A stretch of 64,000 nucleotides of DNA. Source: a candidate division FCPU426 bacterium (lineage in GTDB: Bacteria; Oederibacteriota; Muellerivitia; Muellerivitales; Muellerivitaceae). The position numbers and the translations under genes were made by a program. Positions 1-64,000 of the stretch are shown in pieces (the stretch's first letter is position 1; each line of letters opens with the position of its first letter). Location of the stretch: assembly GCA_963738405.1 (NCBI GenBank), contig CAVTWJ010000009.1, forward strand, positions 288,001 to 352,000. The letters run 5' to 3'. The notes under the pieces are model-generated. The model was not told where the DNA came from. It searched no databases and saw only the letters and a list, made by a program, of their open reading frames with translations.

Positions 1-1000
1 GGAGCCTTGCCGCAAGGCCCTGAAAGACGCCGGGTTGACGGTGGAAGAAATTCACGAGGTGGTGCTGGTGGGCGGCATGACCCGCATGCCCCTGGTCGTC
101 AAGGTCGTGAAGGACTTCTTCAAAAAGCAGCCCCATAAGGGCGTGAACCCGGATGAGGTGGTGGCGGTCGGCGCCGCCATTCAGGGCGGAGTGCTGAAGG
201 GCGAAGTGAAGGATGTTCTTCTGTTAGACGTGTCGCCCCTTTCACTGGGCGTGGAAACCTTAGGGTCCATCATGACAAAAGTGATCGAGCGCAATACCAC
301 CATCCCCGCCAAGAAGAGCCAGGTTTTTTCGACCGCCTCCGACAGCCAAAGCACGGTTTCAATCCATGTGCTCCAAGGCGAGCGGGAAATGGCCGGGGAC
401 AACCGAACCCTGGGCCGATTCGACCTGGTGGGCATTCCGCCCGCGCCGCGCGGCGTTCCCCAGATCGAGGTGACTTTTAACATTGACGCCAACGGCATCC
501 TGCATGTTGCCGCCAAGGACCTGGGTACGGGTAAGGAACAGTCCATCCGCATCACGCCCTCTTCCGGCTTGTCGGAAGACGAGATCAAGAAGATGCAGAA
601 GGACGCCGAACTGCACGCCGAGGAAGACAAGAAAAAGAAAGAAAACATTGAAACCAAGAACCACGCTGACACCCTGGCTTATCAGATCGAGAAGGACTTA
701 AAGGAGCATGGGGATAAGGTGGACGCTTCCATCAAGAAAGACATTGAGGAGAAGCTGGAAGCCCTGAAAAAGGTTCTGCCGGGCGAAGATCAGGAGGCCC
801 TCAAGAAGGCCTCGGAAGAACTGGCCCAGGCTTCCATGAAGCTCGGCGAGGCCATCTACAAGACCGCGCAGGAAAAGGCGGCGAAGGATGGAGCGGCGGG
901 TGCGGCAGGTTCCGGTGACGCGCCAAAATCCGAAAGCGAAAAGGCCAACGATGGGGCAGTGGACGCCGAGTACGAACCGGTCGATAAAGACAAAAAATAA
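1..1000 (+). CDS. dnaK: Chaperone DnaK (Hsp70), C-terminal part; 5' end lies outside the window
   Basis: Motifs [50 protein letters not shown] and the acidic tail DAEYE. Confidence 0.97.
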
Positions 1001-1024
1001 GTTAAAAAAAATAAAAAGATCTTT

Positions 1025-1053
1025 AAAAAGGCGGTCGAAAGACCGCCTTTTTT
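1025..1053 (+). terminator. Intrinsic terminator after dnaK
   Basis: AAAAAGGCGGTC-GAAA-GACCGCCTTTTTT perfect hairpin with U-tract. Confidence 0.9.
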
Positions 1054-1109
1054 GTTGTAACCGCACTTTGAGTGAAGAATGAAATGCGGATTCTACTCGC
1101 CTGCGGGGA

Positions 1110-1118
1110 TGCTATAAT
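1110..1118 (+). promoter_or_regulatory. Extended -10 sigma70-type promoter for dxr
   Basis: TGcTATAAT about 40 nt upstream of the dxr ATG. Confidence 0.65.
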
Positions 1119-1158
1119 CCCGGACGTTTTCCTCTCCTTACAAAAGGAACGAAGCTTC

Positions 1159-2307
<1,149 letters not shown>

Positions 2308-2375
2308 TTTCGTTTCTAGGAATTTCCAACCTGACAGTGTTCGTTTCCACCAACAAGGTTCAATAAGGAGCTTTC

Positions 2376-3734
2376 ATGCCGATTGTGTACTGGATTGAGG
2401 CCATCGTGGCCCTGGGGTTCATGATTTTTATCCATGAAGGGGGCCATTTCCTGGCTTGCCGGTTTTTCAAGGTCGATGTGGACGAGTTCGCATTAGGATT
2501 CGGGCCCGTTCTTCTCAAACACAAATGGGGCAGTACCCTCTATACCCTTCGCGCTATCCCCTTAGGCGGGTTCTGCAAACCCCGGGGCGGGGACTTGAGC
2601 GGGGAAACGGCCGAGAAAATGTACGAAAAAACACCCGAGCCGGGCGAATTTCTCTTCGCTTCCTGGTGGAAAAGGGTGGTGATCTTTCTGGCCGGACCGG
2701 CCATGAATTTCTTTTCCGCTGTGGCTTTCTTGTTCATCTTGCTTTTGATGGGCATCAAGACTCCCGTCGAGGAACCGGTGTTGGGCTTCATCCAACCCAA
2801 TAGCTTGGCCTCTCTTTGTGGCTTTCAGAAGGGCGACCGCCTGATCAAGGCCGACGGTAAGGACGTGAAAAACCTCTATACCGACCTGGATCCTGTTTAC
2901 GAAAAATTCTCGAAAGACCCCAAATCAACAGCCGTCATCACGGTGGAACGAGCGGGCAAGACCCTCGACCTCACCTTGAAAAACGACTCCAAGGAAGCCA
3001 GCCCCGAATTTGGATTTTTCAATTTCAGCCCGGCGGTCATCGGATCCGTGGCCCTCATGACCCCCGCCCGCAAGGCGGGCCTGCAAGCCAATGACACCAT
3101 CTTGAGCGTGAACGGCCAAAAGGTTTCGGAATGGAACGAGCTGGCCTATGCCATCCACACCGCCACAGTTGATCCCATCAAACTTGAAATTCAGCGGGGC
3201 GATAAGACCCTGCAATTTTCCATCGTGCGCATCGACAGCGGGATGAGCAAAAACAAGGCGATCGGCATCTCCCCCCTGGACGCCACCCAATATGATGTTA
3301 AGAAAGTGGGGGTGGTGGAGGCTTTCACCGGGGCCTGGGGAAGGGCCTTCGGCTTTTCGGCGATGTACCTGGACCTGCTGGGCAAAATGGCTACGGGGCA
3401 TATTTCCCTCAAGGACAACATCGGCGGTCCCATCTCGATCATGAGGGTCATGTACCAGAAGGCCTCGGAAGGATGGGACGAATTCATCAGCATGGTGGCC
3501 ACCATTTCCCTGATCCTTTGCCTGATGAACCTGCTTCCTTTTTTGGGCGTGGTGGACGGCGGCCAGGTGGTGCTTTGCCTGCTGGAAGGGCTATTCCGCA
3601 AACCCGTCTCGGTCAAGTTCCAGGACATCTACCAAAAAATCGGGTTCGCGCTGGTCTTTACCCTGATTCTTTTCGCGGTGGGGAACGACATTTGGGGCTG
3701 GATTTTAGAGCGGGTTCACAGCCAGGTCCCCTGA
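2376..3734 (+). CDS. rseP: RIP metalloprotease RseP/RasP with two PDZ domains
   Basis: HEGGH zinc motif, AGPAMN, NLLPFLGVVDGG; follows dxr. Confidence 0.93.
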   Translation: MPIVYWIEAIVALGFMIFIHEGGHFLACRFFKVDVDEFALGFGPVLLKHKWGSTLYTLRAIPLGGFCKPRGGDLSGETAEKMYEKTPEPGEFLFASWWKRVVIFLAGPAMNFFSAVAFLFILLLMGIKTPVEEPVLGFIQPNSLASLCGFQKGDRLIKADGKDVKNLYTDLDPVYEKFSKDPKSTAVITVERAGKTLDLTLKNDSKEASPEFGFFNFSPAVIGSVALMTPARKAGLQANDTILSVNGQKVSEWNELAYAIHTATVDPIKLEIQRGDKTLQFSIVRIDSGMSKNKAIGISPLDATQYDVKKVGVVEAFTGAWGRAFGFSAMYLDLLGKMATGHISLKDNIGGPISIMRVMYQKASEGWDEFISMVATISLILCLMNLLPFLGVVDGGQVVLCLLEGLFRKPVSVKFQDIYQKIGFALVFTLILFAVGNDIWGWILERVHSQVP

Positions 3735-3786
3735 CGGTTGCGGTCTTTTCTTAGCCTTACTTACAGATTAAGCGGGAGGCGCACTC

Positions 3787-4959
3787 TTGAAACTTCATGA
3801 ATACCAGGCGAAGGAACTTTTCGCCCAATACGGGCTGCCGGTGACGCCCGGAATTTTGGTCAAGCATCTTTCTGAGGTTGATGAATTTCTCAAAAAATAT
3901 CCCGAGGGGCCCTGGGTGGTGAAGGCGCAAATCCACGCGGGCGGCCGGGGCAAGGCCGGGGGCGTTAAGCTGGCCAAGATCGAGAGCGAGCTTCACCAAA
4001 AAACCAGCGATATTCTTGGCATGACCCTTATTTCCCCCCAGACAGGTCCACAGGGAAAACTCGTGAAGAAGGTCTTTTTGACTCCTGCTGTCGATTATTT
4101 GAAGGAACTTTATGTCAGCGTGGTGTTGGACCGTTCCACCCGCACTCCCGTACTATTGGCTTCCGCTGAGGGCGGAACCGAAATTGAGGAACTGGCCGCT
4201 ACCAAGCCCGAGGCCATTCAAAAGGTACCTATTGATCCTGTCGAGGGTCTGCACGGCTACCAGGCCCGCGAATTGCATCTTTCTCTGGGGCTTCCGAAAG
4301 ACAAGATTAACCAGGGCGCGGCCCTCTTTATGAAACTTTCCCGCATGTTTTTGGAACTCGACCTTTCCCTCGTCGAGGTGAATCCCCTGGTGGTCTTGAA
4401 GAACGGAGAACTGCATTGCTTGGACGCCAAGGTGTCCTTTGAAGACAACGGCTTGGCGAGGCACAAGGAATACGCTTCCTGGCGCGATCCGGACGAGGAA
4501 GACGCCCGCGAACTGGAAGCGGCAGGGCACGGCCTTTCTTATATCTCCCTCGACGGCAATATCGGCTGTCTGGTGAACGGCGCCGGGTTGGCCATGGCCA
4601 CTGCGGACGCCATCCAGCATTTCGGCGGGTCGCCTGCGAACTTTTTGGATGTGGGCGGGGGAGCCACCGCCAAGGCCGTCACAGCGGCCTTTAAGATCAT
4701 CCTCTCCGACGAGCGGGTCAAAGCTATTCTGGTCAACATCTTCGGGGGCATTATGAAATGCGACGTCATCGCCCAGGGCATCCTGGAAGCCGCTAAGGAA
4801 GTGGGTCTCAAACTACCTCTGGTCATCCGCCTGGAAGGAACCAACGTGGAACTGGGAAAAAAACTATTGGCCCAATCCGATCTGAAGTACAAGTTCGCGT
4901 CCAGCATGGATGAGGCCGCCAAGGCCGTGGTGGAATCCGTGAAGGAGGCCCATGTATGA
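3787..4959 (+). CDS. sucC: Succinyl-CoA synthetase beta subunit
   Basis: [45 protein letters not shown] start with GGGAGG RBS. Confidence 0.96.
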
Positions 4960-5870
4960 GCGTATATCTCGATAAAAAAGCCAAGGTCATCTGCCAGGGC
5001 ATCACGGGTTCGGCGGGGTTGTTTCATTCCAAGGCCTGCCGTGAATACGGCACCAAGATGGTGGGGGGCGTTACCCCAGGCAAGGGCGGAAGCGAAGTCG
5101 AGGGTTTTAAGGTGTTCGATACCGTCAAGGAAGCCGTCTCCAAAACCGGCGCCAACACCACCATGATTTTTGTTCCGGCGCTTCTTGCCGCCGACGCCAT
5201 TTTGGAGGCCGCCGCCGCCGGCATTACCCTCATTGTCTGCATCACCGAGGGCATCCCGGCCAATGACATGTCCAAGGTGAACCGCCTCTTGAAGCAATAT
5301 CCGGATGCGCGACTCATCGGTCCCAACTGCCCGGGCATCATCACGCCCGGCGCGGCTAAGGTGGGCATCATGCCGGGATATATCCACAAGCCGGGCAAAA
5401 TCGGCATCGTTTCCCGCTCCGGAACCTTGACCTACGAAGCCGTTTGGCAGGTGACCTCCCTTAAATTGGGCCAATCCACCTGCATCGGCATCGGCGGCGA
5501 CCCCATCGTGGGCACCACCCACCTGGACGCGTTGGAAGCCTTCAACGCCGATAAGGCCACCCAGGCCGTCATCATGATCGGCGAAATCGGCGGCACGGCC
5601 GAGGAGGAAGCGGCCCTCTATGTGAAGAAGCACATGAAAAAACCCGTGGCCGCCTTTATCGCGGGCACCACCGCCCCCCCGGGCAAGCGCATGGGCCACG
5701 CGGGCGCCATCGTTTCCGGCGGCAAGGGAACGGCCAAGGAAAAAATCGCGGCCCTGGAAGCTGCGGGCATCGTGGTAGCTCCTACCCCTGGCGAAATCGG
5801 TCAAGCTTTGGTCGAAGCGCTCCAGGGAAAAAAGCGAAAAAAGGCCTCTTCCAAGAAACATAGCAAGTAA
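4956..5870 (+). CDS. sucD: Succinyl-CoA synthetase alpha subunit
   Basis: [27 protein letters not shown] (phospho-His); ATGA overlap with sucC. Confidence 0.96.
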
Positions 5871-5873
5871 ACC

Positions 5874-8096
5874 ATGCCTTTCAGGCGTTGGTTTGGAGTC
5901 CTTCCATCCGCCTCACGCTTCGGGTTGGAATTACTTTTTGTTTTTCTGCTGGGCGGGACGGGTCAGTTTTTCATGGCCCAAGAGGGCGAGGGGCTTTCCC
6001 TGGCGCTGGGCCTTTGCTTTTACGCCTTAAGTGTTTTCTTTCTTTTTAAAATCTTTCCCATCCCCCAATCAAACCAGTTCCCTCAAGTTGAAACCCTCAG
6101 CCCTCTTCGTGAGGGGCTTTTGTTTTTCCTTGTCTTAGCCTTGGGGATTTTTTTAAGGGCTTCGGGCGCCGGCCAATATCCGGAGGGGGTCTTCGCCGAC
6201 CGGGCCGAGGTGGCCCTGGGGGCCTTGAGGATTCTTCACGACCATTGGCGGCCTTCCGTGGAGGCCCTCAGCCTGCACGTGCCGGAACTTTGTGTTTATT
6301 ACATGGCGGCCGGATGGTTTAAGCTTTTCGGCGAATCGCCGGAACATTTCGCTTATTTTGACGTTTTTCTTTCCACCGCCGGGATCGCCTTAATCTACAT
6401 TGCCTTTCGTCAGTTGACGGGCCCCCTGACAAGCCTGCTGGCCTTTTTTCTTTTGGCGGTGATGCGTTGGAACTTCGCTTTCGCCCACCAAATCTATTTC
6501 CAAACCCAAACGGTCTTCTTCATGTCCCTTACCCTGGCGCCGCTTCTTTACGCATTGCGTAAGCAAAAGCCGGTTTGGGCCGCCCTGGCGGGAATCTTTC
6601 TGGGGGCGGGACTCTATTCCTACCAGGCCTTCAAGGCCGTGCCGTTGCTGATATTGGTCTTGATGCTTTGGGAACTATTTCGGGAAAAGGAAAGGTTTAG
6701 GAAGAACCGGGAGGTGTGGGCGGTTTTATGGGTGGTTTTTCTTTTGGCGGCGGCGCCGCTTTTAAGCTGGGTTTTGCAAAACGGCGAATTGGGCCGGCGG
6801 GAACCGGAAGTCTCTATCCTCGCCAGGATTCATTCTGAAAAGAGTCTCTGGCCTATCGTTGAGAATATTCGTGATATTGCATTGGTATTCAACCACGCGA
6901 TGTTGGATGGGAACAGCCAATCGAATTTCAGGCATCACCGCATCCTGGATGATGTCACCGGTGTGGTTTTCGTTTTTGGATTTTTTTACGCTTTGCGGCG
7001 GATTAAGGAAAAACCTTTTTTTGCCGCTCTCGCGGGCTTAGGGATTATGTGTCTGCCGGGTTTTTTTTCCATTAGCGGTTCCAACCTGGGACGTCTCTTG
7101 GGGGTCACGCCCTTCGTGGCCTATCTTTGCGCCTTGTTCCTGAGCGGCCTGTGGAGGCAGTGGAGAGCCATCCGGCCCTCTTCTTCTTTAAACCGTGCTG
7201 TGGCGGTATTGGGCCTGCTTTTGCTGGCGGCAGCGGGGTATGAAAATTATTGCGAATTTTTTCAGGTCCAGGCTCATCTGCCCGAGTGCATCAATGACTG
7301 TTCCTGGAGCGAATCCCGGGCGGGGCGGTTCATCGCGGGGCTGCCGCCTGGCACCCAAAGTTTTCTTTCCTCCCGTTTTTACGGACATCCTACTGTTCGG
7401 TTTCTGGCCTATCCTAACGAAGAAGGAATGCATCCACTGGATTTGACCCAGCTTCCTCAGCCCGAGGCCTATCCAAAGGGCTCCGCTTTTTGCTTCGTTT
7501 TGGATGAATTCAAACAGGGAACCATTGAATTTTTAACGGCGCTCTACCCTGGAGGAAGCGTTTCGCAGGATCGGGACGCTCTGGGGAATACCCCGCTTTA
7601 TATTTACCAAGTTCCCGCCCAAGCGCTGGCAAAGCTTCCCAAGGGTTTTCCCCGAATGGAGAAGGGACTTTTAGGACTTTACCGGCACGGTCAGGATGAA
7701 AAAGAAATCCCTTTTTTGAAAAGATGGGACCCGATCCTTGATTTTGGCTACAGGGATATACCCATGACGGGCACCCCCCTCTTTATCCATTGGACCGGAA
7801 AATTCAAGGCGAAGGTTGCCGGGCATTACCGCCTTTGGGGGGCTATCTTCGCCGCCACGGACCAGGGGCGGATCGAGGTGGACCAAAAACAAGGCCAAGG
7901 CTTATCGGCCAATCCCTACTGGGAAGGTTACCTGAAACCGGGGTGGCACTTGTTGGATTTTTATTTTCAGGATGGCGGGTCGCCCGTGGCCGCGGCAAGC
8001 CTGCTTTGGGAACCGCCGGGGCGGGGAAAGTTCGACTTTTTGCCCAATGAGGTTTTGGGGCCTATCCCAAGTTCCCCTTCAGCCAGTGCAAAATAA
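5874..8096 (+). CDS. GT-C fold membrane glycosyltransferase (PMT/ArnT-like) with C-terminal PA14-like domain
   Basis: Many TM segments, acidic loop motif GVFADRAE after the N-terminal TMs, GLYSY motif; C-terminal DPILDFG...FIHWTGKF...GWHLLDFYFQDGG...LLWEPPG resembles PA14. Confidence 0.65.
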   Translation: MPFRRWFGVLPSASRFGLELLFVFLLGGTGQFFMAQEGEGLSLALGLCFYALSVFFLFKIFPIPQSNQFPQVETLSPLREGLLFFLVLALGIFLRASGAGQYPEGVFADRAEVALGALRILHDHWRPSVEALSLHVPELCVYYMAAGWFKLFGESPEHFAYFDVFLSTAGIALIYIAFRQLTGPLTSLLAFFLLAVMRWNFAFAHQIYFQTQTVFFMSLTLAPLLYALRKQKPVWAALAGIFLGAGLYSYQAFKAVPLLILVLMLWELFREKERFRKNREVWAVLWVVFLLAAAPLLSWVLQNGELGRREPEVSILARIHSEKSLWPIVENIRDIALVFNHAMLDGNSQSNFRHHRILDDVTGVVFVFGFFYALRRIKEKPFFAALAGLGIMCLPGFFSISGSNLGRLLGVTPFVAYLCALFLSGLWRQWRAIRPSSSLNRAVAVLGLLLLAAAGYENYCEFFQVQAHLPECINDCSWSESRAGRFIAGLPPGTQSFLSSRFYGHPTVRFLAYPNEEGMHPLDLTQLPQPEAYPKGSAFCFVLDEFKQGTIEFLTALYPGGSVSQDRDALGNTPLYIYQVPAQALAKLPKGFPRMEKGLLGLYRHGQDEKEIPFLKRWDPILDFGYRDIPMTGTPLFIHWTGKFKAKVAGHYRLWGAIFAATDQGRIEVDQKQGQGLSANPYWEGYLKPGWHLLDFYFQDGGSPVAAASLLWEPPGRGKFDFLPNEVLGPIPSSPSASAK

Positions 8097-8961
8097 AAAT
8101 ATCGGTCTGGGGACCCCAGATCCGGCTGTCGGTCGAGTTGAAAACCGCGAAGGTGCGAAGGCCGCAAGCGTTCGCCAGGTAGGTCACTCCGCTGTCATTG
8201 CCCAGGTAGGCCGAGCATTGGGTCAAAAGACAGGCCAAGTCCTTAAGGGGCAGGGGATTATCCAAAAGGGCGACGCCTTTCATTCCCTCGAAAGCCTTTT
8301 GAATTTTACTCATCCATTCCATTTCCGCCTCGCCCCAAATGACCAGAACCTGTTTCCCCGATTCCTCCACAGCCCTTTGGGCCGCCTTTTGAAAAAAGGA
8401 AAGGGGGGCGTTTTTCGCGGGGCTGCCACTGCCGGGGTGGATCACCAAGGGAGAGAAAAGCCTAAGAGCCTTTAAAAGTTCCTTTCCCTTTTCCAAGTGA
8501 TGGCTTTGAAAGATAAGTTTGGCTTGCGGGTGAGCTTGCCCTGGGATCAGGGGTTTTTGAAGGACGGTTTCGAGCCAATATTCCCCGGCCCACCTGGCGG
8601 AGGCGAGAAAATCCTCAAAAGATTGGGAGGGGAAAATCAACTGCCCATGGGTGGACTTTGATAACTTTTCAATTAGTTTTTGATCTTTCTCTTTGAAGAA
8701 AAGAAAAATCCGATCGAACGAAGATAAAAATTCCGTGTTATTTTTTGAGAGCGGTTCATCCTTATGCAGCGCTTGAAGCAAAGGGTCCAGGGGAATCGTT
8801 TGGCTGACGCCGAACAAATCCGCGCCGAGTGAAAGATAACTTGAAGTACCAGAGACTGTAACTGGTCCAAAACTTTCCAATTGCCTTAAGGCTGGAAGGG
8901 TCAAGAGGCTGTCGCCGAGGCTTCCGGCGGCGAGGACCAATTGGCGGGGATGGATGGCCAT
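8062..8961 (-). CDS. Glycosyltransferase family 9 (heptosyltransferase-like)
   Basis: GSLGDSLLTLPAL, IHPGSG, YLGNDSGVTYLA, WGP motifs; start placed at ATG 8961. Confidence 0.85.
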   Translation of the reverse strand: MAIHPRQLVLAAGSLGDSLLTLPALRQLESFGPVTVSGTSSYLSLGADLFGVSQTIPLDPLLQALHKDEPLSKNNTEFLSSFDRIFLFFKEKDQKLIEKLSKSTHGQLIFPSQSFEDFLASARWAGEYWLETVLQKPLIPGQAHPQAKLIFQSHHLEKGKELLKALRLFSPLVIHPGSGSPAKNAPLSFFQKAAQRAVEESGKQVLVIWGEAEMEWMSKIQKAFEGMKGVALLDNPLPLKDLACLLTQCSAYLGNDSGVTYLANACGLRTFAVFNSTDSRIWGPQTDIFILHWLKGNLG

Positions 8962-9187
8962 GCTTTGTATTATAAAGTCCTTAGCACAACAAAAAGCTTC
9001 CAAGTCGAGTTTGGAAATCTGGGAAATGAATCAAAAAGCGCTTCCAGGCCGCAAAAAATTGAAAGCGGTTTTTAATTTGGTGGTATCTTTCATTGTGTGG
9101 TATTAGTTTCAGGCCTGTAAACAGTTGAAATTCGACCCAGCAGCTGACTTTAAACACTGCCCCAATGAGCGCGGGAAGAGGATTTTC

Positions 9188-10795
9188 TTGAAATACAATT
9201 TATTCTTAAAGGCCTGTGCCTTTTGTCTTTTTGCCTCCGTTTCTTCCCTGAATCTTTTACAAGCCCAGTCCCTTCAACTTCACACCTCGGGAAATAAAAT
9301 CATCGATAGCAACGGATGCCAAATCCGTTTGAAGGGGGTGAATATCGCCAGCATGGAATATTCCAATACGGGTCAGGGACCCTATGGCCAGACCATTCAA
9401 CAGGCGGTCACTGAGGCTCTCTCGGTTTGGGGGGCAAACGTGATCCGTCTGCCGATGAATCAGGACCGCTGGTTCGGCTGCGAGGGCGCCACCTCGGCTT
9501 CCTACCAGGGAATCATCGATCAGATCGTTGGGATTTGCTCATACTATAACGCTTATGTTCTATTGGATCTTCACTGGTCCGGTATTCAAACGGGTGCCAC
9601 CGCGCCATGCGGGGCGGGCTGGGGAACCGACAGCGAAAGTAACAACGGCGGTCAACATCAGCAGTTCATGCCGGATGACAACAGCGTCACTTTCTGGTCC
9701 TCCATGGCTTCCCATTACGCCAACAACCCGACGGTTCTATTTGATCTTTATAACGAACCTTTCGATTATGCCGGTGATGGAGCCTCAGTCTGGCTCAGCG
9801 GAGGAACCTACACTGATCAGGCCGTCACCGGGTCCTCGCCTCAGACCCTGGTGAGCGTGACCTTTCATACCCCTGGAATGCAGCTGCTGCTAAACACGAT
9901 CCGGACGGCCGGAGCCAATAACGTTGTCGTGGCGGGGGGATTGGACTACGCCTATGACCTAACTTCGGTAGGCGGGACTTTGATGGATATGGCCGGGGGC
10001 CATGGGATTATTTATTCATGCCATGTCTATCCCTGGAAGGGAAGCAATCCCTGGTCGCCTTCCGATGGGGATAGCGCCACTGGTTCCACTGCGGCAAACA
10101 ATCCAGTGATGATTGCCGAGTTCGGGCAAAACTCCAGCGTTTCCAACTACATCCCCAACCCGGATACCAATGGAACTTGGGATCAAACTCTTCTCAAATG
10201 GATTAATGGAAATACCGGCAACGTATTGGGCGACGGCAGTAACCCGACCCATTATCAATATTCCGCGACGGCCTGGGATATGAATACCTCCCCCGCGCTG
10301 GTTACGGATTCCAGTTATGACGCTACCACCTATCACGGGGTGCCCGTGAAAAACTGGTTGGCTACACCTATCATTCCCATTTGCCCCGCGACGTCTACTC
10401 CTACCCCGCTTCCCTGTAATTATCCCGGGCCGACCTGCACCTCCACGGTGACTTTCACCCCTACCGTCACCTTCACGCCGACCGCCACTCCCGGCATCGT
10501 GGATGTGGCCTTTCCCAACCCCTGGCCCAATAAAGACAACCCCAACGCGCCGCTCCAGTTCTACTACAACAACAGTCAACAAGAGGGCCAGGTCTCGCTG
10601 AAAATTTACACCCTGGCTTACCGGAAAGTTTTTGAGGATGACGCTTTGGTTACGGCTCCAGGTGGTTACCCTTATGTCGTGGATTGGACGAAACTCCATG
10701 GGGTCTTAGCCAACGGACTTTACTATTTCGCGATTGAAACAACAAATGGTAAAAAGTCGGACCGAAAGATTATGAAGATTCTGATTCTTCGTTAA
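9188..10795 (+). CDS. Secreted GH5 glycoside hydrolase (cellulase-like) with Pro/Thr linker and C-terminal sorting-like domain
   Basis: Signal-peptide-like N-terminus, LKGVN, NVIRLP, LDLHW, LYNEP (acid/base), HVYPW, IAEFG (nucleophile); start uncertain (TTG 9188 or 9125). Confidence 0.85.
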   Translation: MKYNLFLKACAFCLFASVSSLNLLQAQSLQLHTSGNKIIDSNGCQIRLKGVNIASMEYSNTGQGPYGQTIQQAVTEALSVWGANVIRLPMNQDRWFGCEGATSASYQGIIDQIVGICSYYNAYVLLDLHWSGIQTGATAPCGAGWGTDSESNNGGQHQQFMPDDNSVTFWSSMASHYANNPTVLFDLYNEPFDYAGDGASVWLSGGTYTDQAVTGSSPQTLVSVTFHTPGMQLLLNTIRTAGANNVVVAGGLDYAYDLTSVGGTLMDMAGGHGIIYSCHVYPWKGSNPWSPSDGDSATGSTAANNPVMIAEFGQNSSVSNYIPNPDTNGTWDQTLLKWINGNTGNVLGDGSNPTHYQYSATAWDMNTSPALVTDSSYDATTYHGVPVKNWLATPIIPICPATSTPTPLPCNYPGPTCTSTVTFTPTVTFTPTATPGIVDVAFPNPWPNKDNPNAPLQFYYNNSQQEGQVSLKIYTLAYRKVFEDDALVTAPGGYPYVVDWTKLHGVLANGLYYFAIETTNGKKSDRKIMKILILR

Positions 10796-10876
10796 CGGCG
10801 CGAGCTCCGAAAATTTTCAGAAAAACGGAATGGGCTTAAGTAGTTGGCGCACCAAACAAAAACATAAAAACAATTT

Positions 10877-10938
10877 AGCCACAGATGCACAAGATGCATT
10901 GGATGAAGGCTAAAAACAAATCCCATTTATCTGTGGCT
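10877..10938. repeat. Short palindromic intergenic element
   Basis: Perfect 10-bp inverted ends AGCCACAGAT / ATCTGTGGCT with GATGCA-type 9-nt subrepeats inside. Confidence 0.55.
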
Positions 10939-11066
10939 TAAAAACCCCTTGCGGGGGTTCAGTTTAAAATCCGTCGCAATTTGTAAATAATTTTGGACAA
11001 AGCGCTTTCATGGCGGGTCGATTTCGTGGGATGAGGCGCATTTCCTTGGGTTTTTAACCGCTTTTA

Positions 11067-11082
11067 TGGCATGCTTTCTGCA
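11067..11082 (+). promoter_or_regulatory. Putative sigma54 -24/-12 promoter for the GH gene pair
   Basis: TGGCAT-GCTTT-CTGCA with GG-N10-GC spacing, about 70 nt upstream of ATG 11149. Confidence 0.6.
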
Positions 11083-11148
11083 CGTTTAACCTATCAGACC
11101 TAAAGAGCCGAAACCCATTCGGCTCTTTTCATTTTCGAGGGAACCTTA

Positions 11149-14130
11149 ATGGTGTTGAAACTCAAGCGAACCATCCTGTTTCTGGCCGTCTCCTTCGCCC
11201 TGGTTTTGGGCGGGGCGGGGCATTCCATCGCCCAAACCCTTCCGGCTACCATCACGGTGAATGCGGCCTCGACCATCACCTCTTTCGCGCCCTTGAGCAT
11301 GTTCGGCAACAATACCGCCTATTGGGTCAGCCAGACCAATAATTACGCGGTCAGCACCCTGGTGAACCAGTCGGGCGACGATTTTTTGCGTTATCCCGGC
11401 GGGTCCTCCTCTGACACCTACCATTGGAACAACACCGGGTCATTTGACGCCAACAACCATTGGGTCCCCAGCGGCACCACCTATACCTCGGGCTTTGACG
11501 CCAACCAACTCTATGTGGGAACTACCGGTTCCAACGGCAGCGCCGAGTTTCCCTATTCCTACATCACCGATGGAAACACCCTCACGCGCTGGCTTTCCAA
11601 CTCGGATACCAATTTTCCAACCCATCAATGGGCTCAGATTGACTTGACCGGAACCAACAGCACGGTCAATGTCAGCGCGGTCAGCATCATCTGGGGAAAT
11701 CCCTACGCCACTTCCTTTGAGGTTCAATACTGGAACGCGTCCAACACCGTCATCCCCTATCAGGTCAACAGCGAGTCAAGCTGGGTGGATTTCGCGGGGG
11801 GAAACATTACCGGAGCCGCGGGGGGAACCACCTCCATCACCTTCACGACGGCCCACGCCGCCCGCTACATCCGCATCCTGATGACCGCCAGTTCAGCGGG
11901 GGCAGGGGGAGCCTATTCGATCGCCGAGGCCTACGCCCTCAACGGGGCCAGCTTGATTGGAAGCAATACGAATTCGACCTCCCAAAACAAGGTGGTCGTA
12001 TCCAGCGTGGACCCTGCCTCCTCCAAGCGTTACCAAGCCTCTCCCCCAGGCTCGACCGATTTCACTTCTTTCATGAACTACGCGCATTCCTTTTCGCCCG
12101 TGGCCGTGCCCCTCATTACCGTCAACTTCGGGACGGGAACGCCCTCGGAAGCGGCCAGCTGGGTCTATTACGCCAACATGACAGCCCATCCCAATTACCC
12201 CTCCGGTTACGGCATTAAGTATTGGCAAATCGGTAATGAAATGGACGGCATCTGGGAATGCGGGGGACCAATCCGCGCGGACGATTACGCCTACCGTTTC
12301 ACCGAGTATTACAACGCCATGACCGCTGTGGACCCTTCCATTATTATCACGGGCCCTATTTCCGGAGGCCCAGGGGATTCCTCCAATGCCTATGACGGCA
12401 AAACCTTTATCCAAACTTTCCTTTTGGCCCTCAACACCCTCGGGGCGACCGCCGATCTGGGCGCTTTGGATTACCATTGGTACCCCTACTGGCAGGCTTC
12501 TAGCGCGGTGACCGAGCTCTCGATGCCTTCCCAGGTTTCCGCCTTCGCGGTCACCCTCGCCAACTGGGAGACGGCGGCAAGCGTCAGCACAACCCTCCCG
12601 GTCATCATGAGCGAATACAACATCAGCGCGGGTACGCCCCTGATGATGAATCAGCTTTCCACCGGCCTTTGGCTGGTGAATTGGCTGGGCGAGTTCATTC
12701 ATTACTTCGGGCCGGGCGGCCATACCAACCTTTGGGACACCATGAACGGCTCCACCGACACCACCAATAACACCACCGGCGACCAGGGCTATTTGCAGGT
12801 GGAATCGGGAACCTACCAGTACCAACAGCGGGCGAACTATTGGGCCATGCAAATGATGGCCACCGAGTGGGCCATCAACGGCGACTCCAATACCCACGAA
12901 CTGGTCTCGGCAGCCAGCTCCGCGGCGACCCTGGCCTGCTACGCCGATTACCGGCCGGACGGGATCGTGTCCCTAATCGTGGTGAACAAGGATGTCACTA
13001 ACAGCTATGCCACCAACCTCAATGTGGGCCCTTTTGTCCCCAATGCCACCGCCAATAGCTGGACCTTTGACAGCTCCCATTACGCCTGGGAAACCACCAC
13101 CTCCCCCTATCACGCCAGCCCGGACACGGCGCCCACGGCCGGGACGATCACCAATGCCGCTTCCTCTTTCCCCATCACCTTCGGGCCCTATTCCATCAAT
13201 GTCATCCAATTCACCAATTCGGGACTGCCTACTAATACCCAGACCCCCACCAAGACTGCCACTTCTAGCTTCACCGCGACCCCGACCAAAACCCCAACCA
13301 ATACCCCCACTCCCAGTAACACCCCCACTTTCTCGCCGACCCCCACGCCGAGCAACACTCCCACTGTCACTAACTCGCCCACCCCTTCCCCCACCCCCAC
13401 ATGGACTGGAACCCCGACTTCCTCCTTTACACCCACCAACACCGGCATGCCGACGGATACCTCCACCTCCTCCCCGACGGGGACGCCTACCGGGACCCCG
13501 ACTTCCTCCAGCACGCCTACCCCGACCCTCACCGACACTCCGACGGTCACCTCGACTCCTACCAATACCTCTTGCATGGACGGCTTTGGTAATACCTGCA
13601 CCTATACCGCAACATCCACAGCAACCTCCACCTCCACGGCTACCGGCACCCCTACCCCCACTTGGACCCTCACGTCTACCGGCACCCCAACCTGGACGGG
13701 GACGTCCACCTCCACCCCCACTTCCACGGCCACTTCGATTAATACATCCACTGGAACGCCGACTTCCACTGGTACGCCTACCCTTTCCCCGACGCCTACC
13801 CGAACCACCACCCCGACCTCGACGGTGAATGCCACCTCCACCCCGGTTCTCACCGGGATATTCCCCAACCCGGTTTTGGATGGATCACCCATCCGCGTCG
13901 CGTACAACACCGACCTGTCGGCCAGCCAGGTAGAACTAAAAATCTATTCGCTCGCCTTCCGGAAAATTTATGAGGATGACAAACTATCCACCGCTCCCGG
14001 GAGCCAGATCTACACACTCGATATGAACAAGTTAGGCCATATTTCCAACGGGCTTTATTACGTGGTGGTTTACGTTAATTACAGCGGGGCGGTGAACCGG
14101 CAGGTGATGAAGATGCTAATCCTGCGGTAA
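11149..14130 (+). CDS. Secreted clan GH-A glycoside hydrolase (GH44/51/79-like) with inserted discoidin (F5/8 type C/CBM32-like) domain, long Pro/Thr linker and C-terminal sorting-like domain
   Basis: Signal peptide, LRYPGGSSSDTYHW, ITVNFG, YWQIGNE (acid/base), DYHWYP, MSEYN (nucleophile), ~200-aa TP linker, FPNP...NGLYY...MKMLILR. Confidence 0.78.
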   Translation: MVLKLKRTILFLAVSFALVLGGAGHSIAQTLPATITVNAASTITSFAPLSMFGNNTAYWVSQTNNYAVSTLVNQSGDDFLRYPGGSSSDTYHWNNTGSFDANNHWVPSGTTYTSGFDANQLYVGTTGSNGSAEFPYSYITDGNTLTRWLSNSDTNFPTHQWAQIDLTGTNSTVNVSAVSIIWGNPYATSFEVQYWNASNTVIPYQVNSESSWVDFAGGNITGAAGGTTSITFTTAHAARYIRILMTASSAGAGGAYSIAEAYALNGASLIGSNTNSTSQNKVVVSSVDPASSKRYQASPPGSTDFTSFMNYAHSFSPVAVPLITVNFGTGTPSEAASWVYYANMTAHPNYPSGYGIKYWQIGNEMDGIWECGGPIRADDYAYRFTEYYNAMTAVDPSIIITGPISGGPGDSSNAYDGKTFIQTFLLALNTLGATADLGALDYHWYPYWQASSAVTELSMPSQVSAFAVTLANWETAASVSTTLPVIMSEYNISAGTPLMMNQLSTGLWLVNWLGEFIHYFGPGGHTNLWDTMNGSTDTTNNTTGDQGYLQVESGTYQYQQRANYWAMQMMATEWAINGDSNTHELVSAASSAATLACYADYRPDGIVSLIVVNKDVTNSYATNLNVGPFVPNATANSWTFDSSHYAWETTTSPYHASPDTAPTAGTITNAASSFPITFGPYSINVIQFTNSGLPTNTQTPTKTATSSFTATPTKTPTNTPTPSNTPTFSPTPTPSNTPTVTNSPTPSPTPTWTGTPTSSFTPTNTGMPTDTSTSSPTGTPTGTPTSSSTPTPTLTDTPTVTSTPTNTSCMDGFGNTCTYTATSTATSTSTATGTPTPTWTLTSTGTPTWTGTSTSTPTSTATSINTSTGTPTSTGTPTLSPTPTRTTTPTSTVNATSTPVLTGIFPNPVLDGSPIRVAYNTDLSASQVELKIYSLAFRKIYEDDKLSTAPGSQIYTLDMNKLGHISNGLYYVVVYVNYSGAVNRQVMKMLILR

Positions 14131-14266
14131 AGTCTTACCCAAAACCTTCTTTTCCTTAAAAACGACACTCTCCCCGGCTCCACCCGTCTAATCCAAGCTT
14201 CCTTAGCCCTCGAAAATGGTAAGCTTTGAGGGAATACCTCATTTTTATCCGATATCAAAGGTCTCC

Positions 14267-17200
14267 ATGCCGACCCGCGCGTCCAACCGACATTTTCTTC
14301 GAGCCGCACTTTCGGGGTTTGCCCTTGGGGCTGCCCTTCTGCCCGCAATCCTCCCGGCCCAAACGGCGCCGGTCACCCTCACCCTCAACGCCGCATCCAC
14401 CCTCACCTCCTTTTACCCCATCAGCATCTTCGGCAATAACACCGCCTATTGGATCCACAAGTCGGACAATATGAACACCCAGCCCCTGGTTCAGGCGGCC
14501 GGAAACTTCTTTTTGCGGTATCCGGGCGGCTCCTCCTCGGATGATTACCATTGGAATGGGACCGGAACCTTCAACCCTGGAACCACCCCCGGTTCCAGCT
14601 ATTGGACGCCCGATAACACCACCTATACGCCCGGGTTCGTGGGATACGAAACCTACCGGGGAACCACCTCTTCCTATGGAACACCTTCCCAGGTGACGGA
14701 CGGAAATACCTCCACCGCCTGGGTTTCCAACGCCGATACCAATCTTCCCAATCACCAGTGGGTGGAACTCGATTTGACTGGCAGCGCGGGCGCTGGTTTT
14801 CCCGCGAACGCCGTTACCCAAATAAATGCCGTGACTATCATTTGGGGCACGCCTTCCGCGGCGACGTTTCAAGTTCAATATTGGAATGGTCAGAATTGGT
14901 ATCCTGAACCCTATATGCGCTCCCCCGAATATGGGGCGTCTGGTTGGGCGACCGTTTCAGCCGGGACATTAACCGGGAGTGGGGATGGAACCACCCAGGG
15001 TGTTACCTTCAACACCGTTTCAGCTGAAAATGTACGTATTCTTTTAACTTCCAGCACCGCGGGGGCGGGCGGGGCCTATTCCATCGCCGAACTTTACGTC
15101 AATGGGCCCTCGGGCCAGGTGAGCAAAAACACCGCCGCCAACACGAACAATTCGCCCAACCAGACCTGGGTGGTGGCTTCCTCCACCGACCCTTCCGGTA
15201 CCTTCAACAACAGCCCCGACTTCAATTTCGAGGATTATATGTCTTATGTTCACTCCTTCTCCCCAACCGCCATCCCCCTCATCACCGTCAACTTCGGCAC
15301 CGGCACCGCCCAGGAAGCCGCGGCCTGGGTGCATTACGCCAATGGGGTGAAGGGCTACGGCATCAAGTACTGGCAAATCGGCAACGAAACCGAGGGGGCC
15401 TGGGAAACGGGCGGGCCCATCAACACCCAGGATTACGTGAAGCGGTATATCGAGTATTTCGACGCGATGAGGGCGGAAGATTCCTCCATCATCATCACCG
15501 GTCCCGTCTCGGGGAGCTTTCTCGATTCCTCGAACAATTATGATTACAACAGCGCGGTCCAGGACTTCATCGCCATGGCCGCCGCCGCCGGGGTCAGCCT
15601 CCACGGAAACGCCAATTACTATGTGGACGCGATTGATTACCACTGGTATCCCAACTATGGCTCCTACCCGGCCGCCCAAGCTTTGACCAGCACGGGCTCG
15701 CTGGATTCCTATCCCGTTTCCATCAATAACTGGCTGACCACGGCCGGGGTGAATACCAACATTCCGGTCCTCATGAGTGAGTTCAACTCGGACCCCTCCG
15801 ATTACAATTTTCAGGTGGGTTTAGGGGATGGTCTTTGGGTGGCGGACGCCTTGGGCCATTTCATTAAAGCCTTCGGGCCGAGGGGTTTTTGCAACCTGTG
15901 GGACGTGTTGAACGGCGGTTCCGGAACCACCAACGCCTCGGGCGGGGACCTGGGCTACCTCAACGTGGCCAACGACGGCCACCAGTACCAGCCGCGCGCC
16001 ACCTATTGGGCCATGAAGATGATGACCAACGATTGGGCCATCCCGGGCGACGCCAACAGCCACCAACTGGTTCAAACCTCCACCAACAGCGAGCCCAATA
16101 CCCTCTTGGCCGCCTATTCGGATTACCGGCCTGACGGCGTGCTGTCCCTGGCGGTCGTGAACAAGGACCCGGTGACGGTGTTTGACGCGGTGGTGAGCGT
16201 GGGGCCTTTTGCGGCCAACAACACGGCCAACGGCTGGACCTTTAATTCCACCAACTATCAATGGGTCAATACAGGCGCGACCCCCTATCATGCCTCGCCT
16301 GATACGGCCCCTACCGCCTTCACCGCCTCAGGGTCGGGCGGCGCCTTCCCGGTGACCTTCCAGCCCTATTCGATCACGGTCTTGCAGTTCACCAACTCCG
16401 GGCTGCCCACCAATACCCCCACCGTGACCTTCACGGTCACCTCCACCCCGACCTCCACCCCCACGCCCAACTATGGGCCCCTGACATTGGTTGATAATTT
16501 CGAGGACCTGACACGGGACGGAGTCGCGCCCGCCCGAACCGACCTTTGGAACGGCACCTGGACGATCTCCGCGGCGGCCAACAGCGGCATCACGGTGCAA
16601 TATGGTGTTTCCCCTGGCGCGGCGGGCACGAACCACGCAGTCAGCCTCCACGGCAACATCGGGACGGCGGGCGGAAACGGCTGGTCCAATTACACGGGGC
16701 CCCTCAGCCAGTGGCCCCTCACGGCTTACAATTTGAGTGGTTCAGGGATCGTCGGTCTGGAGTTTTGGTTCTACGGCGATGGGGCCACCTACCGGGTCAC
16801 CGTGCCCAGCCAGGCTGTGACCGATTACGATTATTACGGCTACCAGATCACCCCGAAGGCGGGGCAATGGACCTTTTACCAGATTCCCTTTTCGATGATG
16901 GCAAGACAGGGATGGGGAGCGCAGACGGGCCTCCCGGCTAATTTTCCCGGCACCGACGCCACTGAAATCCAATTCTCAACCCAAGCCACGGGGGCTTTCA
17001 GCTATCAGATTGACGAGATCGGCTTTTACTCCGCCTCGGGGTTTTCTCCCACCCTGACCCCCACGGCGACTTGGACCAAAACCGCCACCCCGTCCGGAAC
17101 CCCTACCCCCACCATCACCCTCTCCCCCACGCCCACCCAAACGCCTATTTTTACCAACACCGATACCGCCACGCCTTCCTCAACCCCAACCCTTACGCCC

Positions 17201-17599
17201 ATTCCCACATTGACCCCGACCCCTACGCCCACCCCCACGGCTTCTCCCACTTTTACTTCCACCCCAACCTATACCCTTTCCCCCACCATCACCCTGACTC
17301 CAACCGCGACGATCACAAACTTTTATGTTGTTTATCCCAACCCTAGCGACGGGCAAACGCCCTTGAAAGCGGCCTACTCCACCACCCAACCCACGGATCA
17401 GATACGGGCCAAACTTTATTCAGTGGCTTACCGCAAAATTTATGAAAACGATGGCCTGGACCCTTCCCAGGGCGTCCATGTGGCGGTTTTGGATGTGAGC
17501 GGGGCCAAGTTATCCAACGGGCTCTATTACCTGGTGCTGGAATGGAAATCGGGCAGCCAAATCACCCGTCAAATCATGAAAGTCCTTATTCTTAGGTAG
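14267..17599 (+). CDS. Paralogous secreted clan GH-A hydrolase with discoidin insert, CBM11/CIA30-like module, Pro/Thr linker and C-terminal sorting-like domain
   Basis: LRYPGGSSSDDYHW, YWQIGNE, MSEFN; LVDNFED...GLEFWFYGDG...WTFYQIPFS...QIDEIGFY module; YPNP...NGLYY...MKVLILR; start placed at ATG 14267. Confidence 0.78.
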   Translation: MPTRASNRHFLRAALSGFALGAALLPAILPAQTAPVTLTLNAASTLTSFYPISIFGNNTAYWIHKSDNMNTQPLVQAAGNFFLRYPGGSSSDDYHWNGTGTFNPGTTPGSSYWTPDNTTYTPGFVGYETYRGTTSSYGTPSQVTDGNTSTAWVSNADTNLPNHQWVELDLTGSAGAGFPANAVTQINAVTIIWGTPSAATFQVQYWNGQNWYPEPYMRSPEYGASGWATVSAGTLTGSGDGTTQGVTFNTVSAENVRILLTSSTAGAGGAYSIAELYVNGPSGQVSKNTAANTNNSPNQTWVVASSTDPSGTFNNSPDFNFEDYMSYVHSFSPTAIPLITVNFGTGTAQEAAAWVHYANGVKGYGIKYWQIGNETEGAWETGGPINTQDYVKRYIEYFDAMRAEDSSIIITGPVSGSFLDSSNNYDYNSAVQDFIAMAAAAGVSLHGNANYYVDAIDYHWYPNYGSYPAAQALTSTGSLDSYPVSINNWLTTAGVNTNIPVLMSEFNSDPSDYNFQVGLGDGLWVADALGHFIKAFGPRGFCNLWDVLNGGSGTTNASGGDLGYLNVANDGHQYQPRATYWAMKMMTNDWAIPGDANSHQLVQTSTNSEPNTLLAAYSDYRPDGVLSLAVVNKDPVTVFDAVVSVGPFAANNTANGWTFNSTNYQWVNTGATPYHASPDTAPTAFTASGSGGAFPVTFQPYSITVLQFTNSGLPTNTPTVTFTVTSTPTSTPTPNYGPLTLVDNFEDLTRDGVAPARTDLWNGTWTISAAANSGITVQYGVSPGAAGTNHAVSLHGNIGTAGGNGWSNYTGPLSQWPLTAYNLSGSGIVGLEFWFYGDGATYRVTVPSQAVTDYDYYGYQITPKAGQWTFYQIPFSMMARQGWGAQTGLPANFPGTDATEIQFSTQATGAFSYQIDEIGFYSASGFSPTLTPTATWTKTATPSGTPTPTITLSPTPTQTPIFTNTDTATPSSTPTLTPIPTLTPTPTPTPTASPTFTSTPTYTLSPTITLTPTATITNFYVVYPNPSDGQTPLKAAYSTTQPTDQIRAKLYSVAYRKIYENDGLDPSQGVHVAVLDVSGAKLSNGLYYLVLEWKSGSQITRQIMKVLILR

Positions 17600-17671
17600 G
17601 TTCCGCCGCCTGGCGCTTCTTGAAACCAATTCTCAACAAGTTTAAGATGCCTTCCTGAAAGGGGAGTTCCC

Positions 17672-18772
17672 ATGTCCGAACAGTTCCACGAAATCAAGCG
17701 CCGCAAAACCCGCCCCGTGATGGTGGGCAAGGTCCAAGTCGGGGGAGACGCCCCCATTACCATCCAATCCATGACCAATACCCATACCTATGATGTTCAG
17801 GAAACCATGGACCAGATCAAACGCCTGGAAGACGCGGGCTGCGAGATTATTCGGGTGACGGTCGAGAGCCAGCAATCCCTAAAAGTTTTGGACAAGATCA
17901 AGGCCAAAATGCGGGTTCCCCTGGTGGCCGACATCCATTTCGCCTATGGCATCGCCCTGGGCGCGGTGGACGCTGGGGCGGATAAAATACGCATTAACCC
18001 CGGCAATATCGGAGGGATGGATCGTTTGGCCCAGGTGGTAGAAAAATGCAAAAAGCACCATGTGGCTATGAGGGTCGGGGTGAATTCCGGCTCTTTAGAA
18101 AAGGACCTACTGGAAAAGCACGGGCATCCCACGCCCGCAGCCATCGTGGAATCGGCCATGCGCCATATTCATTTCATCGAGTCCCTGGGCTACCACGACA
18201 TGATCATCTCCGTTAAAAGCTCCCACGTGCCCACCATGATCGAGTCTTACCGCTTGCTGGCCAAGGAATGCGATTATCCGTTCCACGTCGGAGTTACCGA
18301 GGCTGGCACCAAGATGCAGGGCATTACCAAAAGCGCCGCCGGAATCGGGGCGGTTTTGGCCGATGGTCTGGGCGACACCATAAGAGTTTCACTCACTGCC
18401 GACCCGGTCGAGGAAGTGAAGGTTGCCACCCATTTGCTACGCTCCATGGGCTTCCGCAAGGAAGGCGTGGATATCGTGGCCTGCCCCACCTGCGGGCGCT
18501 GTCACGTGGATTTGGAATCGATGGTAGACGCGGTAGAAACCGCCACCCTCACCATGAAGACCCCCATGCGGGTGGCCATCATGGGCTGCGTGGTGAACGG
18601 CTTGGGCGAGGGCGCCGAGGCGGACCTTGGCATTTGCTCCGAGAAGGGCCACGGAGTCATCATCGAAAAGGGCGAGATCAAAACCCGTCTGAAGGAAGAG
18701 GAGCTGGTGCCCCACTTGATCGGCGAGATCAAGAAAAGGGCCGCGGAGATGGAAAAAGCCAAGACTTCCTAA
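17672..18772 (+). CDS. ispG: (E)-4-hydroxy-3-methylbut-2-enyl-diphosphate synthase
   Basis: IQSMTNT, PLVADIHF, RINPGN, RVGVNSGS, GVTEAG, CPTCGR, MGCVVNG. Confidence 0.96.
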   Translation: MSEQFHEIKRRKTRPVMVGKVQVGGDAPITIQSMTNTHTYDVQETMDQIKRLEDAGCEIIRVTVESQQSLKVLDKIKAKMRVPLVADIHFAYGIALGAVDAGADKIRINPGNIGGMDRLAQVVEKCKKHHVAMRVGVNSGSLEKDLLEKHGHPTPAAIVESAMRHIHFIESLGYHDMIISVKSSHVPTMIESYRLLAKECDYPFHVGVTEAGTKMQGITKSAAGIGAVLADGLGDTIRVSLTADPVEEVKVATHLLRSMGFRKEGVDIVACPTCGRCHVDLESMVDAVETATLTMKTPMRVAIMGCVVNGLGEGAEADLGICSEKGHGVIIEKGEIKTRLKEEELVPHLIGEIKKRAAEMEKAKTS

Positions 18773-18803
18773 ATACAGTTTTTCCGGTTATATTGCTTCC
18801 ACA

Positions 18804-18833
18804 AAAGGGGCGGGCCGATAGGCTCGCCCCTTT
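18804..18833 (+). terminator. Hairpin or terminator between ispG and proS
   Basis: AAAGGGGCGGGCC-GATA-GGCTCGCCCCTTT. Confidence 0.6.
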
Positions 18834-18869
18834 CGTTATCCGAGCCCTTATTTCAACTGAGGTTTTTTC

Positions 18870-20600
18870 ATGCGAGTGTCCCAGGCCCTGATCCCCACTG
18901 TCAAAGAAACGCCCGGCGAGGCGGAAATCCCCTCCCACAAGCTGATGCTTCGCGCGGGGCTGATGCGAAAAGTCGCCTCCGGCGTCTATGAGTACCTGCC
19001 CTTAGGGTTCAAGTCCATCTTCAAGGTTTCCAATATCATCCGCGAGGAAATGGCCCGGGCCGGGGCGCAGGAAGTGCTGATGCCCATCATGACTCCCGCC
19101 GAATTGTGGCAGGAAACCGGCCGTTGGCAGAAATACGGCAAGGAACTGATGCGTATTAAGGACCGTCACGAGCGGGATTTCGCCCTGGGCCCCACGCATG
19201 AGGAAGTTATCACCGACCTGGTGCGCCGGGAACTGAAGAGCTACAAGCAATTGCCCCAGAACCTTTTTCAGATCGCCACCAAGTTTCGCGACGAGGTGAG
19301 GCCCCGTTTCGGCGTGATGCGTTCCCGCGAATTTTTGATGAAAGACGGATACTCTTTCGACGTGGATGACGCCGCTTCCGATGTCACCTATTGGAAGATG
19401 TACGAAGCCTACAAGCGTATCTTCAAACGATGCGGGTTGGAATTTACCCCCGTCGAGGCTGATTCGGGCTTGATCGGCGGAAGCTTTACCCACGAGTTTA
19501 TGGTTTTGGCCGATAGCGGGGAAGCCGCCATCGCTTGGTGCCCCGCCTGTTCCTATTCAGCCAACATGGAAAAGGCCACAGGCGTACCTTCGCACTCTCC
19601 TGTTGCCCAAGCTACCCCCGAGGCAGCTGTGGCGGTCGATACCCCCGGCAAGTACACGGTAGAAGATGTCGGCGCGCTGCTCAAGCTGCCACCTTCCCAA
19701 TTCATCAAGACCCTCATCTTCCTCGCCGATGGCAAGCCCGTGGCGGTGCTGGTGCGGGGTGATCATGACGTAAACGAAATTAAGGTGAAGAACGCCTTGG
19801 GGGCCACCGAACTTATATTGGCCCCCGCCGAGAAGGTGATGGAAGTCACCGGAGCCCCTGTGGGATTCGCCGGCCCGGTGGGATTGAAGGGCGTCAAGAT
19901 TTTGGCAGATAACGCATTGAAAGATGGGCACGACTACGTAACCGGGGCCTTGGTCAAGGACAAGCATTTGATCCATGTGGAAATCGCGAGGGATTGCGCC
20001 CCACCCTGGTACAACGACTTTCGGTCGATCTCCGAGGGCGACGGCTGCCCCAAGTGCGGGAAACCCCTGAAGATTGTGCGGGGTATTGAAGTAGGACAGA
20101 CCTTCAAGCTGGGCACCAAATATTCCAAGTCCATGCATTGCGTGTACTTGGATGAGAAGATGCAGGAAAAGGAAGCGGTCATGGGCTGCTACGGCATCGG
20201 CGTGACCCGAACCGTGGGGGCCGCCATTGAACAGCACAACGACGCGGAGGGCATTCTCTGGCCCATTTCTATCGCGCCTTACCAGGTTCATCTGCTTTGC
20301 TTGAACCCCGCAGAGGCCGATGTGGCCAAGGCGGCGGACCAATGTTACGAAGACTTAATGAAGGCGGGTTACGAGGTTCTTTATGATGACCGCCCAGACG
20401 CCACCGCTGGGTTCAAATTTAAGGACGCCGATCTGCTGGGTATGCCCCTGTCCGTCCGAGTTGGTTCCCGGGGTCTCAAGGAAGGTTTGATCGAGGTGAA
20501 ACGCCGCCGGGAAAAAGAGCCCGTCAAGGTACCCGTCGCGCAGGTGTTGGAGAAGGTGAAAGAATTCGCCGCTGAAGAATGGAAACTCTGCACGCCTTAA
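18870..20600 (+). CDS. proS: Proline--tRNA ligase (bacterial type with INS editing domain)
   Basis: LGPTHEE, KFRDEVRPRFGVMRSREFLMKD, GIEVGQTFKLGTKYS, MGCYGIG. Confidence 0.97.
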   Translation: MRVSQALIPTVKETPGEAEIPSHKLMLRAGLMRKVASGVYEYLPLGFKSIFKVSNIIREEMARAGAQEVLMPIMTPAELWQETGRWQKYGKELMRIKDRHERDFALGPTHEEVITDLVRRELKSYKQLPQNLFQIATKFRDEVRPRFGVMRSREFLMKDGYSFDVDDAASDVTYWKMYEAYKRIFKRCGLEFTPVEADSGLIGGSFTHEFMVLADSGEAAIAWCPACSYSANMEKATGVPSHSPVAQATPEAAVAVDTPGKYTVEDVGALLKLPPSQFIKTLIFLADGKPVAVLVRGDHDVNEIKVKNALGATELILAPAEKVMEVTGAPVGFAGPVGLKGVKILADNALKDGHDYVTGALVKDKHLIHVEIARDCAPPWYNDFRSISEGDGCPKCGKPLKIVRGIEVGQTFKLGTKYSKSMHCVYLDEKMQEKEAVMGCYGIGVTRTVGAAIEQHNDAEGILWPISIAPYQVHLLCLNPAEADVAKAADQCYEDLMKAGYEVLYDDRPDATAGFKFKDADLLGMPLSVRVGSRGLKEGLIEVKRRREKEPVKVPVAQVLEKVKEFAAEEWKLCTP

Positions 20601-20638
20601 ACCGGCATTTTGATGACAATTCAAGTTAAGGAAAGTTC

Positions 20639-21793
20639 TTGAAGATCGCCCTGGTGACCGACACCTATTTCCCCCGCATTAACGGAGTTTCCACCTCCAC
20701 CCAAATTTTTGCCGATGAATTTACCAAGTTGGGACACGAGGTTCATATCTACGGCCCGGCCTTTCCCAACCATGTGGATGAGGGCCTGCCCTATAAGGTG
20801 CACCGCTTCCCCTCCTGGTACCTCTTCTTTGACCCAGAGGACCGGCTTCCCCGACCCAACGCCGATAAGAAACTGATCCAGCAGTTCATCGACTCGAAAT
20901 TCGACATCGTCCATACCCAAACCCCCTTCAGCTTAGGGCAGCCGGCCGTCCAATGGGCCCGCCAGTCGGGAGCCAAAGTGGTGCATACCTACCATACCCT
21001 CTTCGCGGCTTACGCCGAGCATTACCTTTGGTTTTTGCCCAAGTGGCTCAGCGTCTGGTACGCCAAATACGCCAGCCGTACCTATTGTGATTCCTGCGAT
21101 CTCATCATTACGCCCTCCAGCGAAATGAAAAATGTGCTCTCCAGCTATAACGTGGCGAAGCCGATTGAGGTGATTCCCACCGGCATCCGGCTGGATCGGT
21201 TTGTAGGGAAGGATGAATACCGTTACCGCGAGGCCCAGGGCTACAAGAAGGAAGACAAGGTGCTTTTGTTTATGGGCCGGGTGGCCGAGGAAAAGAATAT
21301 CGACTTCCTGCTAGAGGTTTTTGAGGAATTGGTACCGAAAGTTCCTAATGTAAGGTTTCTCATCGCCGGGGAAGGGGCCGCCAAAAAGAGACTGGAAAAG
21401 ATGGTCGAGGAAAAGCACCTCACGAGCCTTGTGAATTTTGCCGGATACCTAACCAAGAATGACTGGCGGGATTGTTATGCGGGCGCCGACTTGTTTGTTT
21501 TCGCCTCTGTCACCGAGACCCAGGGGCTGGTGATCAGCGAGGCCATGGCGGGCGGCACCCCCGTGGTGGCGGTGGGAGAGATGGGGGTCAAGGACGTGAT
21601 GGCTTCCGGCAAGGGCGGCATTATGACCCGGTTAGACAAGAAGGAATTCTACGACGCGGTTTACCGCATGCTCACCGACGAGGCTTTTTATAAGTCCAAG
21701 GAATCGGAAACCATTGCTGAGGCCGAGAATTGGTCCTCGACCGCCATGGCGAAAAGAATGATTGAGGCCTACGAACGGATATTGAAGGTCTGA
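20639..21793 (+). CDS. Glycosyltransferase family 4 (diacylglycerol glucosyltransferase-like)
   Basis: TDTYFPRINGVSTS, HTYHT, GRVAEEKN, SVTETQGLVISEAMA. Confidence 0.88.
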   Translation: MKIALVTDTYFPRINGVSTSTQIFADEFTKLGHEVHIYGPAFPNHVDEGLPYKVHRFPSWYLFFDPEDRLPRPNADKKLIQQFIDSKFDIVHTQTPFSLGQPAVQWARQSGAKVVHTYHTLFAAYAEHYLWFLPKWLSVWYAKYASRTYCDSCDLIITPSSEMKNVLSSYNVAKPIEVIPTGIRLDRFVGKDEYRYREAQGYKKEDKVLLFMGRVAEEKNIDFLLEVFEELVPKVPNVRFLIAGEGAAKKRLEKMVEEKHLTSLVNFAGYLTKNDWRDCYAGADLFVFASVTETQGLVISEAMAGGTPVVAVGEMGVKDVMASGKGGIMTRLDKKEFYDAVYRMLTDEAFYKSKESETIAEAENWSSTAMAKRMIEAYERILKV

Positions 21794-21850
21794 GGTTTTG
21801 TTCCTTATTGCTTGGAACCCTTTCACCCACCCGTTAACATGATTCGAAAT

Positions 21851-22666
21851 ATGAAATATTCCACTCTATTCACAGCGCTATTTGTCCTTTTACTAAATAT
21901 CCATTTAACGGTCCGGGCGGATGCGGAACTCTGGTCTTTTCTTCCCGGAACCCCTTTGTTTTCACCCCTGATCGCCGACCCAAGGGAACCCCAAACGGGC
22001 GTGATTGGCTACCTCTCCCAAAGCCGTTATGAGGGGGAAGTGGGGTCTTTTGTTGAGTTTTTGCGGTACTCCCCACCCGATGAAAGCCAATGGGGCTGGG
22101 GCATTTTCGGGTCGGGTTACATCCTATTAGACGAAGATGGGGCTACCTTTCCCATGCGGGATGGGGACTGGTACGCGGGGATGTACCTGAGTGAGAAGTC
22201 AGGCAATTTTTCAAGCCGATTTGAGTTTGAACATGAAAGTTCCCATCTAGGAGATTCCCTCCAGGGGATTCAGGACCCTATCTTTGTCAGCCGGGAAAAT
22301 TTCAACCTGACCCTTTCCTATATGGAAGCGGGGTTCTACCGCCTCTACGGTAAGACGGGTTTTTGGGAAAACATGGCCCCCACGGGTGACGCCTTCTTTG
22401 GCTCCTTCGGCGGGGAGCTTTATTCCCCCTCCCTCACCGAGGGCACCGACCTAAGGTTTTATACGAGTTTGGATTTCACCTACAAGGGCGAGACCGGGGA
22501 CCCGTTTAACAAGAATTGGGAACTGGGCTTGCGGGCCGCTATTGACGCCAAGGGGATCCGGGCGGTTCGGGCGGCGCTGATCTATTACGACGGCTATTCG
22601 GAATTCGGGCAGTTTTATCAAACCACCGACACCCATTGGGGCCTGGGGGTGTTCTTTGATCTCTGA
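21851..22666 (+). CDS. DUF1207-like predicted outer-membrane beta-barrel protein (copy 1)
   Basis: Signal peptide, FSPLIADPREPQ, HESSHLGD, C-terminal GYSEFGQFY...WGLGVFFDL. Confidence 0.65.
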   Translation: MKYSTLFTALFVLLLNIHLTVRADAELWSFLPGTPLFSPLIADPREPQTGVIGYLSQSRYEGEVGSFVEFLRYSPPDESQWGWGIFGSGYILLDEDGATFPMRDGDWYAGMYLSEKSGNFSSRFEFEHESSHLGDSLQGIQDPIFVSRENFNLTLSYMEAGFYRLYGKTGFWENMAPTGDAFFGSFGGELYSPSLTEGTDLRFYTSLDFTYKGETGDPFNKNWELGLRAAIDAKGIRAVRAALIYYDGYSEFGQFYQTTDTHWGLGVFFDL

Positions 22667-22805
22667 AAAAGAAAACAGGCAACTTAGCCATGGATGCATG
22701 GGATACATGGGATTTTTGCGGCATAAAATTAAAAGGCTGTTTTTTTCTTTTAATCCGCGTGAATCCTATTCATCTGTGGTCAATGAAAGGTTTGATTTTG
22801 GGGTT

Positions 22806-23636
22806 TTGAACAGCGCTAAAGGTATTCTTTTAGCTGTGGTGATATTGGCGCCTATGGCAGCGTGGTCGGAAGATGTGAAAACTTCCCAACTCAACTTTCT
22901 CCCAGCCGAAACCCTCTTCCATAATCTCATCGGCGACCCAAGGGAACCGCAAAACAGCCTCATCGCGCAAATAGACCAGACCCGGTTCGAGGGCTCCATC
23001 GGCAAATTCATTGAGCTGCTTCAATGGATTCCTGGCGACGGCTCCCAATGGGGGTGGGGCATTGAGGGAGACAGTTTTATTGAGCTAGATTCATTGGGCG
23101 ACGGGGTTTTCCCCGAAAGGGTGAGCGACTGGTATCTGGGTACCTACTTCAGTGAGAAGACGGGCGACCTTTCGCACCGGCTGGAATATCTCCATGTGAG
23201 TTCCCATCTGGGCGATTCGCTATTTGATCAATACACCCGGTTCATCTACACCTGTGAAAGTTTCCGATACACGATGTCCTATTATCCCCTCGCGGACCGC
23301 GTCCGCGTTTACGGCGGGTTGGGTTATTATCCGCACATGGCGCCCGACGATAACCGCCTCTTCGCCCATCTGGGCGCCGAATTTTACACCGCTCCCGGAC
23401 CCTTTCTTTTCGGCACATTCTCGCAGGGTTATTTCACTTACGATCTGAAGATCAAGGGCGAGGCGGGGGGTGTGGCCAACCAGCAATTTGAGCTGGGCCT
23501 GCAATGGAGGGGTAAGGTTGATTCCAACCCGGTGATTCGGATGGCGTTGATGTATTTCAATGGGAACAGCGAATACGGCCAGTTTTACTTGATGCCCGAT
23601 AACCATTGGTCGCTGGGAATCTTCTTCGACCCTTAA
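22806..23636 (+). CDS. DUF1207-like predicted outer-membrane beta-barrel protein (copy 2)
   Basis: Signal peptide, LIGDPREPQ, HVSSHLGD, GNSEYGQFY...WSLGIFFDP; start uncertain (ORF opens at 22656). Confidence 0.65.
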   Translation: MNSAKGILLAVVILAPMAAWSEDVKTSQLNFLPAETLFHNLIGDPREPQNSLIAQIDQTRFEGSIGKFIELLQWIPGDGSQWGWGIEGDSFIELDSLGDGVFPERVSDWYLGTYFSEKTGDLSHRLEYLHVSSHLGDSLFDQYTRFIYTCESFRYTMSYYPLADRVRVYGGLGYYPHMAPDDNRLFAHLGAEFYTAPGPFLFGTFSQGYFTYDLKIKGEAGGVANQQFELGLQWRGKVDSNPVIRMALMYFNGNSEYGQFYLMPDNHWSLGIFFDP

Positions 23637-23757
23637 AAAGTTTTTCCAAATTGAAAGAAAAAAATAAATCTTTAACATTGAGAAAAATTATTTTTTTAGC
23701 CAATTGATTTTCGCCAAGCCCTTCTTTTTCTGATTTAAGAACCCTTTTCCAATATTC

Positions 23758-23785
23758 TTGACATCCTTCCTACAGGTTGTATATT
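23758..23785 (+). promoter_or_regulatory. sigma70-type promoter for polC
   Basis: TTGACA-N16-TATATT upstream of GGAGG RBS and ATG 23844. Confidence 0.6.
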
Positions 23786-23843
23786 TCGATTGAACAGGCC
23801 CCAACCCCACGATATCTCCCCTGAATTTAACGCTGGAGGCAGG

Positions 23844-26800
23844 ATGACCCCCGTCAGCAGTTCCTTGTCCAGCGAAACCCAAACTTCCACCTCGCCCTTT
23901 TATGACCTTCTGCAGCAAATCCCCCTTCAATGTTTCGAGAAGGACAGGCTATTAGAATCCGAGCTGATCGGAGTCCAGGTTTACCCGGAAAAGGCCCTAC
24001 TGATCCTGCGCATCAAAATGCCCGCAGCCATACCCGGTGCCACCTACGCGATGCTGAGCCAATACCTCAAAGAAGGCATGCCGGGGGTTCAAAGGGTGGT
24101 TTTGGACGTTCATTACGCCTCTACCGAAGTATCCCTAGTGGATTACCTGGGCGCCCATGAGAAAGACCTGATGTTCTGCCTGACCGAGGAAGCGGACGTG
24201 GCGGAGGGGTGGTTTACCCATTACCGAATGGAACCCCAAGATAACCGCCTCTCCTTTCAGGTTCCCCATGAGCTGGCGCGCCAACAGCTAGACCGCAAGC
24301 AATGCATGAAAGTTCTTTCCGATCTCTTGCAACAGCGCTGCGGTTTTAAAGGCGCGGTGGAGCTTTCCATCAACCCCGATATCCTTCCCCAAGCCGTGGC
24401 CCCGGCCGAGGAAGCACCTTCCGAATACAAGGTTCCCGAACCTCAGAGTGTTTTGATCTTGGGCCGCAAAATTTCCGAGGCTGCCCAATCCATGACGGTG
24501 AGTGACGAACAAAAGGGCTATGTGGTGCAGGGAGAGATCATATCCTTCGACCAGCGGCAGACCCGCACGGGCCGCCACATGATCAAGATGACGGTCACCG
24601 ATTATTCCGACTCCATGGACGTGATCCTGTTCCACGAGAACGACGGCAAGTTCAAGGGCGGCATTAAAGAAAGGGACTGGGTAAAGGTGCGGGGCGACTT
24701 GCGTTTCGACAGCCGGGACCCGAACGAGATGTTGTTAAATGTCCGCGACATCGTGAAGATTCCGGCGCCTGAAACCCGCATGGACCGAGCCGCTGAGAAG
24801 CGCGTGGAGCTTCACTGCCATACCCAAATGAGCCGTATGGACGGACTTTCCAAGATCGACCGCCTCATTGAGACCGCCGCCAAGTGGGGTCACAAGGCCA
24901 TCGCCATCACTGACCACGGCGTGGTGCAGGCCTACCCGGAAGCCAGCGCGGTGGCGAAGAAGAACAAGATCAAATTGATTTTGGGCATGGAAGGCTACCT
25001 GGTCGATGAGTTCAAACGCGAAAAGGGCATGCCCATCTACCACATCATTCTTCTGGTGAAGAACCGGGTGGGACTGAAAAACCTATATAAATTGGTGTCT
25101 GAAAGCCACTTAAGAAACTTCTATAAAAGGCCCCTGATTCCCCGGGAACTTTTGAAACAGCATCGGGAAGGGCTGGTGTTGGGATCGGCCTGTGAACAAG
25201 GCGAGGTTTGGCAGACCCTGCTTCACGGGGGAAGGCCCCTGGAAGAAGTGGCCGACTTTTACGACTATGTCGAGATTCAGCCCTGCGCTAATAACGAGTT
25301 CATGATCCAAGACGGCATCGTAAAAAGCCTAGAAGAGCTTCAGGCCCATACACGAACCCTTTTTGATGTGGGGAAAAAGCTGGGCAAACCGGTGGTGGCC
25401 ACGGGCGATTCGCATTTCATTGAGCCTCGGGATGACGTGTACCGCAAGATCATTCATGCCGGCATGGGCTACGGTCTGGAACGCCAAGCGCCGCTTTATT
25501 TCAAGACCACCGACGAATTGAAAAAAGATTTTGAATATTTTGGCGAGGAAACCGCCCACGAGCTGGTAGTGACCAACCCAGGCAAGATCGCCGACATGAT
25601 TGAAGAAGTAGAGCCCCTGCCCACCCAGACTCTATCCCCCATGTGGGAGGGCGCGGACGAGTTGTTGCGGGAAACTTCCACAAAAGAAGCTCATCGCTTA
25701 TATGGGGAAACCCTCCCGGCCTTTATTGAACAGCGCCTCAAAAAAGAACTCGACGCCATCATCAACAACAAATTCTCCACCCTCTATGTGATCGCCATGA
25801 AGCTGGTGAAAAAATCCCTCTCTGACGGCTATATCGTGGGAAGCCGGGGAAGCGTGGGATCCTCCTTCGTGGCTTTCTTGAGCGGCATCACCGAGGTGAA
25901 TCCGCTTCCGCCCCACTACCGCTGCGAGGCCTGCCAGGTGAACGAGTTTCCCGCCAACCCCGTCTCCATGGCGGGCGTGGACATGGTGGTCAAGGACTGC
26001 CCCCAATGCGCCAAGCCCATGGTTCGGGACGGTTTTTCCATCGCCTTCGAGGTCTTCATGGGTTTCAAGGGCGACAAGATGCCCGATATTGACCTGAACT
26101 TTTCCGGCGAGTACCAGCATGTGGCGCACAAGTATGTGGAAGAACTGTTCGGCAAGGAACACTGCTTCCGTGCGGGCACCATCTCGGCGGTGCAGGATAA
26201 GATCGCCTTCGGCTTCGTGAAAAAATTCGTGGAGCAGGCGGGCCGTACCACAAGAAACGCAGAACTGAACCGGCTGGTAAAGGGTTGTTCGGGCGTTTCA
26301 AAAACCACGGGTCAGCATCCCGGTGGGATCATCATCCTTCCCAAAGATATGGAAATCACCGACGTCTGCCCTGTGCAATACCCAGCGGATAATAAAGATG
26401 GCGATATCATCACCACGCATTTTGATTTCAGCTCCATGCACGACTGCTTGGTGAAGCTCGACATTCTCGGTCATGACAATCCCACCAGCCTGAAGCGCCT
26501 AGAAAATATGACAGGTATTTCGGCCCTGGGGATTCCCTTAAACGATGAAAAGACCATGAGTCTTTTCTCCGGCGTAAAGGCCCTTGGATTGAAAGAGAAA
26601 ATCGAGAAAGACTTAGGAACTCTTGGTGTTCCCGAATTCGGCACCAACTTTGCCATGGACATGTTGCGGGACACCCGCCCCACCCGCTTTGAGCATCTGG
26701 TGAGGCTTTCGGGACTTGCCCACGGAACGGATGTCTGGCTGGGCAACGCCCAAGACCTCATCAAAAAGGGAACGGCCACGCTTTCGACGGTCATTTCCAC

Positions 26801-27509
26801 CCGCGACGACATGTTGAACGACCTCATGGCCCGTGGCATGGACTCCGCCCTAGCCTTCAAGGTGATGGAAGACGTACGCAAGGGCAAGGGGTTGAAGCCT
26901 GAGTACGAGCAGACCATGATGTCGGTCAAGACGCCCGGCTGGTACATCGACAGCTGTAAGAAGATTAAATACATCTTCCCCAAGGCCCATGCGGTGGCCT
27001 ACTGCATCATGAGTTTCCGCATCGCTTGGTTTAAGGCCCACCAACCCCTGGCCTTTTACGCCGATTATTTCACCAACAAGGCATTTGGCTTTGACGCTAC
27101 CGTGGCCTGCGACGGCCTGGGACGGGTGCGTGACCGCATCAAGCTGATCCGTTCTATCGAGAAACCCTCCAACAAGGAACTGGACGAGGCATCGGTTTTG
27201 GAAGTGGTGGAAGAAACCTATGCACGGGGCTTCCGGTTCCTGCCCGTGGACCTTTATAAGTCCGACGCGCGCCAGTTCTTAATTCATGAAAGCCAAGGTG
27301 AAAAGATGCTCCGCCCCCCCTTGATCGGGCTTCCGGGGTTGGGAGATACGGCGGCCGATTGGATCGTGTTAGAAAGGGAGAAGGGTCCCTTTACCTCCAT
27401 TGAGGAAATTCAAGAACGCTGCGGGGTCAATAAAAACGTGTTGGAAATCCTGAAAGGCCATGGATGCCTGAAGGATATGCCTGATTCTAAACAGGTTTCT
27501 CTTTTTTAG
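23844..27509 (+). CDS. polC: DNA polymerase III, PolC type, lacking the DEDDh exonuclease insert
   Basis: N-terminal domain, OB fold before the PHP domain (RVELHCHTQMS, AITDHG, ATGDSHF), VGSRGSVGSS, Zn finger CxxC...CxxC, MPDIDLNFSGEYQ, KLDILGHD, FPKAHAVAY; located between proS and rimP. Confidence 0.95.
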   Translation: MTPVSSSLSSETQTSTSPFYDLLQQIPLQCFEKDRLLESELIGVQVYPEKALLILRIKMPAAIPGATYAMLSQYLKEGMPGVQRVVLDVHYASTEVSLVDYLGAHEKDLMFCLTEEADVAEGWFTHYRMEPQDNRLSFQVPHELARQQLDRKQCMKVLSDLLQQRCGFKGAVELSINPDILPQAVAPAEEAPSEYKVPEPQSVLILGRKISEAAQSMTVSDEQKGYVVQGEIISFDQRQTRTGRHMIKMTVTDYSDSMDVILFHENDGKFKGGIKERDWVKVRGDLRFDSRDPNEMLLNVRDIVKIPAPETRMDRAAEKRVELHCHTQMSRMDGLSKIDRLIETAAKWGHKAIAITDHGVVQAYPEASAVAKKNKIKLILGMEGYLVDEFKREKGMPIYHIILLVKNRVGLKNLYKLVSESHLRNFYKRPLIPRELLKQHREGLVLGSACEQGEVWQTLLHGGRPLEEVADFYDYVEIQPCANNEFMIQDGIVKSLEELQAHTRTLFDVGKKLGKPVVATGDSHFIEPRDDVYRKIIHAGMGYGLERQAPLYFKTTDELKKDFEYFGEETAHELVVTNPGKIADMIEEVEPLPTQTLSPMWEGADELLRETSTKEAHRLYGETLPAFIEQRLKKELDAIINNKFSTLYVIAMKLVKKSLSDGYIVGSRGSVGSSFVAFLSGITEVNPLPPHYRCEACQVNEFPANPVSMAGVDMVVKDCPQCAKPMVRDGFSIAFEVFMGFKGDKMPDIDLNFSGEYQHVAHKYVEELFGKEHCFRAGTISAVQDKIAFGFVKKFVEQAGRTTRNAELNRLVKGCSGVSKTTGQHPGGIIILPKDMEITDVCPVQYPADNKDGDIITTHFDFSSMHDCLVKLDILGHDNPTSLKRLENMTGISALGIPLNDEKTMSLFSGVKALGLKEKIEKDLGTLGVPEFGTNFAMDMLRDTRPTRFEHLVRLSGLAHGTDVWLGNAQDLIKKGTATLSTVISTRDDMLNDLMARGMDSALAFKVMEDVRKGKGLKPEYEQTMMSVKTPGWYIDSCKKIKYIFPKAHAVAYCIMSFRIAWFKAHQPLAFYADYFTNKAFGFDATVACDGLGRVRDRIKLIRSIEKPSNKELDEASVLEVVEETYARGFRFLPVDLYKSDARQFLIHESQGEKMLRPPLIGLPGLGDTAADWIVLEREKGPFTSIEEIQERCGVNKNVLEILKGHGCLKDMPDSKQVSLF

Positions 27510-27632
27510 CGGGTTCCTTACCTAGTTTCCCCATCCTTCCTCAAGAGGGGCGGCCTTCCAGGGCCCTTTCTCCTTGCGAAAACCCCTTGATTTTGATAAA
27601 ACAACTACGCAATTTTAAGGCTGACCCCCAAG

Positions 27633-27663
27633 AAGTGGGCCCTTTAACGGCCTGCTTTTTTTT
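27633..27663 (+). promoter_or_regulatory. rimP (ylxS) leader hairpin or attenuator
   Basis: AAGTGGGCC-CTTTAAC-GGCCTGCTT followed by a U-tract, resembling the AGUGGG hairpin commonly found upstream of rimP-nusA. Confidence 0.55.
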
Positions 27664-27743
27664 CTTATTTTCTAGGGAAATGACTCGAAATTGCGCACCC
27701 AAACGGCCGAAAGGCCGTTCGTCGTTTATGGGCGAGGTGATCC

Positions 27744-28217
27744 ATGGGGTTTCCAGACCCGGTTCAATTAAGGCAGCTTCGAGAGATCGCCGAAGCGGTG
27801 GTGAAAGACAATTTTCTGGAGCTTTTCGACCTGGGCGTTAGGTCCCAGGCGGGAAAAACCCTGCTTTCAGTGGTTTTAGACAAGCCGGCGGGCCGGGTGA
27901 GTTTGCAGGAATGCGTGGCGGTGAGCGGGGAGCTGGAAAAGCGCCTCGACGAGCTGGATGTGATGTCGGGAGCCTATCTTCTGGAGGTGTCGTCGCCCGG
28001 CATGGATAGGCCGTTAAGGCATGGCGCCGATTACGCCCGTTTTGAGGGCCGATTGGCGAAGGTGACGCTGAACCAGCCCCTGGAGGGGTTGGTGAGTTTT
28101 GAAGGCCGAATCGGTGATTTGAGTCCGGAGGGTGTTTTGATCCGGATGGGCAAGGAAAGAACCCTTCGGGTTCCCCTTTCCCAGATTAAGGCCGCGCGGC
28201 TGGTGGTGGAGCTTTAA
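27744..28217 (+). CDS. rimP: Ribosome maturation factor RimP
   Basis: YLLEVSSPGMDRPL; upstream of nusA. Confidence 0.93.
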   Translation: MGFPDPVQLRQLREIAEAVVKDNFLELFDLGVRSQAGKTLLSVVLDKPAGRVSLQECVAVSGELEKRLDELDVMSGAYLLEVSSPGMDRPLRHGADYARFEGRLAKVTLNQPLEGLVSFEGRIGDLSPEGVLIRMGKERTLRVPLSQIKAARLVVEL

Positions 28218-28304
28218 AAGTTTGAGTTGTTAGTTTTAGGTTCTTAAGAGTTAGAACTTCAAACTAAGCACTCAAAACACAAATCTACATTGAGGGGTTT
28301 CGAA

Positions 28305-29633
28305 ATGGGTAACGAGCTGGCCTTGGTGATGAGCCAAATCGAACATACCAAGCGCATCGACAAGAAGCATCTCGTCGAGGCGATCCAAGCGGCTTTGTCC
28401 TCGGCCGCCAAGAAAATTTTCGGCGTGGGCCAGGAAGTGGAAGTGGAGTTCGACGAAACCAATTATGAGTTCCGCGCTTTTTACCTAAAGGAAGTGGTTC
28501 AAAAAGTCGAGGATCCGGGCACCCAGATCACCCTGGAAGAGGCGCGCAAGTTCGACAAAGAAATCGAGCTGGAAGGTGTGTTAAAAATCCGCATCCCGCC
28601 CGAACAGTTCGGCCGCATCGCAGCCCAAACCGCCAAACAAGTCATCGTCCAGCGTGTGCAAGATGCCGAGCGTCAAAGCGTGTACGACCAGTTCAAGGAA
28701 AAAGAAGGCGACCTCATCACTGGAAGCGTGCTCCGCTATGAGGGACGCAACGTCATCATCTCGCTCGGCGACACCGAGGCCCTGATGCCCGCCAAGGAAC
28801 AAGTTCCCCGTGAGCGTTATTCCACCGGCGAGCGCATGAAGTTCCTGGTGCTGGAAGTAAGAAAAACCATCAAGGGGCCGGCCATCATTGTGTCCCGCGC
28901 CCATCCCAATCTGGTCCGCAAACTCTTTGAGTTGGAAGTGCCCGAAATTTACGACGGCTCGGTCAAAATTGAGAGCGTGGCCCGCGAGGCGGGCGCCCGC
29001 ACCAAAATATCCGTGCGCGTCGTGGGCGACGACCGCATCGATCCCGTGGGCGCCTGCGTGGGCGTCAAGGGAATCCGCGTGCAAAATATCGTGGATGAGA
29101 TCCGCGGCGAGAAGGTCGACATTGTTCCTTGGGACGAGGAGCCCAGCACCTATTTAGCCAAGGCCCTGTCGCCCGCCCGTATCGCCCGCATTGTCCTCCA
29201 CGCCGACGCCGAGGTTCCCTCGGCCGAGGTGATTGTGCCCAACGACCAGCTGTCGCTCGCCATAGGCAAGAAGGGCCAGAACGCCCGCTTGGCCGCGCGC
29301 TTGACCGGCATCAAAATCGATATCAAAAACGAGGAACAGCACGCTCAGGAAGAAAGAGCCCGCATGGACGCCCACTTCCAGGAAGTATCCCAAGAAACGG
29401 CCGACGAAATTGCCGAGGCCAAGGTGGAAGCTCCTTCCGCAGAAGCGGCCGGAATGACCCAGGAAGAGAAATCATCCGCTCCCCCGGATGAGATCGACGA
29501 GGGTTCGGTGGAAGGTGCGGTTCCGCCCGACGCGCCCGCGCTGGCCAAGGATTTGGACGGACTTCCCGTGATTCCGCCTTCGCCTGAGGTTTCTCAAACG
29601 GTAGAACCCAGCGCCGAAATGGAGGGAATGTAA
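28305..29633 (+). CDS. nusA: Transcription termination/antitermination factor NusA with acidic C-terminal extension
   Basis: [47 protein letters not shown]. Confidence 0.96.
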
Positions 29634-29639
29634 CCCCTC

Positions 29640-31901
29640 ATGGCTAAACGCATATTTGAATTCGCCAAAGAATTAGGCCTTCCTAGCAAGGAAGTCCTGG
29701 ACCGCTGCAAGAAACTGGGCTTTAACGTGCCCAGCCAGCTGACCCTGGTGGATGAGAAGATCCAGTCCGAAATCCGCAGGGATTTAGGTCTGGCGGATTT
29801 GATGGCGGCGGCCCCCGCGGCAGTCGCTCCTGCCCCGGCCTCCAAAACGCCCTCGGCGGCGCCAGGGGCGGTTCGCTCCACCACGAAAACCACTTCTCCC
29901 AGTTCCATGTCGCTCGCGGCGACCGCCACTTATCCGACGCTGGCTCCCTCCAAGGCCCCCGGCGCCAAGCCGGGAGCCCCGATGTACCGGCCCTCCCAGC
30001 CTGCGGCCAAACGAATCGGCCCCCGGCCCCATACCAAAGGCGGCCATGGCCTGGCCGCTGGCAGGCCCAAAACCGCCGCGGCCCTGGCGGCCAAGGCCGA
30101 ACCGGTGGAAGAGAAGTCGACCACCGATGAAAACGGCGAGCCTAAGATTCTGACCAAAATCAAAATCACCGAAGGGATCTCGGTCGCCGAACTGGCCCAG
30201 AAACTCAATGTGAAGGCCGGGGTGCTGATTAAGGAACTGCTCGACCTCAAGATTCTCGCCACCATCAACCAGCGCCTGGACATGACCGTCGCCGAGACTC
30301 TGGCTTCCGCCCACGACGCGGAAGTGGAAGTGGTTCCTCTGTTTGGGGCCGAAATGTTTGAGGAAGCGCCGGATGACCCGAAAGACCTGATGCCCCGTTC
30401 CCCGGTGGTCACCATCATGGGCCATGTGGACCATGGAAAAACCCTGCTGTTGGACGCCATCCGCAAGACCAAGGTGGCCGAGGGCGAAGCGGGCGGTATT
30501 ACCCAGCACATCGGCGCCTATCAAGTGAAACAAGACAAGGGAACCATCACCTTTTTGGATACCCCGGGCCACGAAGCCTTCACCCTCATGCGCGCCCGCG
30601 GCGCCAAGGCCACGGACATCGTGGTATTGGTGGTAGCGGCGGATGACGGCGTCATGCCCCAAACGCTGGAAGCCATTGACCACGCCAAAGAAGCCAAAGT
30701 GCCCATCCTGGTGGCCCTGAACAAGATCGATAAACCCGAAGCCAACCCCGACCGGGTGAAGACCCAATTGGCCGAGCGCGGTCTGCAGCCCGAGGAATGG
30801 GGCGGCAGCACTATTTTTGTGGAAGTCTCCGCCAAGAAACGCCTGAACCTCGAGAAGCTGCTTGAAATGATCCTGCTTCAAGCCGAAGTTCTGGAACTCA
30901 AAGCCAACCCGAACCGCGCCGCCAAGGGCGTGGTGCTGGAAGCCCGTCTGGACAAGGGCCGGGGGCCTGTGGCCACCCTGCTGGTGGAAAAGGGAACCCT
31001 TAAAATCGGCGACAACCTTTTGGCCGGAAACACTTACGGCCGGGTGAAGGCCATGCACGACGATTTGGGAAAACCCTCCAAGGCCGCCGGGCCCACCATG
31101 CCGGTGGAAATTCTGGGCCTCACCGACGTGCCCCGCGCGGGCGACGTTTTTTACGTGGTCACCGACCCCAAGATGGCGCGCGAGATTTCCTCCCGCCGCA
31201 CCGAGGCCCAGAAGGATAACCGCTTGGTGGGCGCCATGAAGCACATCACCCTCGACAACCTCTTTGAGCAGATCAAGGAAGGGCAGATCAAGGAACTCAA
31301 AGTTATCGTCAAGGGCGACGTGCAGGGATCGGTGGAGGCCCTGACCTCCTCCCTCGAGAAACTCTCGACCGAAAAGGTGGCCCTCCGGGTCATCCGATCC
31401 GGCACGGGCAATATCGTCAACTCGGACATTCTTCTGGCTTCCGCCTCCAACGCCATTATCGTGGGATTCAACGTGAAGGCCGATGGCAGCGCAAAGGAAA
31501 CGGCCGAGAAGGAAGATGTGGACGTCCGCACCTACAAAATCATCTACGACGCGGTGGAAGACGTGCGCAAAGCCATGGAAGGCTTGCTGGAACCCACCTA
31601 CCGCCAGGTGGCCTTGGGGCGCGCCGAAGTGCGTCAAGTGTTCAACACGCCCAAGGGCCCCATCGCGGGCTGCATGGTCACCAACGGCAAGATCACCAAC
31701 AAGGCCAAAATCAAGGTTCTGCGCGCTGAAACCCAAATTTTCGAGGGCGCGATCGGATCGCTCAAGCGGTTCAAGGACGACGTCAAGGAAGTCAACAACA
31801 GCTTTGAATGCGGTATCGGCATTGACGGTTTCGAGGATGTGCAGGTAGGCGACCAGCTGGAAGCCTATATCCTGGAAGCGGTCGCGGCCAAACTGGAATA
31901 A
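29640..31901 (+). CDS. infB: Translation initiation factor IF-2
   Basis: [46 protein letters not shown]. Confidence 0.97.
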
Positions 31902-32029
31902 CCCTCGGGACGGCCGATGTCGAATCATCCTGTTTTCCACCTCTCTTTACACACTCCCATCTCCAACTGGCATCCTCAGCCTCATGGCTTTATGATTTGG
32001 CCGGTTAATTCCTCCAGAGAGATATTTCA

Positions 32030-32410
32030 ATGAGCTTCAAACGCGCGGACCGGGTATCGGAAGCCATCAAGCGGGAAATCAGCGTTTTGTTGACCCAGGA
32101 GGCCAAGGATCCCGGCATTCATTTTGTGACCGTCACCGGGGTTGAAACGGCCGATGACCTCCGTCATGCTAAAATTTTCGTCTCCGTATTGGGGGACGAG
32201 GCCTCCCGAACGGAAACCTTGGAGGCGTTGAACCGGGCCAAGGGATTTTTAAGAGGCGAGCTGGGCCGGCGGGTTCAACTGCGCTATACCCCGGAACTTC
32301 AGTTCCATCTTGATACCTCTTTGGACCATGCTTTCAAAATTAAAGGGCTTTTAAATAATATTAAATCCCAGGAAGTGAAAAACGATGAGGGCGAAAACAA
32401 AGAAGGTTGA
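32030..32410 (+). CDS. rbfA: Ribosome-binding factor A
   Basis: RADRVSEAIKREIS, DLRHAKIFVS, LRYTPELQF. Confidence 0.94.
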   Translation: MSFKRADRVSEAIKREISVLLTQEAKDPGIHFVTVTGVETADDLRHAKIFVSVLGDEASRTETLEALNRAKGFLRGELGRRVQLRYTPELQFHLDTSLDHAFKIKGLLNNIKSQEVKNDEGENKEG

Positions 32411-33389
32411 GAGAAAAGTCCGGCCCGGCTTGAAAAGCGTTTGGGGCCGGGTTTTGGAACTGGTCAAGAAGAACAAGACCTTTGTGCTGACGACCCATGT
32501 GAACCCGGATGGGGACGGGCTTGGCGCCGAGTCGGCGCTCTATTGCGCGCTCAAGGCTCTTGGCAAAAAAGTATTTGTGGTCAATCATGACCCCCTTCCG
32601 CCTCGTTTTTCCTACCTGCCTTTTGCTTCCGCCTGCCGGGTTTCTGACACGATTCCCCCGCACGACGTTTGTTTTGTCATGGACGCAGGGGCCTTTTCAA
32701 GAATCAGGGAGGGCGTCCGACGGGACGAATTTCAAACCCTGGTGAATATCGACCACCATTATTCCAATGACCGTTACGGCGACGTGAACCTGGTGGACCC
32801 GGGCGCCTGCGCGACGGGCGAGATTGTTTTTCACCTGATCAAGGCCCTGGGCGTGCCGTTGGATAAGGGAATCGCCGAGAGCGTCTATACCTCTCTGTCG
32901 ACCGACACCGGGGGGTTCCGTTACCCCAATACCACTCCCCAAGTTCTTCGGCTCGCGGCCGAGTTGATGGAGGCGGGAGCGGACGGCGCCAAAATATCCG
33001 AAAGGATCTTCTCGGGCGTCAGCCAGAAAGCCTTGGAAATGGTGCGCGTCTCCCTGGCAAGCGTGGAAACCCATGAGAATGGGCGGATTGGGACCATTCA
33101 GCTATCCCACCAGGAACTGGTCGCCTCGGGCGCCACGGACGAGGATTCAGAGAATCTCGTTAATTTTGTCCGCAAAATGGAGGGCGTTCAAATCGCCATC
33201 TTTTTGAAGGAGAGGGCCGACGGCCAAGTTAAGCTTTCCCTGCGCTCCAAGACGGACGCCAACGTGGCCCTGGTGGCCAAGAAGTTTGGCGGCGGGGGTC
33301 ATAGCTACGCCGCGGGGGCCATATTGCCGGGGCCCCTTTCTTCCGTCCTCAAGGCGGTCGTGAAGGCCTGCCGCGTCGTCCTGAAATAA
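32385..33389 (+). CDS. nrnA: DHH/DHHA1 bifunctional oligoribonuclease/pAp phosphatase (NrnA-like)
   Basis: HVNPDGDG, NIDHH, TDTGGF, GGGGHSYAAG. Confidence 0.85.
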   Translation: MRAKTKKVERKVRPGLKSVWGRVLELVKKNKTFVLTTHVNPDGDGLGAESALYCALKALGKKVFVVNHDPLPPRFSYLPFASACRVSDTIPPHDVCFVMDAGAFSRIREGVRRDEFQTLVNIDHHYSNDRYGDVNLVDPGACATGEIVFHLIKALGVPLDKGIAESVYTSLSTDTGGFRYPNTTPQVLRLAAELMEAGADGAKISERIFSGVSQKALEMVRVSLASVETHENGRIGTIQLSHQELVASGATDEDSENLVNFVRKMEGVQIAIFLKERADGQVKLSLRSKTDANVALVAKKFGGGGHSYAAGAILPGPLSSVLKAVVKACRVVLK

Positions 33390-33403
33390 GCGCCGGTCCC
33401 CCC

Positions 33404-34285
33404 TTGGACGGCGTGTTGGTGATCGACAAACCTCCCCAATGGACATCCCACGATGTGGTCGCCCTTGCCCGCCGTATTCTCGGAACCAAACAAATAGGGC
33501 ATTTGGGCACCCTGGATCCCCTCGCGACCGGTGTTTTGCCCCTCGCCGTGGGCGCGGCAACCCGCCTGATTGAGTTCACCCGATTTGACAAACAATATGA
33601 GGCCGTTTGCCTTTTGGGCCGAGAGACGGACAGCGCGGATGTGACCGGCGCCCTCCTTCGTGAAAACCCCTGGCAGGGCCTGGATCCTAACGCCGTCCAG
33701 GAAGCTCTTTTAAAACTGTCGGAAATCCGGGAGCAAATCCCTCCGATGGTTTCGGCCGTCAAAAGCGGGGGCCGAAGGCTTTACGAACTGGCTCGGGAAG
33801 GTCAAAAGGTGGAACGGCTCCCGCGCCCGATCCGGATCCTCGCCTTGGAAATGCTCTCCATGGAATTGCCGCGCGTTTCCTTTCGGGTGACTTGTACGGC
33901 GGGAACCTATATACGAACCCTCTGCGAGACGCTGGGAAACCGATTGGGTGTGGGCGGCTGCTTGGAGGCCCTCCGCAGGACCCAAGCGGGGCCTTTTCAT
34001 CCTGCTCAATCGATCTCAATGGAGGTTTTCAAAAGGCACGAGGGAGCCGATCAAAAAGAGTCCCTTCTTCTTCCCGCCTCCCAACTGGTGGCCCATTTAC
34101 CGAGCCTGACCCTTGCGGAAGAAGCCTTGAAGCCCTTTTGTCAGGGTCAAGCCCAAAAGGCGCCGGAGGGCATCACGGGAAAGTTGCGGGTCCTCAACAG
34201 CGCGGGTAGACTTTGTGCCGTGGCGGAGTCCTCGGACGGGACGCTCAAGCCTCAAAAGGTATTTGGATCGGAAGGCATCGCTTGA
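33404..34285 (+). CDS. truB: tRNA pseudouridine(55) synthase
   Basis: DKPPQWTSHDVV, GHLGTLDPLATGVL, QIPPMVSAVK, GTYIRTL. Confidence 0.95.
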   Translation: MDGVLVIDKPPQWTSHDVVALARRILGTKQIGHLGTLDPLATGVLPLAVGAATRLIEFTRFDKQYEAVCLLGRETDSADVTGALLRENPWQGLDPNAVQEALLKLSEIREQIPPMVSAVKSGGRRLYELAREGQKVERLPRPIRILALEMLSMELPRVSFRVTCTAGTYIRTLCETLGNRLGVGGCLEALRRTQAGPFHPAQSISMEVFKRHEGADQKESLLLPASQLVAHLPSLTLAEEALKPFCQGQAQKAPEGITGKLRVLNSAGRLCAVAESSDGTLKPQKVFGSEGIA

Positions 34286-35205
34286 AACACAAGGTCTCCC
34301 AGGGCAAGGGTCTGGTTTTCACCATCGGGGTTTTCGACGGCGTGCACCTGGGCCATCAGGCTTTGGTGAAGGAAACCCTCCGCCTCGCCCGGCGGCTTCA
34401 TGCCGTACCCGAGGCGGTCACTTTTCATGACCATCCCCAGCATGTGCTGCGGGGCGGCCCCCCTATTCCTTTTCTTCTTCCGCGCAAGGAAACTTTCGAC
34501 CTTTTAAAAAAAGAAGGAATATCCAGGGTTCGTGTGATCCGGTTTGATAAAGCTTTTTCCCGAAAGACCCCCGAAGCATTTGTCCAATGGCTCCGGGGGA
34601 TGGGCCGCTTGAAGGGAGTCGTGGTCGGGGAGAATTTTTGCTTTGGGCGGGACGCCCGAGGCGACGGGGCTCTTTTGAAGCGCCTGGGGAAAAGGCTGAA
34701 TTTTGTGGTTAAGACCGTAAAGCCCATTTTGAGGCAAGGGAGGGTGGTTTCCTCCAGTCGGATTCGGGAGTTGTTATCCCAAGGCAAGACCGAGGCGGCC
34801 AACCAGTTGTTAGGAAAATCCTATTCCATTGAAGGCAGGGTGGTTCATGGAAAGCACGTGGGACACCAAATCGGTTTCCCCACGGCGAACTTGGCTCAAA
34901 TCGAAGCCTTTCTTCCGAAAGACGGGGTTTATGCCTGCGCGGTGGAATTGGGTGAAAACTATTACCGTGCGGGGATGAATTTAGGGAAGCGCCCGACCTT
35001 TCGAGCGGATGACCACCACCGCCAGGCGGAGGTTCACCTGCTTCGGTATTTTGGGAAACTCTATGGGCGCAGGATGAAGATTTATCTTTTGAGGTATCTC
35101 AGGGAAGAAAAGAAATTTTCCTCGACGGCCGCCTTGGTACGGCAGATCAAGAGGGATCTTCAATCGGTGGAACGGATTTCTTTGAAGGGTTTCAGCAAAG
35201 CCTGA
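34282..35205 (+). CDS. ribF: Bifunctional riboflavin kinase/FAD synthetase
   Basis: IGVFDGVHLGHQ, VSSSRIR, GFPTANL, EVHLL; TTG start overlapping the truB stop. Confidence 0.93.
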   Translation: MKHKVSQGKGLVFTIGVFDGVHLGHQALVKETLRLARRLHAVPEAVTFHDHPQHVLRGGPPIPFLLPRKETFDLLKKEGISRVRVIRFDKAFSRKTPEAFVQWLRGMGRLKGVVVGENFCFGRDARGDGALLKRLGKRLNFVVKTVKPILRQGRVVSSSRIRELLSQGKTEAANQLLGKSYSIEGRVVHGKHVGHQIGFPTANLAQIEAFLPKDGVYACAVELGENYYRAGMNLGKRPTFRADDHHRQAEVHLLRYFGKLYGRRMKIYLLRYLREEKKFSSTAALVRQIKRDLQSVERISLKGFSKA

Positions 35206-35319
35206 TTTTTTTCTTTTTTTGAACCGTCCTTCCTTATCCTGAAATCCATCCGCGAAAGGCAAAGCATCTTTTTTCCTTTAAATGAGCCTGTTTCTCAATT
35301 GGGAAAGCCGGATAACTCC

Positions 35320-35348
35320 TTTACACCCCTCTTTAAAGTCCCTAGAAT
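35320..35348 (+). promoter_or_regulatory. sigma70-type promoter for rpsO-pnp
   Basis: TTTACA-N17-TAGAAT. Confidence 0.65.
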
Positions 35349-35479
35349 GACCCCCCTGTCCGCCCCGTTTTTAGGGCGAACGGGCCAAGGCTTTGATCCT
35401 TCCCTCGGCTTCCGTCCTCTCTGACGGATGCTTGGAGATGGGGAGCCGAGCAATAAAATTCACCTTGAGGAGCCGTACC

Positions 35480-35746
35480 ATGATGACGAAAGATAAGAAG
35501 ACCCAGCTGGTTCAGGACTTTAAACAGAAGGAGGGTGACACCGGTTCCCCCGAAGTTCAAATCGCCCTCGTGACTGAGCGGATTAAGTATCTCACCGAAC
35601 ACTTCAAATCCCATCCCAAGGACCATGCGTCCCGACGTGGATTGCTCAAGTTGGTCGGGCACCGGCGCCGCCTTCTGGACTACCTGAAAAAGCACGACGT
35701 GAAGCGATATGCCTCGCTCCTCGAGCGTTTGGGTCTTCGCAAATAA
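35480..35746 (+). CDS. rpsO: 30S ribosomal protein S15
   Basis: [45 protein letters not shown]. Confidence 0.97.
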
Positions 35747-35785
35747 CCACGCTTTTTTTACCTAAACTATCCAGGAGGAACATTA

Positions 35786-37894
<2,109 letters not shown>

Positions 37895-37905
37895 GCTCTT
37901 CGAGT

Positions 37906-37941
37906 AAGCCCCGTTCCCCTTTGGGAGCGGGGCTTTTTTTT
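37906..37941 (+). terminator. Intrinsic terminator after pnp
   Basis: AAGCCCCGTTCCC-TTT-GGGAGCGGGGCTTTTTTTT. Confidence 0.9.
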
Positions 37942-37986
37942 GCCCCAAACCCTTTGTAAAAACGTGGGGCACCCCGGCTGGAAAGG

Positions 37987-38003
37987 TGTAAAATTATTTT
38001 ACG
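37987..38003. promoter_or_regulatory. Palindromic site TGTAAA-N5-TTTACG upstream of the activator operon
   Basis: Matches the TGTAAA-N5-TTTACA palindrome at 40339-40355. Confidence 0.55.
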
Positions 38004-38044
38004 CTTTGCGTTAAATAGGTTTGGGGGAATCTTTGAAGAAAACA

Positions 38045-38422
38045 ATGCTCAAGAATGTGGATTGGGGCGGATTAACCATCGTCAATCTTCTAGGAGTCTT
38101 GGCTTTCCCGCCCTATTTTATCTACCTCATGTCGATGGCGGCCCTGACCGCTTACGGCTTTCTCTATACGACCCATCTTTCCGAGGCCCAACAACAGCGC
38201 CTGATCGAGTTCGAGAAGGAATTCCGAAAGGGTTACAAGCGGGAGAAAGACGGCGACATCCGGGGCGCCATCGCTTGGTATCACCAATTGGAAAAAGACT
38301 TCGCGGACATGCCCCAAGCTTCCAAACTCGCCACCCTGCAGATTCAGAAACTGGAGAAAGAAGGAAAGGCCTCCTCCGCAGGTAAGTCCAAGAAGCGCAA
38401 GCCTATGGGAGGAAAGTCATGA
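38045..38422 (+). CDS. Small membrane protein with a C-terminal TPR-like helical region
   Basis: Hydrophobic N-terminal stretch, then [27 protein letters not shown] overlap with the next gene; start uncertain. Confidence 0.6.
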
Positions 38423-40314
38423 ACTCCCCCTGCCGCGAATGCGGCCAACCCCAGGAAGCGCTCCACCGGTTTTGCCCGGTTTGCGGGATTCCCCAGGCCC
38501 CCCCGGGCAAAATAACCCTGGAAGGCATGGAAGCCTTTGAGCAGGGGGAATATGAAAAGGCCTTGAAGCTTTTTAAAACCGTCGCCAAACGTAATCCTCA
38601 GGATCCCTTCGCCCTGCGCGACGTGGGCCACGCGGCTTTTCACCTTCAAGACCTGACCCAAGCCCTGGAGATGTATCGGAAAGCCATTCAAATCCAGCCC
38701 AATCTGCTGGATGCCCAGTTCAATCTGGGGCTCGTTCATCTTCAAAGGGGCCAAGTCCATGACGCCATGTACGCCTTTTTGGAAACCTTGAACCTCATCC
38801 ATCCGCTCACCCCCGGCTCCTATTATCTCGGCCTTTTTCACAGCGCCCCGACCCTCACCCTCCAATGCCGTTTGAATCTCGGCGGGCTTTTTAAAGAAAG
38901 GGGCGAGTTGGAAAAGGCCCTGGAGCAGTACCGGCTGGCGGCCGAGGCCTGGCCCCGCAATATATTGGCACAGGGAAACCTGGGGGACTGCCTGATGGCT
39001 TTGGAAAGATTCGATGAGGCTATGACGGTCTACAAACGCGCTCTCAAGCTTGCGCCCGAGGGGCCCGACCGGTTGAATCTAAAGAACGATTTAGGGGTGT
39101 CCTATTTCAGGCGCGGGGAGATGGAAAAGGCGGTGGAAGAATTCAAGGCGGTGCTTCAACAGGACCCCGGAAACGTCAATGCGGCTTACAATTTGGGCCA
39201 GCTCTACCGGCAGGAAGGGCAGTCGGAACGGATGCGGAAGGATTTTGAGGAATTCGTCCGGGGCTCGAATGACGGAGCCTCGATCCTTTTCGCCCTAACC
39301 AAATCAATGGTGTCCACCGCCGCCACCTCCTCGAAAAACCTAATCCAGGAGGATCAGGGGCTGGTGGGGGCCAGTCCGGCCTTGAAGAAGGTCCAAGATT
39401 TGATCAAGCGGGCGGCCTCGGCGGACGCGACCGTTCTTATTTTGGGGGAGAACGGAACGGGCAAGGAGGTGGCCGCAAGAGCCATTCACCAGCAATCCTC
39501 CCGTCACGACAAGGCTTTTGTCCCTATCGCCTGCTCGGTGCTGAGCGAGTCATTGCTGGAGAGCGAGCTTTTCGGCCACGAAAAGGGATCCTTTACCGGG
39601 GCCTTGGACCGGAAGATTGGGAAATTTGAGGCCGCCCAGGGCGGGACGGTGTTTTTGGACGAGATCGGGGAACTGAATCTTTCCACCCAGGTGAAGCTGT
39701 TAAGGGTCCTGCAGGAAAGGGAGTTCGAGCGGGTGGGGGGGACCGAACCGGTCCGGGTCGACATCCGGGTCATCGCGGCCACGAACCGCGACTTGAAGCA
39801 GGCCATCCAGAGCGGCCGGTTTCGGGAGGATCTTTTTTACCGCCTCAATGTGATCGCGGTGGAGATGCCTCCCTTGCGTGAGCGGGAAGGCGACCTTTCC
39901 CTTCTGGTGCGCCACTTTCTCGAGAAGCAGAGTCAAAAGAGGCACCACCGTTTTGAGGGGCTTTCCCAGCCCGCCATGGAAATTTTGAAGCGGTACCGAT
40001 GGCCCGGAAACGTTCGGGAATTGGAAAACTTGATTGAGAGGGTCGTCACCCTTAATGACGATGTGATGATCCGCCCGGAGCATCTTCCCCCCGAAATCAT
40101 GGGAGGGTTGGCCTCTTCCGCGAATTCAGGGGCGGGGTTTCCGGGAACAGGGGTATTGGCGAACATGGAAAGGGACATCATCGAAAAGGTTCTCAAGGAA
40201 ACCAGGTTTAATAAACGCAGGGCCGCGGACCGTTTAGGCATCAGCCGGCCTACCCTCTATCAAAAACTGAAGCGTTATGGCCTCAAGCAAACGGCCGATA
40301 AACGGAAAGTGTAA
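38419..40314 (+). CDS. sigma54-dependent enhancer-binding protein with N-terminal Zn-ribbon and TPR repeats and C-terminal Fis-type HTH
   Basis: CRECG..CPVCG, TPR helices, [66 protein letters not shown]. Confidence 0.92.
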
Positions 40315-40355
40315 AAAAAAGTTACTTTAAAAATATAGTGTAAAATATATTTACA
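40310..40355. promoter_or_regulatory. Tandem upstream activator sites
   Basis: TGTAAA-AAAAA-GTTACT (40310-40326) and perfect TGTAAA-ATATA-TTTACA (40339-40355), about 100-140 bp upstream of the sigma54 +1. Confidence 0.65.
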
Positions 40356-40425
40356 TATTTTGAATTGGGTTATCGGTCGGGTCATCCGAAACCCTTATAT
40401 TTTAATGGTTTTTATGACAGCCTTT

Positions 40426-40442
40426 TTGGCATCGCGATTGCA
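40426..40442 (+). promoter_or_regulatory. sigma54 -24/-12 promoter
   Basis: TTGGCAT-CGCGA-TTGCA, near-consensus TGGCAC-N5-TTGCW. Confidence 0.85.
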
Positions 40443-40452
40443 TTAAAGTGTA

Positions 40453-40541
40453 GATGACCAGCTGGAAACAGTTAGTCAATCAACGAATCAAAAAAACTCA
40501 CCTCCTAGAAGCCCCGGATTGACCCATCTGGGGCTTTTTTT
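40453..40541 (+). ncRNA. Putative sigma54-dependent small RNA (~89 nt) with an exposed anti-SD motif
   Basis: Predicted +1 at 40453; 5' hairpin with GAAA loop (40455-40478); A-rich linker; TCACCTCCT (40498-40506); terminator (40509-40541); no RBS-led ORF. Confidence 0.65.
40509..40541 (+). terminator. Intrinsic terminator of the putative sRNA
   Basis: AAGCCCCGGAT-TGACCC-ATCTGGGGC-TTTTTTT. Confidence 0.85.
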
Positions 40542-40599
40542 ATTTGGGGATAGGGGTTTTCCCCTTGTTATAGTGCTTTCCCACGATAACCCTTGGAGG

Positions 40600-41739
40600 A
40601 TGCTCCTGAACGCCCCAGTAGTGATTGCCCTTATTTCCTTCGCTCTATCCCTTGGATTGACCCCCCTTTTCCGCAAAATCGCTCTTAAATCCCAATTTTT
40701 AGACAGCCCCTCGGGACAGCTTAAGAAACACACCGCCCCCGTCCCCTATATGGGGGGGCTCGCCATTTATTTTTCCTTCCTTTTGACTCTCTTGGGGGTT
40801 TTGGTCTTGTCCCCTCCCGTGGAAGCCGGTCGTGTCTTAGCCATCTTTATGGGAGCAACCATCATGGCGCTATTGGGGTTTGTGGATGACTTGTTTTCCC
40901 TTTCGCCCATGGTGAAGTTCTTTTTCCAATTTTTAGCCGCGGGGCTTCTGGTGGTTTTTGGCGTCCAACTTGAATTTTTACCGGGCCATCCGCTCCTCGC
41001 CGTCATTCTCACCATTCTTTGGGTGGTGGGCGTCACCAATGCGGTCAACTTGATCGACATCATGGATGGGCTGGCGGGCGGGGTGACGGCCCTCGCTTGC
41101 TTAGGGTTCGTCCTCGTCCCCTTTTTGGGAAGCCAAAGTTATGTTCCCTTAACCGCGGCGGCTTTGGGGGGGAGCGTGCTGGGCTTTTTGCCCTACAACT
41201 TTCAGCCAGCGCGCATCTACATGGGCGATTCGGGCGCGCTTTTTTTGGGATACACCCTCGCGGGGCTTGCCATGGGGCACGGCTACAGCCAAGTGAACGT
41301 TTTGGCCCTGTGCGCTCCTGTCCTCATCTTGGGGATTCCCCTCTACGACACGATTTTGGTGATGGTCCTTCGCGCCTTGAAGGGCCGGTCCATGTTTCAA
41401 GGGTCCAATGACCACCTGGCCTTGCGGCTTCGCAAAATGGGCCTGACGGTGAAACAAACGGTGCTCAGCCTCTGGGCGATTTCAGCCCTACTGATACTCG
41501 CCGCAGGGGGGCTGGTCCGTTTTACGGAAAAAAGGGCTTTCGCGTTTTTATTGGTTTTGTTCGTGATCGGCATGATCTTTACCCTCGTCATCGCCAGCGT
41601 TTCCATGGGCGAATCCGGAACGGCTCCCCCCAAAAAGCGGACTCCCCGGCGGGGCGACCCTTCCGACCCTGCCGTGACACTGTCCCTAGCCGCCCGTTCC
41701 CGCTCGTCCCAAAAAAATCCCCGGGTTCGTAAAAAATGA
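40600..41739 (+). CDS. Undecaprenyl-phosphate GlcNAc-1-phosphate transferase (WecA/TagO, MraY-like family)
   Basis: VPYMGGLAI, LGFVDD, NAVNLIDIMDGLA, YNFQPARIYMGDSG; has its own extended -10 TGtTATAGT at 40566-40574. Confidence 0.88.
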   Translation: MLLNAPVVIALISFALSLGLTPLFRKIALKSQFLDSPSGQLKKHTAPVPYMGGLAIYFSFLLTLLGVLVLSPPVEAGRVLAIFMGATIMALLGFVDDLFSLSPMVKFFFQFLAAGLLVVFGVQLEFLPGHPLLAVILTILWVVGVTNAVNLIDIMDGLAGGVTALACLGFVLVPFLGSQSYVPLTAAALGGSVLGFLPYNFQPARIYMGDSGALFLGYTLAGLAMGHGYSQVNVLALCAPVLILGIPLYDTILVMVLRALKGRSMFQGSNDHLALRLRKMGLTVKQTVLSLWAISALLILAAGGLVRFTEKRAFAFLLVLFVIGMIFTLVIASVSMGESGTAPPKKRTPRRGDPSDPAVTLSLAARSRSSQKNPRVRKK

Positions 41740-43031
41740 AAATTGAGACCTTAATCGCCGGTGGCGGGCTGGCGGGACTTTCCTGCGCGAAGGCGCTGGC
41801 CCAATCCAAACGCCCCTATCTGCTGGTGGAAAAGGAAAGGGAAACGGGCGGTTTGTGCCGGACGATCGAGCAAAAGGGATTCACCTTCGATTACACCGGA
41901 CATTTTTTGCATTTTCAGGATCCCAAGATCGAAAGATGGGTTCAGTCCCTGGCTGGTCCCGTCCTCAAGGCTCGGCGGCGCCACGCCGTTATCTACAGCC
42001 AGGGCGTCTTTACCGAGTACCCCTATCAAGAAAATAACTTTGGGCTGCCCTCTTCCATTGTCCGGGAAAACCTTTTGGGTTATCTGGAAGCGGCCCTGCG
42101 AACACGCTTTCATCCGTCGGCGCGCGCCGCCAAAAATTTTCAGGAATGGTGCCTTCGAAATTTCGGGCCCGGAATCTCCCGGCATTTCATGTTTCCTTAC
42201 AATTCAAAATTGTGGAAAACGCCCCTCACCCGGCTCACCACCCATTGGATGGGGCGGTTTGTTCCCTCGCCTAAGGTGGGCCAGGCGGTGGATGGGGCCA
42301 TGAAGCGCCGAAATTCGGATTCGGGTTATAACGCCACCTTCCTCTACCCCGACCGGGGGGGCATTTCGGTTTTGCCCAAGGCCCTTGCGGCGGGGCTGAC
42401 CCATCTTTGGCGCGGGGTGGGATTGAATACACTGTCCATGGGCGCGAAAAAAGCGCGCCTTACTTCCGGCATTGAGATCCAATTCGACCGCCTGGTCTCC
42501 AGCCTGCCCTTGAAGGCCTTGGCCGCCCTGACGCGGGACCTTCCCTCATCCCTCAAGCGCGGCGCGTCCTCCCTGCAGGCCGTCTCCATTTACAACTTGA
42601 ATCTCGGGCTCCGGGGCCCTCAGCCCATGCCTTACAGCTGGGTTTATTTCCCCGAGCCGGAGTTTCTTTTTCACCGGGCCGGTTCGGTCAGCGCCTGCGT
42701 TCCCACGGTGGCGCCCAAGGGCGGCTATTCCCTCTATGTTGAATTTTCCTACCGCGGCCCCAAGCCCGCCCCGGACAAACTTTACCGCCATGCCCTTCAA
42801 AAGCTAAAGGGCCTAGGGTGGATCCGGTCGGAAAAAGACATCCTCACCCGGGTCGATTTGAACCTTCCTGGGGCCTATGTGGTTTATGACGAAAAGCGGG
42901 AGGGGATCGTCGAGGACCTTCTGGCCTTTTACCGAAAAAGGGGAATCCACTCGGTGGGCCGTTATGGATTATGGGAATACGGAAGCATGGAAAGCGCCCT
43001 AAGACAGGGCCTGGAAGCCGCCCGATCTTGA
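41736..43031 (+). CDS. FAD-dependent oxidoreductase (HemY-like or UDP-galactopyranose-mutase-like)
   Basis: GGGLAGL, GGLCRT, FDYTGHFLH, FMFPYNSKLW, GRYGLWEY. Confidence 0.75.
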   Translation: MKIETLIAGGGLAGLSCAKALAQSKRPYLLVEKERETGGLCRTIEQKGFTFDYTGHFLHFQDPKIERWVQSLAGPVLKARRRHAVIYSQGVFTEYPYQENNFGLPSSIVRENLLGYLEAALRTRFHPSARAAKNFQEWCLRNFGPGISRHFMFPYNSKLWKTPLTRLTTHWMGRFVPSPKVGQAVDGAMKRRNSDSGYNATFLYPDRGGISVLPKALAAGLTHLWRGVGLNTLSMGAKKARLTSGIEIQFDRLVSSLPLKALAALTRDLPSSLKRGASSLQAVSIYNLNLGLRGPQPMPYSWVYFPEPEFLFHRAGSVSACVPTVAPKGGYSLYVEFSYRGPKPAPDKLYRHALQKLKGLGWIRSEKDILTRVDLNLPGAYVVYDEKREGIVEDLLAFYRKRGIHSVGRYGLWEYGSMESALRQGLEAARS

Positions 43032-43061
43032 ATCTTCCGGAAGCGGCGCCAAAGCCTTCAA

Positions 43062-43070
43062 TGCTATAAT
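43062..43070 (+). promoter_or_regulatory. Extended -10 promoter for the cNMP-TPR-ispE operon
   Basis: TGcTATAAT. Confidence 0.65.
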
Positions 43071-43131
43071 GCGTTCGTTTTATAGGGCGTCAGACGGAAT
43101 GCTTTTATCATTGCCGCACCCATGAGGATCC

Positions 43132-43584
43132 ATGCCTACACCGATCGACATCGAGTCCCTGAAATCCATCCCCCTGTTTCAGGTCTTCACCACTCAAGAG
43201 TTGAACACCGTCATCACCCTCTTTTTTGAGAAGGCCTACGGCAAAAACTCCACCCTTTTCGTCGAGGGAATGACCGGCGAAATTCTTTACGTGATCAAAA
43301 AGGGGACGGTTCAGATCCTGAAAAAGGTTGAGGCCAACAAGGAAGTGGTCCTCGCCACCTTGAAGGACGGGGAATTTTTGGGGGAGATGTCCTTGATCGA
43401 CAACCGGCCCCGGACCGCCACCGCCCGGGTGGGGGAAGAAGCCGTCCTCCTGGTCATGACCAAGAAAGCTTTCAATACCATGATGGAAAAACACCCTGAA
43501 ATCGCCTTGAAAGTCCTTTTAACCTTCCTGAAAATAGCCAACGAGCGTTTGCGCAAAGCCAACGAGTCCATCAAACAAGTCTAG
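43132..43584 (+). CDS. Stand-alone cyclic nucleotide-binding domain protein
   Basis: LYVIKKGTV, GEFLGEMSLIDNRPRTATA; no HTH domain. Confidence 0.85.
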   Translation: MPTPIDIESLKSIPLFQVFTTQELNTVITLFFEKAYGKNSTLFVEGMTGEILYVIKKGTVQILKKVEANKEVVLATLKDGEFLGEMSLIDNRPRTATARVGEEAVLLVMTKKAFNTMMEKHPEIALKVLLTFLKIANERLRKANESIKQV

Positions 43585-43599
43585 CACACTGGAAAAACC

Positions 43600-45297
43600 A
43601 TGAATTCGAAGAAACTCGGTCTCGTATTAAGCCTGTTGTTGGTTTTGACGCCCGCCCTCAGCTTCGGGGATTTGATGTCGGAGGACTCCCTCACCACCCA
43701 GGCCCGGGCCTACTGGCACTATGCCATCGCGCTTTACTCGCTGCGCATGAGCCACCCGGAGCAATCCCTGGTGGAATTCGAGCAGGCGGCCCGATACGAT
43801 CCCCAATCCCCCTCCATCCACAAGCACCTGGCCTACAACTATTACATGGAAGGGCTGGATAACAAAAGCGTGGAGGAGCTTCAAAAATCCCTCGACCTGA
43901 ACCCGGAAGACACCGAAACCCGCCAGCAGATGGCGGAACTTTTGGCGGCGCAGGGGGAATATTCCAAGGCCCAGCACGAGTTGGAAAACCTGATTCAAAA
44001 AAATCCAGGGAACATCAAGGCCCGATACGAATTGGCCGGCATCTTCGCCAGCCAAAGCAAGACCGACAACGCCATGGCGACCTACCAGGCCATCCTGACG
44101 GCGGACCCCAAGCAGGCCGACGCCTACTACAACATGGGGCTTCTTTATACCCGGGCCAACCAGGCCGTCAAAGCCGAGGAGTATTTCCGCAAGGCCATCA
44201 CCACGGACCCCACTCAAGAGGCTCCCTACGCCTCCCTGGGGCTTATTTACGAATGGGAAAAAAAAGAAGACGATGCCATCGCCACTTACCAGGCCCTGGT
44301 GAAGGTAAACCCCCAAAGCGCTCAGGCCTATCAGGCCCTGGGGGAACTTTACGCCGGTCAGAAAAAAGACGATTTGGCCCTCCAAGCCTTTCAAAGCTAT
44401 TCCAAATTAAAGCCCGCAGACGCCTCCGCCCTCGACAGCATCGGCATCTGCCAGTACCGCCTCAAGCAATATGACGACGCCATCGCCTCCTTTCAGGGCT
44501 TCCTCGACAAGGAACCGCGCAACGACCTGGTGCGGTTTCATTTGGCCGCCGCCTTCGAGGAAAAGATGGAATACCCTCAGGCGGAAGAACAGCTTCAAGC
44601 CATCCTGAAAAATGACGATAAATCCACCGACGCCTGGGTGCGGTTGATCCTTCTTTTAGGCAAGGAAAACAAAGAACCCGAGGCCGCCCAAACCCTCAAG
44701 GACGCCTTGAAAGCGGTTGCCAATAGCCCGGACCTGATCCTCATTGAGGCCATGCTGGAGCATCAAAAGGGCGACTTGACCCCGGCGGAGGAGCATTACC
44801 GAAAGGTCATTCAACTGGACCCTCAAAACGTGCAGGCCCACTTTAACCTGGGAGTTCTCCTGGATAAAAAGGGCCGCTTTGACGACGCCATGGATGAAAT
44901 GAGGAAGGTGTTAAAGATCGACCCGGATAACGCCGAGGGGCTTAATTATTTGGGCTATTCCTACGCGGACAAAAACACCCGCCTTGACGAAGCCAAGGAT
45001 CTGCTGGAAAGGGCGGTCAAGATTGAGCCCGACAACCCCTATTATTTGGACAGTTTGGGTTGGGCTTACTACCGGCGGTCCGATTTCCCGGGGGCCAAGG
45101 CCGAGCTGGAAAAGGCCGAGGGCTATTTAAAAGACGGTCAAAAGGACAACGCGGTCGTGTATGACCATTTGGGAGAGGTTTTCATGAAACTGGGGGATAA
45201 GGATTCGGCCATCCTGCAGTGGCAAAAGGCCGCCCAGCTGGACCCGGATGACAAGGATTATCCCGCCAAAATCGCGAAGGCCAAAACGGCCCCGTGA
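43600..45297 (+). CDS. Exported multi-TPR protein
   Basis: Signal peptide, many TPR repeats, LNYLGYSYAD...YLDSLGWAYY...DHLGE; this TPR type commonly precedes ispE. Confidence 0.85.
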   Translation: MNSKKLGLVLSLLLVLTPALSFGDLMSEDSLTTQARAYWHYAIALYSLRMSHPEQSLVEFEQAARYDPQSPSIHKHLAYNYYMEGLDNKSVEELQKSLDLNPEDTETRQQMAELLAAQGEYSKAQHELENLIQKNPGNIKARYELAGIFASQSKTDNAMATYQAILTADPKQADAYYNMGLLYTRANQAVKAEEYFRKAITTDPTQEAPYASLGLIYEWEKKEDDAIATYQALVKVNPQSAQAYQALGELYAGQKKDDLALQAFQSYSKLKPADASALDSIGICQYRLKQYDDAIASFQGFLDKEPRNDLVRFHLAAAFEEKMEYPQAEEQLQAILKNDDKSTDAWVRLILLLGKENKEPEAAQTLKDALKAVANSPDLILIEAMLEHQKGDLTPAEEHYRKVIQLDPQNVQAHFNLGVLLDKKGRFDDAMDEMRKVLKIDPDNAEGLNYLGYSYADKNTRLDEAKDLLERAVKIEPDNPYYLDSLGWAYYRRSDFPGAKAELEKAEGYLKDGQKDNAVVYDHLGEVFMKLGDKDSAILQWQKAAQLDPDDKDYPAKIAKAKTAP

Positions 45298-46178
45298 GCC
45301 CCCAAGAAGTTCGGTTACGAACCCCCGCCAAAATCAATCCGGTTTTGGAGGTGCTTGGAAAGAGAACCGACGGCTACCATGACCTGGCCCTAGTCTTCCA
45401 GGCGGTTTCCCTTTATGACGAACTCATCCTCGAAAAAATCACCTCGGGGGTGGAATTGGTGATCGATCCGCCCCTTCCGGAACTTTCGGGGGACGACTCG
45501 AATCTGGTGGCCAAAGCGGCGCGCCTTTTCCTGAACGAGGTTCTGGGGGGCCGCGAAGGGGTCCGCGTCCTGCTGAATAAAAAAATCCCCCTGGCCGCGG
45601 GGCTGGGAGGAGGCTCCAGCGACGCTGCGGCGACGCTATTGGGGTTGGAGGCGCTTTTTCAAACCGGCTGCGGCAGGGAACGGCTCAAAGGTTTCGCGGC
45701 GAAGCTTGGTTCGGATGTGGCCTTTTTTCTGGAGGGGGGAACGGCCCTGGGGACGGGAAGGGGCGAAATCATCGAACCCTGGCCCGCCGGGCCTTCCTGG
45801 AACTTGGTGTTGGTCAAGCCGCCCGAGGGGCTTTCGACGCCCCAGGTCTACCGGTCGGGCAAGGCCGTCCTGACGGATGGAAAAAGGGCCAAGGCCTACA
45901 AGCAAGTGGCGGAAAAAGGGAATCTTAAAGAAATATCCGGCGCCCTTTTTAACGGTCTTGAACCGGCGGCGGTTTTTCTTTTGCCGAAGGTTTTGGAAAT
46001 AAAAGAAAGCCTTATCCAGTATGGCGCGCTGGGGGCCCAGGTTTCGGGAAGCGGCCCGACCCTTTTCGCGGTAACAGAAAACAAGAACGCGGCCCAGGCG
46101 CTCGCCCAAAGATTCAACCAGGAGGGCTGGGTGTCACAGGCCTTAGAGACGATTTCCAAGGGAGTTGAATTTTTATGA
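45294..46178 (+). CDS. ispE: 4-diphosphocytidyl-2-C-methyl-D-erythritol kinase
   Basis: PAKIN, DGYHDL, KKIPLAAGLGGGSSDAAA, LGSDVAFF, SGSGPT. Confidence 0.95.
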   Translation: MSPQEVRLRTPAKINPVLEVLGKRTDGYHDLALVFQAVSLYDELILEKITSGVELVIDPPLPELSGDDSNLVAKAARLFLNEVLGGREGVRVLLNKKIPLAAGLGGGSSDAAATLLGLEALFQTGCGRERLKGFAAKLGSDVAFFLEGGTALGTGRGEIIEPWPAGPSWNLVLVKPPEGLSTPQVYRSGKAVLTDGKRAKAYKQVAEKGNLKEISGALFNGLEPAAVFLLPKVLEIKESLIQYGALGAQVSGSGPTLFAVTENKNAAQALAQRFNQEGWVSQALETISKGVEFL

Positions 46179-47218
46179 CCCTGTCTAAGAAAAATGAGAA
46201 AGCGCTCAAGGGAAAATCTTCCGGGCTCTCCGGCTGGGTTTGGGGCCTCGTCCTCTTTTTGGCTTTGGTTCTCTCGGCGGCCTTTTTCTTTATTTACCAG
46301 GTCATGCCGGGCAAGGTGGCTGAATCCCTGGTCAAGGCCACCCAAAACCAGCGTCTTCCACAGGTTCTTCCCAGCCAGTACGGGCTGAAATATGAGAATG
46401 TGGAATTCAAAACCTCCGACGGAATCTCCCTCAAGGGATGGTGGATACCTTCCTCCCTCCACAATCCCAAAGGCACGGTGATCCTGACCCACGGGGCCTT
46501 CCACAACCGCGACCAGGTTCTGACCCGGGCCGTCTTTTTGCAGGAAGCGGGATACCAAGTGCTGACATTTGACCTGCGGGGCCACGGCGAAAGCGCCCCC
46601 GCCCCCCTCACAGGAGGGTTTCTGGAAGCGGGGGATTTCACCGCCGCCGAACATTTTCTCTCGGAAAAACACCGGCTCAAAAAACCCCTGATCTTTTATG
46701 GTTTTTCCTTGGGCGCCATCTGCGCCCTGAGGGCCGGGGCCGTCGAACCGGTGGACGCCGTCATCGCCGACAGCCCCCTCCCCAATGTTAAATCTTATAT
46801 TTCCCGAAAGACCATCGGGGCTCCCTTCGCGGCCCTTCCGGGTTTCCTCGCCCAATGCATTCAAGCCTACGACATGGCCACCGGCCTCCATTTGACGGAG
46901 CAAGACTTGGATTTAATTCCGGTGATGCGGCAAATCACGACGGTTCCAGTTTTAATTTTTTCCGGCGAGAAGGACGACTTGGCCCGAAGCTCCGAGGTTC
47001 AAGGCCTGTTTGACCAGTGCCCGGCGCCCCACCGGCGGTTGGTTTATATTCCCGACGCGGGCCATGAGCAAACCTACAGCCAATACCCGGTCATCTACGA
47101 GAAGGCGGTTTTGGATTTTTTACGGGATGTGAAAGAGGGTTTCCCTAAGGATCAAAACGTCCCCGGGGTGTTTGCGAGCCCGAAGCCGTTGGCAGATAAG
47201 ACGCCGGTCAAAAAATAA
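46175..47218 (+). CDS. Membrane-anchored alpha/beta hydrolase
   Basis: N-terminal TM, THG, FDLRGHGES, GFSLG nucleophile elbow, GEKDD, AGH. Confidence 0.85.
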   Translation: MTLSKKNEKALKGKSSGLSGWVWGLVLFLALVLSAAFFFIYQVMPGKVAESLVKATQNQRLPQVLPSQYGLKYENVEFKTSDGISLKGWWIPSSLHNPKGTVILTHGAFHNRDQVLTRAVFLQEAGYQVLTFDLRGHGESAPAPLTGGFLEAGDFTAAEHFLSEKHRLKKPLIFYGFSLGAICALRAGAVEPVDAVIADSPLPNVKSYISRKTIGAPFAALPGFLAQCIQAYDMATGLHLTEQDLDLIPVMRQITTVPVLIFSGEKDDLARSSEVQGLFDQCPAPHRRLVYIPDAGHEQTYSQYPVIYEKAVLDFLRDVKEGFPKDQNVPGVFASPKPLADKTPVKK

Positions 47219-47238
47219 CCCTTCGAGAGCCTCAGGGT

Positions 47239-47442
47239 CTACTCGACACACCCAATGAAATAATGGCAGGTGTAACAGACGATTTTGCATTTCTTGGTCA
47301 CCATGGGATGCCCGCACTGGGGACAGGTGTAAAAGAGGGATTCTTCCGGGTCGACGGAGGTTTTCATCCGGAGGCCGATATCAAACAGGGAAGGCAGGGG
47401 CGTGATCACCGTTTTGTTGTCTAATTCTTCGTTCACGCTCAA
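47239..47442 (-). CDS. Small Cys-rich Zn-finger-like protein
   Basis: CPQCGHPMVTKKCKIVCYTCHYFIGC; start uncertain (could be 47367). Confidence 0.55.
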   Translation of the reverse strand: MSVNEELDNKTVITPLPSLFDIGLRMKTSVDPEESLFYTCPQCGHPMVTKKCKIVCYTCHYFIGCVE

Positions 47443-47554
47443 AGATTAGCACGAATTTAAATAGGGTCTCAATGGGTCAGGGCGATTTGAGGCTTGAATA
47501 AGGGTCAAGGGTGAATAAAATAGCCCTCCGCCTGAATCAGGCGGTTGAGAATAT

Positions 47555-47629
47555 TGGGGCGTCGACAAGCGGTAAGTCACCAGATTTTGGATCTGGCATT
47601 CGTAGGTTCGAATCCTACCGCCCCAGCCA
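47555..47629 (+). tRNA. tRNA-Gln (anticodon UUG) with encoded CCA
   Basis: Acceptor stem TGGGGCG/CGCCCCA, anticodon arm CCAGA-TTTTGGA-TCTGG, T arm GTAGG-TTCGAAT-CCTAC. Confidence 0.97.
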
Positions 47630-47833
47630 ATAAAGCCCGTCCCCTTTTTGGGGGATGGGCTTTATTGTTTTTGGTAATAAGGATTCGAACTGAGATGGGT
47701 ATGGGGAACAGTAGGTCCCATGTCTTCAGGAGGGGTAACGTAGGGGGCAATTCCCCTACGAACGGAGTTGGTTTGACATTCACCGTCCCAGCCAATAAAG
47801 CCCGTCCCCTTTTGAGGGAGATGGGCTTTATTG
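47617..47833 (+). repeat. Imperfect direct repeat of the tRNA 3' end plus terminator (47617-47667 and 47782-47833) enclosing hairpins
   Basis: ACCG(C/T)CCCAGCCAATAAAGCCCGTCCCCTTTT...GATGGGCTTTATTG occurs twice. Confidence 0.85.
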
Positions 47834-47970
47834 GCTGAAGCAATAAGTTAATTCATTGTGTGGGATAGTCTCCCTATTTGGGTTGCTATTCCTTAATGGG
47901 TTAATTTCCACCTGAATTTTCAAAAATCTCTTGTTTCCCGATAGATAAAAATGGTTTCTTTTTTTAGGAC

Positions 47971-47997
47971 TGTCGATTTCATCCGTCCTTACTCGTC
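47971..47997 (+). promoter_or_regulatory. ECF42-type promoter
   Basis: TGTCGA-N17-CGTC. Confidence 0.75.
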
Positions 47998-48055
47998 GTT
48001 ATGATTGAACGGGCTTGAACCCGCTCTATCAACGAGATTTAAAAGGAGTCGGAAC

Positions 48056-48403
48056 ATGAGATTCATGGCTTTATGGCATCCAGTGGCAAATGCCGCCCCG
48101 CCTAAACCCGAGCATTATGCTCAGATGGGGAAGCTGATCGACGAAATGGTGAAAGCGGGTGTTTTGCAGGATACCGGTGGATGGGATACAAAAGCCCCGC
48201 TGATTGTGGTTACCAACACCAAGGGAAAGGTGACCGTCACCGATGGACCTTATACGGAAGCCAAGGAAATGGTGGCCGGTTTCGTCATTTTCGAGGTGAG
48301 GTCCAGGGAAGAGGCGGTCCAATGGGGCAAGCGATTCATTGAGATCGCGGGCGAAGGTTTCTCCGAGATGCGGGAAATTCCCCAACCGGCGCTCAAGCAC
48401 TGA
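48056..48403 (+). CDS. YciI/DGPF family protein
   Basis: VTDGPYTEAKEMVAGF; AAGGAG RBS. Confidence 0.85.
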   Translation: MRFMALWHPVANAAPPKPEHYAQMGKLIDEMVKAGVLQDTGGWDTKAPLIVVTNTKGKVTVTDGPYTEAKEMVAGFVIFEVRSREEAVQWGKRFIEIAGEGFSEMREIPQPALKH

Positions 48404-48460
48404 TCGAAGCCGGCTGGGTGGATACCCGGCCTTGTCCATCATCCAACCAAGGAGGCGGTT

Positions 48461-48862
48461 ATGCGATTCATGATGCTCGTAATACCTAAGAACTACCAGA
48501 AGGCCACCCCAGATGCCATGCCGGATATGAAGCAAGTCGAATTGATGATGAAGTACAACGAAAGCCTTCAAAAGGCCGGGGTGCTTCTGGAACTTAACGG
48601 GCTTTTCCCGCCTTCCGCAGGCACCCGTGTTTCCTATAAGAACGGGAAAGCCACGGTGGTCGACGGGCCCTTCACCGAGGCTAAGGAGTCCATCGGCGGT
48701 TATTGGATTATCCAAGTCAAATCGAAGGAAGAAGCCATCCAGTGGGCGTCCCGTGTTCCTTTCCTGGGTGAGGAAACCGTCGAGGTCAGGCAGATCCACG
48801 AGATGGGCGAATTCCCGCCCGAGATCCAGGAACAAGCCAAGAAGATCACGGAAACCAAGTAA
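48461..48862 (+). CDS. YciI/DGPF family protein
   Basis: VVDGPFTEAKESIGGYWII, VEVRQI. Confidence 0.88.
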   Translation: MRFMMLVIPKNYQKATPDAMPDMKQVELMMKYNESLQKAGVLLELNGLFPPSAGTRVSYKNGKATVVDGPFTEAKESIGGYWIIQVKSKEEAIQWASRVPFLGEETVEVRQIHEMGEFPPEIQEQAKKITETK

Positions 48863-48880
48863 TTTGAGGATGGCCAAAAG

Positions 48881-50149
48881 TTGAGCGAGTCCAACGCATA
48901 CGGCGCCATTGAGGCGGTTTGGCGCATCGAGTCCTCCAGGATTATCGCGGCCCTCGCCCGCATGACGCGGGACGTGGGACTGGCGGAGGACCTCGCCCAA
49001 GAGGCTCTGGTGGCCGCGCTGGAGAAATGGCCCCAAACCGGAATCCCAGACAAGCCGGGCGCCTGGCTCATGACCACCGCCAAGAACCGGGCCCTGGACC
49101 TGTTCCGCCGCAAGGCGATGCTAGATCGCAAGCACAACGAACTGGGAAAGGAATTGGATGAACGTATGGAAAGGACCTGGAAGGAATTCGGCGAAGAAAT
49201 GGATGACGACATCGGCGACGACCTTTTGCGCCTGGTCTTCATTTCCTGCCACCCGGTCCTTCCTCCCGAAGGCCGGGTCGCTTTGACCCTGCGCCTGCTG
49301 GGGGGCCTGACGACCCAAGAAATCGCCCGGGCTTTTTTAGTTTCCGAACCCACCGTCGCCCAGCGCATCGTGCGGGCCAAGCGGACCCTGGCCGAGGCCC
49401 AGGTGCCTTTCGAAGTGCCCCGGGGAACAGAACTGGCCGAACGTCTTTCCTCGGTGCTCGCGGTACTTTATCTCATCTTTAACGAAGGCTATTCGGCTAC
49501 CGCCGGGGAGGATTGGCTCAGGCCCGCCCTTTGCGAGGACGCACTGCGGCTGGGCCGCGTTTTGGCGGGCCTGGCCCCCCAAGAACCCGAGGTCCACGGC
49601 TTGGTGGCGCTGATGGAAATACAGGCCTCCCGTTTCGGAGCCCGGGTCGGTTCCGGTGGAGAACCGGTGCTCCTCATGGACCAGAACCGGGCCCGTTGGG
49701 ACCACCTTCTGATCCAGCGAGGACTGGCCGCCCTGGAAAAGGCCGAGTCGTTTTCGAAGGTACGGGGTCCCTACACTCTGCAGGCCGCCATCGCCGCCTG
49801 CCATGCCCGGGCCAAGACGGCCGAAGAGACCGATTGGAAACGCATCGTGGCCCTTTATGACGAATTGGGAAGGATAGCTCCTTCCCCCATCGTGGAACTG
49901 AACCGGGCGGTGGCGCTCTCCATGGCCTTCGGCCCCGCCGTGGGGCTGGAACTAATCGACCAACTGGCCGCCGAACCAACGCTTAAGAATTACCACCTCC
50001 TGCCCAGTGTCCGGGGCGACTTTTTGGCCAAAATGGGCCGCTTCCAAGAGGCGCGGGTTGAAATGGAAAGGGCCGCGGCCCTCACCCAGAACGAGCTGGA
50101 GCGCAAAATGCTCCTGAAGCGCGCGGCCTCCATCGCCGCCGGAAATTAA
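48881..50149 (+). CDS. ECF42-type sigma factor with C-terminal TPR-like extension (module 1)
   Basis: AEDLAQEAL, PGAWLMTTAKNRALD, LRLVFISCHP, LTTQEIARAFLV, LYLIFNEGY, PYTLQAAIAACH, SPIVELNRAVA; follows DGPF genes. Confidence 0.88.
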   Translation: MSESNAYGAIEAVWRIESSRIIAALARMTRDVGLAEDLAQEALVAALEKWPQTGIPDKPGAWLMTTAKNRALDLFRRKAMLDRKHNELGKELDERMERTWKEFGEEMDDDIGDDLLRLVFISCHPVLPPEGRVALTLRLLGGLTTQEIARAFLVSEPTVAQRIVRAKRTLAEAQVPFEVPRGTELAERLSSVLAVLYLIFNEGYSATAGEDWLRPALCEDALRLGRVLAGLAPQEPEVHGLVALMEIQASRFGARVGSGGEPVLLMDQNRARWDHLLIQRGLAALEKAESFSKVRGPYTLQAAIAACHARAKTAEETDWKRIVALYDELGRIAPSPIVELNRAVALSMAFGPAVGLELIDQLAAEPTLKNYHLLPSVRGDFLAKMGRFQEARVEMERAAALTQNELERKMLLKRAASIAAGN

Positions 50150-50162
50150 AAGCTTCTTGCCT

Positions 50163-50189
50163 TGTCGATCCTGGCCCTCCTCCTTCGTC
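50163..50189 (+). promoter_or_regulatory. ECF42-type promoter
   Basis: TGTCGA-N17-CGTC. Confidence 0.75.
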
Positions 50190-50227
50190 GTTAGGGTAGA
50201 AGCCGAAAACACAAAAAGGAGGAAGTC

Positions 50228-50629
50228 ATGCAATCGAATAAATCAGGCGGTTCAAAAGGGGCGCTCTGGACGGGACGGGTTATCAGTACCCTTTGTATCT
50301 TGTTTCTGACCTTCGATGGGGCCTCGAAAGTTTTTCAGGAAAACCATGTCATGCAGGCCATGGCGCAGGGGGGCTATTCACCCAGCGTCACCGTTCCCTT
50401 GGGTATCACTCTTCTTGTCTGCACCCTTCTCTATGCCATTCCCGCCACTTCGGTTCTCGGCGCCGTTCTTCTCACCGGCTGGTTGGGCGGAGCGGTCGAC
50501 TCCATGGTGCGCATGGCGGCCCCGGGCCATCCCTTTCTTTTTCCGATTTTTTTCGGGGTGCTGGTCTGGCTGGGTTTGTATTTAAGGGATGACCGGCTTA
50601 AGGCATTTCTGCCGATCCGAAAGAATTAG
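50228..50629 (+). CDS. DoxX family membrane protein
   Basis: Four TM segments, LYAIPATSVLGAVLLTGWLGGAV. Confidence 0.82.
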   Translation: MQSNKSGGSKGALWTGRVISTLCILFLTFDGASKVFQENHVMQAMAQGGYSPSVTVPLGITLLVCTLLYAIPATSVLGAVLLTGWLGGAVDSMVRMAAPGHPFLFPIFFGVLVWLGLYLRDDRLKAFLPIRKN

Positions 50630-50639
50630 GGAGTCCGCC

Positions 50640-51188
50640 ATGTCCTATCAAGCCTATCTGGATAACATCAAAGAAAAGACCGGGAAGTCCCCGGAAGATT
50701 TCCGGCTTCTGGCCGGTCAAAAAGGTTTGGCCGACCGGGCGGGCATCATGGCTTGGCTTAAGAAGGAATTTAACGTGGGTTACGGCCATGCCCACCTGAT
50801 CGCGCACTTGATCCTGCACCATGGGGAAGCGGAGGTCGCCCCGAAGGACCGACTGGGGAAGCTTTTCTCAGGCAAGAAGGCCCATTGGCGGAAGGCCTTT
50901 GACGGGCTGGCCGGCAAGGTCATCAAGTTCGGAAAGGACGTCGAGGTCAAGCCTAACGAAACCTATATCAATTTGAACCGAAACGGAAAAAAGTTTGGGA
51001 TTCTTCAACCTTCCTCGGCAGACCGCTTCGATATCGGCATCAAATTGAAGGGTTTAAAACCGCAAGGGCGGCTGGAAGCGGCTGGTTCTTGGAACTCCAT
51101 GGTGACCCACCGTGTGAGCATCACGGAGGTAAAACAAATCAACGCGGAAATACTTGGCTGGCTGAAAGAAGCCTATGAACGGATATGA
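50640..51188 (+). CDS. DUF4287/DUF5655-like protein
   Basis: SYQAYLDNIKEKTGKS, WLKKEFNVGYGHA, MVTHRV, WLKEAYE. Confidence 0.72.
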   Translation: MSYQAYLDNIKEKTGKSPEDFRLLAGQKGLADRAGIMAWLKKEFNVGYGHAHLIAHLILHHGEAEVAPKDRLGKLFSGKKAHWRKAFDGLAGKVIKFGKDVEVKPNETYINLNRNGKKFGILQPSSADRFDIGIKLKGLKPQGRLEAAGSWNSMVTHRVSITEVKQINAEILGWLKEAYERI

Positions 51189-51278
51189 GAAAGAAAATCT
51201 TTGATGAAATGGCGTTGAATCAACAAAGCCCAATCCCGCAAGTGGGAATTGGGCTTTGTGGTAAAACCGTTCGAAGGA

Positions 51279-52280
51279 TTATTTCGCCCTATCCGATCTT
51301 TTCGTTTCCGCTTTATCCGTCAATTTGGAAATCTCGTCCTTCACTTCCTGATCGATCTTATCGTCTTGGGCGATGGCCGTTAAATCATCCGGGCTTAATT
51401 TAAAGCCCGATTCCAGGAATAACTTCACGATATAGGTATCCGAGTTCTCCGCGGCCGCCATGAAGGTGGGTTTATCGTAAGTCACATGGCCGTCGAGCAG
51501 TTTTTGCCTCGCCGCGTCTTTTTTGGCCTCGCTGTTATCGGTCGTGTTTTTGGAAGGCTCAAAGGAAAGGGAGACTTGAACCGTCCAACCGCTGTAATCG
51601 ATTCCCGTGGGCAATCCGGTGGGTAGGGCAGGCAAAGAGGAAGAGGCGGGGCTGTAGGAAACATTGGGGAAGTTGGCGAAACGGTAATTGCCCTCCACGC
51701 TGATTTGCAGGTTTTCAAAGGTTAAGGGCGTGAATCCCAAACCCAGCTCCAACCCCAGCGCGGTCCCGGCCACGTTGTAGGTGCTGCCGTTGGAAATCAA
51801 GGCGTCGTTTCCCAGAAGATCGGAGATGGAATAGAGCCCGCCGATGCAGAAGAAATAGGGTTCCAACAAAGACTTTTCGTTCACGTCGATCCGGGTCCCG
51901 GTATAGAGGGCGCAAACGGGAATGTTCCATTGAAGGTTGTATTGCTTGCCGCCTTGGTTGACGCCGCCCGATCCCGTCCGGCCCAGCCTTTCGGTGCCCA
52001 CGAACCAATTGAAAAAATCCTGGGTGTAAAGGGTGATGTCCGACCCAAAGGTGGTTTGGTTCATGTCCAGGCTGTTGAACCCGCCCGGCTGGGTGTTGTA
52101 AAAGGTTTGGCCGTAGTAAAAGTCGATCTCCTTGGTGTCGAAGGACGCGATATAGGCGGTTCCAAAGAGGGCCCCCACCATGGTGGAGGCGACTTGGGCT
52201 GAGGCGCGCTGGGCGGGAAAAAGCGCCAGGCAAAAGATCATTCCTAAAAATATATTTTGAAACGGAAATCTTTTAAACAT
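51279..52280 (-). CDS. Exported, probable outer-membrane beta-barrel protein with a short C-terminal helical (ankyrin-like) tail
   Basis: Signal peptide, amphipathic strands (EPYFFCIGGLY, ISVEGNYRF, DYSGWTVQVSLSF), tail FMAAAENSDTYIVKLFLESG. Confidence 0.55.
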   Translation of the reverse strand: MFKRFPFQNIFLGMIFCLALFPAQRASAQVASTMVGALFGTAYIASFDTKEIDFYYGQTFYNTQPGGFNSLDMNQTTFGSDITLYTQDFFNWFVGTERLGRTGSGGVNQGGKQYNLQWNIPVCALYTGTRIDVNEKSLLEPYFFCIGGLYSISDLLGNDALISNGSTYNVAGTALGLELGLGFTPLTFENLQISVEGNYRFANFPNVSYSPASSSLPALPTGLPTGIDYSGWTVQVSLSFEPSKNTTDNSEAKKDAARQKLLDGHVTYDKPTFMAAAENSDTYIVKLFLESGFKLSPDDLTAIAQDDKIDQEVKDEISKLTDKAETKRSDRAK

Positions 52281-52332
52281 AAAGCCTCCCTTTTTAAAAT
52301 CGGCCTACATCCCAATCTTCCGCCTATGTTGC

Positions 52333-53073
52333 TTATTTCTTTTTGTTTTCTTTCGCGATCTCGGTGACAAAACCCTCGCCTAAGATTCCCGCCGGCAAGG
52401 CAAAAAGGCCGATTCCCACAAAGGCATTGATGGCGTGGATCAGTTTTCCGAAATTGGTGATGGGGGTGATGTCGTGATAACCGACGGTTGAGAGGGTCAT
52501 GAGGCACCACCAAATCGTCGATGGGATATCGGGGAAATAGGTAGGCTGGGCGTCATGTTCGGCGAAGTACATCAAGCAAGAGGTAATGACCAGGGTGATC
52601 CCGGCGAGCAGGAGGGTTACGGTTAATTCGTGCCTTTTGGCGTAGATCACCCGGTTGATCATGCCCAGTTTTTTCGAGTAATGGGCGACCTTCAAAACAC
52701 GGAAAATTCTCAAGAGGCGGATGATACGGATAAACCTCAAATCAATTGGGAAGAAAAAGGGCAGGTAAAAGGGAAGGATCGAAAAGAGATCCACCAGCGC
52801 CAGGGGCGAAAAAACGTACTGGATCAGGCCCCAAAAGGGTTTCTTGTACCGCTTATCAAACTGGCTCAAATAAATCCGGCCGATGTACTCAATGGAAAAG
52901 ACCACGATCGAAAATAACTCGAAACCGTCAAAATAGGGCTTATAGACCATGTAAATATTGCCGACGGTCTCGTAAATCACCGCCAAGACGTTCATGAAAA
53001 TAAGGCCGAGAATGAAGATATCGACGGTCGCGATGATTTCTTTATGTTTTTGGGAGAGGGTGGTTTTTTTCAC
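52333..53073 (-). CDS. Voltage-gated potassium-channel-like ion transporter (6TM) with TVGYHD filter
   Basis: S4 LRFIRIIRLLRIFRVLK, pore helix WWCLMTLSTVGYHDITP; GTG start at 53073 with GGGGAG RBS (ORF is open to 53193). Confidence 0.85.
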   Translation of the reverse strand: MKKTTLSQKHKEIIATVDIFILGLIFMNVLAVIYETVGNIYMVYKPYFDGFELFSIVVFSIEYIGRIYLSQFDKRYKKPFWGLIQYVFSPLALVDLFSILPFYLPFFFPIDLRFIRIIRLLRIFRVLKVAHYSKKLGMINRVIYAKRHELTVTLLLAGITLVITSCLMYFAEHDAQPTYFPDIPSTIWWCLMTLSTVGYHDITPITNFGKLIHAINAFVGIGLFALPAGILGEGFVTEIAKENKKK

Positions 53074-53138
53074 CGGCGGGGCTCCCCAAGGGTGTTTGAG
53101 ACCATCGCGCAAGATTATAACCGGACTCTTGTTTTTCA

Positions 53139-53165
53139 TGTCCGGTTTTAGATTTCCCGTTCGTC
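53139..53165 (+). promoter_or_regulatory. ECF42-variant promoter
   Basis: TGTCCG-N17-CGTC upstream of the DoxX-like gene. Confidence 0.7.
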
Positions 53166-53209
53166 GTATGGTATAGAGGAGCATTGAATCCACTAAAGGA
53201 AGGCGTGAA

Positions 53210-53617
53210 ATGGCTCAAAGCGTCGCTGAAATGAAGGCCAAATGGATGAAGACGGCCAAGGTGCTCTATTGGATCGAGACGATCCTGGTGGTTTTCTGCA
53301 TGGGTTCGGGAGGGGTGATGATGCTCATCGGCTCCCCGGCCAATGTGCAGGGAATCACCGACTTGGGTTATCCCGCCTACCTTTGCACCATTCTGGGAAC
53401 GGCCAAGATATTGGGTTGCATCGCGGTTTTGTTCGGCAGTAAAAAATTCCGCACGCTCAAAGAATGGGCCTACGCGGGTTTTACTTTTGATCTATTGGGA
53501 GCCTCGGCTTCCTACGTTCTGCATGGGGGCGCGCCCCTGTTACATGTGATCGCGCCGCTCATCATCCTCGTTTTTGTTTGGCTGTCGCGTCAACAATGGA
53601 GGACCGGTTGGATGTAA
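53210..53617 (+). CDS. DoxX-like family membrane protein
   Basis: LGYPAYL, LGTAKILG, LKEWAYAGFTFDLLGA. Confidence 0.82.
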   Translation: MAQSVAEMKAKWMKTAKVLYWIETILVVFCMGSGGVMMLIGSPANVQGITDLGYPAYLCTILGTAKILGCIAVLFGSKKFRTLKEWAYAGFTFDLLGASASYVLHGGAPLLHVIAPLIILVFVWLSRQQWRTGWM

Positions 53618-53627
53618 GGAGAACCCA

Positions 53628-53654
53628 TGTCCGGTTTTACTCCTCCCCTTCGTC
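53628..53654 (+). promoter_or_regulatory. ECF42-variant promoter
   Basis: TGTCCG-N17-CGTC. Confidence 0.7.
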
Positions 53655-53705
53655 ATTCAGATAAGGAAACAAAAGGGGCCTCGGGGTCCGGAAAGGCAGG
53701 GTTAT

Positions 53706-54086
53706 ATGACGCAAATATCTTTGGGAAACCATTCCAAAATTGTCGCACTTCCCTCGGAACAGGGAAGGCTCAGACGGTTTTTTGTTGAAATCTTGGGATG
53801 CGAGCAAACGAAAAAAACGGACCAGGTGGATTATTTCCGGTTGGGGAGCGATTTTTTCCTGGCGGTCCTTTATGGCGACCAGGTGCTGGAATCCGAATCC
53901 CTCTTGAAATCCATATGGCTGGAGCTCAAAGCAGGTCACCCGGAGGAAATGAAAAAGAAGATCCGCGATTTTGGGGTGAAGGAACTCGAAAGCTGGGACA
54001 AGGAACACCTCTATTTCCAGGGGCCGGGGGGGCAGGTTTTCCGGTTGGTCGGAAAATCCGAAGACCTCTCCCGGTTTGAAAGCTAG
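53706..54086 (+). CDS. VOC/glyoxalase-fold-like protein
   Basis: RRFFVEILGC, WLELK, LYFQGPGGQVFRLV. Confidence 0.6.
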   Translation: MTQISLGNHSKIVALPSEQGRLRRFFVEILGCEQTKKTDQVDYFRLGSDFFLAVLYGDQVLESESLLKSIWLELKAGHPEEMKKKIRDFGVKELESWDKEHLYFQGPGGQVFRLVGKSEDLSRFES

Positions 54087-54112
54087 GCTGTTTTATTAGG
54101 TAAAGTTTCCCG

Positions 54113-54139
54113 TGTCCGGTAACCCTATCCCTGTTCGTC
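54113..54139 (+). promoter_or_regulatory. ECF42-variant promoter
   Basis: TGTCCG-N17-CGTC upstream of the YciI-YciI-sigma operon. Confidence 0.7.
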
Positions 54140-54191
54140 ATAGGGATAGAGGCGCCGAAAGGCCTCAATAACGATCTTAAGGAGAAGCGCC

Positions 54192-54551
54192 ATGGCTGAT
54201 TTCGTGTATTTATTCTGGAACCAAAGGGAAGACCAAAAACGGATGGCGCAAGCCACGCCGGAAGAAAAGAAGGCCATCACCCAGCGCTGGATGAAGTGGC
54301 TGGGGGATTTGAAGGACAAGGGGCATGTGAAGGATTTGGGCGCGCCGCTGGAATTTACGGGCAAGACCCTTCAAGGCCCCCAGAAACAGGTCACCGACGG
54401 CCCCCACCCCGAAGCCAAGGATGTCATCGGCGGCTTTTCACTTATCACCGCCAAAGACCTGGATGAGGCGGCAGAGCTGGCCAAGGGCTGTCCTATCCTT
54501 GAATTGGGCGGCCGGGTGGAAGTAAGGCCCATCCGCCCCATGCAATCCTAA
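54192..54551 (+). CDS. YciI/DGPF family protein
   Basis: VTDGPHPEAKDVIGGF, GCPILELGGRVEVRPI. Confidence 0.88.
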   Translation: MADFVYLFWNQREDQKRMAQATPEEKKAITQRWMKWLGDLKDKGHVKDLGAPLEFTGKTLQGPQKQVTDGPHPEAKDVIGGFSLITAKDLDEAAELAKGCPILELGGRVEVRPIRPMQS

Positions 54552-54585
54552 TCGTTCAAACCCTTACGAGATAAAGGAGACTCAA

Positions 54586-54930
54586 ATGAAGAAATTCCTG
54601 TACCTGTTCTGGAACAAACCGGCCGATTGGAAAGCCCAATCGCCTGAGCAGATGGAACAACGCATGCAGAAGTGGATGAAATGGATGGATTCCCTCAAGG
54701 CCGCCGGTCATTTCAAGGGCGCGGGCGAAAGGCTGGAGGATGGTGGAAGCGTGGTGCGGGGCAAGGCCAAAACCGTCACCGACGGGCCCTACGCCGAGGC
54801 CAAGGACACCATCGGAGGCTATATCGTGGTGGAAGCCAAGGATCTGGCTGAAGCAGTGGAGCTTTCAAAAGAGTGTCCCGTGCTCGAAGGCGAAGGCCTG
54901 GTTGAGGTGCGCCCCATCGCTTCGATGTAA
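54586..54930 (+). CDS. YciI/DGPF family protein
   Basis: VTDGPYAEAKDTIGGY, ECPVLEGEGLVEVRPI. Confidence 0.88.
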   Translation: MKKFLYLFWNKPADWKAQSPEQMEQRMQKWMKWMDSLKAAGHFKGAGERLEDGGSVVRGKAKTVTDGPYAEAKDTIGGYIVVEAKDLAEAVELSKECPVLEGEGLVEVRPIASM

Positions 54931-54951
54931 GGTTTTGCCTAAAATAACGCC

Positions 54952-56226
54952 ATGAGCGACATACCTGGTTTAGTGGACCATCTTTTCCGCCGAGAGTCGG
55001 GGAAGATGGTTTCTTATTTAACCCGCGTTTTCGGCTTCAGCCGGCTCAATATGGCTGAGGACGTGGTGCAGGATACCCTCATCAAGGCCCTGGAGGTCTG
55101 GCCCTTCCACGGCGTGCCCGACAACCCCTCGGCCTGGCTCATGCGGGCCGCCCGCAACCGGGCCATCGATATCATCCGCCGAGACAGCCGTTTCAAGCTT
55201 GCCGCGCCCGAACTCGCCCACCTCCTCAGGCTCCGGGAAGAGGAAAGCGGGGAGGTGCCGATTCCCGACCAAGAAATCCAAGACGCCCAGCTTCGAATGA
55301 TGTTCTCCTGCTGCCACCCGGACTTAACCGCCGACTCCCAGATCACCTTGATTCTCAAGACCCTCTGCGGGTTCAGCGTTTCGGAAATCGCGCAAGCCCT
55401 CTTGAGCCGGGAAGATTCGGTTGAGAAACGCCTGGGCCGCGCCCGCAAGACCCTTCGCGATTCCGGCACCTTTGTCGAACTCACCGAAAATTCCGATATT
55501 CCCAGCCGCCTGGAGGCGGTATATCAGGCCCTCTACCTGCTTTTCAACGAGGGCTACCACGCCAGCCGGTCCGACCGCAAGGAACCCGAAGACTTATGTT
55601 ATGAAGCCATCCGGCTGACACTACTTCTCGGCGAGCATCCCCAAGGCCAGAAGCCCAAAACCTTTTCCCTTTTGGCCCTCATGTGCCTGCACGCCGCGCG
55701 CCTGCCGGGCCGCACGGCTGACGATGGAAGCCTGATCCAGCTTGAATTTCAGGATCGCGCTAAATGGGACAGGTTCCTTATGGGCCAGGGGTTTCATTAT
55801 CTTGAAAAGGCAAGGGAAGGGCATTCCGTCAGCGAATACCTGGTGGAAGCCAGCATCGCCGGGCTCCACTGCGAGGCCAAGACCTATCAGGAAACCGAAT
55901 GGGGAAGAATTTTGGAACTTTACGACCTGCTATACCACCTGAAACCCTCACCCGTGGTGGGCTTGAACCGGGCCATCGCGGTGGGTAAAGCCAAGGGGCC
56001 CGAGGAAGGGTTGGCCGAACTGGGCAGAATTACCGACGCCGGGAAGCTGAAGGACTATCCCTTTTACCCGGCGGCTTTTGGGGAATTCCATTTACTGGCG
56101 GGAAGGCATGAAGAAGCGGGGAAGCATTTTGAAAAGGCCATGGGCCTGGCAAGAAATGAGCACGAGCGGGACTTTTTTGAAAAGAAGAGAGGAGTTCCCT
56201 CAAACCGAATTTCTGAAAAGGACTAG
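54952..56226 (+). CDS. ECF42-like sigma factor with C-terminal extension (module 2)
   Basis: HLFRRESGKMVSYL, AEDVVQD, PSAWLMRAARNRAID, LRMMFSCCHP, LYLLFNEGY, SPVVGLNRAIA. Confidence 0.88.
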   Translation: MSDIPGLVDHLFRRESGKMVSYLTRVFGFSRLNMAEDVVQDTLIKALEVWPFHGVPDNPSAWLMRAARNRAIDIIRRDSRFKLAAPELAHLLRLREEESGEVPIPDQEIQDAQLRMMFSCCHPDLTADSQITLILKTLCGFSVSEIAQALLSREDSVEKRLGRARKTLRDSGTFVELTENSDIPSRLEAVYQALYLLFNEGYHASRSDRKEPEDLCYEAIRLTLLLGEHPQGQKPKTFSLLALMCLHAARLPGRTADDGSLIQLEFQDRAKWDRFLMGQGFHYLEKAREGHSVSEYLVEASIAGLHCEAKTYQETEWGRILELYDLLYHLKPSPVVGLNRAIAVGKAKGPEEGLAELGRITDAGKLKDYPFYPAAFGEFHLLAGRHEEAGKHFEKAMGLARNEHERDFFEKKRGVPSNRISEKD

Positions 56227-56582
56227 GTGGATATCCGGTTAAAAGATTTTTCCTCGGGCAGGTTCGAAAGATAGTTTTTCAAGGTGTTTTCGTCCTCCGC
56301 CTGCATGGCCTCAAAATGAAGCCCCCCGCCGGCGCCGTTGGTCCAGACCACCTCGGCATAGGCTGAAATCATCCGGGATATTTTGGGAAGGGTCAGGTCC
56401 ATTCGAATGAGGGCGCCCTTTACCAGGGCCTGATCGGACGCCAAAAATAAGCCTCCCAAACTCACGTCCAGGGTATGGCTGAACCGTTCCTTTTGCATTT
56501 CCCCAGCTTTGTATTTAACAGGTAACTGGAGCGAAGTACGGGGATGGTGTCTTCGTTCGACGGGTTTATCGGCTTGAGGCAT
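56223..56582 (-). CDS. Single-domain PilZ protein (c-di-GMP receptor)
   Basis: ERRHHPR (RxxxR) and DVSLGG (DxSxxG), AEVVW. Confidence 0.85.
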   Translation of the reverse strand: MPQADKPVERRHHPRTSLQLPVKYKAGEMQKERFSHTLDVSLGGLFLASDQALVKGALIRMDLTLPKISRMISAYAEVVWTNGAGGGLHFEAMQAEDENTLKNYLSNLPEEKSFNRIST

Positions 56583-56799
56583 TTTGAATTCCTTGCTAGT
56601 TAAGTGGTTGAAACATTTCTTCGTTGTATAGCGATGGATCGGAAAGGAAACCATGAAAAAATGCTTCATGTTCTCCCGATTCTGTTTTTTTCTTCCAAAC
56701 TGTCATTTTGCGCGGCGATGGGCGACTGGGGAAACAGCTTAAACCCTAAAAGTTTCGATTTCGGAAAAACGATTTGGAAAACACCAAGGCCGGCAGTTT

Positions 56800-56827
56800 A
56801 AAAAACCCATCCCTGGAAAAGATGGGC
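56800..56827 (-). terminator. Intrinsic terminator on the minus strand
   Basis: Minus strand reads GCCCATC-TTTTCCAGG-GATGGG-TTTTTT. Confidence 0.7.
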
Positions 56828-56856
56828 TGGACAAAAAAATATCAGATGGGTGCGGA

Positions 56857-56898
56857 CTATTTCTTCGCGGTCTTTTTCTTAACGACTTTCTTCGCCAT
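56857..56898 (-). CDS. Putative 13-aa lysine-rich micropeptide MAKKVVKKKTAKK
   Basis: AAGGAGG 6 nt before ATG, TAG stop, terminator 30 nt downstream. Confidence 0.55.
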   Translation of the reverse strand: MAKKVVKKKTAKK

Positions 56899-57171
56899 GA
56901 GGAACCTCCTTCTTAGCTAAGTTACATTCACCTTAACAGATTAAGGGACCGAGCAGGGGAATCATTAGGGACGGGCCCCAGGGATTGCCCTTAGCCTTAA
57001 AGCAGTGTCTATCCCAAGTCCATTCCGATTTTAATTTTTTGCTAGTCGCTTTCAGAAAGGTGGAAATCAGGACTGAATTTTTTCGTTAGGCCCCCAAGCC
57101 GAACGTTCAAATAAACTAGGTGCCATAGAATCCTTTAGATTGTTCGCTTATCAATTATGCACATTTTTACT

Positions 57172-58749
57172 TCAATCCAGCACTGCGATGCTTTCGGGTT
57201 TTCCGGGTTTTAGCACATTGTGGGTAGGCAAAAAGAAGGCGGGGATCAGCGCCAGCATGACAATGCCGGCTCCCACTAGAAAAGCATCCTCAAAACCGGC
57301 TACGGCGGTCATCTTGAAAATTTGCCCCGCCACCACCGCGCCCGCGCCCCGCATGGAATCCACATGCGAAAGCCCCAGGCTGTGAAGTCGATCCGCCACC
57401 CCCGCCAAGGTCCTTTGAGAAGTCGGGGTCATTGGGCTCCAAGTGGCGGCCGCCAAACTTTGATGAAAAATCGTGCGATGGTTTAAAAGGGCGCCCAAAA
57501 GCCCGATCCCCACCGAACCGGCCACCTGCTGGGTCAGGTTCATCATGGCGGAAGCCATGCCGGCCTTTTCCTTGGGGATACAGTTGAGGGCGGTGACCAT
57601 GACGGGGGTAATGAGAAGGGCGATGGCCACGCCCCGGATAAGGGTGGGTTCAATCACATCCCAGATGCTGGTGTTGATGTCGAGCGTCCGGTAGGTGTAC
57701 ATGAAATAGGCGATGCCCAACAACCCGACCAGGGAAGGCCAGAGGGGGCCGATCTTGTCGCTCAACTTTCCGGCGAGGGGCATGAAGATGGCGATCATCA
57801 ATGAGCCCGGAAGCAAAATCAGCCCGCTGTCGATTTCGTTGAATCCCATGATTTGCTGAAGAAACAGCGGAAGCAAAAAGACCCCGCCGAAAAGGGCCAG
57901 GGACCTGGCGGAAATGACCAACATGCAGGCGGCGTATACGGGCGATTTTAGAAGCCTTATATCCAAAATGCCGTGGGGGGTCAGGCTTTCCACCACCGTG
58001 AATCCGACAAAGCCCGTAAAGGCCAGGGCCCAGCAGGTATAGATGTAACCAGAAGACCATCCTTTTTCTTCCCCCTGGCTCAAGGCCAGCAAAAAGGTCA
58101 CCAGGAAGGTGGAAAGAAAAAGAAAACCCCACAGGTCAAAGGGATGCTTAAAGCTGTGCTCGGAGGGTTTATCCTCGCGCAAAAGGGCCAGGGCCATCAA
58201 TACGGCCAGAATGCCGACCGGAAGGTTGACGGTAAAGATCGAACGCCAGCCGAACTGGTTGGTCAGGTAGCCCCCCAGGGTGGGGCCGAAGGAGGGGCCC
58301 ACAATGACCCCCACGCCCCAATAGCCGATGGCCTTGCCCCTTTCGGCGGGCTCGAAAACCTCGGCGATCATGGCCATGCCGGTGGGGGTAATGGCGCCCC
58401 CGCCCAGGGCCTGGATGACGCGGGCCGCCACCAATGACGGAAGGTTCCAGGCCATGGCGCAAAGAAGCGAACCCAAGGTGAAAACAAAAAGGCTGATCAC
58501 GAAAAGCCGCTTGTAGCCTATGTGTTCCCGAAGCCAGGCGGTCAAGGGCATGAGGGTAGCGAAGGCCAGCATATAGCCCGTGACGACCCATTCAATGTCG
58601 GTAACGGGCGAGCCGAAGTCGGCCATGATATCGGGAAGGGAAACGTTGACGATGCTCTGGTCCAATGCGGCCATGAGAGTGCCGATCATGACCACCCCCA
58701 GCACTTCCCACTTATAGGGAATACCTGTGACGCCGGGGGTGTTGTACAT
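57172..58749 (-). CDS. DHA2 family MFS efflux permease (EmrB/QacA-like)
   Basis: MAALDQSIVNVSLP, WVVTGYMLA, RVIQALGGG, GPTLGGYL, WRSIFTVNLPVG. Confidence 0.92.
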   Translation of the reverse strand: MYNTPGVTGIPYKWEVLGVVMIGTLMAALDQSIVNVSLPDIMADFGSPVTDIEWVVTGYMLAFATLMPLTAWLREHIGYKRLFVISLFVFTLGSLLCAMAWNLPSLVAARVIQALGGGAITPTGMAMIAEVFEPAERGKAIGYWGVGVIVGPSFGPTLGGYLTNQFGWRSIFTVNLPVGILAVLMALALLREDKPSEHSFKHPFDLWGFLFLSTFLVTFLLALSQGEEKGWSSGYIYTCWALAFTGFVGFTVVESLTPHGILDIRLLKSPVYAACMLVISARSLALFGGVFLLPLFLQQIMGFNEIDSGLILLPGSLMIAIFMPLAGKLSDKIGPLWPSLVGLLGIAYFMYTYRTLDINTSIWDVIEPTLIRGVAIALLITPVMVTALNCIPKEKAGMASAMMNLTQQVAGSVGIGLLGALLNHRTIFHQSLAAATWSPMTPTSQRTLAGVADRLHSLGLSHVDSMRGAGAVVAGQIFKMTAVAGFEDAFLVGAGIVMLALIPAFFLPTHNVLKPGKPESIAVLD

Positions 58750-58768
58750 CAGGAAACCTCAACCCATT

Positions 58769-58921
58769 CACCACCAAGGCACCAAGACACCAAGGAAGGC
58801 ATATGATTAATCGGCACCACAAAAAAATGTCTTTTTGGTTTTGTTGTCATACATAAAAAAGTTTTTCTTGGTGACTTGGTGCGATGCAAGCCCGTCCCCA
58901 AGGGGGACGCATCGTGGTGGT
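58769..58921. repeat. Palindromic intergenic element with 8-bp CACCAAG subrepeats
   Basis: Left CACCACCAAGGCACCAAGACACCAAG; right CTTGGTGACTTGGTG...GTGGTGGT. Confidence 0.65.
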
Positions 58922-58957
58922 AAAAATCTTTTTTGTTTGAAGTTTTAAGAAAATGCA

Positions 58958-59827
58958 TTAGTGAACCTTGATTTTAATTTCAACCGACTGCCCGGCCTTC
59001 AAGACCCGGTCGGGATGGGGGTCCAGGGTCACCTTGACCGGGACGCGCTGGACGAGCTTAATGAAATTGCCTGAGGCGTTTTCCGCCGGAAGAAGAGCAA
59101 ACTGAGAGGCGGTGGCGGCGGTGACTTCGGCCACCTGGCCGGTCAAGCTGCCCCCTTCGTCCACGCGAATCGTTACCCTTTGGCCGGGCTTCACGTCGCC
59201 CACGTTGGTTTCCTGGATATTGGCGGAGACCCAGGCGTGGTCCACGTCGGCGATCACCAAGGCTACCTGCCCCGATTCCAGCAAATTGCCCTCGACGCCG
59301 ATTTTTTCAATCACGATGCCGTTGACCGGACTTTTCAAATAGGTGTGGTCCAGGGCGTTCTGGGCCAACTGCAAATCCGCCTGGGCCGATTGGGCGCCCG
59401 CCTGGGAGGCCTGGTAATCCCGGGCGGCGAGACCGCCCTGTTTGAAAAGTCGGTCAGCCCTGGAGGTATCGGACGAGGCCAGGTTTGCCCGGGCCTGGGC
59501 CTTCAAAAGCTGGGCCTGATAAATGGTGTGGTCCAATTCGGCCAAGACCTGCCCCTGGGTGACCGGGTCTCCCTCGGCCACGTTGATTTTTAAAACCGTC
59601 CCGGTCACGCCGTCGGGCGCGACCCGCACCAGATTCTCGGCCACCCGGGCGTCGTCGGTGGAAACATAGGGCCGATAGAAGAAAAACCAAACGACCATGC
59701 CGATTAGAAAGGTGGCCAAAAAGGCCCAACCCACCCTTTGCGCCATTTGGGATTTCCACCAGGGGGCCGCTGGCGCGGGATGGGCCTCGGGATGGGACGA
59801 TTTGTTTTTATGCGGTTGGAGGCTCAT
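58958..59827 (-). CDS. HlyD/EmrA family periplasmic adaptor
   Basis: N-terminal TM, STDDARV, LKSPVNG, WVSANIQET, FALLPAENASGNFIKLVQRVPV. Confidence 0.9.
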   Translation of the reverse strand: MSLQPHKNKSSHPEAHPAPAAPWWKSQMAQRVGWAFLATFLIGMVVWFFFYRPYVSTDDARVAENLVRVAPDGVTGTVLKINVAEGDPVTQGQVLAELDHTIYQAQLLKAQARANLASSDTSRADRLFKQGGLAARDYQASQAGAQSAQADLQLAQNALDHTYLKSPVNGIVIEKIGVEGNLLESGQVALVIADVDHAWVSANIQETNVGDVKPGQRVTIRVDEGGSLTGQVAEVTAATASQFALLPAENASGNFIKLVQRVPVKVTLDPHPDRVLKAGQSVEIKIKVH

Positions 59828-60282
59828 GCTTTCTCCTTGGATAGATGTTGAGTTATTTTTTGAAGGGTTTGGGTGAAATTCTTTTTTTCACCTGACGACA
59901 AAGTTTCCAGCGCGACTTCGGATAAAAGCCGGTAAATTTTTTCGATCTCCGCGGCGAGTTTTTCACCCTTGGGGGTAAGCGAAAGTTCCCAGCGTCTTTT
60001 ATCCGTGGGGTGTTCCCCCTGGCGCAAAAGGCCTTGCTTCAAAAGCTGGTTCACCATTTTGGTCATGGCAGCGGGGTCCGTCAGGGTATCCCGGGATAGT
60101 TCGGCCGGGGAGGCCTTTCCCCGTTTTGAGAGAAAGCGCAGGATCGGGGCCTGTTTGACCCCCAGCCCCAAGGGACGGAGGGCGTTATTGAAATGAAGGC
60201 TTAGGGACCTTCGACAGCGGCCAAAGGCCTCCAAGAGTTGCAGGTCTGAATGGGTGGAAGTTGATTTCATGGACATATCCAT
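59824..60282 (-). CDS. MarR family transcriptional regulator
   Basis: SPAELSR, MTKMVNQL, DKRRWELSLTPKG; start at 60282 or 60270. Confidence 0.88.
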   Translation of the reverse strand: MDMSMKSTSTHSDLQLLEAFGRCRRSLSLHFNNALRPLGLGVKQAPILRFLSKRGKASPAELSRDTLTDPAAMTKMVNQLLKQGLLRQGEHPTDKRRWELSLTPKGEKLAAEIEKIYRLLSEVALETLSSGEKKNFTQTLQKITQHLSKEKA

Positions 60283-60296
60283 AATGGATGTATCCA
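60270..60296. promoter_or_regulatory. Probable MarR operator (two tandem palindromes)
   Basis: TGGAcataTCCA-taa-TGGAtgtaTCCA overlapping the marR start region. Confidence 0.65.
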
Positions 60297-60336
60297 CTAA
60301 AATCAAGGGGGGCGAAAAATAGGTTGGCTGGTGACC

Positions 60337-60945
60337 TCAGGCCGTGGGCCTGTTGGAACAATCCTGGCAATAGCTATGGTCTACATGGAAATCAAAATCC
60401 CCATCGTCGACGGCCATAGAAACGTTATGGCTTGGACAAACCTTAGCCTGGGTATAGGCCTGTGCCCCGGCGGAAGATGCCCCCGGAAGAATGGGCTCGT
60501 CATCCTTGCATCGCAACATCTTCGCGGCGCTTTGGCGAACCGCCTTGTAATAGTAGCCCTTGTTCTCGGAGATGGCTTTGAGGAGCGACTGGGCAAGGGT
60601 TTTGTTCGTGATTTGCTTGGCGGCGGCAAGCCGTAGCCAGCAAACCCGGCCTTGGACGGCAATGCTGGTATAGGTCAATTGCGCTAAATGGGAGTCGTGA
60701 AGTTTTTTTGCCGCCATATAGCGGACCGTATCCAAATGGTCGTGGCCCACCAGGGTTTCCAGAAGCGACTGGGAAAGCCTGGTATCGTATATTTTCTCCG
60801 CGGCGGCGATGCGCACGAACCCATCCGGATCGGTTTGGGCTATTTCGACTAGTTTTTTTTGTTCCGTGATGGCTTTGATGGCGGCCAGGCGCTCCCGGTG
60901 GCCGGTGGGGATGGTTTTTTTCTTAAAGAGATCGAGAATCGACAT
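60337..60945 (-). CDS. Hypothetical protein with HEAT-like helical repeats and a Cys/His-rich tail
   Basis: Repeats VRIAAAEKI / VRYMAAKKL / LRLAAAKQI / VRQSAAKML; CPSH...CQDC. Confidence 0.6.
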   Translation of the reverse strand: MSILDLFKKKTIPTGHRERLAAIKAITEQKKLVEIAQTDPDGFVRIAAAEKIYDTRLSQSLLETLVGHDHLDTVRYMAAKKLHDSHLAQLTYTSIAVQGRVCWLRLAAAKQITNKTLAQSLLKAISENKGYYYKAVRQSAAKMLRCKDDEPILPGASSAGAQAYTQAKVCPSHNVSMAVDDGDFDFHVDHSYCQDCSNRPTA

Positions 60946-61089
60946 GGAGCCCCCTCAGGCCGATCCAAAAAGGATGGCCCGAATCGTCTACAAACGTAAA
61001 CATGATGGGTGATGGATCTTCAATCCCTCTATGACCTTCTTCACATAAGCTTCTTTTTTGGAACCGGAAATGGGGATCGCCTGGGAAAG

Positions 61090-61524
61090 TTATTTGCTGT
61101 CGCGTGAAAAGAAAGGAACTTCCAGCCATTCCAACGCTTCCCGGCGGGTGGAAAAGTCGGAAAAATAGGCCGTATGGTTGGCCATGATGTGCTTCGCGTT
61201 GACGCCGATACTTTTGAATTGCAACAGGGTGCGGGTTTGTTTCGAGAATCGGGCCGACATGATCAATCCACGTTTGATCGCGTAGCAGGTGTATTCGTCT
61301 TGAAGAATCTCCCGCACTGCCGGGAGGAGTTTTGGAAAATCGGTAAGGTCGTTCAAGACTTTAAAGGGAACCAACCCCTTTTCGCTGATTTCATCCACGG
61401 AGGTTTGAAATATCTTGGAATATTCCTCCGCCTCTTTTTCGGTCCACTGACCCGTCAATTTGATTTCAAGCAACCGGTGCTTTAAATTCACCCGGGTGTA
61501 AAATTTTTCTTTGGTCGACGTCAT
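61090..61524 (-). CDS. Hypothetical STAS/SEC14-like small protein
   Basis: LLEIKLTGQW, KVLNDLTDF, C-terminal FSTRREALEWL; start uncertain. Confidence 0.5.
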   Translation of the reverse strand: MTSTKEKFYTRVNLKHRLLEIKLTGQWTEKEAEEYSKIFQTSVDEISEKGLVPFKVLNDLTDFPKLLPAVREILQDEYTCYAIKRGLIMSARFSKQTRTLLQFKSIGVNAKHIMANHTAYFSDFSTRREALEWLEVPFFSRDSK

Positions 61525-61921
61525 AAGAACAAACCCTTCAATAGAGGTTTCCATATATAAATATTTTATGGGTTCCGATGACCGATATATAAAACAAATA
61601 CATTTTAAATAGGTTAAAGGGTGCCATGAGAATGAATGGTTTGTTGGGCGATTGTTTTCATGCCGAAATGGGCACAAACGTTAAACCCGTTGATCGAACT
61701 GCGAAGGTTTTTCCGGAGGTTCTTTTTGGGCGGGGTTTGATTTTTTGGGGGAGGGATCGTTGCCGGTCTGTTTTTTCAATTCTTTCTCGCTTTGATTCAG
61801 TTCATTGTAAAGCTCGCGGGACTTTTGTCCGAAGCGTTTGCGGCGGGTACGGACGATCCAGGGCCTCTCCGATGGAGAAACAGGATCTACAGGCGGGAAA
61901 GGGTCTTCGGATGAAATGGGC

Positions 61922-62383
61922 CTACTCCTCTTCTTGGGTCAAAAGCCTGGGGCCGGGCCCCTTGGCGCGGAGCACGTCGAAGGGATTCCTTAGGGGGCAA
62001 TCCCTTAAAGAAAGACACCCGCAGCCGATACAGCTATTGAGCTGGTTCTTCAGCTTCGTCAACTGGGTGATGCGGTCCTCCAGGTGTTTTTTCCACTGTT
62101 TTGAGGCGATTTTCCAATCGCCGGTGGTGGCCTTCTTATCTTTGGGCAGGTGGTCCAGGCAGTTTTTAATTTCGGTCAAGGAAACGCCCAGGCCCTGGGC
62201 GACTTTGATTAAAGAAACCCGCCGTAAGACCTCCCGGCCGTAACGCCGCTGGTTACCGCTGTTGCGGACGCTCTTGATGAGACCCTTGGTTTCGTAGAAA
62301 TGCAGGGCGGAGACGGCCACGCCGCTGCGTTTGGAAAGCTGACCGACGGTGAGTTCCTGCCATTGGGCGAATGGATTTTTCAT
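61922..62383 (-). CDS. soxR: Redox-sensitive transcriptional activator SoxR
   Basis: LTVGQLSKRSGVAVSALHFYE, RNSGNQRRY, [2Fe-2S] motif CIGCGCLSLRDC. Confidence 0.95.
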   Translation of the reverse strand: MKNPFAQWQELTVGQLSKRSGVAVSALHFYETKGLIKSVRNSGNQRRYGREVLRRVSLIKVAQGLGVSLTEIKNCLDHLPKDKKATTGDWKIASKQWKKHLEDRITQLTKLKNQLNSCIGCGCLSLRDCPLRNPFDVLRAKGPGPRLLTQEEE

Positions 62384-62392
62384 CTTTACCCC

Positions 62393-62423
62393 TTGACCTC
62401 AAGTCTACTTGAGGTTTTAGAAT
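62393..62423 (+). promoter_or_regulatory. SoxR box inside a MerR-type promoter with a 19-bp spacer
   Basis: TTGACC-N19-TAGAAT with dyad CCTCAAG-TCTA-CTTGAGG (62397-62414). Confidence 0.9.
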
Positions 62424-62487
62424 CCCGCCAAGTTAAAAGACGCCTTTGAAAAGGTGGAAAGACCCTATTTAAAAAAGTTTTTGAGCC

Positions 62488-62514
62488 TGTCGGGTTTTGC
62501 CCTTTCCGTTCGTC
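62488..62514 (+). promoter_or_regulatory. ECF42-like promoter upstream of the ABC exporter
   Basis: TGTCGG-N17-CGTC. Confidence 0.55.
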
Positions 62515-62729
62515 GAATAGATGGAAGCCGATATTGGATGCGTGAAACCGGTAAATTAAAGGATTCTTAACGGAATGGACCTTGGTTTTTGACCGAGTCT
62601 CCATTACATTCCCAACCGAATTCTTTTTAGACAAAAGAGGATTCGGGGGGATCTGTCTTTCGTGACGGCCTTCCCCGAAACGAAAAAGGGGGCATGCCAG
62701 TGAAAGCAAAACGCGAAACGAGGAAAAAG

Positions 62730-63446
62730 ATGCCAGAAATCGTCTCCATCCAACATGTTCACAAGGACTACCCCCTGGATAAGGTGGTGGTGCCGGCCTT
62801 AAGAGGCGTCAGCCTGAGCGTGGCCCAGGGCGACTTTCTTTCCATTGTGGGGCCCTCGGGATCGGGCAAAACGACCCTCCTCAACCTGATCGGTTGTGTG
62901 GATGTGGCAACGAAGGGAACGGTTCTAATCGACGGCCACGACACCAAGAGCCTGAACGACCGCCAACTGACCGACCTGCGCCTGCACACCCTGGGATTCA
63001 TCTTCCAAAGCTTCAACCTGGTGCCGGTGCTTTCGGTGTTTCAAAACGTTGAATTTCCCCTGCTTTTACAGCGCAAGTTGACGGTGGAAGAAAGGGCGAA
63101 AAGGGTGGATGAACTGCTGGTGAAGGTGGGATTGAACAAGCATTCCAAGCACCGCCCCAGCGAACTCTCCGGCGGACAGCGCCAAAGGGTGGCGATCGCC
63201 CGGGCTTTGGTGACCCGGCCCAAGATTGTCTTGGCCGATGAGCCGACCGCCAACCTGGATTCGGTGACCGGCGAAAACATCATCGACTTGATGAAAGAAA
63301 TGAACCGGGAAGAAAAAACCACCTTTATTTTCTCCACCCATGACGCCAAGGTGATGAGCCACGCCAACTCGGTGATCCGGCTGGCGGACGGCAAAATCGC
63401 AGAAGGCAAAGGGGCAAGCGGTCGAATGACCGCGGGGGCCCACTGA
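62730..63446 (+). CDS. ABC transporter ATP-binding protein (LolD/MacB-like)
   Basis: GPSGSGKTT, GFIFQSFNL, LSGGQRQRVAIARAL, LADEPTANLD. Confidence 0.93.
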   Translation: MPEIVSIQHVHKDYPLDKVVVPALRGVSLSVAQGDFLSIVGPSGSGKTTLLNLIGCVDVATKGTVLIDGHDTKSLNDRQLTDLRLHTLGFIFQSFNLVPVLSVFQNVEFPLLLQRKLTVEERAKRVDELLVKVGLNKHSKHRPSELSGGQRQRVAIARALVTRPKIVLADEPTANLDSVTGENIIDLMKEMNREEKTTFIFSTHDAKVMSHANSVIRLADGKIAEGKGASGRMTAGAH

Positions 63447-64000
63447 TGGACGGGTTCCTGCTTCTTCTCAAGATATCGCTGCGCAACATCTTTTCCCATT
63501 TCCTGAACATCGTCATCGGGCTCATCATTTTGGTGGGGACGCTCCTCTTCGTGGTGGGCGGGTCAATGGTGGACAGCATGGACAAGGCCATGAGCCGAAG
63601 CATCATCGGCTCGGTGGCGGGAAACGCCCAGGTGTACCAGGGAACTTCCAAGGATACGCCCTCGCTTTTTGAAAGCTGGCAGATCCCGGATCTGGACCCC
63701 ATCCCCGATTTCTCCAAGATCAAGGGCCCCTTGATGAGCCACCCCAATGTGGCCGCGGTGGTGCCGGAGGGCATCAATACGGCCATTGTGGTTTACGGCA
63801 ATACCATCGACCAGATTTTGGAGAAATTAAGAAATTCGGAAAATCCGAAGAATAAAGCGTCTAAAGAAAAAATCGAGAGCCTGAAAGCTCATGTTCGCCA
63901 GATGGTTTCGGTGATCCAGACCGATATGGGCAAGCTGGGTAAAATTGCCGCCAAGGGATCGGTAGACCCCCAATCCATCAAGGATTTGGCGGTGGCCTCT
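63446..64000 (+). CDS. ABC transporter permease (FtsX/LolE/MacB-like), truncated by the window end
   Basis: ATG overlaps the ATPase stop (TGATG); MDGFLLLLKISLRNIFSH...TM...SRSIIGSVAGNAQVY; frame appears open to the window end. Confidence 0.75.
   Translation, partial: MDGFLLLLKISLRNIFSHFLNIVIGLIILVGTLLFVVGGSMVDSMDKAMSRSIIGSVAGNAQVYQGTSKDTPSLFESWQIPDLDPIPDFSKIKGPLMSHPNVAAVVPEGINTAIVVYGNTIDQILEKLRNSENPKNKASKEKIESLKAHVRQMVSVIQTDMGKLGKIAAKGSVDPQSIKDLAVAS

Follow-up and report, generated by a model that had tools for sequence, protein, structure and literature searches.

Small RNAs (sRNAs) expressed from sigma54 promoters next to an activator gene have been described in several bacteria. In Myxococcus, the sRNA Pxr is encoded directly downstream of the sigma54 activator gene nla19 (PMC5568312), and in Pseudomonas an RpoN consensus promoter directly behind ntrC gives rise to NrsZ, whose transcription needs both NtrC and RpoN (PMC4253122). 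Further systems for comparison are the Qrr sRNAs with LuxO in Vibrio (PMC10162802) and the GlmY sRNA in enterobacteria (PMC2377431). Other sRNAs, alpha-r14/NfeR1 and AbcR, carry C/U-rich anti-Shine-Dalgarno (anti-SD) seeds in unpaired regions, for which occlusion of ribosome binding sites has been proposed; for NfeR1 (alpha-r14), such occlusion has been shown at numerous mRNAs, among them that of a regulator operon (PMC10746234).

The locus examined here lies in a window of 64 kb, by which we mean the whole stretch of DNA analysed. Our main reading, with a probability of roughly 0.55, is that it contains a new sRNA gene that depends on sigma54, is linked to its activator and follows the layout of Pxr/nla19 and NrsZ/ntrC. 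The features are as follows.

37987-38003, unstranded: third dyad, TGTAAA-N5-TTTACG; lies 30 nt ahead of the small ORF and is a candidate site for autoregulation by the activator
38033..38422, + strand: 129-aa membrane protein with a TTG start; the source record (P0257) has the same 129-aa form
38419..40314, + strand: 631-aa sigma54 activator with a Zn ribbon (residues 5-22), a TPR array (34-273), an AAA+ domain with a GSFTGA loop and a Fis-type HTH
40310-40326, unstranded: dyad 1, TGTAAA-N5-GTTACT, centre at -135, starting inside the activator stop codon; candidate upstream activator site
40339-40355, unstranded: dyad 2, TGTAAA-N5-TTTACA, a perfect palindrome, centre at -106; candidate upstream activator site
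40426-40442, + strand: sigma54 (-24/-12) promoter TTGGCAT-N5-TTGCA, with an exact TGGCAY-N5-TTGCW match at 40427-40442
40453..40541, + strand: predicted RNA of ~89 nt (5' hairpin, unpaired A-rich linker, intrinsic terminator; no Rfam match)
40453-40481, + strand: GAAA-capped 5' hairpin (fold prediction)
40482-40506, + strand: A-rich 25-nt linker, RNA positions 30-54, unpaired probability at least 0.9
40498-40506, + strand: TCACCTCCT in the linker, RNA positions 46-54 (UCACCUCCU in the RNA)
40507-40538, + strand, with T7 to 40541: intrinsic terminator of 13 pairs
40566-40574, + strand: extended -10 TGTTATAGT of the wecA-like gene, read in the sequence, with a trace in relatives
40594..41739, + strand: SD TGGAGG (40594-40599) and gene of a wecA-like GT4 polyprenyl-phosphate sugar-phosphate transferase
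downstream operon: wecA-like transferase, FAD oxidoreductase, cNMP-binding protein, PrsT-like TPR protein, GHMP kinase and hydrolase

A preliminary description, made from the letters of the sequence, had listed most of these: the coupled small ORF, the near-consensus sigma54 promoter, the first two dyads, and an RNA with a GAAA-capped 5' hairpin, an A-rich single-stranded linker and a strong terminator 89 nt after +1. Direct reading finds each of them at these coordinates, and the third dyad, upstream of the operon, is new. That description had further presented the locus as a candidate 'undescribed signalling module', which overstates its novelty in view of Pxr/nla19 (PMC5568312), NrsZ/ntrC (PMC4253122) and alpha-r14 (PMC10746234).

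With Pxr/nla19 the locus shares a same-strand intergenic sRNA gene behind an activator gene, an own sigma54 promoter, a length of about 100 nt (108 nt for Pxr), a multi-stem structure and an unrelated gene downstream (PMC5568312). The two RNAs nevertheless have no sequence or Rfam similarity, the present one is predicted to form two stem-loops where Pxr forms three, and the distance from the activator to +1 is 138 nt as against 262 nt for Pxr; unlike Nla19, the present activator is without a receiver, carries a Zn ribbon and TPRs and is paired with a membrane protein (PMC5568312). NrsZ offers the same RpoN consensus promoter directly behind the activator gene, whereas it is longer, is processed into repeats of ~40 and 140 nt, depends on a classical two-component NtrC and has no homology to the present RNA (PMC4253122). 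Qrr/LuxO and GlmY/GlrR resemble the locus in that a sigma54 promoter linked to the activator serves only a short RNA with a terminator; in contrast, their sRNA genes lie upstream of the activator operon or diverge from it, and their activators are response regulators.

The membrane protein and the activator

The TGA of the small ORF overlaps the ATG of the activator gene (ATGA at 38419), in keeping with the proposed translational coupling. Its 129-aa product is predicted to begin with a helical hairpin in the membrane, whose PPYF turn is invariant; a cytoplasmic domain of three helices follows, and then a disordered tail rich in Lys (pLDDT 74.9; helices 11-24, 27-48, 51-72, 76-89 and 94-114). 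Of 165 candidates, 150 were relatives at E<=0.001, and the alignment A2, of 53 sequences, has a mean column identity of 58%. Searches of Pfam and NCBIfam assigned the protein to no known family, and a Foldseek comparison of the model with the PDB gave 0 matches at E<=0.001. Among its look-alikes in the atlas the top score was 0.89, again with no family, which serves as a lead only.

The second protein is, by its domain composition, a bacterial enhancer-binding protein. Pfam places TPR families at residues 34-273, Sigma54_activat (PF00158) at 315-481 (E 8.7e-71), AAA_lid_14 at 487-567 and a Fis-type HTH_8 at 580-620 (E 6.3e-15), and in the GAFTGA-type loop G390, F392, T393, G394 and A395 are invariant across 40 orthologues. 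Residues 5-22 form a CxxC-N10-CxxC motif. The input region had been described as a Zn ribbon plus TPRs with no REC, GAF or PAS domain, and the Pfam listing agrees: none of the three was detected in the activator, residues 1-310 hold only the Zn ribbon and TPR families, and the N-terminus leaves no space for them. Some sources label relatives as two-component NtrC-type response regulators, an assignment that does not fit the present activator, in which the receiver (REC) domain with its phospho-acceptor Asp is missing. None of the NCBIfam models reached its cut-off, including those for NtrC, AtoC, ZraR and the PEP-CTERM-box regulator, which align only from about residue 295 on. The atlas look-alikes of the activator (top score 0.86) were other sigma54 activators, one cluster having TPR_12 in 96% of its members; these too are leads only.

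Receiver-less activators controlled by a partner include PspF, with PspA and PspBC, and NifA, with NifL; FleQ, with FleN, is another. The present activator resembles PspF, FleQ and NifA in being without REC, GAF and PAS domains and in being encoded with a small partner protein, so that control by protein-protein contact would be the natural expectation. It differs from them in its input, a Zn ribbon and ~6-7 TPRs fused to AAA+, and in its partner, a 129-aa membrane hairpin of no known family. The gene order suggests that the membrane protein may control the activator through the TPRs. A complex prediction for activator residues 1-310 and membrane protein residues 44-129, using both alignments, gave a score of 0.01 and a mark of 0.32 and speaks neither way on binding. 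A literature search, mostly at a level below full text, found no description of a TPR or Zn-ribbon sigma54 activator. The gene for sigma54 itself, rpoN, is absent from the 64-kb window.

All three proteins, small membrane protein, activator with Zn ribbon and TPRs, and wecA-like transferase, belong to conserved families that occur on common contigs in relatives. Sharing of a contig was inferred from longest contigs of identical size in bp. On this measure, 26 of the 66 activator clusters share a contig with a wecA-like cluster, rising to 31/66 with 5 more linked through cluster members, and 15/66 share one with a cluster of the small membrane protein. All three genes occur together at 8 contig sizes, including a contig of 5,464 bp. 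The locus is best explained as a conserved regulatory unit of an uncultured bacterial clade, with a co-translated hairpin protein and activator encoded side by side.

The sigma54 promoter and the predicted RNA

The promoter has GG at -24, GC at -12 and the spacing of TGGCAC-N5-TTGCW. It is the only exact match to TGGCAY-N5-TTGCW on either strand of the window, where 0.08 are expected and at least one occurs in 7 of 100 shuffles. It lies 113 nt past the activator stop codon, on the right strand and directly behind the activator gene, 88-117 nt downstream of the two dyads, and sets the predicted +1 at ~40453. The number of dyads is by itself weak evidence (3 matches with at most 2 mismatches to the 17-bp pattern in the whole window, 1.19 expected, and at least 3 in 12 of 100 shuffles). 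More telling is where they lie, since each of the three sits in one or other of the two intergenic spaces that border the operon. The joint occurrence of this promoter and its upstream dyads would be very unlikely by chance, and it is highly probable that the promoter is real and driven by this activator. The activator would bind the dyads at -135 and -106 and open the promoter, and the third dyad could let it act on its own operon.

From this promoter a single product may be expected, the ~89-nt RNA ending at 40541. The segment 40453-40541 folds with an MFE of -31 kcal/mol (z -5.03), a stability reached by 0 of 200 shuffles. Extending or truncating the transcript revealed no alternative antiterminator fold, and the ~89 nt between promoter and terminator contain no ORF of more than 22 codons. 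The prediction is therefore a short non-coding RNA next to the activator gene, with a sigma54 promoter at one end and an intrinsic terminator at the other, and we consider it rather probable that a stand-alone short RNA is the main product. The terminator is the only one on the + strand from the activator stop to the next gene. Because it would also end the activator operon, the RNA is placed like an sRNA embedded in a 3' end with its own promoter; for the same reason, conservation of the terminator is by itself no proof of an sRNA.

The Rfam search proposed in the preliminary description returned no family at its gathering score. The best sub-threshold scores came from the rimP leader (20.5 bits, cut-off 47) and NsiR1 (19.1 bits, cut-off 39), and in both alignments the paired part falls on the terminator hairpin. 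GlmY depends on GlrR and sigma54, and both the Qrr and GlmY families are included in Rfam; neither model matches the present RNA, which has no detected homology to the activator-linked families Pxr, NrsZ, Qrr and GlmY. Queries of a plasmid collection with the intergenic DNA and the N-terminal domain produced just a match of 37 nt attributable to chance and TPR proteins of a generic kind, and a literature search, mostly below full text, found no description of the RNA.

Upstream DNA of relatives was read through over-extended translations of wecA-like ORFs, amino-acid strings that only constrain the DNA. One distant relative, P0202, whose wecA-like protein is 56% identical, can be read across the region. 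Its upstream translation aligns without gaps to 40456-40542, its top match in the whole window (E 0.003). The peptide could be encoded by DNA with TGGCAY-N5-TTGC where the promoter would be expected, for which chance is 2.6-3% per 65-aa peptide, and with an 11-bp GC-rich terminator; among 3000 random segments, 51 allow 11 bp and 135 allow 8 bp. A second relative, P0403, retains the same trace of terminator loop and T-run, a short stretch that is not significant by itself (E 0.9). P0202 appears to carry a homologue of the RNA body that has the same length and would allow both a sigma54 promoter and a terminator, but has no CCUCC at the corresponding position. As amino-acid strings from two relatives, these indirect readings favour the promoter, length and terminator but not the position of the seed.

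Unrelated activators served solely as controls for this layout. A profile search of genome contigs with a 40-sequence activator alignment listed at least 80 loci, picked by the generic AAA+ peptides ESELFGHE and WPGNVREL. These match the activator only from residue 232 or later (mostly ~315-622), at 41-58% identity, and tblastn with its first 312 residues and with the small protein found no orthologue among the matches listed. Among those matches, 74 loci have at least 300 nt downstream; 17 of these have a sigma54-like promoter within 350 nt, and a terminator follows within 260 nt at 1 of the 17 (1/74 loci). The combination of activator, sigma54 promoter and terminator is thus rare in the controls.

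If the RNA is real, the design in which an activator gene is followed by its own sigma54-dependent sRNA, so far found in Myxococcus (Pxr) and Pseudomonas (NrsZ), would reach an uncultured lineage and would be tied to a receiver-less activator whose control probably involves contacts with proteins at the membrane. It would then also offer a new sRNA family for covariance-model building, and a small system, amenable to work in a heterologous host, in which to study the switching of AAA+ activators by TPR-type inputs.

The candidate anti-SD motif of the linker

An sRNA from this locus would most likely act in trans, base pairing through the 25-nt unpaired linker. The linker exposes the C/U-rich UCACCUCCU, and in this respect resembles the unpaired anti-SD motifs of alpha-r14/NfeR1 and AbcR (PMC10746234). 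NfeR1 differs in that its hairpin loops carry the same CCUCCUCCC motif three times and in being independent of sigma54, while the present RNA has one copy, in the linker (PMC10746234). The 16S-like motif could cover Shine-Dalgarno sequences, as the preliminary description had proposed, yet no positive evidence for that function was found, and SD occlusion is rather improbable as the mode of action.

Within the window, the TCACCTCCT 9-mer occurs twice, with 0.43 expected, which is barely above chance and not strongly beyond it. At the position homologous to TCA-CCT-CCT, P0202, the one distant relative readable upstream, has S-Q-T. These residues cannot encode CCUCC, so the anti-SD motif is not conserved in place, and the evidence does not appear to favour conservation of the seed. 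What was found is a single copy, with other residues at the homologous position of P0202, rather than an ultraconserved multi-copy motif with demonstrated pairing. We also considered compatibility with CCTCC elsewhere in the P0202 linker; it is possible, but 90-99% of random peptides also allow it, and the test was set aside.

Target prediction, suggested in the same description, was carried out within the window as a duplex scan of 38 start regions. None stood out, the best being no better than random 45-nt windows (5th percentile -13.9 kcal/mol). The RNA forms only 5 bp with the wecA-like start region (-9.3 kcal/mol), and its duplex with the activator's own start region (-13.2) lies above the 5th percentile of the background. 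The motif could alternatively have been a minus-strand ribosome binding site for a translated ORF, a possibility raised at the outset as evidence against an anti-SD role; no minus-strand ORF of at least 20 aa starts downstream of AGGAGGTGA, and this candidate was rejected.

Were the anti-SD idea true, a general repressor of translation would here be under the control of a transcription factor dedicated to it, which is rare. Its widest form is distinctly improbable: a clade-wide module in which the membrane hairpin would gate the activator by contact and the sole output would be an RNA copy of the 16S tail, braking strong-SD translation globally in a signal-dependent manner, including that of its own operon.

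The downstream gene and other readings of the transcript

The sigma54 transcript might instead be a leader whose terminator acts as a leaky or regulated attenuator, the activator's real target being the downstream operon for envelope glycans. Activator genes commonly adjoin their target operons, as the 17 of 74 control loci listed with a downstream sigma54-like promoter illustrate, 31 of the 66 activator clusters have a wecA-like gene on the same contig, and the genes downstream are envelope-related. Elsewhere in the window, a second sigma54-like promoter (11067-11082) has behind it a hairpin resembling a terminator, immediately in front of a gene, so a promoter plus hairpin can be a leader in this organism. 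Against this stand the strength of the terminator (13 pairs and U7), the lack of an alternative antiterminator fold, the single close terminator behind the 17 downstream promoters of the control loci listed, and the separate signals of the wecA-like gene. We regard a leader as unlikely.

Those separate signals, the -10 TGTTATAGT and the SD, lie between the terminator and the wecA-like gene. Traces recur in relatives: 'VI[VIL]', the translated trace of TGTTATAGT, appears in over-extended ORFs of 9 clusters, and, among the 26 ORFs reaching upstream, 15 have 'WR' (TGGAGG) ahead of the start. A search of representative proteins with the translated upstream region and the wecA N-terminus gave 3 matches, two of them with further -10 and SD traces. 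The extended -10 thus separates, as far as these traces indicate, transcription of the wecA-like gene from the sigma54 promoter. The proposal that this gene has its own extended -10 holds up in these relatives, but in another, P0146, the -10 block between T-run and SD is seemingly absent and the T-run lies only a few codons from the SD, which fits read-through better.

It is improbable, in our judgement, that the promoter-like site is inactive or incidental and that the hairpin and T-run are the plain terminator of the membrane-protein/activator operon, with no separate RNA. In favour of this reading, the operon has no other + strand terminator before the next gene. AT-rich dyads also arise more easily by chance in an intergenic region with 38% GC, as compared with 55% in the window, and the dyad count is weak by itself. 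The exact -24/-12 match, its strand and position past the dyads and behind the activator gene, and the P0202 peptide, which would allow this promoter at the corresponding position, all count against it.

Very improbable is that the transcript serves as a minute mRNA encoding 22 aa. The ORF, 40454..40522, runs from an ATG at 40454, one base past +1, across the terminator 5' arm to a stop codon (40520-40522) in the loop of the terminator, and translation into that loop could couple it to read-through. The ORF is, however, without an SD, has its AUG paired in the 5' hairpin in both MFE and centroid structures, encodes no hydrophobic or other recognisable feature, and faces a gap-free P0202 conservation in another reading frame that fits DNA- or RNA-level rather than coding conservation.

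The reading as an activator-linked sRNA also bears on annotation. The family-wide start of the wecA-like gene is CTG 40606, whereas in the source annotation it begins within the loop of the terminator, at TTG 40519; the annotated gene is 29 codons too long and includes the terminator.

Activator operon and its neighbourhood

Our analysis partly supports an activator-linked sigma54 sRNA candidate, new and so far unnamed, within a conserved three-gene neighbourhood. The operon in front of it encodes a small membrane protein and a sigma54 activator.

Features of the operon and the dyads flanking it (positions; strand; description; dyad centres relative to the predicted +1 at about 40453)
38033..38422; +; small ORF, 129 aa, TTG start, same form in the source record (P0257)
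38419..40314; +; activator ORF, 631 aa, ATG overlapped by the TGA of the small ORF
40310-40326; no strand; dyad 1, begins inside the activator stop codon, centre -135
40339-40355; no strand; dyad 2, perfect palindrome, centre -106
37987-38003; no strand; dyad 3, upstream of the small ORF, from a pattern search

Read directly, the region contains every element named in a preliminary description of this DNA in its place, including the overlap of the two ORFs and an activator input region made of a Zn-ribbon motif (CxxC-N10-CxxC, residues 5-22) and TPR repeats. Pfam assigns TPR families to activator residues 34-273 and Sigma54_activat to residues 315-481 (E 8.7e-71), together with AAA_lid_14 and HTH_8, and the zinc-ribbon family PF13240 appears in the precomputed domains of several relatives. 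No NCBIfam model reaches its cut-off against the activator, and the alignments of all models named for activators start no earlier than about residue 295. Judged by its sequence, the protein is a genuine member of the enhancer-binding proteins, not a response regulator.

A search for activator relatives, scoring the N-terminal 310 residues, yielded 67 top clusters at 45-86% identity (PF00158 in 66 of them), below which lie generic TPR proteins at no more than 31% identity. As a lead only, TPR-bearing activators seem to occur in other uncultured phyla too, which would make the architecture uncommon rather than unique. Among 62 intact activator C-termini (P0001-P0067), 11, the window's included, end in K-V, and the others mostly end in G/K-V-E/D/K. 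A K-V terminus would fit GTG-TAA, in which the stop codon (40312-40314 in the window) overlaps the half-site of the first dyad.

For the small protein, 150 of 165 candidates qualify as relatives at E<=0.001; these have in common an invariant transmembrane hairpin with a PPYF turn and an FEKEFRKGY segment. A Pfam search of its 129 residues returned no family. The structural model (pLDDT 74.9) predicts two membrane helices, three more helices and a disordered basic tail, and comparison with solved structures gave no match.

Gene context among relatives was approximated by clusters whose longest contigs have identical size. By this proxy, 26 of 66 activator clusters, and five more via cluster members, share a size with a cluster of the downstream wecA-like gene, which encodes a GT4 polyprenyl-phosphate sugar-phosphate transferase; 15 of 66 do so with a small-protein cluster. 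All three genes occur at eight shared contig sizes, including one contig of 5,464 bp. The activator, the small protein and the wecA-like gene are real families that travel together. The 2,473-bp contig size shared by clusters P0022 and P0176 was rejected as coincidence, since the sources differ and the two genes together are too large for one contig of that size.

Sigma54 promoter and predicted RNA

The near-consensus sigma54 promoter with two dyads reported behind the activator gene is borne out: TGGCAY-N5-TTGCW without mismatch has a single site in the window (40427-40442) against 0.08 expected. The dyad pattern, with up to two mismatches, has exactly three sites against 1.19 expected, and at least three arose in 12 of 100 shuffles; their number is unimpressive per se, and the notable point is that all three lie inside the two intergenic spaces flanking the operon.

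Allowing one mismatch in the sigma54 pattern adds a site at 11067-11082 (3.42 expected). This sigma54-like promoter (TGGCATGCTTTCTGCA, in the stretch 10983-11160) is preceded, at a distance of about 85 nt, by a TGTAAA half-site and followed by an 11-bp hairpin and UUUUCAUUUU (z -2.5), directly before an SD and ATG 11149, where a 993-aa ORF without any Pfam assignment starts. The activator may have a further target here, or the site may be a sign of promoter-plus-hairpin leaders in this organism.

Our controls were 74 activator loci, none related to this one, for which 300 nt or more downstream of the gene could be read. A sigma54-like promoter (<=2 mismatches) lies within 350 nt downstream on the same strand in 17 of the 74, and a terminator within 260 nt of such a promoter in one of these 17. 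In that locus, L021 from a Blastocatellia MAG, the promoter-like site behind the activator gene has a weak hairpin with a T-run after it (5114-5330), an arrangement resembling a 5' UTR, some 180 nt long, ahead of ATG 5322. A promoter with a close strong terminator is thus unusual behind activator genes, and fits an sRNA or attenuator better than an ordinary mRNA start.

The RNA (40453-40541) is predicted to form a GAAA-loop 5' hairpin and a terminator of 13 pairs with seven U behind it, the two being separated by 25 unpaired nt (MFE -31 kcal/mol, z -5.03; 0 of 200 shuffles equally stable). Positions 30-54, whose 3' end is UCACCUCCU, have an unpaired probability of at least 0.9, and no antiterminator formed when the transcript was truncated and extended. 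The activator operon has no terminator available other than that of the RNA, which places the RNA in the manner of a 3'-end-embedded sRNA that has a promoter to itself. The 9-mer TCACCTCCT (2 copies in the window vs 0.43 expected) is by itself only modestly unusual.

At gathering thresholds, Rfam finds one tRNA in the whole window and nothing else; no family matches the RNA, the outcome that the preliminary description required for novelty. Matches in 40200-40700 are all sub-threshold, and the two best alignments shown pair over the terminator hairpin. From the comparisons made, the RNA does not belong to Pxr, NrsZ, Qrr, GlmY or alpha-r14.

The transcript contains no ORF of more than 22 codons. 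A 22-codon ORF starting at 40454, one base past the predicted +1, is a minor rival as coding product, because it lacks an SD and its AUG lies in a paired part of the 5' hairpin. The refutation scenario named at the outset, in which AGGAGGTGA is a minus-strand RBS, is removed, with no minus-strand ORF of at least 20 aa starting behind it.

The wecA-like gene and upstream DNA of relatives

In the source annotation the wecA-like protein (P0124, 406 aa) starts within the loop of the terminator, at TTG 40519. At least 19 of 120 listed relatives start at the codon-30 equivalent, CTG 40606 in the window, after a conserved TGGAGG; the annotated N-terminal 29 codons are therefore translated non-coding DNA, and CTG 40606 corresponds to the real start of the family. 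The N-termini of over-extended relatives are translated upstream DNA as well, strings that constrain the DNA without determining it. 'WR' (TGG AGG, the SD) precedes the family start in 15 of 26 ORFs reaching upstream, and the 'VI[VIL]' block, a trace of TGTTATAGT, occurs in 9 of about 15 clusters reaching at least 16 codons upstream. Variants still allowing a -10 occur in three further clusters, and the wecA-like P0146, whose -10 block is seemingly absent, is a possible exception. These recurring traces argue for a conserved promoter and SD of the gene's own, in agreement with the separate -10 originally proposed.

The same gene string includes a 565-aa TPR protein (43600-45297) that resembles PrsT of the XrtA/PEP-CTERM system, with a score of 202 bits against a cut-off of 312 bits; a GHMP kinase and a cNMP-binding protein are encoded next to it.

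The 80 activator loci listed by a generic AAA+ motif search of the genome collection were all unrelated, with no orthologous locus among those listed. In P0202, a wecA-like protein 56% identical on a 1,538-bp contig, the reading frame spans the whole upstream region, and the extension alone, in a six-frame comparison, best matches window positions 40456-40542 (E 0.003), over 29 codons and free of gaps. Six of its residues, suitably spaced upstream, allow TGGCAY-N5-TTGC (chance 2.6-3% per 65-aa peptide). Its 3' part allows an 11-bp GC-rich hairpin and a T-run; among 3000 random segments, 51 allow at least 11 bp and 135 at least 8 bp. P0403, from a cluster about 63% identical, opens with this trace of terminator loop and T-run, then a -10 trace, a short stretch that is not significant by itself (E 0.9).

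One observation speaks against the anti-SD mechanism first proposed: at the homologue of TCA-CCT-CCT, P0202 has the residues S-Q-T, whose codons cannot contain CCUCC. Elsewhere in its linker CCUCC does not discriminate, being allowed by 90-99% of random peptides. The anti-SD seed has apparently not been kept at this position.

Proposed mechanism and related systems

In the proposed mechanism, the activator would bind the 17-bp dyads, as suggested by the Fis-type HTH, by the symmetry of the dyads and by their positions at -135 and -106, and would switch on the sigma54 promoter, to which promoter quality and adjacency to the activator gene point. Transcription is predicted to stop at 40541, at a strong terminator without an alternative fold, and the RNA could then work in trans via its unpaired linker. 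The input may be a protein that contacts the TPR array, perhaps the co-translated membrane protein, as gene order alone suggests. This sensing route, like an anti-SD function of the RNA, is a hypothesis.

An SD core of four nucleotides is present in 19 of 38 window genes and one of five in 8 of 38; with the 4-mer in half of the genes, SD occlusion would be possible in principle. A duplex scan of the window's start regions against the RNA gave none that stands out, and pairing with the start region of wecA extends over 5 bp only. Among known sRNAs, the alpha-r14 family has established anti-SD seeds (PMC10746234).

The layout of the RNA behind the activator gene is that of Pxr, a 108-nt RNA with its own sigma54 promoter, behind nla19 (PMC5568312), and that of NrsZ behind ntrC (PMC4253122). 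Qrr/LuxO and GlmY/GlrR are looser analogues. A literature search for this activator type or this RNA found no description.

Elsewhere in the window, a DnaE-type polymerase ORF (23790-27509, 1239 aa) has an unusual N-terminal arrangement, with an OB fold (residues 245-321) ahead of the PHP domain. The window also carries a pair of paralogous genes, 5 kb from each other, for ECF sigma factors that end in a DUF6596 domain (48881-50149 and 54952-56226).
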